A DNA stretch of 64,000 bases, from the NCBI GenBank assembly GCA_965261085.1, contig OZ253442.1, forward strand, positions 3,392,001 through 3,456,000, written 5' to 3'. Source of the DNA: a bacterium. GTDB taxonomy: Bacteria; UBA8248. Positions 1 through 64,000 of the stretch are shown here, one piece after another. Position 1 is the stretch's first letter. The number at the start of each line of letters is the position of its first letter. The position numbers and the translations under genes were made by a program. The notes beneath the pieces were generated by a model. That model did not search any database. It was given only the letters and a program-made list of their open reading frames with translations, and was not told the origin of the DNA.

Positions 1-245
1 GCCGCATAGGGCTCCGTGCTCGGCCGCATACCCTCGAAGGCGTCCTCGGGAAGCCCGAGGAGAATGCTCCTCGAATCATAGGTGTAGAGAACGCCGCCGC
101 CCATGTAGTAGGCCGAAGCCCCCGGAACGGCGAGCAGAGCGGCCGACACCAGGCCACCTGCGGATGTTTCCGAAACGGCGACCGTCTGCCCCTTATCTTT
201 TAACAATTGCCCGATTTCACCGGCCATTCGCGTGAGCAAATCCAT
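1..245 (-). CDS. CinA C-terminal / PncC (NMN deamidase) family protein, runs off window start
   Basis: Hand translation from ATG at 245 (GGAG RBS upstream): MDLLTRMAGEIGQLLKDKGQTVAVSETSAGGLVSAALLAVPGASAYYMGGGVLYT, which fits the CinA AES-TGG..PGAS motif. Not in the ORF track. Confidence 0.85.
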   Translation of the reverse strand, partial: MDLLTRMAGEIGQLLKDKGQTVAVSETSAGGLVSAALLAVPGASAYYMGGGVLYTYDSRSILLGLPEDAFEGMRPSTEPYA

Positions 246-438
246 GAGGTTCTCCAGATGAGAAAATTTTGAACTTAGAAGGTGGAACAATGGCACATTC
301 TCGCCCTAAAATCACCCTGTCACCGGTATTGGACGCATGAAACGCCAAGGCGGGGGGACTTGTTTCCCACTCGTGATATACTGCGCTCAAAGCACGCTTA
401 TTCCATGAGGATGCCCGAATTCGTGGAGGTAACTTCTT

Positions 439-2766
439 ATGCCCGACGGACGGGACGGGGTCGAAAAACGTCACCACAGTTCCCACTGGGGGGCATTTCA
501 GGCGCATGTGCGCGATGGGCGAATGGTGGGTTTCGAGCCGTTCGCCAAGGACCCGGCGCCCTCCCCCATCCTGAAGTCGATCCAGGACGCCGTTTACGAT
601 GAAAGCCGCGTCTCCCAGCCGATGATCCGCGCGGGCTGGCTCGAAGGCGGCCCCGGCAAAAACACCGAAGGACGCGGCGGCGAGCCTTTCGTGCCCGTCT
701 CCTGGGATTTTGCCCTTAAGACTGTCGCCGACGAAGTAAAGCGCATCACTACCGAACACGGGAATGAATCCATTTTCGCGGGCTCATACGGCTGGGCGAG
801 CGCGGGCCGCTTCCACCATGCGAACACTCTGGTGAAGAGATTCTTCAATTGCTGCGGCGGCTTTACGGATCAGGTGACCACCTACAGCATCGCCGCCGGA
901 TACGTCATCCTCCCCCACGTTCTGGGGGACAACATCGCCTGCTCGGGCCCCATCACGACTTGGGACAGCATTGCGGAAGAGGCCGGGTTGTTCGTGATGT
1001 TCGGCGGGGTTCCGATCAAGAACACACAAGTCGCCTCAGGAGGCGCAGGAGAACACACCCTGGCGCTTTGGCTCGAAAGGGCGATAGCGAACGGCGCGAA
1101 ATTCGTGAACATCAGCCCTTTGAAAGACGATGCACCCGATTTTCTGGACGCCCAGTGGCTCGCCGTGCGCCCCAATACGGACGTGGCGCTTATGCTCGGC
1201 CTCGCCCATGGGCTTTGGGAAGAGAATCTGCACGATACGGATTTCCTCACGCGCTACTGTGTGGGTTTCGATAAATTCGAAGCCTATCTGACGGGCAAAA
1301 TCGACGGCCGGCCTAAGAACGCGGACTGGGCGGCTGCGATTACGGGAATCGAGGCGGACGTCATCCGAAATCTCGCGCGGCGCATGGCAAGCACGCGAAC
1401 CATGCTCAACACGAACTGGTCGCTCCAGCGCGGTGATCATGGCGAGCAGACGTTCTGGATGACCACCACGCTCGCCGCCATGCTCGGGCAAATCGGCCTG
1501 CCCGGCGGCGGATTCGGTTTCGGCTACGGGAGCATGGGCGGGCGCGGGACTCCGCGCGAGAACATCTCAACGCCCAACATGAAGGCCGGGAAAAACCCGA
1601 CGGGCAGCTTCATCCCCGTCGCCCGCATCGCGGACATGATGCTCCACCCGGGCGAGGAATATGACTTCAACGGTGAGCGCCGCACCTACCCGGACATCCG
1701 CATGGTGTACTGGTGCGGGGGCAATCCTTTCCATCACCATCAGGATTTGAACCGCCTAGTGAAGGCGTGGCGGCGACCCGAAACCATCGTAGTTCACGAG
1801 CCCTGGTGGACGTCCACTGCGCGCCATGCGGACATCGTGCTGCCTGCGACCACTACGCTCGAGCGCAACGACATCGGTTCAAGTTCGAGAGACCGCTTCA
1901 TCCTCGCCATGCACAAGGTCATCGAGCCGGTGGGCGACGCACGGCATGATTTCGACATTTTCGCCGACTTGGCCGAACGACTCGGGGTCAAGCGCGAATT
2001 CACCGAAGACCGCGACGAGATGGAATGGCTCCAGCACATCTACGAGGAAGCGCGCCAGAAAGCCGCTTCTAGGGGCGTGGTTCTGGACATTTTCGAGCAT
2101 TTCTGGGAGACCGGGCATACCGAAGTCGCCCCGCCGGAGACGCCGCACGTCTACCTGGCCGATTTCAGGGAAGACCCGGAAAAAAATCCGCTCAAGACGC
2201 CTTCCGGGAAAATCGAGGTGTACTCCGAGCGCATCGAGAGCTTCCGGTACGCCGATTGCCCGCCCCATCCCACCTGGCTCGAACCCGTAGAATGGCTGGG
2301 AAGCGAACTGGCGGAGAAATTTCCGCTGCACCTGATCTCGAACCAGCCGCGCACGAGACTGCACGGCCAGATGGACAACGGAACCACCAGCCTCGAAAGC
2401 AAGATTCAAGGCAGGGAGCCGGTGTGGATTCACCCCGATGACGCTGCCGCACGGGGAATTGAAGGTGGCGACGTCGTCAAGATTTTCAACGAGCGCGGGG
2501 CCATCCTCGCGGGAGCCGTCATCACAGAGGGGCTCCTCCCCGGGGTGATTCAACTCTCCACTGGCGCCTGGTATGACCCGCAGGAACCCGGGAAAATCGG
2601 TGCGCTCGACAAGCACGGAAACCCCAACGTACTGACGCCCGACAAGGGAACCTCCAGCCTCGGCCAGGGCCCAAGCGCGCACAGCGCGCTGGTGGAAATG
2701 GAGCGCTACGAGGAAGAGCTTCCCGAAATCACGATATTTCAACCCCCATCCTTCATTGAGGCGTAA
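439..2766 (+). CDS. DMSO-reductase-family molybdoenzyme, BisC/TorZ-like S-/N-oxide reductase, cytoplasmic
   Basis: SHWG N-terminus, GSYGWASAGRFHHA, TYS Ser-ligand region, GNPFHHHQD, ADIVLPATT, RLHGQ; no Tat signal or Fe-S motif. Confidence 0.9.
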   Translation: MPDGRDGVEKRHHSSHWGAFQAHVRDGRMVGFEPFAKDPAPSPILKSIQDAVYDESRVSQPMIRAGWLEGGPGKNTEGRGGEPFVPVSWDFALKTVADEVKRITTEHGNESIFAGSYGWASAGRFHHANTLVKRFFNCCGGFTDQVTTYSIAAGYVILPHVLGDNIACSGPITTWDSIAEEAGLFVMFGGVPIKNTQVASGGAGEHTLALWLERAIANGAKFVNISPLKDDAPDFLDAQWLAVRPNTDVALMLGLAHGLWEENLHDTDFLTRYCVGFDKFEAYLTGKIDGRPKNADWAAAITGIEADVIRNLARRMASTRTMLNTNWSLQRGDHGEQTFWMTTTLAAMLGQIGLPGGGFGFGYGSMGGRGTPRENISTPNMKAGKNPTGSFIPVARIADMMLHPGEEYDFNGERRTYPDIRMVYWCGGNPFHHHQDLNRLVKAWRRPETIVVHEPWWTSTARHADIVLPATTTLERNDIGSSSRDRFILAMHKVIEPVGDARHDFDIFADLAERLGVKREFTEDRDEMEWLQHIYEEARQKAASRGVVLDIFEHFWETGHTEVAPPETPHVYLADFREDPEKNPLKTPSGKIEVYSERIESFRYADCPPHPTWLEPVEWLGSELAEKFPLHLISNQPRTRLHGQMDNGTTSLESKIQGREPVWIHPDDAAARGIEGGDVVKIFNERGAILAGAVITEGLLPGVIQLSTGAWYDPQEPGKIGALDKHGNPNVLTPDKGTSSLGQGPSAHSALVEMERYEEELPEITIFQPPSFIEA

Positions 2767-4158
2767 ATGTCAAATAAATTCTTTTCAGACCACGCAAAGT
2801 GGCCCCGGTGCGTTTCGGGGGGGCCTTTCCTGTTCTTCAGCGGGCGGATGGGAATGCACCCGCAAACGGGGAACATCTGCACCAAGTACGCCGAAATCGG
2901 AGACAAAGGGCCTGCGCGGACCAAAAATTACCCCTGGGTCGACAAGATCGAAGCGCCCATCGGAGCTCAGGCCATCGCTACCTATGAGGGCGTGGGGGAA
3001 ACGCTTGAGGCAAACGGCGGTGGGCTGGAGAATCTGCTCAGGTTTCATCTGTATCAGCTCGACAAGCGCTTTTTCCCGGTGTTCGACAGCATCAGGCGCC
3101 ACTATGAACCTGCGGCCCCCACGCCGAGCACCGCCGTGGGCATGGGCGCGTTCGACCCGGAGAGAACAGTGCGCTTCAACATCGACGGCATCGCCCTGAA
3201 TCCCAAAGCGGCGGAAACTTTGGGGGAAAGAATGGTGCATGAAGGCTCAAAGGCGCATTCGGCCGCCGCTCATTTCTCCCACGTCGTGGGCGCGGGGCCG
3301 TACCTGTTCGTCGCCGGGCAGATTCCGACGGATACCTCCAAACCCGGCTCTCCCCTCATTCGCAATTATCCTGATATCCCTAAAAAGGGGAGATTCCTCT
3401 CCGTAGGCCAGAGCCACGAGGACAGCCGAAACGGCCCCATCGCCGCGCAATCGTGGTTCGTGTACGACCTCATCCGAAAACATCTGGAGGGCTCGGGCTC
3501 TTCTCTTAAAAACATCCTGAACCTCACCGTCTATCTCCAGGACATGCGGGATTTCCCCACCTTCCACCGCATCCACGAGAGATTTTTCCAAAAAGACCCG
3601 CCAGCCCTTACGGTGATGCAGGTGGCGGAAGTCGGCCACAAGGGGGAGAAAATTGAAATCGAGCCCACGGCGTTGACGAACAAAGGGGACTTCAAGCGCG
3701 AGGTGATCCGCGGCGACGATGGATCAGGCGCGCAGATGAGCCTCGGTATCGAGGCGGGCGGTCTTTTGTTCCTCTCAAACCTTGTCGGCCTGAACGAAGA
3801 CGGTGAACCGATTAGCAAAAGAAGTGAATTGAGGGGAGCGCTCCGCAAGAAACTACCGAAAGCATCTTCGCCATCGACGAAAAACGCGGTCTTACAGGGG
3901 CTGGATATTCTGGATCGGATGGAAAGCGCGATGAAAGCCGCAGACTCCGATATGAGCCGGGTGACGCACCTGACCCTGTTTCTCCAGAACATCGCTCACC
4001 TATCGGCGCTCGAGCCTTTGTTCAGAAAGTACTTTCCGAAACGAAGGCCGGCCTTCACGGCGATACAGATACCGGAGCCCTCGCCCGTCGCGGGTACGGA
4101 AGTCTCGATTACGGCCATCGGGTGGATAGGCGATGGCGAGCCGGAAATCGTCGCCTAA
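2767..4158 (+). CDS. Protein with three tandem RidA/YjgF/UK114-like domains
   Basis: Three repeats of the Rid pattern: FLFFSGRM, YLFVAGQIP, LLFLSNLVG, each followed by a G..L..I...T.YL.D-like segment and P..T. Abuts the upstream stop (TAAATG). Confidence 0.8.
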   Translation: MSNKFFSDHAKWPRCVSGGPFLFFSGRMGMHPQTGNICTKYAEIGDKGPARTKNYPWVDKIEAPIGAQAIATYEGVGETLEANGGGLENLLRFHLYQLDKRFFPVFDSIRRHYEPAAPTPSTAVGMGAFDPERTVRFNIDGIALNPKAAETLGERMVHEGSKAHSAAAHFSHVVGAGPYLFVAGQIPTDTSKPGSPLIRNYPDIPKKGRFLSVGQSHEDSRNGPIAAQSWFVYDLIRKHLEGSGSSLKNILNLTVYLQDMRDFPTFHRIHERFFQKDPPALTVMQVAEVGHKGEKIEIEPTALTNKGDFKREVIRGDDGSGAQMSLGIEAGGLLFLSNLVGLNEDGEPISKRSELRGALRKKLPKASSPSTKNAVLQGLDILDRMESAMKAADSDMSRVTHLTLFLQNIAHLSALEPLFRKYFPKRRPAFTAIQIPEPSPVAGTEVSITAIGWIGDGEPEIVA

Positions 4159-4255
4159 GGCTACCCCGCATCGCAGACCCTGTGACCGGCGAGGTCTTCG
4201 ATGAGTGTGGCGAAGCCGCTGTGGTCCAGTTCTCCGCGATCCGCAGCCTGGAAAA

Positions 4256-5593
4256 TTACTCGCCGAGTCGGGCCTCCAGCCATTTCGCCGTCCGAAGCAG
4301 CCTGGCGTCGTCTCCCTTAGGCCCCACGAGTTGAACCCCGAGCGGCATCCCGTCCGCTCCCTTCATCAAGGGGAGCGTTACGGCCGGCGTTCCGCACAAA
4401 GTCCAGATGGTGCAAAAAATCGGATTCCCCGTCGTGCCGAGCCCGAGCGGCGCCTGCCCCGGCGCAGGTGGTGTGAGTAGGGCGTCGAACCGCTCGAACA
4501 TCTCTCCCAGCAAACCGTTCAGCACAGGCACCCGTTCCACCGCCCGGGTGTAATCCACCGCAAGATATTTTTGGCCGCGTTCGATCATCTTGCACAGAAG
4601 ATCGCTTATCTTGTCCTTGCCGCGTACGTATTCCATCTCGAAATTTCGCGCGAGGTTCGATTCCAGGATGATTTGGTGCCACTCGATTGCGTTGTTGAAG
4701 GGCTCGGGTAGTTCGACCTCCTCCACTATCTCCTCGCCCAGATGCGCCGCCAATTCCTCAAAGGCCGCCTGCGCGTCCTCATCGGCCTGATTCCAGACGG
4801 GCGTTTTCACGAACGCAAAGCGCGGGGTGACCGGAGGCTCCGAGGCGGCGATTTCCCGCAGTCTCGGGGCCGCGCGATGCCACATATCCGGATCGCGCGC
4901 GTCAAAGACCATCAACTGATCGCCCAGGAAGGCGAGGTCCTCGACCGAGCGTCCGAAAAGACCCACGTGGTCGATCGGCCTCGACTGCGGAAGCATTCCG
5001 TAGCGTGAAATTGATCCGAACGTGGGCTTGAAGCCACAGACACCGCAATAAGAGGCGGGCCGTATGACGGAGCCGTTCGTCTGGCTCCCCACCGCCACGG
5101 GAACCATACAGGAGGCGACGGAGGCGGCCGAACCGCTCGACGAACCGCCGGGCGTGCGCGTCGGATCGTGGGGGTTCTTCGTCTTGCCGGGAGCATAGAC
5201 GGCGAACTCCGTCGTCACGGTTTTCCCCATGATGACGGCGCCGGCGCTTTTGAGCAGGGATACGACCGCGGCATCCTCGGTGGGCCGGCGGCCCGCGTGA
5301 AGGGGGGAGCCGTTCTCGGTCGGCAGAGCGGCGGTGTCGATGATGTCCTTGATTCCGACGGGAACCCCGTGAAATGGACCAAGGGCCTTCCCTTCCCCTC
5401 TGGCGAGGTCGGCCTCTCTGGCCTGCGTCAGGGCGAACTCCTTGTCCAGGTGCTCCCAGGCGCCGATTTGCTCTTCTTGCTCCTCGATGCGGGCCAGACA
5501 CGCCTCGACGAGTTCCTCCGAGGTCAATTCGCCTTCGCGAATCGCCTCTGCGGCGCGAAGGGCGCTCATTTGAGCAGGATTCATCTCTTCCAT
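4256..5593 (-). CDS. Amidase signature family protein
   Basis: GVPVGIKD, TPGGSSSGS, GSQTNGSVIRPAS; ATG at 5593 with GGAGG RBS. Confidence 0.9.
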   Translation of the reverse strand: MEEMNPAQMSALRAAEAIREGELTSEELVEACLARIEEQEEQIGAWEHLDKEFALTQAREADLARGEGKALGPFHGVPVGIKDIIDTAALPTENGSPLHAGRRPTEDAAVVSLLKSAGAVIMGKTVTTEFAVYAPGKTKNPHDPTRTPGGSSSGSAASVASCMVPVAVGSQTNGSVIRPASYCGVCGFKPTFGSISRYGMLPQSRPIDHVGLFGRSVEDLAFLGDQLMVFDARDPDMWHRAAPRLREIAASEPPVTPRFAFVKTPVWNQADEDAQAAFEELAAHLGEEIVEEVELPEPFNNAIEWHQIILESNLARNFEMEYVRGKDKISDLLCKMIERGQKYLAVDYTRAVERVPVLNGLLGEMFERFDALLTPPAPGQAPLGLGTTGNPIFCTIWTLCGTPAVTLPLMKGADGMPLGVQLVGPKGDDARLLRTAKWLEARLGE

Positions 5594-5654
5594 CAAACTA
5601 TTCCTCCAATCAGGGCGCTTCGCGCAGTCAGTTGTTTTCCTTGCCATTCTTCGA

Positions 5655-6554
5655 TCATCGGGGACGCTCCGCCGCGCCCAGCAACATGGCCACCGCGGCG
5701 AAATCCAAATCCCCCAGACCATCGCGCGAAGCCATGCGGTAGACCTGGTTCGCGGCTGCGCCGGAAGGACACGGCAACCCCAGGGACATGAGAGCGGAAA
5801 CGGCCAGGGACATATCCTTGAGCATCAAATCCACCGTAAAGCCCGCCTCGAAATCCTTGCTCGAAGGCGCGCCCTCGATGAGGCCGGGGCAAGGCGGGTC
5901 TTTTTCCATCACCCAGCTTCCGCCACTGCTCGTGCGTATCACCTCGTGGAGAATTTTGGTATCCACGCCCGACGCCTTGCCCATGGCGAACGCCTCCGCA
6001 GCCGCCACCATGGTGACGCCCGCTATTAAATTGTTGCAGAGTTTCGCGACCTGCCCCGCGCCGTACTCTCCGACGTGGATGATGTTTTTCCCCAGCAACG
6101 CCAGAACGGGCTGCGCCGCATCGAACGCCTCTTTCGGCCCCCCGACCATGATGGTGAGGCTCGCCGCCTCAGCGCCCATCACCCCGCCCGAGACGGGCGC
6201 GTCAATCGCCACCGCTCCGCGCTCAGTCGCTTCGGCGGCGAGTTTGCGGCTCTGCTCGGGCTCTATGGTGGAGAGGTCGACCAGCAAGCCGCCCTCGCCC
6301 ACGGCTTCCATGAGGCCTCCCTCGCCCAGGTAGACCACATCCACCTCGGCTCCCGTGGGCAAGGAAGTGAACACGATCTCGCAAGTAGCGGCGAGTTCCG
6401 CAGGGCCAGACGCCTCGGAGGCGCCATGAGAAACGGCGCTCTCCACGGCTTCGCGGCCGACGTCCACCACGCCCACTTCATGTCCCGCATTGATGAGGTG
6501 CGGCACCATGCGGCCACCCATTGCTCCGACTCCTACAAAACCCAATCGCTTCAT
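5655..6554 (-). CDS. 3-hydroxyisobutyrate dehydrogenase family (MmsB-like) NAD-dependent oxidoreductase
   Basis: GFVGVGAMG, DAPVSGG, KLCNN, GFTVDLMLKD. Confidence 0.9.
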   Translation of the reverse strand: MKRLGFVGVGAMGGRMVPHLINAGHEVGVVDVGREAVESAVSHGASEASGPAELAATCEIVFTSLPTGAEVDVVYLGEGGLMEAVGEGGLLVDLSTIEPEQSRKLAAEATERGAVAIDAPVSGGVMGAEAASLTIMVGGPKEAFDAAQPVLALLGKNIIHVGEYGAGQVAKLCNNLIAGVTMVAAAEAFAMGKASGVDTKILHEVIRTSSGGSWVMEKDPPCPGLIEGAPSSKDFEAGFTVDLMLKDMSLAVSALMSLGLPCPSGAAANQVYRMASRDGLGDLDFAAVAMLLGAAERPR

Positions 6555-6601
6555 CAGATATCCTCCACGAATAATTTTCTCATTTTCATTCTCATCAAAT
6601 C

Positions 6602-7981
6602 TTAACCCGCCCTCGATAGAAATTCTTCCGCCACCGCGCACAGGAATCCCTCCCTGAAGGCGGGCGCAAGGAGGGTCACTCCGATGGGCAGCCCGTTTGC
6701 ATAAAAACCATTGGGGATGGCGATGGCGCATAAATCCAGCAAATTCACAAAATTCGTATACATCCCCAGATTCGCGTTCAAGGCGACGGGGTCGGCATTC
6801 ACCTCGTCTATCGTATAGGCCGTGGGCGTGGTGGGGACCGCCAGAAAATCGACCTCACACCAGACTTCTCCCGCCTCGCGTTTTAGTTCCTCCAGGCGAT
6901 AGAAGGCCCGGAAAGCATCGACCGCCGAGTATCGGGCGGCGCCCGCAATCAACTCCCGCGTTACGGGATGAAGGGCTTCCGGCTTCTTCCTATAAAATTC
7001 TTCAATCGCCGCCAGACGCTCCGCCACCCAAGGACCTCCGTACAGGAGTTCCGCTGTCTCGAAAAAAGATGAAAAATCGACCTCCCGCACGGCCACGCCC
7101 ATCTCCGCGATACGCTCGACCCCCCGCTCATAGGCCCTTTTCGCTTCCTCGTCTCCCAGGAAGTCTCTTTGTTCGGGAAGGGGCGCACCAGCTTTCAATC
7201 CCTTTGGCAGATCAGCCGTCATCTCCAGGGACGCTCCCGCCGGAAGAGCGCGGCTATAGGGGTCCTCATCCGGGACGGCCATCCTCTCGAACGCGCAATG
7301 TGCGTCCGAAACTTCTGCGGCGAAAACCGAGACGCAATCGAGCGTGCGGCAAGCAGGAACCACGCCACACGCGCTCACCAGTCCTCGTGAGGGCTTGAGA
7401 CCCACGATGTTGTTGAACCCGGCAGGCACTCGGCCCGAACCGGCCGTGTCCGTGCCGAGCGCGAAACTCACCAGACCCGCCGCGACGGCCACGGTCGAGC
7501 CCGAACTCGAACCTCCCGGAATGTAGTCAGGGTGAAACGGGTTTTCGGCGACACCATACGGCGTGCGAACACCCACGAGACCCAAGGCGAACTGATCCAG
7601 GTTCGTCTTCCCGACGAAAACGGCTCCTGCGTCGAGCAGATGCTCTACGCAGGGAGCGCTCTCATCGGGCGTATAGGCGTATTCGGGACACGCCGCCGTC
7701 GTCGGAATGCCCGCGACGTCGATGTTGTCTTTCACCGCAAACGGAACACCGAATAGAGGCAGTTCAGGCGCATCCGCGCTGCGAGCTTCCAACTCTTGCG
7801 CGCGCGCGAGTAATTTATCCTCAGGCTCAACGTGAATCCACACGCCGTCTTCACCGCGCGCGGTGATTCGCCGATAAACCTCAAGAACGATGTCCACCGG
7901 TGTTCGCTCGCCTGAGGAATATGCTTGCCGGAGCCTGGAGAATCTCATCTCCTCCACGTGCGGCGCGACGCCCTTCATCAT
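6602..7981 (-). CDS. Allophanate hydrolase (AtzF)-like amidase, N-terminal amidase domain only
   Basis: PLFGVPFAVKDNIDVAG.PTTAACP, GKTNLDQFA.GLVG.RTPYG, GTDTAGSGRVPA, YTNFVNLLDL. Confidence 0.85.
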   Translation of the reverse strand: MMKGVAPHVEEMRFSRLRQAYSSGERTPVDIVLEVYRRITARGEDGVWIHVEPEDKLLARAQELEARSADAPELPLFGVPFAVKDNIDVAGIPTTAACPEYAYTPDESAPCVEHLLDAGAVFVGKTNLDQFALGLVGVRTPYGVAENPFHPDYIPGGSSSGSTVAVAAGLVSFALGTDTAGSGRVPAGFNNIVGLKPSRGLVSACGVVPACRTLDCVSVFAAEVSDAHCAFERMAVPDEDPYSRALPAGASLEMTADLPKGLKAGAPLPEQRDFLGDEEAKRAYERGVERIAEMGVAVREVDFSSFFETAELLYGGPWVAERLAAIEEFYRKKPEALHPVTRELIAGAARYSAVDAFRAFYRLEELKREAGEVWCEVDFLAVPTTPTAYTIDEVNADPVALNANLGMYTNFVNLLDLCAIAIPNGFYANGLPIGVTLLAPAFREGFLCAVAEEFLSRAG

Positions 7982-8053
7982 CTGGAATTCCCAGCTTTCA
8001 CAACTTTCTCCCCGTACGAATCTTTCCCATGTTAAGCCCGGCGCCCGGCCCCA

Positions 8054-9601
8054 TCATCCATCGCTCTCTTGGGATTCGTGCTCCAGCATCTCACGAAGCG
8101 CCGTTTTGAGAACTTTTCCATAATTATTCTTGGGCAAGGCCTCGATGAAACGATACGCCCGGGGACGCTTGAAGCGCGCAATGTGCTCGAGACACAAGCT
8201 GTCGAGTTCTTCCTCACTCAAACCTCGCCCGTCTTTGCGCACCACGAAGGCCATGACCTCCTCTCCCCAATCCGGGTGAGGACGCCCGATGACGGAGACC
8301 TCCAAAACATCTTCATGGCGGAGCAGCACTTCCTCCACCTCGCGGGGATAGATGTTGCTGCCGCCGCTGATGATGAGATCTTTGGAGCGATCCTTGAGGG
8401 TGAGAAAACCATCCGAATCCATCACCCCCACGTCGCCCGTGTGGAGCCACCCGCCTTTGAGCGCGCTCGCCGTGGCTTCGGGGTTGTTCCAATAGCCTTT
8501 CATGACGACGTCGCCGCGCACGAGCACCTCGCCGGTCTCTCCGGGCGGCAGGGTGTTGTCCTCAGAATCGACCACGCGCACTTCGACCACGGTGTGCGGC
8601 ACCCCGACGGATGCGAGCCGCTCCTCATAGCGCGGGTGATCCGTATCGACGTGCCGCTCTCTGGAGACAACCGTGATGGTCATGGGGCTTTCCCCCTGTC
8701 CGTATACCTGAACGAGCTTGTTGCCCAGAGCCTCCATAGCCTTTTTGAGGTCTTCCACGTACATCGGGCCGCCGCCATAGGCGATGGTCTTCAAATTCTC
8801 TGTATTCGCATCCCTGAGGGCCTCGCTCTGAATCAGGCGCGTCACCATGGTGGGCGCTGCGAAAATGGTGACGCCCGGGTAGGCCTCGATGAGCCGAAAT
8901 ATCTCCGCAGGCTCGAACCCGCCGCTTTCGGGGACGATGTTGTTCGCGGCCTTATAGACGTGGGGGATGGCGTACAGACCGGAACCGTGGGACATGGGCG
9001 CGGCGTGCAGAATGCAATCGTTCTCCGATATCGGATCGACGTCGGCGAAATAACTCAAGGACATGCTGTGGAGATTCTGGTGGGTGAGCATGGCGCCCTT
9101 CGGCCTGCCCGTCGTGCCGCTCGTATAGAAAAGCCAGGCCAAGTCATCCGGCCCCTGTGGTTCGATGGGGTCGGCCTCTCGGGATTGGAGCGCCCGATAC
9201 TCGGGGGTATCTACCTCCATCACGCTTTCCAAGGACTTGATTTCATCGGCAAGCGGCACAACCGTCTCCATGAGATCGGAAGTGGCGAAGCAACAGCGCG
9301 CGCCCGCATTATCAAGGATAAAGGCCATCTCTCTGGGGTGGAGTTTCGCGTTGATGGGCAAGGCGCAACACCCTGCATGCCATATGGCGTAGAGGACCTC
9401 TAAAAACGCCGGGCAATTCTTCATGGTGATGGCCACGCGATCTCCGGGCATGAGTCCGAGTTCGTTTCTCAGATAACCCGCTATAGAGGCCGCCCTGCGG
9501 GCAAGCGCCTCATACGTACAATGAACCGCTTCACCCGAGGAAATGGCCGGCCGCTCGCCACAGGCTCTCGCCGCTCGGGCCAAAAACTCCGCCATGTTCA
9601 T
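8054..9601 (-). CDS. AMP-dependent acyl-CoA synthetase/ligase
   Basis: YTSGTTGRPKG, YGQGE, GWLHTGD, DRSKDLIISGG, PKNNYGK. Confidence 0.92.
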   Translation of the reverse strand: MNMAEFLARAARACGERPAISSGEAVHCTYEALARRAASIAGYLRNELGLMPGDRVAITMKNCPAFLEVLYAIWHAGCCALPINAKLHPREMAFILDNAGARCCFATSDLMETVVPLADEIKSLESVMEVDTPEYRALQSREADPIEPQGPDDLAWLFYTSGTTGRPKGAMLTHQNLHSMSLSYFADVDPISENDCILHAAPMSHGSGLYAIPHVYKAANNIVPESGGFEPAEIFRLIEAYPGVTIFAAPTMVTRLIQSEALRDANTENLKTIAYGGGPMYVEDLKKAMEALGNKLVQVYGQGESPMTITVVSRERHVDTDHPRYEERLASVGVPHTVVEVRVVDSEDNTLPPGETGEVLVRGDVVMKGYWNNPEATASALKGGWLHTGDVGVMDSDGFLTLKDRSKDLIISGGSNIYPREVEEVLLRHEDVLEVSVIGRPHPDWGEEVMAFVVRKDGRGLSEEELDSLCLEHIARFKRPRAYRFIEALPKNNYGKVLKTALREMLEHESQESDG

Positions 9602-9848
9602 TCTAAACCACCCTCCCGGAAGTCACGGCCCATGATTCGCGCAATCACGCGGCTACATGGGCAATTCATCGCTGGAAGACCTTTTCGCCTCATGGCCTGA
9701 TGATAAGCCATATCCGAATCCATGAATATGCGCTAGTATTAAAGCATATATCAGCGTTTCGTGGAGCGCGGCTTCTGCCGAGAAAACCGCATTTGCGAGA
9801 GGAGCGCGTAGAGCGTCCTTTCTTCCGATACCCAGGGAGGCAACCCCC

Positions 9849-11165
9849 ATGCGAAGCGAAAAAGACCTACTTGATTCCGCAAAAAAATACAGCTTTCGCG
9901 GGCGGGTGGACAAGACGGTTTTCGCAGGCCCCGTCTTCGTGCGCGGCGAGGGTTCCACCATCGAGGACGTGAACGGCAAGCAATACCTCGATTTCAATTC
10001 GGGCCAGATGTGCTCCGCCCTCGGACACAACCATCCCACCGTCACGGCCGCCATCAAAAAAAGCTGTGATCAGCTGATTCACGCGCACAGCAGCTTCTTC
10101 AACGACCAGGAAATCATTCTCGCCGAGCGTCTGGGGGAACTACTCCCGCCCCCGCTCGAGAAAAGCCTCTTTCTGGGTTCCGGCGCGGACGCCAACGAGG
10201 CGGCGGTGACAATCGCCCGAAAATACACCGACGGCTTCGAGGTGGCGAGCCCCCACATCAGCTTTCACGGTCTCTCCGACACGGCGCGTTCTCTCACCTT
10301 CGCGGGCTGGCACAGCGGGCACGGGCCGCTCTCTCCGGGAAGTCTGGCCATGGTCGCGCCCTATTGCTACCGCTGTCCGCTCGCCCAGAAATTTCCCGAT
10401 TGCGAGATCGCCTGTCTGGACACGAGCTTCGAGCTCATCGACGCGCAAACGACGAGCAAGCCGGCCGCCGTCATCACCGAGCCCCTGTTCAGCGCAGGCG
10501 GCGTTGTGGAGCCGCCGCCCGGATGGTTCAAGAAGCTTAAACAAAACTGCGAGGAACGCGGCATGCTGCTCATCGTGGACGACGAGCAGACGGGGCTCGG
10601 CAAGCTGGGCACGATGTTCGGCTTCGAGAAGGACGAGGTGGTGCCCGACGTCGTGACGCTTGCGAAACACTTCGGCGGAGGCGTGAGCATCAGTTCGGTC
10701 TCGACGAGTGTCGAGGTTGAGGAGAAGGTGGCGTCCACCGAGTTCGTCGTCACTCATTCGCACACGAACGACCCGCTCGCCTGCGCCGCAGGGGTGGCGA
10801 GCCTCGACGTCATCGAACAGGAAGACGTGCCCGCAAAGGCGAGAAAAATCGGCGCTCATCTCAGGGAGCGCCTCACCTGGCTGGGCGAGCAATATGAGTT
10901 GGTGGGAGACATCCGGGGTCGGGGTCTTCTGCAAGGGATCGAACTGGTCGAAGACAGGCGCTCGAAAACGCCCGCCACCAGACAGGGAAGCGAGATTTAC
11001 CGCAGATGCCTCGAAAACGGACTCATCTTCAGCCAGCGGCGCGGGGGAAGTGTTCTTCGCTTCGTGCCGCCGGCCACGACGACGGAAGGCCAGATGGATC
11101 AGGCGATGGACATCCTCACGGACGCGATGGACAAGGCGAGCGTTCGCGGCGCCGCCTCGGGATGA
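9849..11165 (+). CDS. Class III PLP aminotransferase, 2,2-dialkylglycine decarboxylase-like
   Basis: LDFNSGQMCSALGHNHP (DgdA-type SGQM), SFHG, DDEQTG, TLAK, GRGLL. Confidence 0.8.
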   Translation: MRSEKDLLDSAKKYSFRGRVDKTVFAGPVFVRGEGSTIEDVNGKQYLDFNSGQMCSALGHNHPTVTAAIKKSCDQLIHAHSSFFNDQEIILAERLGELLPPPLEKSLFLGSGADANEAAVTIARKYTDGFEVASPHISFHGLSDTARSLTFAGWHSGHGPLSPGSLAMVAPYCYRCPLAQKFPDCEIACLDTSFELIDAQTTSKPAAVITEPLFSAGGVVEPPPGWFKKLKQNCEERGMLLIVDDEQTGLGKLGTMFGFEKDEVVPDVVTLAKHFGGGVSISSVSTSVEVEEKVASTEFVVTHSHTNDPLACAAGVASLDVIEQEDVPAKARKIGAHLRERLTWLGEQYELVGDIRGRGLLQGIELVEDRRSKTPATRQGSEIYRRCLENGLIFSQRRGGSVLRFVPPATTTEGQMDQAMDILTDAMDKASVRGAASG

Positions 11166-11207
11166 CGTCCAGTTTCGCCTCCTCTGCTTTCGATTAGATT
11201 AGATAAA

Positions 11208-11699
11208 ATGCTCCACGTCGCTCTCTATCATCCCGCAATTCCGCAGAACACCGGGAACATCGGCCGGTTATGCGTCGGGATGGATGCGCATCTCCACATC
11301 ATCGAACCCGCGAAATTCGATTTTTCGGACAATTCTCTCAAAAGAGCAGGACTCGATTACTGGACCGACGTGAAGCTCACCATCCACGAGAGCGAAGACC
11401 TCTTTCTCGAATGGCTGGGCGAGAGGAAACCCTGGCTCATCACGAAGTTCGGCGCTTCGCGTTTCGATCGGGTGGCGTATCGGGATGAAGACGTGCTGCT
11501 GCTCGGGAACGAAAACACCGGCCTGCCCGATCAATGGCACGCGCGCTGGGCCGAGCGGCGGATTTACGCGCCCATGCCCGGGCCGATCCGCTCCTACAAC
11601 CTCGCCAACACCGCCGCCATCGTCCTCGCGCAGGCATACGTTCAACTGCATGACGCGGAAGTGACAAACCACGGCGGAGCAAAAGACCCTATTGGTTGA
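11208..11699 (+). CDS. trmL: tRNA (cytidine/uridine34-2'-O)-methyltransferase
   Basis: P.IPQNTGNIGRLC, LKRAGLDYW, GNENTGLP, RSYNLAN SPOUT motifs. Confidence 0.92.
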   Translation: MLHVALYHPAIPQNTGNIGRLCVGMDAHLHIIEPAKFDFSDNSLKRAGLDYWTDVKLTIHESEDLFLEWLGERKPWLITKFGASRFDRVAYRDEDVLLLGNENTGLPDQWHARWAERRIYAPMPGPIRSYNLANTAAIVLAQAYVQLHDAEVTNHGGAKDPIG

Positions 11700-11983
11700 A
11701 GCCTGCATCCCCAAAACCAGTGAAGAAAATAATTTTGACAACCACCCCCCGCTGATTAGAGTGAAATATGGCCCATATTCACGCATAGACCGGGGAGGTA
11801 GGCTACGTCAAGACGTATTTTGTGCCGTTTTCATGCCGTATTTTGTCGGTCTCTTACTACTTTTGTGCCCTTTTCGGACTCTGTTTTTTCCACCACAAAA
11901 TACCTAAACTAATTAACGTTTGCCACTTGATTGACTAGATGGGTTTCCCGTGAAAAGACTACGAGAAATCGAATAAGGGGGGC

Positions 11984-12562
11984 ATGCCCCAAGGAATGGA
12001 ATTCTCATCGGTTGACCCAAAGGAGGAGAGCATGGACGTCACAATGAATAGAGAAATGGTCAGAAAACGTCTCTACAAACTCGGCGACAAAACACAAGCC
12101 AAAATAGCAGAAAGACTCAACTGCGACGAGGGCACAGCCCGCCGAATCCTTAACGGGGCCTCCGTTCGATTGAACACTGCAGAAAAAGTATCTCAGATAT
12201 TACTACTCGATCCGCTTGAAGTCATTAATTTTGGAATTAATAAGGAAGAGCAACCTACAGACACGGAGGAGCAAATTTCAGAAGCGGACCAACAAAACGC
12301 ATTCTTCACGGAAGCCGAACAGACGGCTTGTGATGCGGCTGGCGAAAGCATGAACGACACCCTCAACCGTTATGGTGCGTACAATCGTGAAGAAGTCTCA
12401 AACGTTCTGTCCCTTCTTCTCCTGACATACGGAGTGGCCCTCTCGTATGAGGCCCCCACAGACGGCTTGCTTTTCATTGACGAGATCACCCACAAGGCGA
12501 AAAGATTGGTTTACTTAAATCTGTTAAAGATGCAGTCTGAAGACACAACAGATTCCGATTAG
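11984..12562 (+). CDS. Hypothetical protein with N-terminal XRE-like HTH, lower GC
   Basis: TQAKIAERLNCDEGTARRILNG helix-turn-helix pattern; AT-richer than flanks; start uncertain. Confidence 0.6.
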   Translation: MPQGMEFSSVDPKEESMDVTMNREMVRKRLYKLGDKTQAKIAERLNCDEGTARRILNGASVRLNTAEKVSQILLLDPLEVINFGINKEEQPTDTEEQISEADQQNAFFTEAEQTACDAAGESMNDTLNRYGAYNREEVSNVLSLLLLTYGVALSYEAPTDGLLFIDEITHKAKRLVYLNLLKMQSEDTTDSD

Positions 12563-12608
12563 CCCATCCACCGGGTAGTTCTGGTTCGACGAAAGGCCAG
12601 CCCGCCCA

Positions 12609-13766
12609 TCACGGCACCATATTCACCCAGCCGCCCTCTTGCGCGCTACGCAGGCAGGCTTCAGCGAGTTGAACGTCACGGATTCCGGCGGAGAGATCGG
12701 CGTAGAATGGCTCATCGCTAACCACGTGGCGGATAAAGCACTCCCAGCCGTAGCGATAGGGGTTCTTGTACGGCGCGGAGTCGGGTTCCTCTTCCCAGTT
12801 CTCCCGATAATCCACAGAGACGTCCATGGTGTCCGCATCGCGCCCCATGAGGAAACCGCGCACCACCGGCGTATCGTCCGCCGCCTGCTTCCAGCATCTT
12901 CTCAAGCTCGCTACCGCAGAGCCATTGGTTCCATCCACCTGGAAGGTGACCAGATCCTCGCGCCGCACCCGGGTGGACCACGAACTTAGAATCGCGCCAC
13001 GCGCGCCGCTTTCGAGCTCCAGGAGAGTATGCGCATTGTCCTCGACATCGACCTCGAAACGCGCCCCCGCCTCGTCGGCGCGCTCGGTCTGACCCGTCCA
13101 GGAGAGCGCCGCCACGCGCGCAATCGGCCCCAAGGTGCCTTCGACGATGTAGCGCCAGTGCGGGTGCATGTCCGAGATGAGTCCGCCGCCGCCCGCTTTT
13201 CGGTAGTTCCAACTCGGGCGCTGGGATTCCGCCTCGATTCCGTCGAACACCCACCACCCGAACTGAATCTGAAAACCGATGACCCGGCCCAGAAAACCGC
13301 TCTCCACCACCCGGCGAAGTTTCAGGAACCCCGGCAGGAAGAGCTTATCCTCCACCGCGCCGTGCTTGAGGCCTTTGGCCTGCGCCGCGCGCAGCAGACC
13401 CATCCCCTCCTGAGCGGTGGGCGCCACCGGTTTTTCGGTATAAATGTGCTTTCCCGCGGCGATGGCGCGCTTTAATATGTCCACCCTCAAGTGCGTGACC
13501 GCCGCATCGAAGAAAACGGGATACGCCGTATCCCGGAGAGCCGCATTCAGGTCCGTCGTCCATTCGAGGCCGCCGTGTTCCGCCGCCAGTTTCGTGAGCC
13601 GCTCCTCGTTTCTGCCGACGAGCAGCAGCTTCGGCAGGATTTTCTCACCCCCCAAGTCGAGGCCGCCCTCGCTTATGATGGGCATGAGCGAGTTTCTCAG
13701 ATGCTGGAAGGAGCAGATGCCGCCGGTCGCTCCGTGCAGAATGATTCCCAATTCCCGCGTCGCCAT
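12609..13766 (-). CDS. Gfo/Idh/MocA family oxidoreductase
   Basis: GKHIYTEKP, GGGLISDMHPHW. Confidence 0.88.
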   Translation of the reverse strand: MATRELGIILHGATGGICSFQHLRNSLMPIISEGGLDLGGEKILPKLLLVGRNEERLTKLAAEHGGLEWTTDLNAALRDTAYPVFFDAAVTHLRVDILKRAIAAGKHIYTEKPVAPTAQEGMGLLRAAQAKGLKHGAVEDKLFLPGFLKLRRVVESGFLGRVIGFQIQFGWWVFDGIEAESQRPSWNYRKAGGGGLISDMHPHWRYIVEGTLGPIARVAALSWTGQTERADEAGARFEVDVEDNAHTLLELESGARGAILSSWSTRVRREDLVTFQVDGTNGSAVASLRRCWKQAADDTPVVRGFLMGRDADTMDVSVDYRENWEEEPDSAPYKNPYRYGWECFIRHVVSDEPFYADLSAGIRDVQLAEACLRSAQEGGWVNMVP

Positions 13767-13808
13767 GTATCCGATCCGCCCCAAATTCAAAATTTCTGGA
13801 GAACACCC

Positions 13809-14939
13809 CTATGCCTCCAGGCCGGCCATCAGCTCCGCAGGCTCAATGGGCAGTATCAGTTCGGCGCCTCGCTTGGCCGAGAGGTCCATCGCCATGGTCA
13901 GCATCAGGTTGCGATGCCCCTCGGCGGCGGTCGCATGGGGGGTGCGCTTGCCCGAATAAATCCGCTGGAACCAGGAGTTGGTCTCCTCGCGCATCGGACC
14001 CCAAAGCTCTCCGTCATACATGTCGCCCGGGGGGAAGCTGGTGAGAAAATCGACGTTGCGCCGCGCTTCGAGGTCGAAATCCTCCGGATTATAGGCGGGC
14101 CCTTGCGAGAACTCCGACGCCATCACCACGTCGCGGTGCGTGTCCTCGATGTCCACCACCCCCTTGGTGCCCACGATGCCGATTTCGAGTCCATACACCG
14201 CTCCGGGCCACTCCTTGGGCAGCGCCCAGCAGATGTTCATGCTCCAGATGGCGCCGCTATCCATCGTGAACACGCCGAAAGTGGCGTCCTTGGTGCCGAG
14301 ATCACTCAAAATCCCCTCGGTCGAGCGCGCGAAAATCGAGACCGGCTTGGCGTCGCCCATCAGCCACAGGCACATATCGAGACTGTGGGTGCCCGAAATG
14401 ACCATGGGCGTCAGAAACCGGCGATCCTGCGATAGACGGACCTCTCCGGTCGGCGCCATGCGGTTCATGAAGGCGCGCGTGACCACCGCTGTAACGTCGC
14501 CGATCTGGCCGCTTTGGACACGATCCTTCACGGCGAGGAAACGTCGGCGAAAACGCTGGGTGTAGCCGACGACGACGTCCACGCCGGCCGATTTTATCGC
14601 CGCGAGCACGGAGGCCGACTCACGCGCGTCCGTGGCGAGTGGTTTTTCTATCAGCATGGGCAGGCCACGCTCCGCCGCGGCGAGCGTGGGTTCGACGTGC
14701 GCCCAGGTCGACGTGGCGATGATCGCCGCATCCACCTCGGGACGGGCGATGAGTTCGTGAAAATCGGTGGTGAAATAATCGGCCCCGATGTCTACTTTCA
14801 GTTTCTCGCCGACCTTCTCGTTCATGTCGGAGAGGCCAATCCACCCGATTCCGGGGAAATCTCTGGCCAGTGCGCCCCGCATGCGCCCCACGACCCCACA
14901 GCCGACGATGGCCAGCCCGAGTTCTTTTTTATCCGACAT
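13809..14939 (-). CDS. Gfo/Idh/MocA family oxidoreductase
   Basis: GCGVVG, LIEKPLA, VGYTQRF, GTHSLD. Confidence 0.88.
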   Translation of the reverse strand: MSDKKELGLAIVGCGVVGRMRGALARDFPGIGWIGLSDMNEKVGEKLKVDIGADYFTTDFHELIARPEVDAAIIATSTWAHVEPTLAAAERGLPMLIEKPLATDARESASVLAAIKSAGVDVVVGYTQRFRRRFLAVKDRVQSGQIGDVTAVVTRAFMNRMAPTGEVRLSQDRRFLTPMVISGTHSLDMCLWLMGDAKPVSIFARSTEGILSDLGTKDATFGVFTMDSGAIWSMNICWALPKEWPGAVYGLEIGIVGTKGVVDIEDTHRDVVMASEFSQGPAYNPEDFDLEARRNVDFLTSFPPGDMYDGELWGPMREETNSWFQRIYSGKRTPHATAAEGHRNLMLTMAMDLSAKRGAELILPIEPAELMAGLEA

Positions 14940-15000
14940 TCCTCTTCCTTTCACTTTTGAAAATTTCGTCTCTGTGACCTCGTATGCGCGGCCGACAAGT

Positions 15001-15029
15001 AAAAGGCTGCGGACTCGCCGCAGCCTTTT
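15001..15029 (-). terminator. Intrinsic terminator hairpin, probably the original tRNA-fMet terminator
   Basis: AAAAGGCTGCGG-ACTCG-CCGCAGCCTTTT perfect 12-bp inverted repeat directly beyond the displaced tRNA 3' end. Confidence 0.8.
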
Positions 15030-15036
15030 GTTTTCT

Positions 15037-15052
15037 TGGTAGCGGGAGGAGG
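15037..15052. repeat. Attachment site (displaced tRNA 3' end)
   Basis: TGGTAGCGGGAGGAGG matches tRNA end 24523-24538 TGGTAGCGGGGGGAGG at 15/16. Confidence 0.85.
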
Positions 15053-15309
15053 TGTAGAATCTACATATTAACTTATTGTATTTATTGAAGTTACATTTTA
15101 TGCTCCGCTTCTTTTACCACGATAAATACCACTCATAATGTGGGAATATACGGGAATATCATCGGCTCCTAGTATGCGCTCACCACGCTTATACCACGAA
15201 CGCCGACACGTTTTCGACCTCTAAGCGCCTCAAATATTCAGGAGGATTCTCGGGTAGGGGGAAGGGCCTGGCGCTCGCCCTGCGCCGCCACTGCAAGGAT
15301 GAGGTGCTG

Positions 15310-15528
15310 TCATAGTGGGTACCCCGCTTCGTCGTATCTCGCGTTCGTCTCCATGGCCTTCTCGATTAGGCGATCAAGTTCCTGCGTCCCGTAGTGAAGA
15401 TTTTCCACCAGGAAATCCCATTCCGCCGCGCTTAGGTTTTCCATTCCGTGCTCCCGCGCTCGTTCGAGTAAAACCTGCGCGCGCGCGGTCGGGTCTCGCC
15501 AGGTCTTCTTCATCCTGGCCCTACTCAT
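15310..15528 (-). CDS. Hypothetical protein (satellite)
   Basis: 72 aa ORF overlapping the portal stop; last gene of the element. Confidence 0.55.
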   Translation of the reverse strand: MSRARMKKTWRDPTARAQVLLERAREHGMENLSAAEWDFLVENLHYGTQELDRLIEKAMETNARYDEAGYPL

Positions 15529-16594
15529 TCAAAACTCCCGACACGGCGGCGGCTTGTTCAAGCGCCATGCCTCCTTGCACCATTTTCGCAAATGACGCCG
15601 CTCTGCCTTGCAAGTCGTGCGCCCATAGGCGGCTCAAGTCGAAGCTGATCCGTGTCTCAAGTTTCGCCTCAAATTCTTGTTTCACGATCTCGAGTAGCGG
15701 CTCCACCGATCCCATGACGAAACGCCGCCAGCTTTCGCGCTGGCTTGTGCCATCCGCATCCGAGGCGAGACTCACGGGAACGCCGCAAGCGCTCAAAACG
15801 CTCATCCCGGATTCGCTCCGAAGGAACCTAAGAGTGTCGGGCGGATCGGCTCCGAGGCGTGATGAGACGAAATCTTTACGCGGCGCTTCACTCATGCCTT
15901 TTTGCCAGCCGCCCGCCGTGGTTTCCGTCAAAATGGTACGGCCCTTCGCGGCGGCGATGTCGGCCTTGAGCATCTTGAGCGGATCGTCACCTTCACCGTC
16001 TCCGCCGTCCGAGGGAATGGGAACAACGTGCGCCACCGGGCCGCCCGCTTCTTCGCCCAAGCGTTTTTCGAGATTGCCCGCAAGCGTTCCCGTTTCTCGC
16101 GCCCACCCGAGCGGCCCGACGCCGTACCACGGACGCGCCGGATCAACTGCGTATCGGAAATGCAGTACCTGGCCCGACTGGACAAGGCGCGTGAGATTTC
16201 CCGAGGGACCGAAAAGATCGGCCCGGTAAAACCAACTTGACTCATCATGGCCGCCCCTCACGTCCCAGCTTCCCACGGGGAGAAATTCCACTTGCCCGCG
16301 GCGTAGCTCGATGACGTGCAAGCCTTCGCCGCGGCGGATGAGATTTCGTGCGATGAGGGCCATCATCCCCGGAGTGATTCTTTCCGCCCGGTCGCCTGTA
16401 ACCTTCGCGGCGGCGAAGGCTTGCGCATAGAGCGCCGCGCTGGTTTCGAGCGCCCACGTCTGCGCGGGATCGCCCGGCATGGTTCCTTCGGCTTGCGATA
16501 CGATGGCTTGAACGAGCGCGTCCGTGAAGGGTTGCGTTTCCCGCTTCTCCGCCGCGCCGCCGCGCCAGTCTATCGCCGGAATTTGCGCGCTCAT
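15521..16594 (-). CDS. Phage portal protein (HK97-like)
   Basis: NLIRRGEG, VLHFR, WYGVGPL, SACGVP.SL, VEPLLEIVKQEFEAKL; ATGA overlap with upstream gene. Confidence 0.85.
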   Translation of the reverse strand: MSAQIPAIDWRGGAAEKRETQPFTDALVQAIVSQAEGTMPGDPAQTWALETSAALYAQAFAAAKVTGDRAERITPGMMALIARNLIRRGEGLHVIELRRGQVEFLPVGSWDVRGGHDESSWFYRADLFGPSGNLTRLVQSGQVLHFRYAVDPARPWYGVGPLGWARETGTLAGNLEKRLGEEAGGPVAHVVPIPSDGGDGEGDDPLKMLKADIAAAKGRTILTETTAGGWQKGMSEAPRKDFVSSRLGADPPDTLRFLRSESGMSVLSACGVPVSLASDADGTSQRESWRRFVMGSVEPLLEIVKQEFEAKLETRISFDLSRLWAHDLQGRAASFAKMVQGGMALEQAAAVSGVLNE

Positions 16595-16953
16595 CCGATC
16601 ACCCCCCCGCGTCGCACTTTCCACCTCGTCAAAAGTGCCCCGGCGCCCGATAGCTGGAACGACGAAGCGGGCGGCGCCATACGGAATTCGATCACCACAT
16701 CCCCCACGTCTATTTTCTGGATCGATCCGGGCGGCGCTTGCGCCAAATATCCCGCGTAACGAATCAGCGCCTCATCCTTCACGGCTTGCGGAGCGAGAGG
16801 CGCATACTCTTCGATAACCGCCGCCGCCACTTCCCCGAGTTCGGAGATTGTCTCATCGTCCGCACTACTCAAACCCGAGACACGCCTTTTCAGTTTCGCA
16901 ATCGCCGCCGTGCGGGCTTGCGTGCCGGCGTTCGGCCAAGGACTCAGAGCCAT
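16591..16953 (-). CDS. Putative head-tail connector (HK97 gp6/SPP1 gp15-like)
   Basis: DDETISELGEVAAAVIEEY..PQAVKDEALIRYAGYL..GDVVIEF..ALLTRWK pattern and 120 aa size. Confidence 0.7.
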   Translation of the reverse strand: MALSPWPNAGTQARTAAIAKLKRRVSGLSSADDETISELGEVAAAVIEEYAPLAPQAVKDEALIRYAGYLAQAPPGSIQKIDVGDVVIEFRMAPPASSFQLSGAGALLTRWKVRRGGVIG

Positions 16954-17918
16954 AATCTCGACCTCCTGGGTTCGCCGGCAGCGCCAGCCGGCATGTCATC
17001 ATCGCGGCCACGCCGAAAACGAACAGGCGTCCACCCCCCGCTCGCGTCAGTAGCACCAATCTGCAAGGCCCTGATTCTCGCTTTCTGATAGGTTGCCCTG
17101 CCTGCCTCAAGAACAAAATCAGAAGCACCCGCCGCCGTGTCGATGACGGGCCTTGCGATAACGTCCGCCGCGTCCATGCTTTCGAGCAATGCCCTGCCCC
17201 GTGGCGAGTCGGGAACGTCTAGCGCATACTCCAAACCGCCGCGCTTGTCAGACCAAAATCGGAGCGTCTTTCGTTTCCGGCTCCCAAGCGGGTTTGCATA
17301 TTCCCCGAGCACGGCGAGCGCGTCTTTTTGTTGATCCGGATCAATCGCCCCGTCCAAAGCGCCGCTCTCGAAAAGAGCTTCCGTGCAATCACCGGGAGAA
17401 CACCGGCATTCGACCGCCCGCTTCGCCGGGATGTTTCCCCGGATCGTTCGTAGACGCTTAGCGCGTTCCTCGCGTTGGCGGGCCGACACGATGCTTTGCT
17501 CATACTGCGGATCGTCAACCACGGCGACGCCGACAAGCTGCGCTTTCTCGATGATTCTGATATCACCGTCCTGGTGTTCCTGCCTCGAATGAAATTCGAT
17601 GCTCAGACCTCGCAAGATTTTTGCTTTTACGAGAGCGATTGTTTCCGTCGCGGATGGCGTGTTCGGGAGCGTGGCGCGAATGCGGAGCTCTTCGGGTGAG
17701 TCGATGAGCTCAAGGCCGCCGCCGCCCGTGCGAGCGAGGGGCGTTTTCCGGTCGTGCTGTCTGTTCAAAATTGTGTCGCCCAAGGGCGCGAACGCGCCCG
17801 GATCGATGCGCTCCCGGCCCCACGGGAAAACCGCCTCATCCCCGTAAACGAGCGCCGCGCCTTCGAGTAAACGACCTTCGGATTGTCGCAGTTCGAGAAA
17901 GCGTCTCTCCGGTTCCAT
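16944..17918 (-). CDS. HK97-type prohead protease with a second degenerate protease-like domain
   Basis: LEGAALVY, ERIDPGAF, QHD (His), PLART, GLSIEF (Ser), VAVVDDPQY in the first ~150 aa. Confidence 0.85.
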   Translation of the reverse strand: MEPERRFLELRQSEGRLLEGAALVYGDEAVFPWGRERIDPGAFAPLGDTILNRQHDRKTPLARTGGGGLELIDSPEELRIRATLPNTPSATETIALVKAKILRGLSIEFHSRQEHQDGDIRIIEKAQLVGVAVVDDPQYEQSIVSARQREERAKRLRTIRGNIPAKRAVECRCSPGDCTEALFESGALDGAIDPDQQKDALAVLGEYANPLGSRKRKTLRFWSDKRGGLEYALDVPDSPRGRALLESMDAADVIARPVIDTAAGASDFVLEAGRATYQKARIRALQIGATDASGGWTPVRFRRGRDDDMPAGAAGEPRRSRLWL

Positions 17919-17920
17919 GA

Positions 17921-18193
17921 CTACACCTCGTCGACGACTACGTGGGCGATTGCGCCGGTGCGTGGAACCCATATCCAAACCTTGTCCAGGCCGGTCGCAT
18001 AAACGATTCGCTCTTCGCCTGGTTGCATTATCGGGCCGCGCTTCGAAGATGTTGGCGCGGCGGGAGAAAACCGGATGCGGACGCGCTCGGAGTTTGAAAG
18101 ATTCTCGATACTGTGGTGATTTGAGAAATCAATTCCCAAGGCCGCGCCCAGGTCTTGCGGCGTGTCGGTCGCCTCAAAATCAAGAGTCGCCAT
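17921..18193 (-). CDS. Small beta-rich protein, possible capsid decoration/spike base
   Basis: 90 aa directly after the capsid gene with GGAGG RBS; alternating beta-strand pattern (IENLS..VRIRF..GPIMQPGE..VWIWV). Confidence 0.55.
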   Translation of the reverse strand: MATLDFEATDTPQDLGAALGIDFSNHHSIENLSNSERVRIRFSPAAPTSSKRGPIMQPGEERIVYATGLDKVWIWVPRTGAIAHVVVDEV

Positions 18194-18205
18194 TTTCGCG
18201 GCCTC

Positions 18206-19525
18206 CTACGCCACCTTGAAGGAAATCCGTTTATAGGCGTCGGCCCGGAAAGCGGCCTCCAGATCCCAAAGCGTGATCCACGTCAGCACCACACCTTGGC
18301 TCGCCTTCGAGTAGATATCCCGGATCACTTCGAGTGTTGGCCATACCGCTGCCACGGAATCGCCTCGCATCGCTCCGCCGTTCGGCCCGGCGGCGTGGAA
18401 AATGTTGCCCGACTGGATGTCCTGATTCGCGCCCGAGTCGGGCGGGGCGGGAACGTAGCTTGAGGCGACGCACATCATAGAGCGGCGCATGAGCGCTTCC
18501 GACGCGCTCTCATCGCTACCCGCTCCGGTGCGGTAGGTTCGGGCCGCCAACTGATACGACGCGACGCCGACCACGCTAGAGACTTCGCCCTCTCGTTGCG
18601 CGTGGACTCCATCCACGGCGCTCGCATGACTCCCGGCAAAATCCTCGAAGGTGGCAATGGCGCTTGGTGCGGTGGGAGCGGCGATTTTCTCATAGAAACC
18701 GGACGGCTCTTGCGCGTTCGTGGCCTCATCGCCGTTGAGCGCCAGGGCGCTCATCTTGCTTTTCACGGCGTCGGCCAGGTCGCGGCGAAGGGCTTGTTCG
18801 AGATCGGGAACCTGGGCGGACTGTTCATGCGTATATTCGTATCGGCCCGTAAGTCTTTTCGGCTTGAGCGTTTCCGTGTCGAACGTCGCCTCGCCCGCCG
18901 CCGCCGCCGCCATTCCTTCGGCCACGTTCGCGGGCGCGACGCCACCCGTGAGCAAAGGCCATTCCGTGCGGCCCGAAGGAACGGAATCTATCCGGACCCC
19001 GAGCGCATCCAAGATGCCCGACCCGAAAAGACGTTGCAGGATCGGACGTTGCGCGACCCCGCCCGCGTAGTCGCCGGTATCCGTGAATGCCCGGCGCTCC
19101 GCTTGCCTCGCTTCGGGCGCAGGGGAAGGGCCGGACAAAACGATCCACGGGATGCAAACGCCGCCGCTCTTGCCGACGGTCGACAACTGGAGGGCCGCGT
19201 TCAATTCCTTCGCCCGGCCCTCGATGCCGACGCCACCCGCCGCCCGGGTGAGATAGTCGCCGATTGAAACCGCGCCCATCAACTGGCGGATTTCCGTGCT
19301 CTCCCCGTCGCCTTCGTTGAAAGCGCCTTGCATCCGGGCTTCGTCTTCACCTTCGGCCACGATGGCGCTCCGGTGGCGTACTTCCAGATCGCCGTACTCG
19401 GCTTGAAGGGCGCTCGCTTCGTTCCTAATTTCTTCGGTGAAGGCGTCGCCCTCGATGCCGGATATTTCGTTCAAGCGGCCCCGCACTTCGGAGAGCCTGA
19501 TTTCGATTTTCTGTTTATTCGTCAT
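18206..19525 (-). CDS. Major capsid protein, HK97 fold, with N-terminal coiled-coil scaffold (delta) domain
   Basis: N-terminal heptad-like helix, VAEG, FDTETLKPKRLTG, DLEQALRRDLADAV..ALNGD..EPSG; strong AAGGAG RBS. Confidence 0.88.
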   Translation of the reverse strand: MTNKQKIEIRLSEVRGRLNEISGIEGDAFTEEIRNEASALQAEYGDLEVRHRSAIVAEGEDEARMQGAFNEGDGESTEIRQLMGAVSIGDYLTRAAGGVGIEGRAKELNAALQLSTVGKSGGVCIPWIVLSGPSPAPEARQAERRAFTDTGDYAGGVAQRPILQRLFGSGILDALGVRIDSVPSGRTEWPLLTGGVAPANVAEGMAAAAAGEATFDTETLKPKRLTGRYEYTHEQSAQVPDLEQALRRDLADAVKSKMSALALNGDEATNAQEPSGFYEKIAAPTAPSAIATFEDFAGSHASAVDGVHAQREGEVSSVVGVASYQLAARTYRTGAGSDESASEALMRRSMMCVASSYVPAPPDSGANQDIQSGNIFHAAGPNGGAMRGDSVAAVWPTLEVIRDIYSKASQGVVLTWITLWDLEAAFRADAYKRISFKVA

Positions 19526-19560
19526 TGTTTAATCTCCTTTCATGCCCCGCCCATCAGTGC

Positions 19561-19605
19561 ATAAGATGTACTAATATACATTATTATAAATACTAAACAA
19601 GGTGA
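19561..19605 (-). promoter_or_regulatory. AT-rich putative promoter/operator upstream of the capsid gene
   Basis: Minus strand TTGTTT-N16-TATATT plus TATAAT; ATGTA-N6-TACAT inverted repeat. Confidence 0.45.
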
Positions 19606-19612
19606 CAGAATG

Positions 19613-19906
19613 TCATGGTGTGTCGACCAGCTCGCGCACCAGCTCGCGCCACGCTTCGACGCCTGGACGCGGCGGCGGGCGATGCGAGGCGATATGACAA
19701 TCCCGGCAATAGGTCGCCGTGTTCGTCATGGCGAAAGGTTCTCCGCCATCTTCGAGCGGCTTGATATGGTGAGCTTCGAGGCGACCGGCTTTGCCGCAAA
19801 TTACGCAACGCCAGCCGTCGCGCTCGAAAACGGATTTTCGGAATGCGGCCCACCGGCGCTTACTCAGTTTCGCGTGATGACGGCTCCCCGGATGCTTTCG
19901 ACTCAT
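19613..19906 (-). CDS. HNH endonuclease (packaging-associated type)
   Basis: RDGWRCVICG..LEAHHIKP..N...YCRDCH. Confidence 0.9.
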   Translation of the reverse strand: MSRKHPGSRHHAKLSKRRWAAFRKSVFERDGWRCVICGKAGRLEAHHIKPLEDGGEPFAMTNTATYCRDCHIASHRPPPRPGVEAWRELVRELVDTP

Positions 19907-21399
19907 CCCACAATCGCCGATCGGAGCCGTCGCGGCGCTTGTGTTTTCTTTGCCCTGCGATAGCCCGCCGCAACGGCAAGGATGGCGGCGGCCGCTGCGT
20001 CATCCCTCGCCCGTTTTCGTCGGCCGCCTTGCGTGGATTTCGAGAGCTTGGCATTCCCGGCCGCGTCCATCACCACGCGGGCCTCGCTCATGGCGGCCGT
20101 CATCAAAAGCGAGCGCGAGGGCCGCACCGCGTCCGCAAGGCAAGCCTCCCGGAAAAGCCGCACGTCTTCTCCGCCGTCCTTGAATCCCTGCCCGCGCACC
20201 TCAACAGCCGTGAGGGGGAAACCGGCTTTTTCGAGCGAATCTCGCAACTCCGCCTCGCGCCACCTATCGCATACAATGAGATCGGGAAAGCCCCACCGCT
20301 CGCGCACTTCGTGAAGCAATGAGCGAATATCGGAAACGCGCCGCCCGGCGATGATCAACTCCCCCCGCTCCGCCATGCGACGATACAAACCGCCGACGCC
20401 ATCCGAAAGGCCACGCTCGCGCAAGTCGGGAAGCTCGGGAAAACACGCCACGCACTCAAGCGCCTTCGTGTCTGGCCAGTAGGCCGCCGCCGCGCTCATC
20501 GCCGCCGACGTGCCAAGGTCAAGCCCGAGCGCCCAGCGTCCCCGGCGTTCGTTTTCCGGGGCCTCGATGCGCGCCCACGTTCCCGCGTCAAGCAAGGTGC
20601 TTAGGAGCGTGTCGGGAGTGCCAAGGTTAAGCCGGTATGCTTCAAACTCCGCCAGCTTGGAAGCATCGCGCCGGGCCTCATCCGCTTCCTTGCGAATCCG
20701 GGCCTCAAGCGCCGGGAGATATTTGAGTGAGGGATTCGCCTTCGCCCACGTCCGGCGCTGAAACGGAGAATCGTCTTTTCGCGCCGCGTGGCATTGCGCA
20801 TAGTCCGCGCTTTCGAGTAATCGGGAAAACCAATGCTCGGGGGTGTCGGGTTTCGTTCCCAGCGCCACCATGCGAGAGCCGGGAATTTTCCCCATTGCAG
20901 TTCGGAGCGCCGACACCATTCTATCGCTTTTTGACGGCTCCCATTGCGCGGGTTCATCCGCCAACACAAGCGCCGGTGCCAGCCCGTGCGCTCGCGCCGG
21001 ATCGCATCCGATACAACGCACTCTAGCTCCGCTCGGGCGGTGCTCGATGGCGGCGTTTTGCGCCGTGTCCCACACCCGCCACTCGCTCTTGAGCGCCAGC
21101 CGGTCGCCGATAAACGCCCGGACGTGTTCAAAACTGATTCGCGCTTGCCCGAAGGATGACGCCGCAATAATCACGTCCGCTCTCGGCTTTCGGAGCGGGC
21201 CGTCTAGGAAGGCCGCCGCCACTCCCGAGAGTAAGGTTGTTTTCCCGTTCCCCCTCGCCACGGATAGGGCCGCGTCGCCATCCACCCCGAACGCGCCGCG
21301 AAGGAACCTGCGCTCCCACGGGAAAAGCGGGAACGGCTCCCCCACGCCCTCGCCCTGGGTAACCTGTAGGCCCTCGATGTATTTGAGAAGCGGTCGCAT
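19903..21399 (-). CDS. Terminase large subunit
   Basis: Walker A ARGNGKT, Walker B LVLADE, ANPSL, nuclease LGLDLG, QGF, DD.AAA. Confidence 0.9.
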   Translation of the reverse strand: MRPLLKYIEGLQVTQGEGVGEPFPLFPWERRFLRGAFGVDGDAALSVARGNGKTTLLSGVAAAFLDGPLRKPRADVIIAASSFGQARISFEHVRAFIGDRLALKSEWRVWDTAQNAAIEHRPSGARVRCIGCDPARAHGLAPALVLADEPAQWEPSKSDRMVSALRTAMGKIPGSRMVALGTKPDTPEHWFSRLLESADYAQCHAARKDDSPFQRRTWAKANPSLKYLPALEARIRKEADEARRDASKLAEFEAYRLNLGTPDTLLSTLLDAGTWARIEAPENERRGRWALGLDLGTSAAMSAAAAYWPDTKALECVACFPELPDLRERGLSDGVGGLYRRMAERGELIIAGRRVSDIRSLLHEVRERWGFPDLIVCDRWREAELRDSLEKAGFPLTAVEVRGQGFKDGGEDVRLFREACLADAVRPSRSLLMTAAMSEARVVMDAAGNAKLSKSTQGGRRKRARDDAAAAAILAVAAGYRRAKKTQAPRRLRSAIVG

Positions 21400-21484
21400 T
21401 CAAGACTCCCGGAGAGGCTTTTGTTTGAAGTTCGTCTCTACCCCCACGCCCCCCAAGGAATTTCGGCTACTATCGGCGGTGCCA

Positions 21485-21712
21485 TCATCGCGCCGTTCGC
21501 TCCACGTCCGCGTTCATGGCTTCCGCGAGAGCAGCGGCGAACTCGCGGCCCCTCTCGCGTCCTCGCAGTCGGTTCGTGACCCGGATGACTCCCATGCGGA
21601 CGTGCCATCGCTCCAGTTCGGCAAAGGGGAGAACCCGGCCACACCGCCCACACACAAGCGCCACGTCACCCACTTCGGGGATGCGCCAGCGGTGCGGACG
21701 GCAAGCGAGCAT
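21485..21712 (-). CDS. Small hypothetical protein with C-x-x-H..CxxC possible Zn site
   Basis: MLACRPHRW..VCGRCG; TGATG coupling with the upstream ORF. Confidence 0.55.
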   Translation of the reverse strand: MLACRPHRWRIPEVGDVALVCGRCGRVLPFAELERWHVRMGVIRVTNRLRGRERGREFAAALAEAMNADVERTAR

Positions 21713-21888
21713 CAGTCTTGCTCCGCTTCGCCCATTCGCCGCGCAAATTCCTCGTCCAATGCCGCGCACATCGCTTCGCGCTGATCCGGCTCACAATTCT
21801 CGAGGTAGAATTTGAACAAGTCCAGTCGATTTTTCGGGTCATCTGCAATGAGAATGACGGCCCCGTTGCAAAAGGAAATTTGAATCAT
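21712..21888 (-). CDS. Small hypothetical protein, 58 aa
   Basis: Hand translation MIQISFCNGAVILIADDPKNRLDLFKFYLENCEPDQREAMCAALDEEFARRMGEAEQD; GAGG RBS; below the ORF-track cutoff. Confidence 0.55.
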   Translation of the reverse strand: MIQISFCNGAVILIADDPKNRLDLFKFYLENCEPDQREAMCAALDEEFARRMGEAEQD

Positions 21889-21899
21889 TTTTTCATCCT

Positions 21900-22390
21900 C
21901 TCGAAAAATTTTGGCCCGATACCTTCAGACCCTTAAAATCCTTAAAAGATGAAGAACAATGCCCTCAATCAGGCAGGGGCCGCGCCATCCACCAAGAAGC
22001 GATCACTCGGGGAAGGCAATGTCTCGCCTGCCTCGCTGCGCTCAGTAGCGGCTCGCCTTTCAGTTCATCGCCGCCGCCCCATCGGATATCCCGGAGGCCG
22101 CGCCTGGGCGCACCTCCCCTTACGAAGGAGAGGTGCGGAGGTCATCCCGTGTGGCCGACTTTTCACGCTGCGTCATCTTCCCGGAAAGTTTCTGCGAGGG
22201 GGCGTTCGCCGTGTCCCTTTCTCAAGGGCGATTCATGGCGTCGGCCTGTCCGCTTTTCTCGACGGCTCGCTCCGCCTTCCATTGCCAGCCCGCCATGACG
22301 CTTCCCTCGGCGGTGTGCTACGCTGGTACCTCTGCACGAGAATCACCCCCGCGTGACGGAGCGTTCGAGGCACCGACACACCACGCGAGG
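21900..22390 (-). ncRNA. Candidate structured non-coding RNA or origin region in the satellite
   Basis: No convincing ORF; several nested helices including a GAGA tetraloop hairpin (see findings). Confidence 0.45.
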
Positions 22391-22427
22391 AAAAAGAAAC
22401 CCCGGCCTTGCGAGCCGGGGGTTTCTT
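22391..22427 (-). terminator. Intrinsic terminator after alpA
   Basis: AAGAAACCCCCGGC-TCGCAAG-GCCGGGGTTTCTTTTT on the minus strand. Confidence 0.8.
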
Positions 22428-22638
22428 ATGAGGCCGCTACTACCGCTTCCGGTGTTTCGCCTTGCGCGACCGGGCGGGAGTCGAGCCATTCCTCGAGATC
22501 GGAGAGTCGCCACCTCACACTGCGTGGCCCGACGCGGATCGCGGGAGGAAACCAACCCTCTTTGAGGCCGCGATAAATTTTTGAGCGTGAGACCCTGCAG
22601 AATTGCTCGACTTCGGGGCGGGTGAGTAGCGTTTCCAT
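22426..22638 (-). CDS. alpA: AlpA family regulator/excisionase
   Basis: LLTRPEV..VSRSKIYR...GWFPPAIRVGPRSVRWRLSDLEEW. Confidence 0.92.
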   Translation of the reverse strand: METLLTRPEVEQFCRVSRSKIYRGLKEGWFPPAIRVGPRSVRWRLSDLEEWLDSRPVAQGETPEAVVAAS

Positions 22639-22767
22639 TTCGTGTCCTCCTGTGCTTGGGAAGTTCTTTGTCTACACAGAAGATAGCGCCGAAGGAAATC
22701 TAAAAAGAATCCACTTAATTCATTTTTTTTGAGGAAATTTCCGGGGATTATTTGTCAAATAAGTAGA

Positions 22768-23184
22768 CTAGAGATTTTTGCGATCATCAAATATTTTTTC
22801 AAGATAGGTGCATTTCAAACCGATTTCTTTCCCTAGTTCGTTGCAAAGCGAATCCTCCCAGTTCACCTTGTCAACGATGGCTCGCTTGACTCCGTTTCGC
22901 TTCGCCTCGTCTTTGCGGCGGATCAGTTCTTCAACGATCATCCGGTTTCGGAGTTTGGTGTTTTCAATGATGATCCGAAACTCTTTGCCGCCGTGATTTA
23001 TTCGAGGCCCCGGCTTCAAAATCGGGAGGCGCTCGGTGAAAGGTAGCGTCTCTCGCTCCTTGCGACGCTTTTCTCTGTCCTTGCACTCAAACTCACGAAG
23101 CCGATTCCAATAAAACCGGGCCTCCAACCGTTCGAATCGTTCCGCAACGGAAATGAACCTCTCCAAAACATCGGTATTCCTCAT
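22768..23184 (-). CDS. Hypothetical basic protein coupled to the integrase
   Basis: ATGA overlap with integrase stop; possible C-terminal HTH. Confidence 0.6.
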   Translation of the reverse strand: MRNTDVLERFISVAERFERLEARFYWNRLREFECKDREKRRKERETLPFTERLPILKPGPRINHGGKEFRIIIENTKLRNRMIVEELIRRKDEAKRNGVKRAIVDKVNWEDSLCNELGKEIGLKCTYLEKIFDDRKNL

Positions 23185-24365
23185 CGAATCGCCACCACCT
23201 TCCCGGCCTCGCCACCTGCTACGAAACGACCCCATTGATCCATGAGCCGACGCCGCTTCTCGAAAAGATCGGAGCGCGCATAGCTTCGTTCAACATCGCT
23301 CCCGACTTGGTGCGCAAGCGCCAATTCCATGACGGCGTGCTCGGCGTTCGTTTTCTCGCTCGCCCACGTTCGGAATGACGTGCGGAATCCGTGAATAGTC
23401 GCCCGAGACGCGAGGCCCGTGTCTCTCAAAATCTTCGTCATGGTCATGTCCGAAAGCGGCTTGCCTGTCTTCATGGGCGAGGGAAAAATCACACCTTCGC
23501 CACCGGAAAGCGGGCGCGCTTGTTCGAGCACGGCGAGCACCTCATCGCTTAGTGGAACGCGATGTTCTTTTCCACCCTTCATGCGCTGGCCAGGGATGCG
23601 CCATTCTCGCGCCTCGGTGTCGATTTCTCCCCACGTCGCACCGCGCACTTCGCCCGAGCGCGCCGCGCATAAAATCAAAAACCGGATCGCCAGCTTCGCG
23701 GCCATCGACGCCCCGCTCGATTCGATGATATCGAGCGCCTGCCCGACTTCCCGATAATCCAGCGCCCGGAAGTGCGCCTTCACCTTCGCCATACGCGGGA
23801 GCGCGCCATCGATGGCCTCACCGGCGGGATTGTTCTCGATGAATCCGTGGGCCTGCGCCCACTGCATCACGGAGCGGATTTTCTGACGTAGCTTGCGAGC
23901 CGTCTCCGACTTGGTGCTCCATATCGGCGTCAAAATGCGGAGCACTGCCTCGCGGTCAATCTCATCAATGCGCATATCGCCTATGGCGGGAAAAGCATAC
24001 TTGCTCACAATCTGAATCCAGTTCTTCGCGTGTTTCTCGGCGCGCCATCGCGGCTTGTTCGCTTCGTACACCTTGTGGGCGGCTTCCCGGAATGTCGGCA
24101 TCTTCGCCCGGCGCTTCTCCGCCAGTATGTCGCGCTTCTCAATGCGAGCGGCCCGGCGGTTTTCGTGCGCCTTCTCTCTCGCTTCGGCCAAACTCACCAA
24201 AGAAAACGAGCCGAGGCCGATATCTCGGCGAACGCCGTTGATCGCCAGCCTTTGCACCCAGCTTTTCGCCCCGGATGGGGAAATGTTGAGGTAAAGCGTG
24301 TCGCCTGCGCGATAGCGGCCAGGTGTTTTGAGTGATTTCGCCCTTGCGGCGGTGAATTTTTCCAT
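23181..24365 (-). CDS. int: P4-like tyrosine integrase
   Basis: Arm-binding N-terminus (LYLNISPSGAKSW, GLGSF..VSLAEAR), ARSGEV, MK...EHRVPL, HGFR, LAH, Y. Confidence 0.95.
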   Translation of the reverse strand: MEKFTAARAKSLKTPGRYRAGDTLYLNISPSGAKSWVQRLAINGVRRDIGLGSFSLVSLAEAREKAHENRRAARIEKRDILAEKRRAKMPTFREAAHKVYEANKPRWRAEKHAKNWIQIVSKYAFPAIGDMRIDEIDREAVLRILTPIWSTKSETARKLRQKIRSVMQWAQAHGFIENNPAGEAIDGALPRMAKVKAHFRALDYREVGQALDIIESSGASMAAKLAIRFLILCAARSGEVRGATWGEIDTEAREWRIPGQRMKGGKEHRVPLSDEVLAVLEQARPLSGGEGVIFPSPMKTGKPLSDMTMTKILRDTGLASRATIHGFRTSFRTWASEKTNAEHAVMELALAHQVGSDVERSYARSDLFEKRRRLMDQWGRFVAGGEAGKVVAIR

Positions 24366-24410
24366 GCGTTTCCCTCCGTTTCCCACCTCATTTCCCACGT
24401 TCAATCAGGG

Positions 24411-24439
24411 AATCTATGAGAATCGAAAGGAATTGTCAA
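24411..24439 (-). promoter_or_regulatory. Sigma70-type promoter for the integrase
   Basis: TTGACA-N17-TAGATT on the minus strand. Confidence 0.65.
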
Positions 24440-24452
24440 GCCCCCAAAAGCA

Positions 24453-24482
24453 CCGAAACCCCTTTGTTTCAAGGGGTTTCGG
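24453..24482 (-). terminator. Element-supplied hairpin downstream of the tRNA
   Basis: CCGAAACCCCTT-TGTTTC-AAGGGGTTTCGG 12-bp inverted repeat. Confidence 0.65.
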
Positions 24483-24522
24483 GGTGTTTCGGGTATTTCT
24501 GGAAATGTATGAAATGAGTGCG

Positions 24523-24599
<77 letters not shown>

Positions 24600-24610
24600 T
24601 CAATATGTGT

Positions 24611-24639
24611 TATCTACTCCCGCATGGGCATTCTGTCAA
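24611..24639 (-). promoter_or_regulatory. Putative tRNA promoter
   Basis: TTGACA-N17-TAGATA on the minus strand just upstream of the tRNA. Confidence 0.55.
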
Positions 24640-24704
24640 GGAGAAGAGGTTTTCGAGAAACACCAGGGAGGCTCCCTTGACGTCAAGGCACCGAAAATCG
24701 TGCA

Positions 24705-25031
24705 TCATTTTTTCGAGGGAATGAACTCGTAGACGACTTCCCCTTTCTTGACGAGGCCTAAATCTTCTCTTGCAATCTTTTCGATCGCCTGCTTATCGGA
24801 GCGCAGAGAACGAATCTCCGCGCTCAATTCCTTGTTCTTCGTCTTTATTTCCTCGATCTCTATTTTGAGTTCGGACACGCGCTCTTTATTCACGATGACG
24901 GCGAGATACCCATCCTGGCCAAGCCATGCGGTTCCCAGCAACAAGAGGATGATGCCAGCAGAAATCCAGAAGAAGAGTCTAGCGGCTTTTGGCGATTGGC
25001 CCGTGCTGGATGATCGCCCTGCTTTTCGCAT
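24705..25031 (-). CDS. ftsB: Septum formation initiator FtsB/DivIC
   Basis: Single TM helix, coiled coil, IEKIAREDLGLVKKGE. Confidence 0.88.
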   Translation of the reverse strand: MRKAGRSSSTGQSPKAARLFFWISAGIILLLLGTAWLGQDGYLAVIVNKERVSELKIEIEEIKTKNKELSAEIRSLRSDKQAIEKIAREDLGLVKKGEVVYEFIPSKK

Positions 25032-25067
25032 CGCGCTCAGGCTCCGCGGCGCGCGAGCCTCATCGGA

Positions 25068-26351
25068 CTACAGCTCGGCGAACGCTTCTCGCGCGGCGGC
25101 CAGCGTGGCCTCCACGCTCTCATCCGTATGGGCGGAGGACATGAACCCCACTTCGAACTGGCTCGGGGCGAATGCCACACCCCGTTTTAGCATAGAATGA
25201 AAGAATTTTGCATACTGCGCGGTGTCCGAGCGCATGGCGTCGGAGAAATTTCGAACCGGACCTTCATGAAAAAATGCGCTGAACATCGAGCCGCAACGTG
25301 CGCCGGTGAGCAGAACGCCCGCCGCTCGCGCCGCGTCGGCCATCCCCTCAGAAAGCGCCTTCACCTTCTCGTCCAGGGCTTCGGGCAGCCCATCTTCTTC
25401 GATAATTTTGAGCGTCTCCACTCCCGCCGTCATGGCCAGGGGATTTCCGGAAAGCGTGCCCGCTTGGTAGACGGAGCCCAGGGGAGAGACGCATTCCATC
25501 ACGTCGCGCCTTCCGCCATAAGCACCCACGGGCATTCCGCCGCCAATCACTTTTCCGAGAGTCGTCAAATCGGGCTTGATTCCAAAAAGAGCCTGAGCAC
25601 CTCCTCTGGCTACCCGAAACCCCGTCATCACCTCATCAAAAATGAGCAAAGCGCCCGCCTTTTCGGTTTCTTCCCTCAAGACCTCTAAAAACCCGGGCTC
25701 GGGCAGAATGAGCCCCATGTTGCCGGCCACCGGCTCGATGATGAGGGCGGCCACGTCCGCTCCGCGCCTGGCGAAGAAATCCCTGAGCGCCTCGATATCG
25801 TTGAAAGGAAGAGTCGCCGTGTTTCGCGCGTAATCCCGTGGAACGCCTCCGCTGTCCGGTACACCCAAGGTGGCGCCCCCGCTGCCCGCCTTGACGAGAA
25901 GTCCGTCGGCGTGGCCGTGGTAGCAGCCCTCGAACTTGACGATTACGTCCCGGCCCGTGAATCCGCGCGCGAGGCGGATGGCCGACATCGTCGCCTCCGT
26001 GCCCGAGTTCACGAAACGCAACAACTCCATGGAGGGGTATACTGCGTTCACCAGTTCCGCCAATTCGGTCTCGAGGGCCGTGGGCGCGCCGAAACTCGTG
26101 CCGCGCGCCGCCGCCTTTTGAATCGCTTTCACTACACGCGGGTGGGAGTGGCCCAGAATCAACGGCCCCCAGGAGAGTACGTAGTCGATATAGGCGTTGT
26201 CGTCGGCGTCCCATATCCGGTCGCCCTCTCCTTTTTCGACGAAAAAGGGCGTTCCGCCTACGCCCCGAAACGCGCGGACGGGCGAATCCACGCCGCCTGG
26301 GATGCGGTTTTGCGCAAGCGCGAATAACTCCTCGGATTTAGGCCGGTTCAC
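25068..26351 (-). CDS. hemL: Glutamate-1-semialdehyde 2,1-aminomutase
   Basis: [40 protein letters not shown]. Confidence 0.97.
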
Positions 26352-27220
26352 GATACGTATTTTCCAATCAGGTGACGGAGACGTTCTTTCGTCTCACTCG
26401 GCATGCGGGCCGGATCGGTCATGATGGCCGTCGCCAAAGAGCCGGCGAAGGGACTCTCGCCATCGATTTCGGGCGCCGCCTCCTTGATGATCTCCTGTGC
26501 GAGGACCGCGTTGCGCCTCACGAGGGCGACCACGGCCTCCACACTCACCGCCTCTTCCTCCTCATGCCAGCAGTCATAATCCGTCGCCAGCGCGATAGTG
26601 GCGTAGCTCATCTCCGCCTCGCGCGCGAGCTTGGCCTCGGGCATGTTCGTCATGCCGATGATCGAAGCGCCCCAATCGCGGTAGCGGAAACTCTCCGCCC
26701 GGCTGCTGAACTGGGGACCCTCCATGCACACGTACGTGCCGCTCCAGTGCGCCGTCGCGCCAGCCCGAACGGCTGAGCCCATCAGTATCTCGCTCAAAAC
26801 CCCGCATACCGGGTCCGCCATGGAAACATGGGCCACAATGCCATCGCCGAAAAACGTGCTCACGCGCGTCTTGGTGAGATCGATGAACTGGTCGGGAATC
26901 ACGATGTCGCCCGGATGAATGTCTTCTTTCAGACTGCCCACCGCGCTGACGGATATGAGCCACTCCACACCCAACTGCTTGAATCCATGGATGTTGGCCC
27001 GGAAAGGAATCTCGTTCGGCAGGAACACGTGCCCTCTCCCGTGCCTCGGTAAAAACGCGATTCGCTTGCCGGAGAGTGTCCCCAGAACATAGGGGGCTGA
27101 GGGCGCGCCGTAGGGCGTATCCAAGGAGCGTTCTTCCACTTCGCTCAACTCAGCCATCTCATAGAGGCCGCTGCCGCCGATGACTCCGATATTCGCTTCA
27201 GCCACTCTTGTATTCCCCAT
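26348..27220 (-). CDS. mtnP: S-methyl-5'-thioadenosine phosphorylase
   Basis: [45 protein letters not shown]. Confidence 0.93.
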
Positions 27221-27226
27221 CCATCG

Positions 27227-28237
27227 CTACTTCACCGGGGTGGTCCGGAGCATTCCCTTCTCTATCAGCGCCTCGGCTATCTGCACCGCATTGAGCGCAG
27301 CGCCTTTTCTCAAGTTATCCGCCACCACCCACAGGTTGAGGGTATTTTCCTGAGAATCATCCCGGCGTATGCGGCCGACATACACCGGATCCTCCCCATC
27401 CGCATCCTTAGGCATGGGGTATGAGAATGATTCCACGTCATCCACTACCTCCACACCCGGGGCGCGCGCCAGAAGCGCCCTCGCCTCCTCGGGTGAAACG
27501 GACTCTTCGAACTCCACGTTCACCGATTCTGAGTGCGCGTTAAAAACGGGCACTCGCACACAGGTTGCGCTAACGGCCAGATGAGGCGCGCCCATAATCT
27601 TTCGCGTCTCATCGACCATCTTCTTCTCTTCTTTCGTATGGCCGCCTTCCAGGAAAACGTCGATATGGGGCAGGCAGTTGAAGGCGATCTCATGGGGCAT
27701 TTTCTTGGGAGCCGCGGTGTCGCCCTTGATTTGCGCCTGCATCTCGTCAATCGCGGCCTGCCCCGCGCCGCTCACCGCCTGATAGGTGCTCACCACTATC
27801 CGCTTGATGCGCGCTGCATCGTGAAGGGGCTTGAGCGCGACCACGAGTTGAATGGTGGAGCAATTCGGATTCGCGATGACTCCCCCGTGTGAGTCCAGCG
27901 CATCCACGTTCACTTCCGGCACCACCAGGGGAACGCCCTCATCCAGGCGAAAAGCGCTGGAGTTATCCACCACCACCGCCCCCGCCTTCACGGCGGCTGG
28001 CGCAAACTCCAGAGACCTAGAAGCGCCGCAGGAGAAAAGCGCCAGGTCCACTCCAACAAATGCGTCTTCCGTGAGCCGGCTTACAGTAAGCTCCGAGTCC
28101 CGAAACGGAATTTTTCGCCCAACGCTGCGCTCGCTCGCGAGCAAAACGACTTCTTCGGCGGGAAATTTTCGCTCTTCTAGTATCCTGAGCATCTCCCGAC
28201 CCACGGCGCCCGTGGCTCCGGCGATGGCGACGCGCAT
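27227..28237 (-). CDS. asd: Aspartate-semialdehyde dehydrogenase
   Basis: GATGAVG, NPNCST, TYQAVSGAG, DNLRKGAA. Confidence 0.97.
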   Translation of the reverse strand: MRVAIAGATGAVGREMLRILEERKFPAEEVVLLASERSVGRKIPFRDSELTVSRLTEDAFVGVDLALFSCGASRSLEFAPAAVKAGAVVVDNSSAFRLDEGVPLVVPEVNVDALDSHGGVIANPNCSTIQLVVALKPLHDAARIKRIVVSTYQAVSGAGQAAIDEMQAQIKGDTAAPKKMPHEIAFNCLPHIDVFLEGGHTKEEKKMVDETRKIMGAPHLAVSATCVRVPVFNAHSESVNVEFEESVSPEEARALLARAPGVEVVDDVESFSYPMPKDADGEDPVYVGRIRRDDSQENTLNLWVVADNLRKGAALNAVQIAEALIEKGMLRTTPVK

Positions 28238-28239
28238 CA

Positions 28240-29328
28240 CTATACCCCTCTCGCCAGAGCGGCGATGCGCGCTCCCATCTCGACGCAACCTACCGCTTTT
28301 GCGTCCGGCGTATGGATGTCCGGCGTTCTGAGCCCCTCATCGAGCGCTGCGGCCACGGCCGCCTCGATAGCTTCGGCCACGTCCACCCGCTTGAGCGAAT
28401 AGCGGCACAACATGGCGGCCGACATGATAGCCGCAATCGGGTTCGCCTTGTCCTGGCCGGCAATGTCCGGCGCCGTGCCATGCACCGGCTCGTACAAGCC
28501 GAAACCGGTCTCGTTCAGGTTCGCCGAGCCGAGCATGCCAATGGAGCCCGTGAGCATGGAGGCGCAATCGCTCAGGATGTCGCCGAACATGTTGCTCGTG
28601 ACGATAACGTCGAATTGCAGCGGGTCGCGAATCAACTGCATCGCCGCGTTGTCGACGTACATATGGCTGGTCTCGACTTCCGGGAACTCCCCGGCGACAT
28701 CTCCGGCGACCCTGCGCCACAGGCGGCTGTTGTCGAGAACGTTTTCCTTATCCACCGAGCAAAGTATTTTTTCCCGCACGGAGGCCAATTCGAACGCGAG
28801 GCGAACGATTTGGCGAATCTCACCCGTGGTATACGTCATCGTGTCAACCGCTTTTTCCTCATCCGGCGAGAGCCGCTCGATGCCCCTGGGCTGGCCGAAG
28901 TAAATGCCGCTCACGCCCTCGCGCACGACGAGGAGATCCAGGCCTCGAACCACCTCGGGCTTGAGCGAGGAGGCCTCCACCAGCGGATCGAACATGACGG
29001 CGGGCCTCAAATTGGCGAACAGATTCAACTCTTTCCTCAAACCCAGGATGGCCTGCTCGGGGCGTTTGTCGCGAGAGAGCGCATCCCACTTCGGACCTCC
29101 CACTGCGCCGAATAGTCCTGCGTCGCTCCGGCGGCAGAGGGCGAGGGTTTCCTCGGGAAGAGGCTCTCCAGTCGCGTCATAAGCCGAGCCGCCGCAAAGC
29201 CCTTGCTCGAACTCGAAACTCGCGCCGAAGCGAGCGCCCGCCGCCTCCAATACTGAGCGCGCCTGCGCCACCACCTCCTGGCCGATGCCGTCGCCCGGCA
29301 AAACGGCTATCCGATAACTACTCACCAA
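28240..29328 (-). CDS. leuB: 3-isopropylmalate dehydrogenase
   Basis: LPGDGIG, GAVGGPKW, NMFGDILSD, EPVHG.APDIAG. Confidence 0.97.
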   Translation of the reverse strand: MVSSYRIAVLPGDGIGQEVVAQARSVLEAAGARFGASFEFEQGLCGGSAYDATGEPLPEETLALCRRSDAGLFGAVGGPKWDALSRDKRPEQAILGLRKELNLFANLRPAVMFDPLVEASSLKPEVVRGLDLLVVREGVSGIYFGQPRGIERLSPDEEKAVDTMTYTTGEIRQIVRLAFELASVREKILCSVDKENVLDNSRLWRRVAGDVAGEFPEVETSHMYVDNAAMQLIRDPLQFDVIVTSNMFGDILSDCASMLTGSIGMLGSANLNETGFGLYEPVHGTAPDIAGQDKANPIAAIMSAAMLCRYSLKRVDVAEAIEAAVAAALDEGLRTPDIHTPDAKAVGCVEMGARIAALARGV

Positions 29329-29343
29329 AAACTCTCCTCTTTC

Positions 29344-29952
29344 TTATTTCGTTTCGCTTTCGAAATTCGTGACGTACGGCAGGCGTTGCGCCACCTCCTC
29401 GACGCGGGGCAGGTTTCCCCGTAAATTGGTGAGCAAATCCCACGTGCCGGATAAAAATGCGTTTTTGCGCGTCTCCTGAATCTCGATGGATATAACGCGC
29501 TCGCCGAAGCTGACCGTGGAATTCCTGATGTCCACGGTGAAGCGCGTCTTCGGCTCGTCCTGCGCCTGTTTGATCAACTCATGCACGTCATCCGCCGACG
29601 CCACACCGAGCGGCACTCCGATGGCGAAGCAGTTTCCCGCAAAAATCTCCGCGAACGATATGCCGACGAGCACCTCGATGCCGAAGCGCTTGAGCGCCTG
29701 CGGGGCGTGCTCGCGCGAGGAGCCCGAACCGAAGTTCGTGCCCACGAACATCATGTTGGCCCCTTTGTGGGCGGGGTTGTCCACGGGATGATCGGGCGTA
29801 TTCTCACGCTCATCGCAGAACAGGGCCTTCTCGATGCCTTCGAAGGTAATGGACTTGAGAAACCTCGCCGGCGTGATTCTGTCGGTATCGATGTCGTCAC
29901 GCGGCATGGGAATGGCCTTGCCCACGATTTTTTCGATCTTCTTCGTGCTCAT
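29344..29952 (-). CDS. leuD: 3-isopropylmalate dehydratase small subunit
   Basis: DIDTD.ITPARFL, NFGSGSSREHAP. Confidence 0.96.
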   Translation of the reverse strand: MSTKKIEKIVGKAIPMPRDDIDTDRITPARFLKSITFEGIEKALFCDERENTPDHPVDNPAHKGANMMFVGTNFGSGSSREHAPQALKRFGIEVLVGISFAEIFAGNCFAIGVPLGVASADDVHELIKQAQDEPKTRFTVDIRNSTVSFGERVISIEIQETRKNAFLSGTWDLLTNLRGNLPRVEEVAQRLPYVTNFESETK

Positions 29953-29954
29953 GC

Positions 29955-31361
29955 TTATTCTCCCATCTCTCTGGGGTCCGCGATGCAGCCGGCAATCGCC
30001 GATGAGACGACAACGGCCGGGCTGCCCAGGTGGGTTCTTCCTCGCGGACTGCCCTGGCGTCCGATGAAATTGCGATTCGAGGTGGAAATGCTTCTTTCCG
30101 CGCCCACGAGCTTGTCCGGGTTCATCCCCAGACACATCGAGCATCCCGCTTCGCGCCACTCCGCACCCGCTTCGGTGAAAATTTCGTGCAACCCCTCTTC
30201 CTCGGCCTGCTTCTTCACCTGCTGGGAGCCGGGCACCACCAGCATCCTGACGCTGGGGTGCACCTTGTTTCCCTTGATCAGCCGCGCGCCCTCGCGCAAG
30301 TCGGAGATTCTCGAATTCGTGCAGGAACCCAGAAACGCGACGTCGACTCTCGTGCCTAAAATCGCCTCGCCCGGCTTGAGGCCCATGAATTCATAGCCGT
30401 GTTCCGCAGTCTTCCTGTCCTCGCCCGCGAAGCTGTTCACCTCGGGGAGCGGCTCTGAAATCCCGACCGAATGCCCCGGATTGATCCCCCAGGTCACCAT
30501 CGGCTCGATGGATTCTCCCGCTATCTCGTAGATATCGTCATATTCCGCGTCATCGCCCGAGGCGATCTCGCGCCAATATTCCAAGCCTCTCTCCCAGGCT
30601 TCTCCCTCGGGGCTGAACTCGCGGCCCTCGAGATAATCGAACGTCGTCTGGTCCGGATTCACGTAGCCGATGCGGGCGCCGCCCTCGATGCTCATATTGC
30701 AGACCGTCATGCGCCCTTCCATCGACATGTCGTCAAAAACGTCGCCGCCGTATTCATAGGCGAAGCCCAGGCCGCCCTTGATGCCCAGATCGTGAATGAC
30801 CCGCAAAGTCACGTCCTTGGGCGTCACGCCGGGGCCGAGAGAACCCGTGACTTCTATCCGCTTCACTTTCATGCGGTTCAGCGCCAAGGTCTGGGTCGCC
30901 AGGACATGGCCCACCTCGGTCGTGCCGATGCCGAAACCCAGAGAACCCATCGCGCCGTGCGTACTCGTGTGGCTGTCGCCGCAGGCGATGGTCATGCCGG
31001 GCTGGCTCAGCCCCAACTCGGGGCCGATGACGTGAACGATGCCCTGCTTGCCGGTATCGAGATGCAGAAAGCGGACGCCGAATTCATTCACGTTCTGCTC
31101 CAGAGCGGCCATCATCTTCTCGGCCTGCACGTCCTCGTAGGGCCTGATCTGGCTGAGCGTGGGGATGATATGGTCCACCGTCCCCATCGTGCGGTCGGGG
31201 AAAGCGACGCCGGCGCCGATTTCCTTGAGCATCCCGAACGCCTGTGGCGTGGTGACTTCATGGATGAGGTGCAGGCCGATGAATATCTGATCCTGGCCCG
31301 AATCGAGTTTGGCCACCGTGTGGGAATCCCAAACCTTATCGTACAGCGTGTTTTTCGACAT
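29955..31361 (-). CDS. leuC: 3-isopropylmalate dehydratase large subunit
   Basis: [33 protein letters not shown]. Confidence 0.97.
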
Positions 31362-31416
31362 GGCATTACCCTCGAAATGATCTACAGATTCTTACGCGTC
31401 ATATTGAAATTGAAAG

Positions 31417-32235
31417 TCAAGAAACCGTTTTTGAGCGATCGAGACCTTCCCGCAAAGAAGCGACGTAATCGCGCGCCGCCCGTAGCTTGTCCTCGCGCGT
31501 CGCCTGCGCCTCCATGACGTCTATCAGGGCGCTGCCCACGATGACGCCATCGGCGTGACCGGCCACTTCCGCCGCCTGTTTGGGCGTCTTGATTCCGAAC
31601 CCCACGAGAACAGGCCGGTTCTTCACCCGGTTGATCCGCGACAGGGTGGCGCCCAAATCCGAATCCAGTGCGTCTCGCGCACCGGTGACTCCCATCTGCC
31701 CGACGTAGTAGATGAAACCGCCGCCCACGTCGTTCACCAGTTCGATCCGATGTTCGGTGCTCGTGGGCGCGAGCATGAAGACGGGCTCGAGCGGATAGTC
31801 GTTCATAATTTCTACTAGAGGACTCGCTTCTTCGGGCGGCAGGTCGGGCACGATGACGGCGTCGGCCCCCACCTGAGATGCGCCGCGCACGAACTCCGCC
31901 AAGCCCATGGCGATGATGGGGTTGTAATACGTCATCAGAACCAGGGGCGTATCGGGTATTTCCGCACGTACCTCGCCCACCATTTTCAGGACGCCGCTCA
32001 GGCGCGTTCCCCCCGCGAGCGAGCGCATGCTCGAGCGCTGAATTGTGGGGCCGTCCGCCAGCGGATCGCTGAAGGGAACCCCTATCTCGAAGCCGTCCGC
32101 TCCCGCCTCGACCATGAGGGGCAGCAGTTCCCGGGTGAACGCCAAATTCGGATCGCCCGCAGTGACGAACGGGAACAGACCGGCCCGCCCTTCTGTGCGC
32201 AAACGGGAGAAACACGTCTCCAGCCTATCACCCAT
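31417..32235 (-). CDS. trpA: Tryptophan synthase alpha
   Basis: EIGVPFSDPLADGPTIQ, GFGI, DGVIVGSA. Confidence 0.97.
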   Translation of the reverse strand: MGDRLETCFSRLRTEGRAGLFPFVTAGDPNLAFTRELLPLMVEAGADGFEIGVPFSDPLADGPTIQRSSMRSLAGGTRLSGVLKMVGEVRAEIPDTPLVLMTYYNPIIAMGLAEFVRGASQVGADAVIVPDLPPEEASPLVEIMNDYPLEPVFMLAPTSTEHRIELVNDVGGGFIYYVGQMGVTGARDALDSDLGATLSRINRVKNRPVLVGFGIKTPKQAAEVAGHADGVIVGSALIDVMEAQATREDKLRAARDYVASLREGLDRSKTVS

Positions 32236-33452
32236 TATCGCACGTCCTCGTCATCGAGCATTTCCGTCAAAAGCCCCTCCGCCTGATGCACATCCTTATC
32301 CCCCCGGCCTGAGAGGCATAGCACCACTGTCTTCATCTCGCCCGCTTCCCTCGTCTCCTCGGCCAGACGGTCCAGATAGGAAATCGCGTGGGCGCTCTCG
32401 AAGGCGGGAATGATGCCCTCCAGCACCGAGAGTTTCTGAAATGACTTGAGCGCATCGTGGTCTTCCACCGTCACATAGCGCGCGCGCCCGGAATCCTTGA
32501 AATATGAATGCTCAGGCCCCACACCCGGATAATCGAGCCCTGCCGACACCGAATGCGCCGGGATGATCTGCCCATCATCGTCATAGAGCAGGAACGTCTC
32601 GCAGCCATGCAAAACGCCCACGCGGCCTGCGGTCAACGACGCGCCGTGCTCCTCGGTGTCCAGACCCCGGCCCCCGGCTTCCACGCCGATGAGTTCGACG
32701 TCCGCATCATCCACGAAGGGATGGAACAAGCCGATTGAATTGCTGCCGCCTCCCACGCAGGCTACGCAAGCGTCGGGAAGCCGACCCTCCGCCTCCATAA
32801 TCTGCGCGCGCGCCTCGCGCCCGATGACGGACTGGAAATCGCGTATCATCTCGGGAAACGGATGCGGCCCCACCACCGAACCGATGATGTAGTGGGTCGT
32901 TCGCACCGAAGCCGTCCAGTCGCGCAGCGTTTCGTTCGTGGCGTCCTTCAAGGTCTTGCTGCCCGAGGTGACCGGAATCACCCGCGCGCCCAGAAGGCGC
33001 ATGCGGAACACGTTGAGCGATTGCCTGCCGATGTCCTCCTCGCCCATGTAGACGTCACACTCCAGTCCGAAGAGCGCCGCCGCCGTGGCGGTGGCCACCC
33101 CGTGCTGGCCCGCCCCCGTCTCCGCGATAATGCGCGTTTTCCCCAGCCTCCTTGCCAGAAGTACCTGGGCGAGCGTGTTGTTTATCTTATGGGCCCCCGT
33201 GTGGCAGAGGTCTTCACGCTTGAGATAGACCCTGAGCACGCCCAAATAATCGGACAGGCGCTCCGCCAGATACAGCGGCGTGGGCCTGCCCACGAATTCT
33301 CTCAGGTAACCGGCGAGTTCTTCGTGATACGCCGGATCGTTCCGGGCCTCCTGATACGCTTGCTCGAGTTCATCGAGGGCGGGCATGAGGGTTTCCGGGA
33401 CATAGCGCCCCCCGAATCGACCGAACCTTCCCTTGGAGACCAACTCGCTCAT
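32235..33452 (-). CDS. trpB: Tryptophan synthase beta
   Basis: [35 protein letters not shown]. Confidence 0.98.
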
Positions 33453-34099
33453 CTTCTCATTTCCTCAAGCTCAGATATCGCCGCGCGCGCGTTTTGAATA
33501 AAACCGAGGACCCGCTCGGGGTCTTTGCGGGCCAAAATCGCGCCCTCCACTCCGCTGCTCGAATCCACCCCATAAGGCTGAACGCTCCTCACGGCGTCCG
33601 TTACGTTCTCCGGCTTAAGCCCCCCCGAGAGTATGATGGGCCTTGCGCCGGCCACCTGCCGGGCTAATCCCCAGTCGAAGGTCTCGCCCGTACCCCCGAG
33701 CGCGCCCTTCACGTAGGCGTCCAGCAATATGGCGCAATCGGGGAAGGCGTCTATTTGCGCTATCGTTTCGGGCCCTTTAACCCTCAAGGCCCGAATCACG
33801 CGCAAGCCCCGCTCGATGAGCCAGCGGCAATCGGCGGGCGTTTCATCTCCATGAAGCTGCGCCGCGTCCAAACCGACGCGACCGGCAATTTCCATCACGC
33901 GTTCGGGGGTCTCGTTCACGAAAACGCCCACCCGTGTTCCGAAAGGAGGCAGCGCCTCGGCTATCTCCCTCGCCTGCTCTACTTCCAGACACCGGGGGGT
34001 GCCGGGAACGAAATTGAGCCCCAGGGCGTCGGCGCCTGCTTCCAGGGCGAATTCCGCGTCCTCGACGGTCGTGACTCCACAAATCTTCACGCGGATCAT
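33449..34099 (-). CDS. trpF: Phosphoribosylanthranilate isomerase
   Basis: [26 protein letters not shown]. Confidence 0.96.
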
Positions 34100-34282
34100 A
34101 GCGCGAAACCCTCCCGAGCAGAGCAGCATTTATAGCACAGAGTCGAAGCGCAAGCCTAGCGCAAAGGGTGCGATATGAGCGATACGGGCAACAAGGCGAG
34201 AAGATTGATCGAACGGAGGAAGTGGAGTTATTCATCAGGCTTTGAGGATGCAACTTACAAGGGAGAGGGAAGGGTCGGTCGG

Positions 34283-34996
34283 TTAGCCGCCACCGAGGTA
34301 CATCATCTTGACTTCCGGGTTGTTCAGGAGTTCATGGCCGCCGCCCTGATAGCGATTCCTGCCGAGTTCGAGCACATAGGCGCGGTCCGAAATCTCCAGG
34401 GCGCGAGCGGCATTCTGCTCGACGAGCATGATGGTCAGCCCCTCTTTGGCGAGGCCCACGATTTTCTCGAACACTTCGGTCACGAAGCGGGGACTCAAGC
34501 CCAGGGACGGCTCATCGAGCATGATCATCTTGGGTCTCGTCATCAGGGCGCGGCCCATGGCCAGCATCTGCTGCTCACCGCCGCTCATGGTGCCCCCCAA
34601 CTGCTTTTGCCGCTCACCGAGGCGAGGGAACAGGGTGAAAACAAAATCCATCGCATCATTGATTTTCTTCTGATCACGCTCGATATAGGCGCCCATCTCC
34701 AGGTTTTCCTTGACCGACATCTGATTGAAGACGATGCGCCCCTGGGGCACATAGCCCAGCCCCCGGCCCAGAATCTGATCCGGACGATAGCCCACGATGT
34801 TCTGATCCTCAAACTGGATCTCACCGCCCAGATAGTTGATAAAGCCCATGATAATTTTGAAAGTAGTGGATTTGCCCGCGCCGTTCGGCCCGATGACTGC
34901 CACCACCTCTTTTTCGTTCACGTGGAGCGACACGTCGTGGAGTATCTGGATTCGGCCATACGCCGCGTTGACGTCCTTGAGTTCTAGTAGCGCCAT
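34283..34996 (-). CDS. livF: Branched-chain amino acid-type ABC ATPase (LivF-like)
   Basis: GPNGAGKST, MSGGEQQMLA, LDEPSLGL. Confidence 0.9.
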   Translation of the reverse strand: MALLELKDVNAAYGRIQILHDVSLHVNEKEVVAVIGPNGAGKSTTFKIIMGFINYLGGEIQFEDQNIVGYRPDQILGRGLGYVPQGRIVFNQMSVKENLEMGAYIERDQKKINDAMDFVFTLFPRLGERQKQLGGTMSGGEQQMLAMGRALMTRPKMIMLDEPSLGLSPRFVTEVFEKIVGLAKEGLTIMLVEQNAARALEISDRAYVLELGRNRYQGGGHELLNNPEVKMMYLGGG

Positions 34997-35722
34997 TTAT
35001 TTATGTCCAAAATATGCTTCGATGACTTCTTCGTTTTTTTGAATGTCCTCGGGCAGACCTTCGGCGATTTTCACGCCGTAGTCCAACACGAACACCATGT
35101 CGCAGTGGTTCATGATCACGTTCATATCGTGCTCGACGATGAGCACCGTCTTTCCCTGATCTTCTTGAAGATGATGGATGTGGTCGAGCAAGTTGTTGAG
35201 CAAGGTTCTGTTGACGCCGGCCGCCGGTTCATCGAGCAGAATGAGGTCCGGGTCCGTCATCAAGGCGCGCGCGAATTCGAGAAGTTTTTGCTGCCCATAG
35301 GAGAGGTTTCCCCCATACTCGCCGCGAAGTTTCGTGAGCGTGACGAACTCCATCAGTTGCTCCGCCCTCACGCGCGCCTCGCGCAGGGGCATCTTCATGC
35401 TCGATGCGGAAAGCATATTCTCGAACACCGTCATTTCGCGATAGATGCGGGTAATCTGGAAGGTGCGGCTGATACCCTTGTTGAAAATTTTATGGGGCTT
35501 TAGGCCGACGATATCCTCTCCGTTGTACAACACGGAGCCGCTGTCCGCCTGGAGAACACCCGTGAGCAGATTGAACGTGGTGGTTTTGCCTGAGCCGTTC
35601 GGTCCGATCAGGCCCGATATCTTGCCCTTGGGCACCTCAAAGGTGCACCCATCCACCGCCTTGATGCCGCCAAAGTATTTTTTCAGGTCTCGAATTTCGA
35701 GAGCAATTTCCGCTTCGGCCAT
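34997..35722 (-). CDS. livG: Branched-chain amino acid-type ABC ATPase (LivG-like)
   Basis: GPNGSGKTT, LSYGQQK, LDEPAAG. Confidence 0.9.
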   Translation of the reverse strand: MAEAEIALEIRDLKKYFGGIKAVDGCTFEVPKGKISGLIGPNGSGKTTTFNLLTGVLQADSGSVLYNGEDIVGLKPHKIFNKGISRTFQITRIYREMTVFENMLSASSMKMPLREARVRAEQLMEFVTLTKLRGEYGGNLSYGQQKLLEFARALMTDPDLILLDEPAAGVNRTLLNNLLDHIHHLQEDQGKTVLIVEHDMNVIMNHCDMVFVLDYGVKIAEGLPEDIQKNEEVIEAYFGHK

Positions 35723-35743
35723 TTTCTCGCGCTGCTCCGTTTC

Positions 35744-36682
35744 TTAGTGAACCATTCCCTTACGCGCCCAGCCCCTATTGATGGCGAATCCCATCAGCCC
35801 GCGCGGCATGAACCGGGCCACGAGGATGATGAAGAGCCCGAAGGCGATGAGGTGGGCCGTGGGGAACTCCACCCAGGTAATTTCCTGAACGATATACAAG
35901 ATGAATGTGCCCAGGATGGGGCCAATCACCGTTCCCTTGCCGCCGAACATGGCGAAGAGCTTCATGTAGATGGTGATGAGGATGAAGAATTCGGTTTCGG
36001 GGTCGATATAGAGAATCTTGTACGCCTGAATGCCGCCGGCCGCCGCCGGGAAGATGGCGGAGAGGGCGAAGGCGGAGAGCTTGTAGAACGTGGTGTTGAT
36101 ACCCAGGCTCTCCGCTGCGATTTCGTCCTCGCGTATGGCGTTCAGACGGATCCCGAACCTCGAGTGCCCTACCCAGTAGGACACTCCAATGGTGACCAGC
36201 ATGACCACCAGCATGGCGAAATAGGTTTCAAACGAGTTCTCTATGTTGGGCAGCCCGATTCCCAGACCGCCGTGGGTGAGGCTCTCCCACACCGTGGCCA
36301 CCACGCGCGTACCCTCCGCGGCGCCGAGCATGGCGATAGCAAAATATGGGCCTTTGAGGCGCAAAACCGGAAAACCGATACCCAGGGAGACCACGAAGGA
36401 AACGAACATGCCCATGAAAAGGGTCGGTATCCAGTGCCAGCCGTAGTCCACCACCAGAATACCCGTGGCGTATGCGCCGATGCCGTAGAACATCACATGG
36501 CCGAACGACACGTAGCCCGTATAGCCGCTGATGATGTTCCAACTCAAGGCGAGGACGACGTACATCATCGTGAACATGATAACGGAGCGCTGATACAGAT
36601 TGATCTGCGAGGGCAACGCACACAGGATGATTATGAATATGGCCAGCATTCCAAAGTTGCGCAGGTGCTCTTTTTGGGCCAT
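35744..36682 (-). CDS. livM: ABC permease (LivM-like)
   Basis: GYTGYVSFGH, LKGPYFAI, AIREDEIAAESLGIN. Confidence 0.9.
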   Translation of the reverse strand: MAQKEHLRNFGMLAIFIIILCALPSQINLYQRSVIMFTMMYVVLALSWNIISGYTGYVSFGHVMFYGIGAYATGILVVDYGWHWIPTLFMGMFVSFVVSLGIGFPVLRLKGPYFAIAMLGAAEGTRVVATVWESLTHGGLGIGLPNIENSFETYFAMLVVMLVTIGVSYWVGHSRFGIRLNAIREDEIAAESLGINTTFYKLSAFALSAIFPAAAGGIQAYKILYIDPETEFFILITIYMKLFAMFGGKGTVIGPILGTFILYIVQEITWVEFPTAHLIAFGLFIILVARFMPRGLMGFAINRGWARKGMVH

Positions 36683-36693
36683 TCAGATCTCTC

Positions 36694-37683
36694 CTAGGTT
36701 TCTTTCGGCCCCATCAGGCCGCGAGGCCTGATAAGCAGCACGAATACCATCAATCCGTAGGACGCAATTTCCACCATGGCGGTGCCGTTGGGAATCATGA
36801 AGGAAATGAGGCTCTCGATCACCGCGAGCATGATCCCTCCAATGAGCGCACCGATGTAGTGGCCCCTGCCTCCAAGCACGATAATGGCGAAGGCTTGCAG
36901 CGTATACAAAACACCCGTTTCCGGGTTGAAGCCGAATTGAATCGACACCAGGGCGCCGCCCGCCACCGCAAGCGCCGCGGCGAGACCCGAGGTGATCATA
37001 TAGATATTATAAATGTTGATGCCGCAGACCATCGCGACGTCGGCGTTTTGCGCCGTAGCGCGTATGGCCTTGCCGATGCGGTGCATTTTCAGGAAAAAGA
37101 ACACGCTGAAGGATATGAAAGCGGCCATCACGAAACTGATGATCTTACTCCTGCCCACTGCGATGGACTCGGTGATTTGCAACGCGTCGGGGGCGTAGGG
37201 GATGGTCCGGTAATCCGTGGTGAAGACGGCTTCCACGATATGAATGATCGTGAGGCCCAGGCCGAATGTTATCAGCAAGGGCGTCAGTTCCGGCCCGCCC
37301 ACCACGGCGTTCAAGAGCAGCTTTTGAATCAGGACGCCGATGACGAAAGCGATGGGGAGCGTGAGGAACAAGGCGAGGAGCGGGTCGATTCCCACGTAGA
37401 AGAAGAACATCCAGGTCAGGTAAGCGCCCAGCATCACCAGCTCGCCGTGCGCCACGTTGATGATGCGCATGACGCCGAAGATGAGTGTGAGCCCCACGGC
37501 GAACATGGCGTATACGCCGCCCTGCATGAAGCCGTTCAGGATGACGGTGGTCAGATCCGCCAGCCACTGAAGGTCAAAGATGACGTTATCCGTATAAATT
37601 CCGATACCGAATGGAACGGTGTACGCCCCAACCAAAAACACCGCCAACCTGTATTTGCTACGGATTTCAGCTTTTTCCTGCAT
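36694..37683 (-). CDS. livH: ABC permease (LivH-like)
   Basis: GLTLIFGVMRIINVAHGE, G.AIRATAQN. Confidence 0.9.
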   Translation of the reverse strand: MQEKAEIRSKYRLAVFLVGAYTVPFGIGIYTDNVIFDLQWLADLTTVILNGFMQGGVYAMFAVGLTLIFGVMRIINVAHGELVMLGAYLTWMFFFYVGIDPLLALFLTLPIAFVIGVLIQKLLLNAVVGGPELTPLLITFGLGLTIIHIVEAVFTTDYRTIPYAPDALQITESIAVGRSKIISFVMAAFISFSVFFFLKMHRIGKAIRATAQNADVAMVCGINIYNIYMITSGLAAALAVAGGALVSIQFGFNPETGVLYTLQAFAIIVLGGRGHYIGALIGGIMLAVIESLISFMIPNGTAMVEIASYGLMVFVLLIRPRGLMGPKET

Positions 37684-37810
37684 GAGAAATCATGTCCTCG
37701 GAATACGACACAAAAAAACCGGATACTTTCGCCTTCGCGCCGGAGCCGCTTTTAACAACCCCGGCGCGAAAGTTCAAGTGTTTATTGCATTTTCGCGTTT
37801 AATAAAACCC

Positions 37811-39007
37811 TTAGTTCTTGCCTCTTTCTTTCCAACTCGGCATCGGCAGCTTGTAGGGGACTTCCGATATCTTCTTGGGCCACACGATCTTGCGCTCGCC
37901 GTTCAAGATCTGGAAGGTCAAGCCCTCGTGATTGTTCATGTTGGTGTCATCCACTTTCCAGGGGCCGATGACGGTCATGGTCTTCATGGTGCGCAACGTC
38001 TTCCACACCTTGTCCCGGTCCGCGGAGCCGGCTCGTTTCACCGCCTCGCCGAAAACCTGCATGGACGCATAGGACTGACCCGCGTGATAGTTCGGCTTCA
38101 CGCCGTAGCGCTTCTCATACGCCGCGATGAACTCCGTCATGCCGGGCCTCTTGAGAATGGCCGGCTTCGGTTCCCACTGGCTGAAGCCCAGAACGTATTC
38201 CGCCGTGTTGCCAAGCTGCTTGGCGAATTTCGGCAGACCCGGGCCGACGGTTCCGGCGAAAATCTTGAGGTTGATGTTGAGTTCGCGAAGCTGGCGAATC
38301 TGAGCCGCAGCGTCCGCGAAGTAGCTGTTCGAGATGAGCGCTTCCGCGCGACGCGCCTTGATCTTTTGCAGCAGCCCGGTGAAGTCGGTCTGCTTGCGCG
38401 GATAGTTCTCGTTCAACACCACTTTCAGCCCAAGCTTCTTCGCCCACGCCACGGCGCCCTCTGCAGACTGGCGCGGGAAGAGGCTGTCCTCGCCGACGAT
38501 GGCGATACGCTTCACGCCGATGTCCTTGGCGATGTGAAGCGCGCCCTTCTGGTAGTCCTGGGCGACGGCGATGATGTCGAAGAGATACTTACGGCCTTTC
38601 TTCCAGATGATGCCCGAGGCGGCGCCCGGCGCCATCGTGGGGTACTTGTACCTTTCGAGCACGTTGGCCACGGCGTCGGTGATGCCGCTGGAATAGGGGC
38701 CCATGGTCAGGTCCACCTTGTCCTGCGTGATGAGCTTCTCATAGAGCTTGATGCTCGTCTGCTTGTCCGATTTGTCGTCCATCATGATTAAATCGATTTT
38801 CTTGCCGTTCCACCCACCCTTGGCGTTCATCTGATCCACGTACAGATTGTAGGAGTTCACCATACGTCCGGCGGGCTCGGCGTAGCGGCCCGTCCGCGAA
38901 ATGGCGATTCCCAGAGTGATCTTGTCCGCCGCGACGCTTTTCTCCACGAAGGGAGCAGCCGTCAGGGCGATAACAAAGCCGAAAAACAAAACCAGGCTTT
39001 TCTTCAT
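37811..39007 (-). CDS. Amino acid/amide ABC substrate-binding protein (LivJ-like), paralog 2
   Basis: Signal peptide, DDKSD, GPYSSG; periplasmic binding protein type 1 pattern. Confidence 0.9.
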   Translation of the reverse strand: MKKSLVLFFGFVIALTAAPFVEKSVAADKITLGIAISRTGRYAEPAGRMVNSYNLYVDQMNAKGGWNGKKIDLIMMDDKSDKQTSIKLYEKLITQDKVDLTMGPYSSGITDAVANVLERYKYPTMAPGAASGIIWKKGRKYLFDIIAVAQDYQKGALHIAKDIGVKRIAIVGEDSLFPRQSAEGAVAWAKKLGLKVVLNENYPRKQTDFTGLLQKIKARRAEALISNSYFADAAAQIRQLRELNINLKIFAGTVGPGLPKFAKQLGNTAEYVLGFSQWEPKPAILKRPGMTEFIAAYEKRYGVKPNYHAGQSYASMQVFGEAVKRAGSADRDKVWKTLRTMKTMTVIGPWKVDDTNMNNHEGLTFQILNGERKIVWPKKISEVPYKLPMPSWKERGKN

Positions 39008-39323
39008 GTTTTAGACTCCTCTGATAGTGAACAAAATTCTGCTGCTATGTTAAAGATTTTTTCCGCCTACACGATATCCAATCATGTTCGGGTGGCTCCG
39101 CCTTCCAAAAAAGCAGCCACGCAATGCACGCTTGGTTCCTTGATAGGTGCGTTATGATACGCATATAGATTCATATGTCAAAGGGTTTTTTTGAACAAAT
39201 CAAGGAGTATCACCTCCAAAAAGCGCATCCTCCAGGTCCAAAACCCCCGCCCCACGCAAAACAGACGCGGAGCGGGAGTCGATGCGCTTCAGTTAGAGAC
39301 CTCTGTTTATCCCCTCCGCCTGC

Positions 39324-40517
39324 CTAGTTCTTGGACCTCTCGTTCCACTTGGGCATCGGCAGCTTGTAGGGAACTTCCGCTACCTTCTTCGGCCAGACGA
39401 TCTTGCGCTGGCCATCGAGAATCTGGAAGGTCAGGCCGTCATGATCGTTGAGATTTCTGTCATCCACCTTCCATTTCCCCATAACGGTCTGGAACTGCGA
39501 GGTGCGCAGCGCCTTCCAGACCTTCTGGCGATCAAAGGAGCCCGCCTTCTTGATCGCCTGGGTCGTAATCTGCATCGCCACCCAGGCGATTCCGGCGTGG
39601 TAGTTCGGCTTGATACCGTGGCGTTTCACGTACGAGTCGATGAAATGCTTCATGCCCGGGAATTTGAGTATTTCGGGGCGCGGCTCCCACTGGCTGAAGC
39701 CCAGAACGTATTCCGCCGTGCTGCCGAGCTGCTTGGCGAATTTAGGCAGACCCGGGCCGACGGTTCCGGCGAAAATCTTGAGGTTGATGTTGAGCTCCCT
39801 AAGCTGGCGAATCTGCGCCACGGAATCCGCGAAGTAGCTGTTCGAGATGAGCGCTTCCGCGCGGCGCGCCTTGATTTTTTGCAACATCGCGGTGAAGTCG
39901 GTCTGTTTGCGCGGATAGTTCTCGTTCAACACTACTTCGATGCCGAGCTTCTTCGCCCACTCCATGGCGCCCTCGGCCGACTGCCTGGGGAAAAGGCTGT
40001 CCTCGCCGACGATGGCGATGCGCTTCACGCCGATGTCTTTCGCCATGAAAATCGCGCCCCTTTGATAGTTCTGGGCGATGGCGTTTTGGTTGAAGATGTA
40101 TTTTCTACCCTTCAGCCACACCACCTTGGAGGAGGCGCCCGGCGCCAGCGTGGGGTACTTGTACCTTTCCAGCACGTTGGCCACGGCGTCGGTGATGCCG
40201 CTCGAGTAGGGCCCGAGCGTGAGATCGACCTTGTCCTGCGTGATGAGCTTCTCATAGAGCTTGATGCTGGTCTGCTTGTCCGATTTGTCGTCCATGAGAA
40301 CGAGTTTAATCTTCTTGCCCAACAGGCCGCCCTTGGCGTTTTGCTGATCGGTGAACAACTTGTAGGCGTTCGTGAACCTGCCGGCGGGCTCCGCATAGCG
40401 GCCCGTCTGGGAGAGGGCCCCGCCGAAGACGATTTCGTTCGCCGCCAGGGCCGGGGTGGTGAAGAGCGCCGTCGTCACCAAAAACGCGATTGTGATGAAA
40501 ATGCGAGTCATTTTCAT
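39324..40517 (-). CDS. Amino acid/amide ABC substrate-binding protein (LivJ-like), paralog 1
   Basis: Signal peptide; long stretches identical to 37811-39007. Confidence 0.9.
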   Translation of the reverse strand: MKMTRIFITIAFLVTTALFTTPALAANEIVFGGALSQTGRYAEPAGRFTNAYKLFTDQQNAKGGLLGKKIKLVLMDDKSDKQTSIKLYEKLITQDKVDLTLGPYSSGITDAVANVLERYKYPTLAPGASSKVVWLKGRKYIFNQNAIAQNYQRGAIFMAKDIGVKRIAIVGEDSLFPRQSAEGAMEWAKKLGIEVVLNENYPRKQTDFTAMLQKIKARRAEALISNSYFADSVAQIRQLRELNINLKIFAGTVGPGLPKFAKQLGSTAEYVLGFSQWEPRPEILKFPGMKHFIDSYVKRHGIKPNYHAGIAWVAMQITTQAIKKAGSFDRQKVWKALRTSQFQTVMGKWKVDDRNLNDHDGLTFQILDGQRKIVWPKKVAEVPYKLPMPKWNERSKN

Positions 40518-40703
40518 TTCATATCCCCCTTAAAAGGTGTGAAAAAGCATTTGCATCTCACGGCGGAAAATCCGCCCTTTCTTCATATGTTTCCAAAGCA
40601 GGATGAAACGCAACGCCCGCGCACGTCATCATCCAAAGACGCAGCGCCTTCGGCGCAATTTATTGGAGTATAAGATTAAATTCTAACTTGAAGGGGAAAA
40701 AAG

Positions 40704-41165
40704 TCAAATGCGGAAATTCTGGGCTTTTGGAGGCTCCGCCGTATCGGCGTCCACTGCGCATCCCTCCACCCAGGCCACGCCGTCTTCGCCGAACTCCTTC
40801 TTCCATATCGGCACGATCTGCTTGATGCGGTCGATCGCATAGCGGCACGCCTTGAAGGCCGCGTCCCGGTGGGCGGAGGCCGCCGCGATGCCCACCGCAA
40901 TATCGCCAATTGCGAGCGTTCCCACCCGGTGGGCCATCGCCAGATGGGTGACGCCGAAACGCTCTTCGATCTCCTCGGCGACCTGGCGCATCTTCTTCTC
41001 CGCCATCTCGGGATAGGCATGGTACTCAAGATGCGTGACCCCCTGCCCCGCGCTGTGGTTGCGAACCTTGCCCACGAACGTGCAGAGCCCGCCCAGTTCG
41101 GGAGAATCGATGCTGTCCGTCAACTCCTCCATGTCGATGGGGGAATCCGCGATGCGGCAAATCAT
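40704..41165 (-). CDS. moaE: Molybdopterin synthase catalytic subunit
   Basis: FVGKVRN, LEYHAYPEMA, HRVG.L, AHR..AF, PIWKKE. Confidence 0.95.
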   Translation of the reverse strand: MICRIADSPIDMEELTDSIDSPELGGLCTFVGKVRNHSAGQGVTHLEYHAYPEMAEKKMRQVAEEIEERFGVTHLAMAHRVGTLAIGDIAVGIAAASAHRDAAFKACRYAIDRIKQIVPIWKKEFGEDGVAWVEGCAVDADTAEPPKAQNFRI

Positions 41166-41413
41166 GCGCAACCTCCGCTGATGGGCGGAATCAACCCCAG
41201 TTCATCGCCCACCTCCACGGGCGTGCCCTCGCCCGCGAACTCCTGATTAACAGAGACGGCGATGGACTCCATGCGCCCCGAAAAAACCGGAAACCGCTCG
41301 GCGAGACTCTCTCTCAAATCGGCCACCGTGGCGCCTTCGGGCACTTCCAGGTCGATTTCCTCCTCACCCGTCACCTCGCGCGCCCAGGCGAAGCACTTGA
41401 CGCGAACTATCAT
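41162..41413 (-). CDS. moaD: Molybdopterin synthase sulfur carrier, ending GG-CA
   Basis: VKCFAWARE, AVSVNQE, GDELGLIPPISGG followed by CA. Confidence 0.92.
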   Translation of the reverse strand: MIVRVKCFAWAREVTGEEEIDLEVPEGATVADLRESLAERFPVFSGRMESIAVSVNQEFAGEGTPVEVGDELGLIPPISGGCA

Positions 41414-41577
41414 ATGACCCCTCACTCTCACTGCTACATGGACGACGACGCCCCTGCTCCTCAAAACAATTCCTACACTCTCCTCTGGATGATAGATATT
41501 CCCACCGGCGGAATCAAGGGGATGCTCCCGCCAATCCGCTCTTCTTGTCCATCTTTTGCGGGTGTATACTCCGCGCC

Positions 41578-42738
41578 ATGAAAATCGCCTCTCATCCCGA
41601 ACTATCCAAAGCCCTTGCGGATGCGCTCGAAAACGGCCCCATCCCCTTTCGCCGCTTCATGGAACTCGCCCTCTATCATCCGGGGGGCGGCTATTATTGC
41701 CGCGAATGCTCGCGGATCGGCCCCGATGGGGATTTCTACACCTCTCCCCACCAAAGCCCCTGGCTCGGGCGGATGATTGCGCCGCTTCTCGATAAAATCC
41801 GGCGGCGCATGGGCGAGGCGCCCTCGCTGAACATTTGGGAGTTTGGCCCGGGAGAGGGATGGCTCGCTTTCGATATCCTCGAATCGATTCGCTCCCCGCA
41901 GGCGGCTTTCGAAGGAGCCATCGCCTATACGTTCGCCGAGCAAAGCGCACAGGCGAGCAAGCGAATACGGGAAAAATTCAAAGATTACGATAACATCCGG
42001 TTTTCAGACCCCGCGGACTACCCGCCCCCGGGCTTCGAGGGCGTCGTGCTCGCCCATGAGTTTCTCGACGCCCTGCCCGTTCACGCCCTCATCCAGAAAA
42101 GAACGCATCTACAAGAAAGATACGTGGCATGGCGGGACGATATGCTTCTCTTCTACGAGGGCGCGCCCACCGATGAGCGCTTAAGCGGCTGGTTCTCCGA
42201 CTTGGGGGTCCGGCTCTCCACCGATCAGATGGCCGAGGCGAACCTGTGCGCCTTCGACTGGGTGAGCGAGGTGGCGCGCCGGATGGAGCGGGGCGCCATA
42301 CTGATCTTCGACTATGGGTTCTCCGCGCGCGTACTCTACGGCCCCACCCGCCCGGATGGCGCGCTGCGCGGCTACAGAAACCATACCCTCGTTAGCGACG
42401 CGCTCTCCCGTCCCGGAGAAACCGACCTCACCACCCACGTCGACTTCACCTCCATCCTGCGAGCGGCTACTTCTCAAGACATGGAACTCGCGGGCTTTAC
42501 GGATCAGACGCGCTTTCTTCTGGGGGCCGGCCTTCCCCAGGCGCTGGATAGCGCAGAGGGTGAGGATGATGAAAAAACGAGGCGCGAGCGCCAGTCTATC
42601 ATGGGCATCATGGACCCCACGGGTCTGGGCGGGGCCATCAAGGTGATGTTGTTGGCCAAAAACCTGGAGCTGAGTGATTTGAGTGAGTTTTCGATGAAGC
42701 CCGACGACAGGGAGTCTCTCGAGACCCTCTTCGGCTAG
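41578..42738 (+). CDS. SAM-dependent methyltransferase, MidA/NDUFAF7 family
   Basis: FMELALYHP..GYY, GDFYTSP, EFGPGEG, HEFLDALP, DYG, DLTTHVDF. Confidence 0.9.
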   Translation: MKIASHPELSKALADALENGPIPFRRFMELALYHPGGGYYCRECSRIGPDGDFYTSPHQSPWLGRMIAPLLDKIRRRMGEAPSLNIWEFGPGEGWLAFDILESIRSPQAAFEGAIAYTFAEQSAQASKRIREKFKDYDNIRFSDPADYPPPGFEGVVLAHEFLDALPVHALIQKRTHLQERYVAWRDDMLLFYEGAPTDERLSGWFSDLGVRLSTDQMAEANLCAFDWVSEVARRMERGAILIFDYGFSARVLYGPTRPDGALRGYRNHTLVSDALSRPGETDLTTHVDFTSILRAATSQDMELAGFTDQTRFLLGAGLPQALDSAEGEDDEKTRRERQSIMGIMDPTGLGGAIKVMLLAKNLELSDLSEFSMKPDDRESLETLFG

Positions 42739-44525
42739 CCGCCCGCCGGGCGGATGGCGCGAAGCTCGAGTTGCACCCTGGTGGCGCCGCGCCAGCGGTT
42801 CAGGCCGGGGGAAAACGCGACGTCCAGCTTTCCCTTCAAGCGCTCCGGCTCCTTGAGCAAGGCCCCCATGCCGAAGCCGATGGCTTCTCTCTCCTCGCGG
42901 AACTGCCGCAAGTTCAGCTTTAAGTGCTCCCCCTCGCGGCCCACCACGCCGGGGCTTCCGGCCACCTCGACCCGGGAGGCGCAAAACAGGGGCCGCGGGT
43001 TCTCCTCCCCGAAAGGCGCCATACCTTCTAGTTGCTCCAGGAGCGGCACGTCCATTTCGGAAAAATCGACGCGGGCGTCAAGTACGAGCTCACGCTCATC
43101 CGCCCCGGATTTTTTCATCCCGCGAATCACCTCCTGGAAGCGCTCCCTGAAAGCGTCTATTTTCTCTTCCGCCACCTTCAGCCCCGCGGCTCCCTTGTGT
43201 CCGCCGAACTGGATCAACAGGTCTGTGCAGCACTCGAGCGCTTCATACACGTGAAGACCCATGGCCGAGCGAACGGAGCCCTTGCCCATCCCGTCCTTGA
43301 CGTGGATGAGAACCGAGGGCTGGTGATATTCCTCCACGAGCTTCGCGGCCACGATGCCCACCACGCCGGGGTGCCATTTGTCGCTCGCAAGCACGATGGC
43401 CTCATCACGCGCCTCGGCTCCCGATGATTCCATGATGGCCACCGCCTCCTCCCAGGCTTCCTGCTGCAAGTTCTGGCGCTGCCGGTTCCACTCCTCGAGA
43501 ACCTCCGCGCGCGAGCGCGCCTGGCCCTCGTCATCGGCGGTGAGAAGCTCGACGCCGAAAGAAGCTTCTCCCACCCGTCCCGCCGCGTTGAGCCTCGGCG
43601 CGAGGGTGAAGGAAACGTGCCCGGCATTGAGCGTCTGGGCTTTGAGGTTCGCCGCCGCTTGCAAGGCGCGAATCCCCGCCTTTCGCCGATCCAGGGTCTC
43701 GAACCCGCCTTCGGCCACTTCGGGGGGCGAGAGAATATCGAGCCCGTGGCGCACGAAAATGTGGTTCTCATCCCGCAGGGGAACAACGTCGGCCACCGTG
43801 CCCAACGCCACCAGGTCCAGGTGCTGTTTGAGGTTCGGCAGCGGCGCCCCGAACCCGCCCTCATGCAGGCGCCTTCTGAGGGCGGTGATGAGCTTGAACG
43901 CGACCCCGACTCCGCTGAGTCCTCGAAAGGGATATTCACAACCCATCTGGCGGGGATTCAGGATAGCTCGGGCGGGCGGCAATTCATCCGGCGGGCGGTG
44001 ATGATCGGTGATGATGAGGCGCACTCCCATCTGCTCGGCTTCTTTTGCGGCGGCATGCGCGCTGATTCCGCAATCGACCGTCACCACCGTGTCGCAGCCC
44101 GCCTCCTTGAGCTTTTCCAGACCCTTGCGGTGCAGGCCGTATCCCTCATCCAGGCGGCTCGGAATGTAGTAGGGAACCCTGACGCCCACCTGAGTGAGAA
44201 ACCGGCACATGAGCGCCGTAGCGGAGATGCCGTCCACGTCATAATCCCCATACACGCCGATGGGGCGGCGGTTTCTTACCCGCTCCACGAGGTGAGAGAC
44301 GGCCTCCTCCATTCCTTTCATCAGAAACGGATCGTGCAATCCCGCCAGGGGGGCATCCAGGAACTTGCGCGCCTCGCCGGGGTTTTGAATTCCCCTTTGC
44401 GCGAGCAGCTTTCCTATCAGAGGGGGGACGTTCAATTCTCGAGAAAGTTTTTCGGCCGATTCCTCATCGACGGGACGCAGCGTCCATATGCGGGGAAAAG
44501 CGCGCGGGCCGGTGGAATTGCTCAT
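42735..44525 (-). CDS. recJ: Single-stranded DNA exonuclease
   Basis: YGDYDVDG, TVDCG, TDHH, GTVADVVPL, PRLNAAGR, FGGH..AAG. Confidence 0.97.
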   Translation of the reverse strand: MSNSTGPRAFPRIWTLRPVDEESAEKLSRELNVPPLIGKLLAQRGIQNPGEARKFLDAPLAGLHDPFLMKGMEEAVSHLVERVRNRRPIGVYGDYDVDGISATALMCRFLTQVGVRVPYYIPSRLDEGYGLHRKGLEKLKEAGCDTVVTVDCGISAHAAAKEAEQMGVRLIITDHHRPPDELPPARAILNPRQMGCEYPFRGLSGVGVAFKLITALRRRLHEGGFGAPLPNLKQHLDLVALGTVADVVPLRDENHIFVRHGLDILSPPEVAEGGFETLDRRKAGIRALQAAANLKAQTLNAGHVSFTLAPRLNAAGRVGEASFGVELLTADDEGQARSRAEVLEEWNRQRQNLQQEAWEEAVAIMESSGAEARDEAIVLASDKWHPGVVGIVAAKLVEEYHQPSVLIHVKDGMGKGSVRSAMGLHVYEALECCTDLLIQFGGHKGAAGLKVAEEKIDAFRERFQEVIRGMKKSGADERELVLDARVDFSEMDVPLLEQLEGMAPFGEENPRPLFCASRVEVAGSPGVVGREGEHLKLNLRQFREEREAIGFGMGALLKEPERLKGKLDVAFSPGLNRWRGATRVQLELRAIRPAGG

Positions 44526-44604
44526 CGGCCCTTCAAGCCCCCTTACTCCACCCGCAACCGCTGCGCCGGCAGAGTCGACCCGAAACATGCGCATCGCTCA
44601 TATG

Positions 44605-46404
44605 TCACTCACGACTACGCCCGCCCAGGGCGCTTTTCGAGGGCCACGCGGCGTCATCGTCCGCCGGGGCCGCTTCGGCCGAGTTCTCCGCGGACGATTC
44701 GCCCTCGGAATCATCTTCAGGGGATTCGGCCTTCGGGACGATTCCCGGGCCGAGTTCCTCGAGTTCACCCTCCCCGGCCGGTCCCTGGCGCGGAGAGGCG
44801 CGCCTGCGCCATCCGTCTCTGATGGAAGGCTTCGGCATGGAGCGCGCCATCATCTCGCGGGCCCCCTTGAAATGAGCTTTCACGGGGTTCGAAAAATTCC
44901 GGTTCAACGAAACCATTGCGCGAACCAGCGCGCCCGTGAGATTTTTGGGCCGGCAGGCATTTCCATTCATGAGAACCGAGAAAGCGAGAATTTCCCCGTT
45001 TTTTGCGGCTGCGTATCCACTAAAGGCGCGCACGCCGTTCAACACGCCCGTCTTCACCCGCACCCGGCGCGAATCGACCCCTCGGCGACGTCTTTTTTCC
45101 ACCGTGCCGTCGACGCCGAACACGGCCAGAGACGCCATGAACTCGGGCCGCAGCCTGAAATCGTTATGCGCCGCTTCAAGCAGGGTCGCCAGAGCGCGCG
45201 GCGAGGCGCGGTTCATCCTGCTCAAGCCAGAACCATCGGCGAGGACGATCTCCTTCGCCGAGACGCCGCTGGAGATCAGGAAATCCCGCACCACCCGGAG
45301 ACCTTTTTCCGCGGTGCCCGGCGCGCCGTGCGCTTCCGCGCCCATTGTCTTGAGAACCTGTTCGGCCACGAAATTGTTGCTGAACTTGTTGAGCCCCCGA
45401 ACCACCTCGCTCAAGGGCGGCGAGAGGTTTCGCGCCAGAAGCTTCGCATCGGGCGGCGTGGCGGCCCGCCGTATCCCTCCCTTCAAGACGATTCCCTGCC
45501 TCCCCAGTTCGGCGGCGACCGCACCGGCGGTGAAGGCGGTGGGGTCCGTGACGGGCACCCGGTACCTCTTCATCCTGTTTCCCGCCGGAATCGAACCACT
45601 TACAAGAACGACGTCCATTCCCTTGGAGCGAGTGCGCCCGAGCCGGATTCTCAGACGTCTGCGCGAGGTTTTCACCCTCGCCCGGAGTCGAAGCGCGCGC
45701 GATGGCGGCTCAAGATGCGCCCTGGCCGGGCCGCCGACCCTATCGCCCGGGGCCACGAGCACGTTCGCCAGACCGAAATTCAGGGATAACGCCCCGTGCG
45801 GCGCCAGATAGGGCCGGATGGAGCGGCCCACGCGCCACCCGCGACCGTGTTTTTTCTTATCGAAAAACGTATCGTCCGCCACCAGAACGCCCGTGATGCG
45901 CCTCACGCCGCGCAACTTGAGCCTACGCACCAAGTCGCGCATTTTTTCATGCACGAAAAGCGGATCGCCGTAGCCCTTCAGATAAAGGTCACCTCGGACG
46001 ACGCCGTCCCGAACCTTGCCCTTCGCGTAAAAATCGGTGGCGAAGCGGTAGTCCGGCCCCAGGCGCGCAAGCGCGGCGGCGGCCGTGAAGAGTTTGACGT
46101 TCGACGCGGGTATGCGTCTCGCGGCGGCGTTATGGGAGTAGAGCGTCTGCGCGGTGGAAACCGAACGAACGTAAAGACCCAGGCGTCCTGGGCGGGCGCA
46201 TTGCCTCTTGACGGCGCGCTTCACCCTGGCCTGGAAGACGGCCTTAGACGTGATGCCTTTTTTCGAAGCGACCCTTTTTTTCGGAGCGCGCCTTTTTCTT
46301 GCGGCGAAGGCGTCCGACGCGCACAAGGCGGTAAGGCACAAAAGAATCGCCCAAATGGAGAACCTAAAAAACCGGCCCGCTGAGTCTTGCTTCCAGAATC
46401 TCAT
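44605..46404 (-). CDS. dacB: D-Ala-D-Ala carboxypeptidase/endopeptidase PBP4
   Basis: PASNVK (SxxK), SNN (SxN), DGSGLSR, KTG. Confidence 0.93.
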   Translation of the reverse strand: MRFWKQDSAGRFFRFSIWAILLCLTALCASDAFAARKRRAPKKRVASKKGITSKAVFQARVKRAVKRQCARPGRLGLYVRSVSTAQTLYSHNAAARRIPASNVKLFTAAAALARLGPDYRFATDFYAKGKVRDGVVRGDLYLKGYGDPLFVHEKMRDLVRRLKLRGVRRITGVLVADDTFFDKKKHGRGWRVGRSIRPYLAPHGALSLNFGLANVLVAPGDRVGGPARAHLEPPSRALRLRARVKTSRRRLRIRLGRTRSKGMDVVLVSGSIPAGNRMKRYRVPVTDPTAFTAGAVAAELGRQGIVLKGGIRRAATPPDAKLLARNLSPPLSEVVRGLNKFSNNFVAEQVLKTMGAEAHGAPGTAEKGLRVVRDFLISSGVSAKEIVLADGSGLSRMNRASPRALATLLEAAHNDFRLRPEFMASLAVFGVDGTVEKRRRRGVDSRRVRVKTGVLNGVRAFSGYAAAKNGEILAFSVLMNGNACRPKNLTGALVRAMVSLNRNFSNPVKAHFKGAREMMARSMPKPSIRDGWRRRASPRQGPAGEGELEELGPGIVPKAESPEDDSEGESSAENSAEAAPADDDAAWPSKSALGGRSRE

Positions 46405-46456
46405 ATTCGGTGTCCGTCACGCGCCGGGCGGGGGGCGGGAATACCGGGTATTATTC

Positions 46457-47005
46457 TCACAAAAAAGCGAGGGCCTGCATCACCTGCTGAACCGTCGGGC
46501 GGTCGCTAGGATATTTGCCCAGATGAACGTAGCGAACCACGCCGTTCTTGTCGATGATGATGGTGGAGGGCCGGGCGATCCCCTCTCTCGGATGAAGCAC
46601 CCCGAAGCCTTTGATGATTCGCTTCTTCGCATCCGAGATCAGCAGATACCGTATGCCCAACTCCCGTGTCGTCTTGTTCATTTCAAGCGCATTGTCCGCG
46701 CTGATGGCGATGATTTCGGTCTGAAACCGATGAATTTTCTCGGAAAATCGCTGGAACTCGACGAGTTGCCGTTGGCAAATCACTCAAAAGTGACCCCGAT
46801 AGAAAATTATCACGAGATTCTTCTTGCCCTTGAGGTCGGACAGCTTGAAGCCCTGGATTTCGAACTCATGCGCCTTATCCCCCACCTTGAGGCGATTCTC
46901 GTCGAAAGGCGCGGCCGCCGCCATACCCACGCTCATGAGTACGAAGGCGAGCGCCATCGCCGCCAGGCGCAAAGTTCGCTTCAACTGACACCTGCTCCAT
47001 CTCAT
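46457..47005 (-). CDS. Secreted AhpC/TSA peroxiredoxin-like selenoprotein (UGA at 46784-46786 read as Sec)
   Basis: Two in-frame ORFs joined at TGA give FYRGHF-U-VIC-QRQL, a UxxC in place of CxxC; downstream hairpin; start uncertain. Confidence 0.82.
46753..46770 (-). promoter_or_regulatory. Candidate bacterial SECIS hairpin
   Basis: GGCAACTC-GTC-GAGTTCC, G-starting apical loop 21 nt after the UGA. Confidence 0.6.
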
Positions 47006-47160
47006 CGGGGAAAACCTCCGGGTCATCGAGTCAAAAATCACCGCCGAGGCGAATCTTAATCCGCCCGGAACGGGCTGTAAACCACGAGGACGCGCCGCAT
47101 TGACGATAAGACGCGGCGTATGCGAATCTCCACATGTCTCCCGCCCGCCGGTATATTCAG

Positions 47161-48711
47161 GTGAAAAACAAATCGCTCGCTCTTCTCGTCCTCATGCTTA
47201 CGTGCGCGTTTTTATCCGCCTGCGGGGAGAAGCGTTCAGCGAAAGGCGACGCCATCGTCGTCGGCATCGGAACCAACCCCACGCAACTCGACCCGAGGCT
47301 ATCACAAGACGCCGTCTCCTCTAAGGTGCAGCGCTTCATTTTTAGCCGTCTGATATCGAGAAATCACGAGGGCCGCATCGTCCTGGAACTCGCCGAGCGC
47401 TGGGAGCGGCCCACGCCTCTCGTTCACCGCTTTGAACTCAGGCGCGGGGTGCGTTTTCACAATGGCGAAGCCCTCACGTCATCCGACGTGAAGTATACCT
47501 TCGACTCCATTCGCGACCCTTCTCTCGCCTCCCCCAAGGCGGCGGGACTCAAAGAACTCGCGCGCATCGAAACACCCACGCCGCACAGGGTCGTATTTCA
47601 TCTTACAGAACCCTCCGCCTCGTTCGCGGAATCCCTGATGGTCGGCATCCTCCCCAAAAGCGCTCGCGAAGCGGGGAGGCGCTTCGCCCAAAAACCAGTC
47701 GGCACCGGCCCGTTCGAGTTCGTGGAATTCGCGCCGGACGAGCGTATCACCTTGAAGGCGTTCGCCAATCATTTCGGCGGTAAGCCCGCCTTCGAGCGCC
47801 TCATCTTCCGGATTCTGCCCGAGGAGACCATCCGCGTCTTAGAACTCGAAAGCGGCGGCGTCGACTTTCTCCAGAACTCCTTTTCGCCCGACATTTTGCC
47901 ACGCTTCATCAACAACAAGCGGCTCAAGATTCGAAAGCGCCTGGGCACGAACTTCAGCTACATCGGCTTCAACATGAGCGACCCGATTCTCTCGAAGCTC
48001 AAGGTGCGTCGCGCGCTAGCCCACGCCATCGACAGGAGGCCCATCGTGCGCTTCATCCACAAGGGTCTCGTCCAGGAGGCGGTCAGCCTGCTGCCGCCGG
48101 ATCATTGGGCGCACCAAAAAGGCCTTCCAACTTATGCACACCGCCCCGAACTGGCGAAAAAGCTCCTCGATGAGGCGGGCTTCCCCGACCCGGACGGGCC
48201 GGGACCCGCCCCGCGCTTCACGCTCGTCTACAAAACCTCGCAAAACGAGTTGGGCCGCCGTATCGCCACCGTGCTCGGCCATCAACTCGACCGCGTGGGG
48301 ATAAAGATGAAAATCCGCTCCTATGAGTGGGGTACGTTTTTCGGCGACATCAGAAACGGAAATTTCCAGCTCTACAGCCTGACGTGGGTCGGCATATCGG
48401 ACCCCGACATCTACCGCTATATCTTTCACAGCCGCTTCATGCCGCCGGCCGGCTTAAACCGGGGCCGCTACAAAAACGCGCGCGTGGACGCGCTCCTAGA
48501 AGACGCTCGCCAACCCATCGCTCCAGAGGCCCGCGCCCGCATCTACGGCGAGGTGCAGCGCATCCTGGGCGATGAGCTTCCCTATATCAATTTGTGGCAC
48601 AGCGTGAACGTGGCCGTCTTCGACAAGCGCATATCGGGGTATCGGGTGTTCCCGGACGCGGACTTCATCTCGCTGGCGAAAGCCACGCTCTCCCCGGCGG
48701 CGAGGCGATAG
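47161..48711 (+). CDS. Peptide/nickel ABC substrate-binding lipoprotein (family 5)
   Basis: Lipobox FLSAC, LDPR, GVRFHNG, PVGTGPF, VRRALAHAIDR. Confidence 0.92.
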   Translation: MKNKSLALLVLMLTCAFLSACGEKRSAKGDAIVVGIGTNPTQLDPRLSQDAVSSKVQRFIFSRLISRNHEGRIVLELAERWERPTPLVHRFELRRGVRFHNGEALTSSDVKYTFDSIRDPSLASPKAAGLKELARIETPTPHRVVFHLTEPSASFAESLMVGILPKSAREAGRRFAQKPVGTGPFEFVEFAPDERITLKAFANHFGGKPAFERLIFRILPEETIRVLELESGGVDFLQNSFSPDILPRFINNKRLKIRKRLGTNFSYIGFNMSDPILSKLKVRRALAHAIDRRPIVRFIHKGLVQEAVSLLPPDHWAHQKGLPTYAHRPELAKKLLDEAGFPDPDGPGPAPRFTLVYKTSQNELGRRIATVLGHQLDRVGIKMKIRSYEWGTFFGDIRNGNFQLYSLTWVGISDPDIYRYIFHSRFMPPAGLNRGRYKNARVDALLEDARQPIAPEARARIYGEVQRILGDELPYINLWHSVNVAVFDKRISGYRVFPDADFISLAKATLSPAARR

Positions 48712-49632
48712 ATGAGAAAATTCCTACTGAGGCGCATTCTGCTCCTCATCCCCGTGCTGTGGGGGGTGACGACGATCGTTTTCATCGTCACCCAAGTGCT
48801 GCCGGGCGACCCGGTGGATCTGATGCTGGGCGAGACCGCCCGCCCCGCACAGCGCGAACAACTGCGCAAGACGCTGGGGCTGGACAGGCCGCTCGGCGTT
48901 CAATACGCCGAATACATGGGCGGGCTGCTGCGCGGGGATCTGGGCACCTCGCTCCACCAGAGGAGAGCGGTGTCTGCCATCATCTTCGAGCGCACCCACG
49001 CTTCGGCGGAACTCACGTTCGCCTCGATGGCCGTCGCTCTGCTCATCTCGCTCCCACTGGGAATCGCGGCGGCGCGCCGACAGGGCACGGGAATCGACCT
49101 CGCGGCCGGCTTTTTCGCCGTGGCGGGCGCGAGCATACCCGTCTTCTGGCTCGGGCCGCTGCTCATCATCGTCTTCTCCATCGGCCTCGGCTGGCTGCCC
49201 GTCTCGGGTAGGGAGGGAGTTTTGAGCCTCATTCTCCCCGCCGTGACGCTCGGCGCCGCCCTCTCTCCGATACTGATGCGCATGGCGCGCTCGAGTCTTC
49301 TGGAGGTGCTGCCGCAAGACTACATCAGCACGGCGCGCGCGAAGGGCATCTCGGAAAGGCGGGTGCTCTGGCTCCACGCGCTCAAGAACGCGTGCCTGCC
49401 GCTCATCACGATCTTGAGCCTCCAGCTAGGCGCCCTGCTCTCGGGCGCCATCATCACGGAAACCGTCTTCGCCTGGCCCGGCGTGGGCCGACTGGTGATT
49501 CAGGCCATCGCCTCGCGCGACTACCCGCTCGTTCAGGGTTGCGTGCTGTTCATCGCCGCCATCTACGTGAGCGCGAACTTTCTGGCCGACATCGCCTACG
49601 CCTGGCTCGACCCGCGCGTGAGGCTCACATGA
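48712..49632 (+). CDS. Peptide ABC permease (DppB-like)
   Basis: PGDP, GLDRPL, TARAKG, ETVFAWPG, RDYPLVQG. Confidence 0.92.
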   Translation: MRKFLLRRILLLIPVLWGVTTIVFIVTQVLPGDPVDLMLGETARPAQREQLRKTLGLDRPLGVQYAEYMGGLLRGDLGTSLHQRRAVSAIIFERTHASAELTFASMAVALLISLPLGIAAARRQGTGIDLAAGFFAVAGASIPVFWLGPLLIIVFSIGLGWLPVSGREGVLSLILPAVTLGAALSPILMRMARSSLLEVLPQDYISTARAKGISERRVLWLHALKNACLPLITILSLQLGALLSGAIITETVFAWPGVGRLVIQAIASRDYPLVQGCVLFIAAIYVSANFLADIAYAWLDPRVRLT

Positions 49633-50438
49633 AGCGCCGCCTTTCCATCTACCTGGGCGGCGGCATCATCGCCCTTTTGCTGGTCGCCACCCTGGCCGCC
49701 CCCCTTCTCTCGCCCCAAGACCCCTACGAGATGCAGCTACCCAAAGGGCTGGAGGCTCCCGAGACGGCGCACCCCTTCGGGCGGGACAAGCTCGGCCGCG
49801 ACATTTTGAGCCGGGTGCTGCACGGCGGGAGAATCTCGCTCACCGTGGGCTTCGCCACCGTCTCGGTATCCGTGTTGCTGGGCGTCATCATCGGAGGAAT
49901 CGCGGGCTATCTCGGCGGGGTGTGGGATGAGGCGATCATGCGCGTCACCGACGTGTTTCTGGCCTTCCCGGGCATTCTGCTCGCCATCGCCCTCATGTCC
50001 GTGCTCGCACCGAGCCTGTGGAACATCGTCATATCGCTCTCCGTGTTCGGGTGGGTGGGCTACGCGCGCCTCGTCCGCGCTCAGGTGCTGGCGCTGCGCG
50101 AGCGTGAATTCGTAACCGCCGCCCACGCCGCGGGCGCCACGCCCGGGCGAATCCTCACCCACCACCTGCTCACGAACATCATCTCCCCGGTCATCGTGGA
50201 AGCGAGCATCGGCATGGCGGGAGCGATTCTCGCCGAATCGGGACTCTCGTTCCTGGGATTGGGAATTCAGCCGCCCGAGCCGAGTTGGGGGGCGATGCTG
50301 GCCGAGGGGCGCGATTTTCTGCTCGTCGCCCCGCACCTGACGATTTATCCGGGAATCGCCATCGCCCTCACCGTCATGGGCCTGAACATACTGGGCGATG
50401 GGTTGAGAGACCTGCTCGACCCGACTCAGAAGAGATAG
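49629..50438 (+). CDS. Peptide ABC permease (DppC-like)
   Basis: HPFGRDKLGRD, LSFLGLG, SWGAML, GDGLRDLLDP. Confidence 0.92.
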   Translation: MKRRLSIYLGGGIIALLLVATLAAPLLSPQDPYEMQLPKGLEAPETAHPFGRDKLGRDILSRVLHGGRISLTVGFATVSVSVLLGVIIGGIAGYLGGVWDEAIMRVTDVFLAFPGILLAIALMSVLAPSLWNIVISLSVFGWVGYARLVRAQVLALREREFVTAAHAAGATPGRILTHHLLTNIISPVIVEASIGMAGAILAESGLSFLGLGIQPPEPSWGAMLAEGRDFLLVAPHLTIYPGIAIALTVMGLNILGDGLRDLLDPTQKR

Positions 50439-50893
50439 AGGAAATACCAGCGCCGTTTTTTCTTCTTCTCTTTTTTCACGGCGGCGGGGGGAGCCTCTTG
50501 CTTGGGCGCAGGGCCCTCCCCCTTTTCTCTTTTCAGACGAGGGACGGGCTGCGGCTTGGGGATATTGGCGATGTCCACCAAAACGCCATGCGGAAAGGTG
50601 GTGCTGCGCTGCTCTTTTTTGAAAAACGTCTCGGGCCGAACGAGGTGGCATGCAAGGCACTGGCTAGCGGCGCGCAACGGGCTTTTTTCATCATACCGAA
50701 GCTGTTGCTTCTCGACGTGCGGGGCTTCCTGGAAGCTAGCGTGCAGATGGCAGCTTTGGCAGTAGGACGTGACGACTACGTTTTCTTCCACAGGGGCAAG
50801 AGAACCGCGCACCGCCCTTTCTATGGGCTTTTGCTGACAAGCGGAAACGAGCAGCAAGCAGACCGCCAATCCCATGAACCATAAGTTCTTCAT
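50426..50893 (-). CDS. Diheme c-type cytochrome lipoprotein
   Basis: Lipobox LVSAC; CQSCH and CLACH heme motifs. Confidence 0.72.
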   Translation of the reverse strand: MKNLWFMGLAVCLLLVSACQQKPIERAVRGSLAPVEENVVVTSYCQSCHLHASFQEAPHVEKQQLRYDEKSPLRAASQCLACHLVRPETFFKKEQRSTTFPHGVLVDIANIPKPQPVPRLKREKGEGPAPKQEAPPAAVKKEKKKKRRWYFLYLF

Positions 50894-50995
50894 CCTGCCG
50901 CTCCAAGAAATGTCCATCCAGAAAAAAGCGCTTCGTTCCGCTCATGAGCGCGCAGTATACGAACTGCGCCTTCGCGCCGCAACGAAGCCGCGCCT

Positions 50996-51409
50996 TCAGG
51001 CGCTTTCCCTACGCTCGGCCACCGCTTCACGCACATAGGCGACGATGTCCTCCATCGTCGCGCCCGGGGTGAAAATCTCATCCACCCCCTTTTGCTTGAG
51101 CAAGGGAATATCCGCATCCGGCACGATGCCGCCCCCGAAGAGCAGGACGTCCTCCATGCCGTGTTTGTCGAGCAATTCACGAATCCTGGGAAACAGGTGG
51201 TTGTGGGCGCCGGAGAGAATCGAGAGGCCCACGCAGTCGACGTCCTCCTGCATGGCGATCGAGGCGATTTGCTCGGGCGTCTGGCGGATGCCCGTATAGA
51301 TCACCTCCATACCGGCGTCCCTGAGCGCGCGCGCTACCACCTTGGCCCCCCTGTCGTGGCCGTCGAGGCCGGGTTTGCCCACCAGCACCCGTATTTTTCT
51401 CTCACTCAT
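50996..51409 (-). CDS. Stand-alone cobalamin-binding domain of acyl-CoA mutase (small subunit)
   Basis: [31 protein letters not shown]. Confidence 0.92.
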
Positions 51410-51582
51410 CCGCCGCCTCCGCGCTTCGATGTAATCCGAAAGGTTCCAGCCCCGATTATCCTGCAAAGAAAGCCGCGTTTCAAATGAACTCAGGAGTGTG
51501 TCGACTTTTCCCGTAAGTTTTCGTAACCTCAGAGAATCAGAAATATATGACAATGCGCCAAATCGCCCCACAGGATTCTCAC

Positions 51583-53619
51583 ATGACACCCACACGGGAA
51601 ATTTACTGGAACATCGTCTTGGGCCCGTTGGTCTACCTCTTCGCCGCGGCGGCGATCGGTGTGATGTCCTACGGTATCTACCAGCGCGTGCGCCTGTGGC
51701 GCCTGGGCGGCGGCGAGATGAGAACAGACAATCCGGTAAAACGCCTCTGGGGCGTGGTGGATGAGTTGGTGCTCCACCGCCGGATGCTGCGGGATACCTA
51801 CCCCGGCCTCATGCACCTGTTCATCTTCTATGGTTTTTTCGCCGAACTCATCGCCACTTCGATGATAGCCGTTCAGGAATGGACGGGAATCCACTATCTC
51901 AAGGGAAACCTCTACCTGGGCTACTCGCTGCTCAGCGACGGATTCGGGCTGTTGGGGATCGTCGGCATCCTGATGGCCCTCTGGCGACGCCTGGTGGTGA
52001 AGCCTGAACGCATGAACTCCGTGCTGGACGACTACCTCGCGCTGTGGCTGCTCCTGCTCGTCTTCGTTCAAGGCTTCGTCGTGGAGGGGCTGCGCATCGC
52101 GGCGACCGAACTCAGGCAGAACCCGGCCCTGGCCCCGTGGTCGCCGGGCGGCTACGCGGTCGCCCTGACCTTGCAGGGGCTGAGCGTCGAGACGCTTCAA
52201 TTCCTCCACCGCATCAACTGGTGGTTCCACGCCGTCACCGCATTCCTGCTGCTCGGCTACATGGGTTTCGGGAAATTCAACCACATCTGGTACGGCTTGT
52301 TGAACATATTCTGCAGAAATCTGGGACCCAGCGGCAAGCTGAGCTTCATCGACATCGAGGCGACGATGGAAGCGGACCCCGAGGCGCTGGAAACCCTGGG
52401 CGTGGAGAAAATCGAGGGGTACACCTGGAAGAATCTACTGGACCTGGACGCATGCACGAACTGCGGCCGCTGCCAGGACGTCTGCCCCGCCTATATAAGC
52501 GGCGTGCCGCTCAGCCCCCAAAAGCTGATTCAGGACATGAAGGCGCATTTGAGCGAGGCGGGCACGGCGGCGCTCGCGGAAAACGGAGAAGCGGGCGAGA
52601 GGCCGCCCCTGTTCGGCGAGCCCGGGGACAGGCCCGCAGTTCTCGAGGAAGAACTCTGGGGCTGCCGCACCTGCGGGGCCTGCCAGCAGGAGTGCCCCGT
52701 CTTCATCGAGCACATCCCCAAAATGGTGGACATGCGCCGCTACCTGGTGATGATGGAATCGAAGACGAGCGAGGACGCGCGTCAGTTCTTAAAGTCGATG
52801 GACGAGCGGCTCCACCCCTGGGTGGGCGCCCAGCACAACCGGGAGGAATGGTACGAGGGTCTCGACGTAAAAGTCCTCTCGAGCGGCGAGAAGGCGGAAT
52901 ATCTCTATTGGGTGGGCTGTACGGGTTCGATGATCGACCGCAACATCGAGGTGTCCAAGGCGATGGTGAAGATTCTCGCCGCCGCGGGCGTCGACTTCGC
53001 CATCCTGGGCGCGGAGGAAGTCTGCACGGGCGATCCGGCCCGGCGCGCCGGGGGGGAATTCACCTTTCAGATATGCGCGAAGCAGAACATCGAGACGCTG
53101 GGCGGCTATGGGGTGAAGAAAATCATCACCACCTGCCCCCATTGCTTCAACACCTATAAGAACGAATACCCCGACTTCGGGGGAAACTACGAGGTGGTGC
53201 ACCACACGCAGCTCATCGCGGAACTGATAAAATCAGGAAAACTCAAGCTCAAGAAATCGCTCGGCTCCCTCACCTACCACGACCCCTGCTACCTGGGCCG
53301 CCACAACGGCGTATACGACGCTCCGCGCGAGGTTCTCCACCAGATATCGGACGGCGGCTTCACCGAACTGGGGCGCAACCGCTCGCGCGCGCTCTGCTGC
53401 GGCGCGGGGGGCGGCTACGCCTGGATGGACGATGACCCGAAAAAGCGCATCAACCACGAGCGGATCGAGGACGTAAAGGCCTGCGGGGCCAAAACAGCCG
53501 CCGTCTCCTGCCCCTTCTGCATGCAGATGTTCGATGACGCCTTAAAGGCGCTCGACCCCGAGAAGAACATCCGCGCCGCCGACATCGCCGAACTCGTCGC
53601 CGAGGCGATTGAGGAGTAG
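51583..53619 (+). CDS. Membrane Fe-S oxidoreductase, FadF/HdrD-like with CCG domains
   Basis: N-terminal TM helices, [44 protein letters not shown]. Confidence 0.9.
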
Positions 53620-53760
53620 AGCAAACCCCCCTGCGCGACCGGCGCGCTCGTGAGGCCGCCGCGCTCTCAACAATTAATTAACGAAACCGACCTTTTGACG
53701 CACCGTGCGCATTCGGCGGGGCTGGTTGCGCCCAGCCAGTGGCTCTGGAAATCCGCCCCG

Positions 53761-54456
53761 TCAGCGGGTCTTGTCCTCGGGCCCGGCAGGTGCGACGCGG
53801 ATGTCGCCGTACCAGCCCCGGGCCGAAAGCCGGCTGTTGTCGGTGTCGGTCATGACGGCGATGTGGGTGATCTCGGTGATGTCGCGGCCGAAAAAGCGCC
53901 GGAAATCCTCGCGCATGTTCCGGCGATGCGTCCGCCACTCTCCGGCGTGGCGCGCGCCTGAATCGACTGCGAACATGCGGGCCTTTTTCGTATAGGGGTT
54001 CGGCCAGGAGGAGCCTTCGGGCTGGCGGCTGGCCCAGACGTAGACCACCGAATCGGGAAAGGAGAGCATCCCGGCGCCGGGGGTGACGAAATAGACGCGG
54101 GCGGCGAAATCATCCCCTCCTTTCGACAACTCATCCGGCGGGTTGACCGGACGCTCGATTCGCCAGCGCCAGGTGAGAATCGGTGTTTTGGTGAGGTCGA
54201 TCTTGCGCTCGTACACGAGGCCGGACGCAGCCGCGTTGCTCACCGCCTCGAGGACGGTTTCGCCCCCATCGTCCATGGTCAAGCGGTATTTGGTCTCTCC
54301 TTCAAAGCTCTTGGGCTGCCAGCCGGAGAGGTCGCCCGCCGAGAAGCGGCCGAGCACAATCTCCTGCGCACGGGGGACGCCGGGAGCGAGCGCGAGAAAC
54401 GCGGTCAAAACGCAAAGAACAATCGCGGGGCATTTACGAAAACGGTACGGAAACAT
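53761..54456 (-). CDS. DUF3047 family exported protein
   Basis: Signal peptide, TPILTWRW, GDDFAARVY, YVWAS, MTDTDN. Confidence 0.8.
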   Translation of the reverse strand: MFPYRFRKCPAIVLCVLTAFLALAPGVPRAQEIVLGRFSAGDLSGWQPKSFEGETKYRLTMDDGGETVLEAVSNAAASGLVYERKIDLTKTPILTWRWRIERPVNPPDELSKGGDDFAARVYFVTPGAGMLSFPDSVVYVWASRQPEGSSWPNPYTKKARMFAVDSGARHAGEWRTHRRNMREDFRRFFGRDITEITHIAVMTDTDNSRLSARGWYGDIRVAPAGPEDKTR

Positions 54457-54466
54457 TCAGAAAACC

Positions 54467-55189
54467 TCAGCGGCATAAGGGCCAAATCTGATACCACGAA
54501 TCGCACCGGAACCTCGATTCGCAGCGCGCGAGCTGCGCCTTGTAGAGACGGGCGGTCTCGGCCACCCGCTGCGCGGCGCGCCTAACCTTGGGCTTCTTTT
54601 TCCACGTGCCGCGCCGGTAGCCACCCCTTCCTTCATGATAGGCGAGGTAGAGCCTGTGCGCGTCGTGTAAGGAGATGCCCAGTTCGCGCCGGGTCTTGGC
54701 GTTGTACCAGCCGACGAAGTCGAGCGCGTCCTGCATGCGCGAGCGGCTGCTCAATATGTTGCCGCGCTCCGCCTTGTAGTCCCGCCAGGTCTGGTTCAGG
54801 GGCTGCGCATAGCCCAGGGCCGTGGAGGCGCGGCCGAGCGGAATGAACAAGAACCACCTCATGGGCGGCCTGGCGTGGCTCTGAAAGCTCGATTCTTTCC
54901 TCACGAACGCCATGAGCACGTGCACCGGCGTGCCCCAGCGCTTCTCGGAGGCGCGAGCGTAGTCGTACCAGTCGGGCTGCTGATCGAAAACCGAGCAGAT
55001 GTTCCCCTGCCGCCTGGGCGTGGGCGTGACGCAGCCGCTCACGAGGAAAGCGAGGGCGATAGCGCCCAACAGATACCGGCGCCGGCGCGCACGAGGCGCC
55101 CGTTTCTCCCAAAAATCTATTGAGCGAAAACGTGAGTCCGACATCGGCTCATCATCTCCATGTAGGGGCGGGGTGCGTTTGCCGTTCAT
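54467..55189 (-). CDS. Lytic transglycosylase (SLT-like) lipoprotein
   Basis: LVSGC lipobox, ESSF, GYAQ, LYLAYHEG.GG; start uncertain. Confidence 0.8.
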   Translation of the reverse strand: MNGKRTPPLHGDDEPMSDSRFRSIDFWEKRAPRARRRRYLLGAIALAFLVSGCVTPTPRRQGNICSVFDQQPDWYDYARASEKRWGTPVHVLMAFVRKESSFQSHARPPMRWFLFIPLGRASTALGYAQPLNQTWRDYKAERGNILSSRSRMQDALDFVGWYNAKTRRELGISLHDAHRLYLAYHEGRGGYRRGTWKKKPKVRRAAQRVAETARLYKAQLARCESRFRCDSWYQIWPLCR

Positions 55190-55216
55190 TATCTCGTTAT
55201 CAACACGTTTAGCTGA

Positions 55217-55505
55217 TCATTTTCGTCTAAAAGTGAGCGACAAGCGGCTTTGTGGTTCATACGTGAGCGTCAAAGCATCTCATTTCAATGATGGTGTTCG
55301 ACATATGGGCAAAGGCGGCTTTCGGTTAACAATAAAAATTTTCTCCATCCCCAAGTCACTCTCTCATCAATCTCACTCAAAAGTATCCGTTTGACACTTT
55401 GTCGGTCATTTTTAGCCAAAAGTGAGCGACAAATAGCTTTGTGGTTAATACGTGCACATCAAAGCAGTTTCTTTCGTGATACTCAAGATATGGGCAAGGG
55501 CGGCG
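55217..55505. repeat. Diverged ~100 bp direct repeat pair, 189 bp spacing
   Basis: AAAAGTGAGCGACAA at 55229 and 55418, followed in both by GCTTTGTGGTT.ATACGTG..TCAAAGCA..ATATGGGCAA.GGCGGC. Confidence 0.8.
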
Positions 55506-55511
55506 TTCGTT

Positions 55512-56657
55512 TTAGTTGAGCACGTGCTTGGCTATGACCTGGCGCAGGATTTCGTTCGTCCCCTCGTAGATCTGCGTCACCTTGGAAGCCCGGTAGAAGC
55601 GCTCCACTGGATATTCGCGCATGTAGCCGTTGCCCCCGTGGAGTTGAACGCCCTCTTCGGCGTTTCGCTGGGCGGCGTCGGTGGCGAATACCTTGGCGAC
55701 GGCGGCTTCGGGCGAATAGGGCTTCCCCGCCGCCTTGAGCCGCGCCGCCTTCAAGGTGAGCAGACGCGCGCCGTGGACGCGCGTGGCCATGTCGGCGAGC
55801 TTCCACGCAACGGGCTGGTGATCCTTAATCGGGACGCCAAACGTCTCTCGCTCGCGCGCATAGGCCACCGAGGCGTCGAGACACGCCCGCGCGAAGCCGA
55901 GCCCCTGCGCAGCGACGATGATGCGCCCCGAATCCAGTATCCGCATCGCCAGTTCGAAGCCCTGCCCCTCATCGCCCACGCGGTTTTCTTCGGGCAGTTC
56001 CACGGCGTCGAAGCGAAGCTCCGATATCGAGCAGCCGTGCATCCCCATCTTGTCCTCGCTGCGCACGACCTCGAAGCCCTCCACATCCGTCGGCACCAAA
56101 AAGACGCTCAGCCCCTTGTGGCGCATCGAGCGATTGGTCACCGCGAAGAGAAGGCACAGACCCGCCTGCTTGCCGCTGGTGATGAAGCGCTTCAAACCAT
56201 TGATGCGGTAGGCGTTCCCCTCGCGCACGGCGCTGGTGGTGAGCGAGGCGGCGTCAGAGCCCGCGCCGGGCTCCGTCAGGGCGAAAGCGCCGATGCACGC
56301 GCCGCTCGCCAGGCCGTGTAAGTATTTTTCTTTTTGCCCCTCGCTCCCGAAGCGATAGACCGGATCGCAGACCAGGGAGTTGTGAGCGGCGAAAATCGCG
56401 CTCGTCGAGGGACACGCGGCGGCGACTTCTTCGGTCGCCAGCGCCATCGACACGGGGTCCGCGCCCCCTCCGCCGTAGGAATCCGGCACCGTGAGGCCCA
56501 TCAGCCCAAGCTCGCCCATGCTCTTCACGACCTCCGCCGGGAAGCGGCCTTCGTCTATCTCCGCCGCCTGGGGAGCGATTTCGCGCTCACAGAAATCGCG
56601 CGTCATCCGGCGCACCATCTTCTGCTCGTCGTTCAAAAAAACGTCATCCGGCATCAA
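55512..56657 (-). CDS. Acyl-CoA dehydrogenase
   Basis: FALTEPGAGSDA, NGLKRFIT, KMG, GGNGY, IYEGTNEI. Confidence 0.95.
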   Translation of the reverse strand: MMPDDVFLNDEQKMVRRMTRDFCEREIAPQAAEIDEGRFPAEVVKSMGELGLMGLTVPDSYGGGGADPVSMALATEEVAAACPSTSAIFAAHNSLVCDPVYRFGSEGQKEKYLHGLASGACIGAFALTEPGAGSDAASLTTSAVREGNAYRINGLKRFITSGKQAGLCLLFAVTNRSMRHKGLSVFLVPTDVEGFEVVRSEDKMGMHGCSISELRFDAVELPEENRVGDEGQGFELAMRILDSGRIIVAAQGLGFARACLDASVAYARERETFGVPIKDHQPVAWKLADMATRVHGARLLTLKAARLKAAGKPYSPEAAVAKVFATDAAQRNAEEGVQLHGGNGYMREYPVERFYRASKVTQIYEGTNEILRQVIAKHVLN

Positions 56658-56832
56658 CCATGCCTCCGATTCACTCCATCTACCCGAACTATCAGAGCGA
56701 CAATGTAGCAGGCCCTTGCCCGAATATCACCCACGCGGCATCATGCGGATGAAATCGAAAATATGCGGTTTCATCCACCGATATGCTTCCTTGAAATTTC
56801 AGGGATTCGCTCGGGTCCCAAAGGAGAAAACC

Positions 56833-57813
56833 ATGGCGGAAACCATCAACGTGCTCACGAGAGAGGACGTCCTCGATAGTCTCAAGAACCTGCGCAAGGT
56901 GCAGGAGGTGGATTATTCAGCGCTTTATTCGAGCCACCTGGGCGGCGTGGTGACGGACCCCGCCCTGATGATCATTCCCTTCGACGATCACATGGTCCAC
57001 AGGGGCCACGGCATCTTCGACACCGCGGCCATCATCGAGGGGAAGATTTACGACCTGGAAAACCACCTGGACCGCTTCATCCGCTCGGCGGAGGCATCGA
57101 AGCTCGAACTCCCCGCCCGCGAGGAGATGCGCGAGATCGTCATCCGCACGAGCGCGCTCTCGGGCTGCCGCGAGGGTTCGATCCGCTACTGGGCTTCTTC
57201 CGGGACTGGCAACCTCGGGCTCATCCCCGCAGCGGACGCCAAGCCCGCCTTTTTCGTGATGATCTTCGGCGGCCTCGACTATCCCGAGCGCTACTACACG
57301 GAAGGCTTGAAGGTGATGACGACGACCTATCCCATCAAGCCGCCGCTATACGCCATCACCAAGAGCACGAACTACCTGCCCAACACCCTGATGCAGATGG
57401 AGGCGAAAGAATGCGGCCTCGACAACGGGATTTTCGTGGACGAGGCGGGCAACGTGGGCGAGGGCTCGAACATGAACTGCGCCTTCGTGACTGCAGAGGG
57501 CGTGCTGCGGCATCCTAAATTCGAGAACATCCTCTCGGGCTGCACCGTGAAGCGCCTGCTCGAACTCGCAAGCCGCCTGGTGGATCAAGGGGTCATCGCA
57601 GACGTGGTGGTGGACGACATTCCCGTGGCCGAGGCCAAGGCCGCCGCCGAGATGATGCTCATCGGAAGCTCGATATACGTCGCCCCCGTCGTGCAGTGGG
57701 ACGATCAGGTAATCGGAGACGGAAAACCGGGTCCCGTGACCCGCGCGATGCGCGAGTTGCTCGAAGAGGATATGCGCTCGGGCGAGGGAATGCTGATAGA
57801 AGTGCCGTATTAG
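56833..57813 (+). CDS. Class IV PLP enzyme (D-amino acid aminotransferase/ADC lyase-like)
   Basis: DDHMVHRGHGIFDT, KSTNYLPN, EGSNMN, ILSGCT. Confidence 0.88.
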   Translation: MAETINVLTREDVLDSLKNLRKVQEVDYSALYSSHLGGVVTDPALMIIPFDDHMVHRGHGIFDTAAIIEGKIYDLENHLDRFIRSAEASKLELPAREEMREIVIRTSALSGCREGSIRYWASSGTGNLGLIPAADAKPAFFVMIFGGLDYPERYYTEGLKVMTTTYPIKPPLYAITKSTNYLPNTLMQMEAKECGLDNGIFVDEAGNVGEGSNMNCAFVTAEGVLRHPKFENILSGCTVKRLLELASRLVDQGVIADVVVDDIPVAEAKAAAEMMLIGSSIYVAPVVQWDDQVIGDGKPGPVTRAMRELLEEDMRSGEGMLIEVPY

Positions 57814-57928
57814 TTATCTGACAAAACCTAAAGACGGCTTCTGCCGCCTCGCAGGCGGTGTGTCCGACGGGACCCTCACAAAGCGGACCGCGAACGCGTC
57901 GACCCACCAAAGCCGCGCCTTATGAATG

Positions 57929-58114
57929 TTTCTTCGGAGGGGCGTGGATCGCCTCGCCGTGCACGTCGATAGTGAATTTCGAGCGGGCTAGAAATTCCTC
58001 CATCACGATCATGGAAAAAGCGGGCAAGGAGTACTTCATCCGCCACTCCGCTTGAAAGCGAACACGCCTACGTTTTCTTCGGAGGGGCGTGGATCGCCTC
58101 GCCGTGGACGTCGA
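57929..58114. repeat. 41 bp direct repeat duplicating the 3' end of lpdA
   Basis: 57929-57969 vs 58074-58114, one mismatch. Confidence 0.85.
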
Positions 58115-59471
58115 AAGCCGCCTCCATCACGGCTTCCGAGAGCGTGGGGTGGGCGTGCATCGTCCGCGCCAAGTCCGAGGCGGTGACGTTGTGCTGCATG
58201 GCGACGGCGGCCTCGTGCACGATATCGGCGGCGTGGGCGCCTATGATGTGAACACCCAGAATGGCGTCATCCCCCGCGTCGGCGATCACTTTCACCTCCC
58301 CTTCTATCGCGCGTTCGGCCTGCGCCTTGCCCAGGGCGCGCACCGCGAACTTGCCCACGCGCACCGCATGCCCCGCCTTGGTCGCCTCGTGCTCCGCCAT
58401 GCCGACGACGCCGATTTCAGGATGCGTGAAGATGCCGGCCGGAATCGCCCGGTAATCCATCCGTATCTCGCCGCCCATGGCGTTTTCCGCCGCGGCGACC
58501 CCTTCCGCCGAGGCCACGTGCGCGAGCATGGGCTCGCCCACCACGTCCCCAGCCGCGTAGACGCCCGGGACGTTCGTCTCCATCATATCGTTCACCTGAA
58601 TCTCGCCGCGGGGCCCGAGTTTGACGCCGATTCGCTCAAGCCCCAGCCCGTCGGTGTTCATCGTCCGCCCAACGGAGACGAGCACGAGGTCGGCGCGTTC
58701 TTCTTCGTCCGAACCCTCGATTTCGGCGACCATTGCCCTGCCCTTGCGCGAGACGCTCGTTATCTTCTCACCCAGGCGCACCTTAATCTTTTGTTTTCTC
58801 AATTCGCGCGCCATGAGCTTGGAAACATCCTCATCACCTAACGGCAGGACGCGATCCAGCAATTCCACCATGGTGACCTCGGCGCCCAGCTCTCGATACA
58901 GACACGCGAATTCACACCCGATAACACCCGCGCCCACGATGAGCACTCTTTCGGGCAGTTTTTTCAAGTGCACGGCCTGTTCGGAAGAGATGATTTTTTT
59001 TCCGTCGATGGGGAAAGCGGGAATCTGGGCGGGCCTCGAACCCGTGGCGATGATGATCTTATCGGCGGATATTATCTCGTGCGTCCCGTCTTTTCCGCGC
59101 ACCGAAATTCTGCCCATATCGAGAATCTCGGCGTCGCCCGCCATGTGGTCTACTCCGTGAGCCTTGAACAGCCCGCCGATGCCGCGTACGAGGCCGGCGA
59201 CTATCTTGTCCTTGCGCTCCACCATGGCGGCCAAGTCCGCGCGCACCTCGCCCGTGACCTCGATGCCGTAGGCGTCCGCGTTCTTGATGTTCCTAAAAAC
59301 TTCCGCCGACGCGATTAAGCTCTTGCTCGGGATGCAGCCCCAGTTCAGGCAGGTGCCGCCCAACTCGTCGCGCTCGATGACCACGCAGCTTCCCCCGCTC
59401 TGGGCCACGCGCACGCCCGCCACGTAGCCCGCAGGCCCCCCGCCTATCACCGCCACGTCATACGCCGCCAT
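58068..59471 (-). CDS. lpdA: Dihydrolipoamide dehydrogenase
   Basis: GGGPAGY, GGTCLNWGCIPSK, MLAHVA, HAHPTLSE. Confidence 0.96.
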   Translation of the reverse strand: MAAYDVAVIGGGPAGYVAGVRVAQSGGSCVVIERDELGGTCLNWGCIPSKSLIASAEVFRNIKNADAYGIEVTGEVRADLAAMVERKDKIVAGLVRGIGGLFKAHGVDHMAGDAEILDMGRISVRGKDGTHEIISADKIIIATGSRPAQIPAFPIDGKKIISSEQAVHLKKLPERVLIVGAGVIGCEFACLYRELGAEVTMVELLDRVLPLGDEDVSKLMARELRKQKIKVRLGEKITSVSRKGRAMVAEIEGSDEEERADLVLVSVGRTMNTDGLGLERIGVKLGPRGEIQVNDMMETNVPGVYAAGDVVGEPMLAHVASAEGVAAAENAMGGEIRMDYRAIPAGIFTHPEIGVVGMAEHEATKAGHAVRVGKFAVRALGKAQAERAIEGEVKVIADAGDDAILGVHIIGAHAADIVHEAAVAMQHNVTASDLARTMHAHPTLSEAVMEAAFDVHGEAIHAPPKKT

Positions 59472-59586
59472 GTTTCCTCCTTCGGGTAATCCGCTCCACG
59501 AACCAAAAACCGCGCCCATTAGACCAAGGTTCCGCGCCGATGCCAAATGGGGGGGAGGTTCAGGCGTAAACCGCCCGGAATCGTCC

Positions 59587-59619
59587 TTGACAAGAGAAGC
59601 GCGATATTGTAGCTACAAT
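59587..59619 (+). promoter_or_regulatory. Promoter/operator of the dinJ-like antitoxin
   Basis: TTGACA at 59587 and perfect palindrome ATTGTAGCTACAAT at 59606-59619. Confidence 0.65.
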
Positions 59620-59646
59620 GAGGCTACACAAGAGGGGGACACCCGA

Positions 59647-59904
59647 ATGCCAACCGATACGGTCGTGCGCGCCCGAATCGACAGCGAAACCAAAGCCCGC
59701 GCCACGGAGGCGCTTAACGCGATGGGCCTTTCGGTTTCCGATGCGATTCGCCTGTTGTTGATGCGCGTGGCGGATGAGCGAAGGCTCCCCTTCGTCGTTC
59801 GCGCGCCGAACCCCGCTACCTTGAAAGCCATGAAGGAGTTGGATGAGGGCAAGGGCAAGAGATTCGAGAGCGCCGAGGCGCTGTTCGAGGATTTGGGTTT
59901 GTGA
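59647..59904 (+). CDS. RelB/DinJ family antitoxin (no intact cognate toxin)
   Basis: VVRARIDSETK..A...L..MGLSVSDAIRL..LPF..PN..T. Confidence 0.9.
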   Translation: MPTDTVVRARIDSETKARATEALNAMGLSVSDAIRLLLMRVADERRLPFVVRAPNPATLKAMKELDEGKGKRFESAEALFEDLGL

Positions 59905-59955
59905 TGTTTCGGCATCCGTAGTCACGTCGATAGAACTTTGGAAAGGAAAATCTAA

Positions 59956-61752
59956 ATGCAATGCGCGTACGGTCGAGACGGTGATTCCGCGTGTCAGTTC
60001 GATGATCAAGAAAATAAATCTGTGCTTGCGGACGATAAACTATGGTGTCCGTTCCATGCACCGGTTGAAGATGCGAGGGGCCTGCGAACAGTAAAAGGGA
60101 ACTGGCCAGACGATTATGTAAAGTGGTTTTATGAAAAAATATCGGAACTTCGTCATTATGCCCTTCAGGAACAAAAAACATTAGATTTGAGCGGCGTTGT
60201 TTTCCCCGTTAATGCAGATTTTGAAAGTAAGCAATTTCCTGAAGTTGACTTTTCTAATGTCCGATTCGAAGGAAGAGCCAACTTCCGAGGCAGTCGATTT
60301 TTAGGGAATGCTAATTTTCAGGATGTGGAATTCAGGGATAGGGTTCACTTCTCTCATGTCAAATTCAACGGCGGTAATGCCATATTCCAAAATGTAAAAT
60401 TCAAAGTAGGCGCGCTCTTTGAGGGCGCAGAATTTAGCAACAGCGACACTAGCTTTCAGAATGCCAAATTCAAAGGGAAGGCTACATTTCGCTTGACCAA
60501 ATTCGAAAAAAACAAAGTGGACTTCAGGGAAGCAGAATTTCTTGAAGCTGATTTTTCCGAAGCTCGATTCAATAACGAAAATATTGACTTCAAAGATACC
60601 CGATTCAATGGGCGTGCTGACTTCAGGGATACATATTTCGAAGGGAACGTTTTTTTCCAAAATGCTCGATTCATCGGTGGGGAGGCTATATTTTGGGACG
60701 CCAAATTCCAAGAGAATGCTGATTTCTCACGCACTAAATTTATAGGCGGTGATGCTTGGTTCAATAGAGCAGTATTCGATGGTCAAAATGCTGATTTTTC
60801 CCATGCGGAGTTTAGCGATGGACAAGCTGCTCAGTTTCCAGACGTCAAATTCCAAAGTTCCGTTTTTTTTGAAAATACCCGATTCAGCGACTGGGGAGCT
60901 CATTTCTTAAATACCGAGTTCAGTGGTGGATATGCTGACTTCCAGAATGCTCGATTCGAAGGAGATGCAATTTTCCTAAATGCACAATTCAGATCTGAAC
61001 GTATTCAGTTCCAAGGCTCCTGCGTCAAAGGATATGCCGACTTCACATCTCCGGGAAACAATAGTGATTTTGACGCTTTTCATGGCGAGGTTGATTTTTC
61101 AGGTGCAGAATTTTTGGATGAAGCGAACTTCAATAACCGGAAATTCAGGCAAGAAACCAGCTTTAGAAATTGCACCTTTCAGAAAGCGCCCCGTTTTCAT
61201 GACTGCCAGCTTCACCAGGAAACGGATTTCGCGGACGCCAAGTTTCTGGACACGGCCTCACACGGTTCGGCCATGGCATACCGAACGCTGAAACAGGATA
61301 TGGAGGAAAAAAGGGCGCGGCAGGAGCAGTTGAGGTTTTACGCCCTGGAGATGAAAAGCAGGCGGCAGACTGAAAAAAGTAAGTTTTTGAAGTTCATCTC
61401 CTGGCTGTATGAGGCGACATCCGATTACGGGCAGAGGATTTTTCGGCCACTGGCGTGGCTGGGGTATTTGTTCGCGCTTTTCACCTTTTTTTACGCGGCG
61501 TATTTCAAGGGACTGCTGGAACTGGATGTGGCGAAAATTCTGCCGCTGTCTCTTCAGTTCAGCATCAAGCAAATCATCCGCCCGTTCGGCGTATTCGGTT
61601 CTTCATCGGTTTCTGGGTATTTGGGGGCAATTCCATCTTCAGGCCTCTCATCCCTGCCCCTCATCATCGCAGCCACGCTTCAATCGCTCCTGAGCCTCAT
61701 TCTTCTGCTCCTGAGCGCTCTCGCCGCGCGCTGGCGCTTCAAGATCGGGTGA
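59956..61752 (+). CDS. Pentapeptide-repeat protein with C-terminal TM helices
   Basis: Many A.F..A.F repeats (ADFSRTKF, ANFQDVEF); DYG..RPL.WL TM region; lower GC. Confidence 0.88.
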   Translation: MQCAYGRDGDSACQFDDQENKSVLADDKLWCPFHAPVEDARGLRTVKGNWPDDYVKWFYEKISELRHYALQEQKTLDLSGVVFPVNADFESKQFPEVDFSNVRFEGRANFRGSRFLGNANFQDVEFRDRVHFSHVKFNGGNAIFQNVKFKVGALFEGAEFSNSDTSFQNAKFKGKATFRLTKFEKNKVDFREAEFLEADFSEARFNNENIDFKDTRFNGRADFRDTYFEGNVFFQNARFIGGEAIFWDAKFQENADFSRTKFIGGDAWFNRAVFDGQNADFSHAEFSDGQAAQFPDVKFQSSVFFENTRFSDWGAHFLNTEFSGGYADFQNARFEGDAIFLNAQFRSERIQFQGSCVKGYADFTSPGNNSDFDAFHGEVDFSGAEFLDEANFNNRKFRQETSFRNCTFQKAPRFHDCQLHQETDFADAKFLDTASHGSAMAYRTLKQDMEEKRARQEQLRFYALEMKSRRQTEKSKFLKFISWLYEATSDYGQRIFRPLAWLGYLFALFTFFYAAYFKGLLELDVAKILPLSLQFSIKQIIRPFGVFGSSSVSGYLGAIPSSGLSSLPLIIAATLQSLLSLILLLLSALAARWRFKIG

Positions 61753-61817
61753 GGAATCGTGGCCGATGCGGGACGGACCACCGCGAGGACTTTTTCCTGA
61801 AACCGGGTTGGTAGTTA

Positions 61818-62056
61818 TCACTCCCCCTGACGTGTGTTCCAAAATTACTCCCCCCTTGAGGGGGAGTCGGCAAGGCTAGGACACAGTCCGTAGCCGCGCC
61901 GGTGAGGGGAGTTTCTAATTTAGCAAGCTTCCTCTCATGGCTTTCACCCCCCACCGCATCAGCCTTCGCCAAGGCTCGGCTTCCTCGACTCCCCCTCAAG
62001 GGGGGAGTGGTTCTTCTACCTCATCGGTCGGCAATTTTGTTCAAGGGGGGAGTGAT
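61818..62056. mobile_element. MITE/REP-like palindromic element with nested inverted repeats
   Basis: Perfect 23-bp TIRs at 61847-61869 and 61986-62008; outer partial copies at 61818-61830 and 62041-62056. Confidence 0.7.
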
Positions 62057-62113
62057 TTCGAAGACTCCATTTCCGATCCTGCCCCAAACCGTTTCCCTAC
62101 TCCATCACGTTCC

Positions 62114-62617
62114 TTATTCCCTCAGTGCGGCTCTCAGATTGGACATCCTCAGCAGCAGCATGAGCGGCTCGCGATCCGAGAACCACCTAAAACCGAAACA
62201 CTCATAGAAATTTCTGGCCTCATCATCAAGCGCCTGGACGATGATGGCGCGCGCGCCGATGAGGTCGGCCGCCGCCAGGGCTCTCCGGCCTGCGTCCACG
62301 ATCAAATCGCCTCCCAGGCCCCTCCCCCGATAGTCCAAATCCACCGCGAGTTGTCCGAGGAGAATCACCGGAATCGGCTCGGGCATGCTTCTTCCAACGC
62401 GCGAGGAAACCCGCCGCCTTTCCACCGAGCCGGCCGCGAGACTATAGAACGCGACCACCCGCTCGCCCTCGCAGACGACATACGTCCGCGCGCCGCCCTT
62501 CGCCTCGTTCAAACGGCCCTTGCTTCGCAGCCAAGCGTCGAGGCTCTCTACACCGGAGTCGAACCGCGATACGTCATGATGCGCGCCGAGCGGCTCCGGC
62601 CCGGTTATCTCTCCCAC
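62114..62617 (-). CDS. GNAT acetyltransferase toxin (TacT/AtaT-like)
   Basis: HDVSRFDSGVESLDAWL, PEPIPVILLGQLAVD..RGRGLG, FY..FGF. Confidence 0.9.
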   Translation of the reverse strand: MGEITGPEPLGAHHDVSRFDSGVESLDAWLRSKGRLNEAKGGARTYVVCEGERVVAFYSLAAGSVERRRVSSRVGRSMPEPIPVILLGQLAVDLDYRGRGLGGDLIVDAGRRALAAADLIGARAIIVQALDDEARNFYECFGFRWFSDREPLMLLLRMSNLRAALRE

Positions 62618-62862
62618 AGCGGCCTGCGCTTGAGACGCTCTCTCAAGCGCTCGTCCGATTCGGCGGGCGCATCGAGCACGGCGAGAAACGCATCGTAGGC
62701 TTCATCATCGAGCGCGATGACGGGCCGTTCGTTCAGCGCCTCTATCGCCGCCGCCTCACTCGCTCTGAGCACGAACTCGGTGCGCGTTACGCCCCGAATC
62801 TCCGCGGCCCTGTCGATCAGCTCCAGCCGCTCGTCTTTTACCCTCAGATTCATCTGGCCCAT
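62605..62862 (-). CDS. DUF1778 RHH antitoxin (TacA/AtaR-like)
   Basis: NLRV....LIDRAA...G.TRTEFV..A...A; overlaps the toxin gene. Confidence 0.9.
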   Translation of the reverse strand: MGQMNLRVKDERLELIDRAAEIRGVTRTEFVLRASEAAAIEALNERPVIALDDEAYDAFLAVLDAPAESDERLRERLKRRPLWER

Positions 62863-62953
62863 TTGCCGCCTCCATCAGTTTCGGGCATGGATTCGCCCCG
62901 TCCTGAATGTATATCATTCGTATATACGATTCGGCAAGGCCGACATCGCCCTT

Positions 62954-63208
62954 GCATTGGTGGTCAGCCCGCGAAGCTATAACGAGAAGAGCAGTCTGGC
63001 GTTGCTCTGCCCCGTCACCTCCAGGGTCAAGGACTATCCTTTCGAGGTGACGCTCCCCGCTACAGGAACCGTTACGGGCGTGGTTCTCGCCGACCAGGTG
63101 AAAAGCCTCGACTGGCGCGCGCGAAAGGCGCGTCTGGCATCGCAGGCTCCGCCGCGCGTGCTGGGCGAAGTGCTGGAAAAACTGGCCGTCCTCCAGGAGC
63201 AGGACTGA
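62954..63208 (+). pseudogene. 5'-truncated MazF/PemK toxin
   Basis: ALVVSP..YN...LALLCPVTS..K.YPFEV..GVVLADQVKSLDW.AR; N-terminal segment and RP motif missing. Confidence 0.85.
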
Positions 63209-63451
63209 CGCGAACGCTCACGCGGCCCCAAGCCTCTCCTCCCCCTCCCCACGCACCACGCATTTCCCCACAAAAGAGCGTTCTTTTGGGGATGCCATTG
63301 TCCCGCTCGACGCGCGGCCTTCGCCTCGTAACCGCGCATCGCCGGGCAGAAAACCGGCTCGAGAGAAGAATCCCACATCGCGCCACCCGGGCGTTGGGAA
63401 GAGCAGAATCAACGGGGTGTAACGATAGCGGAGCGGGCGAAACCAGGCGCT

Positions 63452-64000
63452 TCAAGCGGAATGCGTCGACTGCGGGCTTAACCCTTCGATGATTTCACTC
63501 ACCCTGGCCTTGAGCCAGGATTCGTCGATCGGATCCGCTCCCGAGCGACTCTCCTCCACGGCTCTCATCGCCTCGAAGCGTACGTGCTGACGTATGGCGG
63601 CGGGGATACCCTCCGTGACCCGGTTGATCGCCACCTGCAAATCATCCGGCCAAAGCCGCTCGAACGCCTCCCGGCCGGCCCCGAACGTAAACGGAGCCGC
63701 CGGCGAGCCGTCGTCAAGCTCGGCGCAAAGCTGCCGCCGGCGCTCGCCGGTCTCCTCTTCCAGGATTCGGCCGCCTCGAATGATCACGCCGTAAACCTTC
63801 TCGGCACTCTCGGAGGCGACCAGCCCGTCCTCGACGTCCCGCAGCACCAGCACGGGGTCGCGCTCCCAGGGTGGGCCGAAGCCGCCACCGCCGGCCGACT
63901 GGACGTGGACGATTCCGCCGGCCGGAACCTCGAGCACATTTATCTTCCCTATCGGCCGCGGGTCCTCACCCGGGGATTGAAGGAAAGCCCGCCCGTTGTC
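63452..64000 (-). CDS. Hydantoinase B/oxoprolinase family protein, C-terminal part
   Basis: AGGGGFGPPWERDP..V..DV.DGLV....A...YGV; continues beyond window end. Confidence 0.85.
   Translation of the reverse strand, partial: DNGRAFLQSPGEDPRPIGKINVLEVPAGGIVHVQSAGGGGFGPPWERDPVLVLRDVEDGLVASESAEKVYGVIIRGGRILEEETGERRRQLCAELDDGSPAAPFTFGAGREAFERLWPDDLQVAINRVTEGIPAAIRQHVRFEAMRAVEESRSGADPIDESWLKARVSEIIEGLSPQSTHSA

What the first reader, a model, noticed from the sequence alone, without database searches (positions are those of the whole stretch)
15037..24538. Minimal 9.5 kb capsid-forming, tailless satellite in tRNA-fMet with no replication gene
Seen: att repeats, integrase, alpA, terL, HNH, capsid, protease, one connector and portal, all co-oriented with intact frames and translational coupling. 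No tail, lysis, primase/helicase/Rep, terS or head-closure gene is recognisable between the att sites. Known: capsid-forming PICIs build their own heads and borrow helper tails, but typically carry a pri-rep module, terS and both connector and adaptor, in a different gene order. Inference: this is a more reduced satellite class (order terL-HNH-MCP-small protein-protease-connector-portal) that either outsources replication and neck assembly or makes tailless particles.
Basis: partly seen in the sequence, partly recalled or inferred. Interest (0 to 1): 0.88.

Follow-up and report, generated by a model that had tools for sequence, protein, structure and literature searches.

The report
Minimal head-only phage satellite island
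A 9.5 kb mobile island inserted in the initiator tRNA gene of a sponge-associated bacterium carries genes for a virus head and its DNA-packing motor but none for a tail, lysis or replication, and it belongs to a widespread family of similarly tiny elements not found in the papers searched.

Summary
Window 15037-24538 is a 9,486 bp insertion at the 3' end of an initiator-like tRNA-Met. It is bounded by a 16-nt repeat with one mismatch. In 20 of 21 same-genus loci the two flanks lie 852 nt or less apart (16 within 25 nt).

It encodes a P4-type integrase, AlpA, TerL, HNH, an HK97-type capsid protein, an S78 protease, a gp6-like adaptor and a portal. Five small ORFs match no family. No tail, lysis, terS, head-closure or replication gene was detected.

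It is not a remnant. The head genes are under purifying selection. Of 16 related loci carrying terL, MCP and portal, 13 are fully co-linear. Four units have mapped ends (9.5-10.5 kb, at different tRNAs). Four metagenomic contigs of 9.0-9.6 kb are circular. Hosts include Nitrospinota, Gammaproteobacteria, Gemmatimonadota and a cultured alphaproteobacterium.

Lack of a replication gene is not a family trait. Relatives carry an AAA_25 helicase, a plasmid replicase or a primase-helicase.

Best reading: a compact, deep-branching capsid-forming satellite that works like a cf-PICI. It shows 8 of the 11 cfPICI core components, and SatelliteFinder needs 9. No helper is known. I rate it a new variant of a known kind.

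The parts
24523..24599 (-). tRNA-Met (CAT), initiator-like. Its 3' 16 nt form attL (24523-24538).
   Evidence: ARAGORN. Rfam tRNA, 66 bits, at 24526-24599. GGG/CCC anticodon stem and a 1:72 mismatch read from the sequence; the initiator criteria are recalled, not tested.
15037..15052 (.). attR, an imperfect copy of the tRNA 3' end (16 nt, 1 mismatch)
   Evidence: Empty-site alignment with L028 and the other same-genus loci.
23181..24404 (-). Tyrosine integrase, P4 type
   Evidence: PF13356, PF22022 and PF00589; phrog_1 E 6.6e-54.
22768..23235 (-). orf155, a low-GC accessory ORF of unknown function
   Evidence: No hit in Pfam, PHROGs, NCBIfam, PADLOC or the Atlas. GC about 0.52 there. No homologue in the related loci.
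22426..22638 (-). AlpA-family excisionase/regulator, followed by a hairpin terminator at 22400-22420
   Evidence: PF05930 E 2.8e-14. Terminator-like site. Homologues in 6 related loci.
21890..22400 (-). About 500 nt without a co-oriented ORF. It is a candidate regulatory, ori or cos region. It sits where relatives have a winged-helix or helicase gene.
   Evidence: No remnant of the relatives' genes by tblastn.
21712..21888 (-). orf58, first gene of the late operon, unknown function
   Evidence: A GAGGA motif precedes the ATG. No family.
21488..21712 (-). 75-aa Zn-finger protein of an unnamed family, just upstream of terL (listed by the ORF tool as a 94-aa ORF reaching 21769)
   Evidence: 162 representatives at E<=1e-3. 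Invariant C4, H7, P12, D16, C24; C21 in 90% or more. AF2 pLDDT 95.2. No Pfam family. No solved fold: Foldseek best E 1.6, VIA best Z 4.7. Also present in L008 and L025.
19903..21399 (-). Large terminase, HK97 type
   Evidence: phrog_9 E 7.1e-66; PF20441 and PF03354. Best phage matches are the HK97 group at 28.7% identity.
19613..19906 (-). HNH endonuclease, packaging accessory
   Evidence: PF01844; phrog_589 E 1.3e-16. Its start overlaps the terL stop.
18206..19525 (-). Major capsid protein, HK97 fold family, with a long N-terminal region ahead of the matched domain
   Evidence: PF05065; TIGR01554 above its cutoff. 862 homologues at E<=1e-3 among 8000 candidates scored.
17921..18193 (-). orf90, a variable slot between MCP and protease, unknown function
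   Evidence: No family. Weak homologues at the same position in L018 and L023; absent from L008.
16944..17978 (-). Prohead serine protease (S78) with a C-terminal half of about 170 aa. The likely start is the ATG at 17918.
   Evidence: PF04586 E 9.5e-24, 2 stretches; TIGR01543 above its cutoff. Seven relatives are also 307-358 aa long.
16591..16953 (-). gp6-like head-tail adaptor
   Evidence: AF2 pLDDT 73. In VIA-wide the first 30 rows are all phage or GTA neck, portal-tail or tail-complex entries or a prophage protein: Douge connector Z 8.3, HK97 gp6 Z 8.1, GTA Z 7.8, SaPI1 neck Z 7.2. PF05135 in 1 of 12 family members.
15521..16624 (-). Portal protein. The likely start is the ATG at 16594, overlapping the adaptor stop.
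   Evidence: PF04860 E 2e-13; phrog_12.
15310..15528 (-). orf72, last gene of the operon, unknown function
   Evidence: No family. Weak 50-aa counterpart in L008.
15053..15309 (-). Non-coding end of the element: a 74-nt block conserved with L008 (15215-15288), then an AT-rich stretch next to attR
   Evidence: blastn 77% over 74 nt. Sequences compared.

Best explanation
This is an intact integrative capsid-forming phage satellite of a compact, deep-branching lineage.

Shown:
- It sits as a 9,486 bp insertion in the 3' end of an initiator-like tRNA-Met.
- It is present in only part of the natural population.
- It encodes an integrase, AlpA and one tightly packed late operon: orf58, a Zn-finger protein, TerL, HNH, an HK97-type capsid protein, orf90, an S78 protease, a gp6-like adaptor, a portal and orf72.

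Inferred mechanism:
- A signal from an infecting helper phage switches on AlpA.
- Integrase plus AlpA excise the element as a circle.
- The circle is copied into concatemers by host or helper enzymes, because the element has no replication gene of its own.
- MCP, protease and portal build a small procapsid. At the packing density of the 15.5 kb T=4 cf-PICI capsid, a T=3 shell would hold about 10 kb.
- TerL with HNH cuts at a cos-type site and packs one genome.
- The adaptor ring caps the portal.
- Head closure, tail and lysis come from the helper, either in the cell or after release of tail-less heads, as shown for cf-PICIs.
For: Mobility and boundaries:
- Empty sites: flanks within 852 nt in 20 of 21 same-genus loci.
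- In runs X1-X3 (one sample) island contigs lie at depth about 10 in X1 and X2 (about 4-5 in X3). A contig joins 15034 to 24523 at depths 26, 23 and 13. The flanks there carry SNPs, so it is a co-existing island-free strain.

Gene identities. Adaptor fold.

Not a remnant:
- dN/dS against L008 is 0.11-0.22 for terL, HNH, MCP, protease, adaptor and portal.
- Of 16 related loci with terL, MCP and portal, 13 are fully co-linear. One has HNH inverted and two have the terL-HNH block inverted.
- Mapped unit sizes are 9,486, 9,494, 10,325 and 10,515 bp, at tRNA-Met, -Glu, -Lys and -Asn.
- Circular contigs measure 9,459, 9,421 and 9,031 bp after removing 99-103 nt terminal overlaps. A fourth, of 9,606 bp, is circularly permuted.
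- Of 119 other MCP clusters listed, 34 have their longest contig at 8.0-10.7 kb and none at 11-12 kb.
- No tail or lysis family was found in the ten further ORFs of relatives that were scanned.

Packaging type: TerL is nearest to the HK97 group, and HNH lies next to it.

Helper is not resident: phrog_9 and phrog_2 (terL) hit only the element's own terL in the 4.27 Mb single-contig genome. The portal and capsid families also hit only the element.

Precedent: cf-PICIs make their own T=4 heads, release tail-less capsids and take tails from other phages (preprint 10.1101/2025.02.11.637232; abstract, section 13 and passages read).
Against: - No helper phage is identified, and nothing shows induction, excision or packaging.
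- No attP (circle) joint was among the joints listed for the laid contigs. Contigs drop rare forms, and 32 joints were not shown.
- No terS and no gp7-like head-closure protein is recognisable, so both cos recognition and DNA retention lack a known agent.
- This copy lacks the initiator, helicase or replicase that most relatives carry. It may therefore be a non-autonomous derivative.
- The adaptor's VIA Z-scores (7-8.3) are in the range that tool calls middling. The call rests on the consistency of the list.
- Whole-genome family searches are insensitive. PF20441 missed the element's own terL, so the lack of tape-measure and sheath hits is weak evidence.
- The T=3 size is arithmetic only.
Confidence: 0.6

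Rival explanations
1. It is a non-autonomous derivative. The family is self-replicating (helicase, replicase or primase-helicase, or a winged-helix initiator). This copy has lost that gene and can multiply only when a sibling element or a helper supplies the function. Otherwise it is inherited passively.
For: About 500 nt with no co-oriented ORF lie exactly where L008 and L025 have a winged-helix gene of about 147 aa, and where L024, L018 and L009 have an AAA_25 helicase. The element occurs once in the genome.
Against: tblastn finds no remnant of the relatives' genes in that region. L013, L010 and L014 also show no recognisable replication gene. All other genes are intact and under purifying selection. 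This rival is a variant of the best explanation rather than an alternative kind.
Confidence: 0.15
2. It is a self-sufficient tailless particle maker. The element releases DNA-filled heads that reach new cells without any phage tail, in a GTA-like or vesicle/uptake-dependent way. It is then not a satellite of a phage.
For: No tail, tail-completion or head-closure gene is present. terL, portal and capsid family searches found no resident prophage. Circular relatives carry their own replicons, like plasmids.
Against: A portal plus a gp6-like adaptor is the docking surface for a neck and tail. One relative also carries an HK97-gp10-like neck or tail protein (L010). There is no lysis gene to release particles. 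From my knowledge, no portal-containing HK97-type head is known to deliver DNA without a tail. Unlike a GTA, the element is an insertion polymorphism at varying tRNA sites.
Confidence: 0.12
3. It is a decaying prophage remnant (head module left after deletion of tail, lysis and replication genes) or a domesticated head cluster.
For: The head and packaging genes are of phage type. Two Longimicrobiales copies are interrupted by insertions: portal in L010 and MCP in L011.
Against: Unit size and order are conserved across phyla, and circular 9.0-9.6 kb forms exist. dN/dS is 0.11-0.22. Insertion sites are precise and differ in tRNA target. Empty sites occur in congeners and in the same sample. MCP and portal have no tblastn match in 50,697 phage records, so no parent phage is in sight.
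Confidence: 0.04

Closest known systems
Capsid-forming PICIs (cf-PICI / cfPICI, e.g. EcCIEDL933)
   Same: Both are integrative islands with integrase and AlpA. Both have their own HK97-type head and packaging module (TerL, HNH, MCP, protease, portal, adaptor). Both lack tail and lysis genes, and both have small genomes suited to a small capsid (papers read).
   Different: - Size is 9.5 kb against a median of 14 kb, or an operational range of 10-18 kb.
- There is no pri-rep module, no recognisable terS and only one neck protein (8 of 11 core components).
- terL-HNH precede MCP and the portal comes last.
- The MCP profile has no match among solved structures at E<=0.01, and no tblastn match in phage records.
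- Hosts are Nitrospinota, Gemmatimonadota and sponge-associated Gammaproteobacteria rather than enterobacteria or Firmicutes.
- Relatives exist as circular replicons.
Streptomyces satellite phages (Mulch and Flayer satellites)
   Same: According to the abstract, these satellites encode encapsidation machinery but lack key replication genes.
   Different: One of them does not integrate and has its own tail adaptation for attaching to the helper. I saw no sequence relation: the MCP has no match in the phage collection. Only the abstract and outline were read.
PICMI (phage-inducible chromosomal minimalist islands, Vibrionaceae)
   Same: Both are very small marine integrative satellites with an AlpA-type regulator and depend on non-resident (virulent) helpers (abstract and outline).
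   Different: PICMIs encode no capsid genes and use helper particles. They encode core proteins for excision and replication. The present element is the reverse: a full head module and no replication gene.
Phage HK97 head and packaging module
   Same: TerL is nearest to the HK97 group (28.7% identity). An HNH lies beside the terminase. The protease (S78) and MCP pass the NCBIfam HK97 models. The adaptor resembles gp6 (Z 8.1).
   Different: Gene order is permuted: HK97 runs terS-terL-portal-protease-MCP (recalled). There is no terS, no gp7-like protein and no tail. The genome is about a quarter of HK97's 39.7 kb.
Gene transfer agents (RcGTA type)
   Same: Both have a small HK97-type head, and the adaptor model resembles the GTA adaptor (Z 7.8).
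   Different: From my knowledge, GTAs have tail genes, are vertically inherited and pack random host DNA. This element is an insertion polymorphism with att sites and an integrase, and its size matches its own presumed capsid.

Membership tests
cfPICI (SatelliteFinder model, de Sousa et al. 2023; criteria of He et al. 2025) | Integrase | tested here: met
   PF00589, PF22022 and PF13356.
cfPICI | AlpA/MerR-type regulator | tested here: met
   PF05930 E 2.8e-14.
cfPICI | Primase-replicase (replication module) | tested here: not met
   No primase, helicase or Rep family in any island ORF with Pfam, PHROGs or NCBIfam. No remnant of the relatives' genes. SatelliteFinder's own profiles could not be run.
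cfPICI | Small terminase | tested here: inconclusive
   No terS family was found. The 75-aa Zn-finger ORF upstream of terL has a confident model without a solved-fold match, so a non-canonical terS is not excluded.
cfPICI | Large terminase, HNH, capsid, prohead protease, portal | tested here: met
cfPICI | Head-tail adaptor | tested here: met
   gp6-like fold of the 120-aa protein. PF05135 in 1 of 12 homologues.
cfPICI | Head-tail connector (second neck protein) | tested here: inconclusive
   No second neck family was found.
cfPICI | At least 9 of 11 core components | tested here: not met
   8 of 11 were recognised here with general libraries. SatelliteFinder itself was not run.
cfPICI | No tail or holin genes; size about 10-18 kb | tested here: inconclusive
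   Tail and holin are absent, so that part is met. The size of 9,486 bp lies just under the range quoted and well under the 14 kb median.
cfPICI | Helper-dependent induction and transfer with borrowed tails | not testable with these tools
   Needs experiments. No RNA runs were listed and no attP joint was seen.
HK97-type head module | MCP, protease and portal of the HK97 families | tested here: met
   TIGR01554 and TIGR01543 are above their cutoffs. Portal TIGR01537 is below its cutoff, but PF04860 scores 50.6 bits against a 39.1 cutoff.
Gene transfer agent | Fixed, vertically inherited locus with tail genes | tested here: not met
   The island is absent from 20 of 21 congeneric loci. Relatives sit at other tRNAs. 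There are no tail genes.

The most novel reading that the evidence does not exclude
This is one member of a cross-phylum family of the smallest known portal-bearing capsid makers (9.0-10.5 kb, predicted T=3 heads). A conserved head cassette is combined with interchangeable maintenance modules: a tRNA-targeting integrase, a ColE2-type replicase, a primase-helicase, or nothing. The same satellite lineage would then live as island, as plasmid or as a fully outsourced passenger. It would move between phyla in sponge holobionts by taking whatever tails fit its single adaptor ring.
Probability: 0.3. Interest if true: 0.85.

Novelty: new variant of a known kind. Interest (0 to 1): 0.72.

Why it matters
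Capsid-forming satellites are so far described mainly from enterobacteria and Firmicutes. Detection tools define them by a fixed 11-component list.

This family shows the same strategy in uncultured marine phyla. It appears in a smaller and differently organised form that falls below the 9-of-11 threshold of that list, counting the components recognised here. The number and range of such satellites may therefore be underestimated.

The family also gives a natural series, from self-replicating circles to an island with no replication gene. That series can be used to ask how little a satellite must encode.

If the heads are T=3, they would be a new lower bound for portal-containing HK97 capsids.

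A distant member sits in a cultured isolate, Pseudorhodobacter turbinis S12M18, which makes experiments possible.

Tried and rejected
Searches that gave nothing usable:
- The direct-repeat search at seed 11 did not report the att repeat. It was found by eye and by a 9-mer script.
- ARAGORN's tRNA-Arg at 18471-18560, antisense inside the MCP gene, is not supported by Rfam. I rejected it as a false positive.
- A PDB sequence profile of the adaptor family gave only chance hits. Foldseek gave no E<=0.001 match. Only the VIA-wide search gave a coherent list.
- The Atlas searches for the Zn-finger ORF and orf155 gave unnamed clusters only.
- PADLOC gave no hits for the five small ORFs.
- The Zn-finger family is not homologous to the Arg-rich N-terminal extension of TerL in the circular relatives (hhalign probability 8%). 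The idea that it is a detached TerL DNA-binding arm is not supported.
- tblastn of the relatives' maintenance proteins against the island gave only AlpA, Zn-finger and HNH matches.

Own-genome family searches:
- PF10145 (tape measure), PF04984 (sheath), PF03237 and PF17289 gave no match.
- These searches are weak evidence. PF20441 also gave none, although the element's own TerL matches that family in hmmscan.

Sequencing runs:
- No RNA holder was listed.
- Contigs of four runs gave no circle (attP) joint among those shown.
- Run X5, from another study, holds only parts of the element at lower identity. I did not interpret it further.

Collection scans:
- The genome contigs and metagenome-contig scans gave only 4 and 5 loci.
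- The phylum holds only 51 genomes, 5 with the MCP counting the window's own.
- The listing of cluster members gave names for 2 of 10 clusters.

Literature:
- 'phage satellite' plus 'sponge symbiont' returned 0 papers.
- The searches returned nothing describing this family.
- The haloarchaeal satellite preprint concerns spindle-shaped viruses.
- Supplements and figures were not available, so the cf-PICI gene order was not checked.

Full report
**1. What is at the coordinates**

All genes of the region lie on the minus strand. Family searches identify them as follows:
- A P4-type tyrosine integrase (24404-23181).
- An AlpA regulator/excisionase (22638-22426).
- A large terminase (21399-19903; phrog_9, E 7e-66).
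- An HNH endonuclease whose start overlaps the terL stop (19906-19613).
- An HK97-family major capsid protein (19525-18206; TIGR01554 above its cutoff).
- An S78 prohead protease (17978/17918-16944; TIGR01543 above its cutoff).
- A portal (16624/16594-15521; PF04860).

Five small ORFs have no family in Pfam, PHROGs, NCBIfam or PADLOC. They are orf155, orf58, a 75-aa ORF upstream of terL, orf90 and orf72.

The 120-aa 'connector' has no sequence family either. An AlphaFold model built on 12 homologues has pLDDT 73. In a search of 48,161 representative chains, its first 30 rows are all phage or GTA neck, portal-tail or tail-complex entries, or a prophage protein. They include the Douge connector (Z 8.3), HK97 gp6 (Z 8.1), the GTA adaptor (Z 7.8) and the SaPI1 neck (Z 7.2). 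One of the 12 homologues touches PF05135. The Z values are middling, but the list is coherent. I call the protein a gp6-like head-tail adaptor.

The late genes from orf58 to orf72 are packed with overlapping stops and starts. A hairpin terminator follows alpA.

**2. The boundaries are real**

The repeat is only 16 nt with one mismatch (15037-15052 against 24523-24538). Comparison with relatives settles the matter.

The gene left of the island has orthologues of 90-97% identity in 21 same-genus loci. In 20 of these 21 loci, that flank and the tRNA-Met flank lie 852 nt or less apart. In 16 they lie within 25 nt, and in the nearest relative 3 nt apart. One locus shows only the left flank. The insertion is therefore 9,486 bp.

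The tRNA has a GGG/CCC anticodon stem and a mismatched 1:72 pair. By recalled criteria this marks an initiator tRNA.

In three runs of one sample, contigs of the island lie at depth about 10 in two runs (about 4-5 in the third). A contig with the uninterrupted site lies at 26, 23 and 13, and the flanks there carry SNPs. The island is thus a presence/absence polymorphism among co-existing close strains.

One same-genus genome (G018) holds a contig of the same length, 16,762 nt, as a public record titled Nitrospinota bacterium from a sponge metagenome. The gene maps of the two loci agree. I infer that the host is a Nitrospinota genus.

**3. It belongs to a recurrent family of very small units**

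The capsid protein has 862 homologues at E<=1e-3 among the 8000 candidates scored. Of the 119 other clusters listed, 34 have their longest contig between 8.0 and 10.7 kb and none between 11 and 12 kb.

I obtained 16 related loci that hold terL, MCP and portal:
- 13 are fully co-linear (terL-HNH-MCP-protease-adaptor-portal).
- One has HNH inverted.
- Two have the terL-HNH block inverted.

Ends could be mapped for four units:
- The window, at tRNA-Met: 9,486 bp.
- L008, at tRNA-Glu, with a 22-nt repeat: 9,494 bp.
- L018, at tRNA-Lys, with a 60-nt repeat: 10,325 bp.
- L024, at tRNA-Asn, with a 21-nt repeat: 10,515 bp.

Four metagenomic or IMG/VR contigs are circular:
- L012, L015 and L020 have 99-103 nt terminal overlaps, giving 9,459, 9,421 and 9,031 bp.
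- L014 (9,606 bp) begins and ends inside the MCP gene.

Named hosts are Nitrospinota, Spongiisociaceae (a 5.06 Mb chromosome), Longimicrobiales (a 4.52 Mb chromosome) and a Thiotrichales MAG. A distant copy, with MCP 30% and TerL 33% identical, lies on the 1.58 Mb replicon of the cultured Pseudorhodobacter turbinis S12M18.

Between the window and L008, dN/dS is 0.11-0.22 for the six head and packaging genes. dS is near saturation for some of them.

Modules are shuffled. L018 shares 62% MCP identity but only 33% TerL identity with the window. L024 shares 54% TerL but only 28.5% MCP.

No tail or lysis family appeared in the ten further ORFs of relatives that I scanned.

**4. Replication genes: absent here, not in the family**

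The window has about 500 nt without a co-oriented ORF between the alpA terminator and orf58. It holds no remnant of the relatives' genes.

In that slot, the relatives carry the following:
- An AAA_25 helicase in L024, L018, L009 and the Pseudorhodobacter copy.
- A Zn-ribbon-HTH protein plus a weak, sub-threshold DUF3102 match in L023.
- A winged-helix protein of about 147 aa in L008 and L025, with weak MarR/TrmB-type matches and, in L025, a weak Phage_rep_O match.
- A PF03090 plasmid replicase in the circles L012 and L020.
- A Zn-ribbon-Toprim-AAA_25 primase-helicase in the circle L015.
- Nothing recognisable in L013, L010 and L014.

The head cassette is therefore the constant part and the maintenance module is interchangeable. 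The window's copy is at the most reduced end.

**5. The candidate terS**

The ORF just upstream of terL most likely starts at the ATG that overlaps the orf58 stop, giving 75 aa. An identical 75-aa protein is in the public collection.
- Its family has 162 representatives at E<=1e-3.
- C4, H7, P12, D16 and C24 are invariant, and C21 is kept in 90% or more of the sequences.
- The model is very confident (pLDDT 95.2): a small zinc ribbon followed by two helices.
- It matches no Pfam family and no solved fold. Foldseek's best E is 1.6 and VIA's best Z is 4.7.
- It is present in L008 and L025 but not in the other loci.
- It is unrelated to the Arg-rich N-terminal extension of TerL in the circular relatives.

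It may act in DNA recognition for packaging. Nothing tested here shows that.

**6. Distance from known phages and structures**

- MCP and portal have no tblastn match in 50,697 phage records.
- The MCP profile has no match among PDB sequences at E<=0.01. The portal profile has one, at 6e-6.
- TerL matches 406 phage records. The best are the HK97 group at 28.7% identity.

The module is HK97-like in kind but far from anything isolated.

**7. Helper**

In the 4.27 Mb single-contig genome (96% complete), the terL families phrog_9 and phrog_2, the portal family and the capsid family hit only the element itself. Tape-measure and sheath families gave nothing. These genome-wide family searches are insensitive, because PF20441 missed the element's own terL.

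With that caveat, no resident tailed prophage was found. A helper would have to come from outside.

**8. Mechanism**

The shown and inferred steps are set out under Best explanation. The size argument runs as follows. The cf-PICI EcCIEDL933 packs 15.5 kb into a T=4, 47.5 nm head. Scaling volume by T^1.5 gives about 10.1 kb for T=3. That is just above the 9.0-10.5 kb of the eight sized units. This is arithmetic, not evidence.

**9. Comparison with what is known**

cfPICIs are defined by 11 core components, of which at least 9 are needed. Their median size is 14 kb with 19 proteins. An operational definition asks for the following:
- a size of 10-18 kb;
- a replication module;
- a regulation module;
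- no lysis genes and no complete tail module.

The window's element shows 8 of the 11 components, is 9.5 kb long and has 13 ORFs. It works like a cf-PICI but does not meet that definition, and its head genes are not close to HK97.

I found no paper describing this family in the searches. Supplements and figures could not be seen.

**10. Verdict**

- This is a new variant of a known kind (capsid-forming satellites).

Noticed in passing
window 18471-18560 (+): ARAGORN calls a 90-nt tRNA-Arg(CCG) antisense inside the capsid gene. Rfam finds no tRNA there. It is probably a false positive.
   Followed up: yes
window 15215-15288: A 74-nt non-coding block downstream of orf72 is 77% identical to the same position in L008, although the surrounding non-coding DNA is not alignable. 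An AT-rich stretch next to attR follows it in both. It is a candidate cos, promoter or integrase arm site.
   Followed up: partly
window 16944-17918: The S78 protease is twice the usual length (324-344 aa). Pfam reports two matched stretches, and seven relatives share the long form. This could be a duplicated or degenerate protease domain, or a scaffold-like C-terminal half.
   Followed up: no
L012 3-203, L014 6202-6450, L015 3790-4038, L020 4006-4254: TerL of the four circular relatives carries a 50-80 aa Arg-rich N-terminal extension. In L014 it begins with a CxxC...CxxxC motif. The integrated copies lack it. It may be a built-in DNA-binding arm replacing terS.
   Followed up: partly
L010 12540-15801; L011 10001-12820; L009 6426-7721: The Longimicrobiales copies have the portal (L010) or the MCP (L011) split by insertions of about 1.5-2 kb. 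The Spongiisociaceae copy has a 432-aa ORF between HNH and terL. I guess from reading it that it is a transposase; no family search was run. Some family members are decaying.
   Followed up: no
L010 7046-7453: One relative carries an HK97-gp10-like neck or tail-joining protein (PF04883, E 4e-7) just upstream of terL. Neck content therefore varies within the family.
   Followed up: no
window 22768-23235: orf155, between int and alpA, sits in a GC dip (about 0.52 against about 0.61). It has no homologue in the related loci. This is the usual place for satellite cargo, and its function is unknown.
   Followed up: partly
window 11984-12562 (+): Outside the island there is a low-GC (about 0.51) 192-aa ORF. 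Read by eye, its N-terminus looks like a helix-turn-helix. It sits among metabolic genes and may be another small foreign insert.
   Followed up: no
window 24342-24758 in runs X1-X3 and X5: Summed contig depth over the tRNA-Met gene is about 900-3,800, against 10-50 for its surroundings. Many organisms in the samples share this tRNA sequence. This explains why assemblies break at the island's edge.
   Followed up: no
L062 (NZ_CP039965.1 1194700-1213482): Pseudorhodobacter turbinis S12M18, a cultured isolate, carries AAA_25 helicase, terL, HNH, MCP, S78 protease, a 183-aa ORF and portal, then a tyrosine integrase, within about 10-12 kb. The ten ORFs scanned include no tail gene. The ends of the unit were not mapped.
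   Followed up: partly
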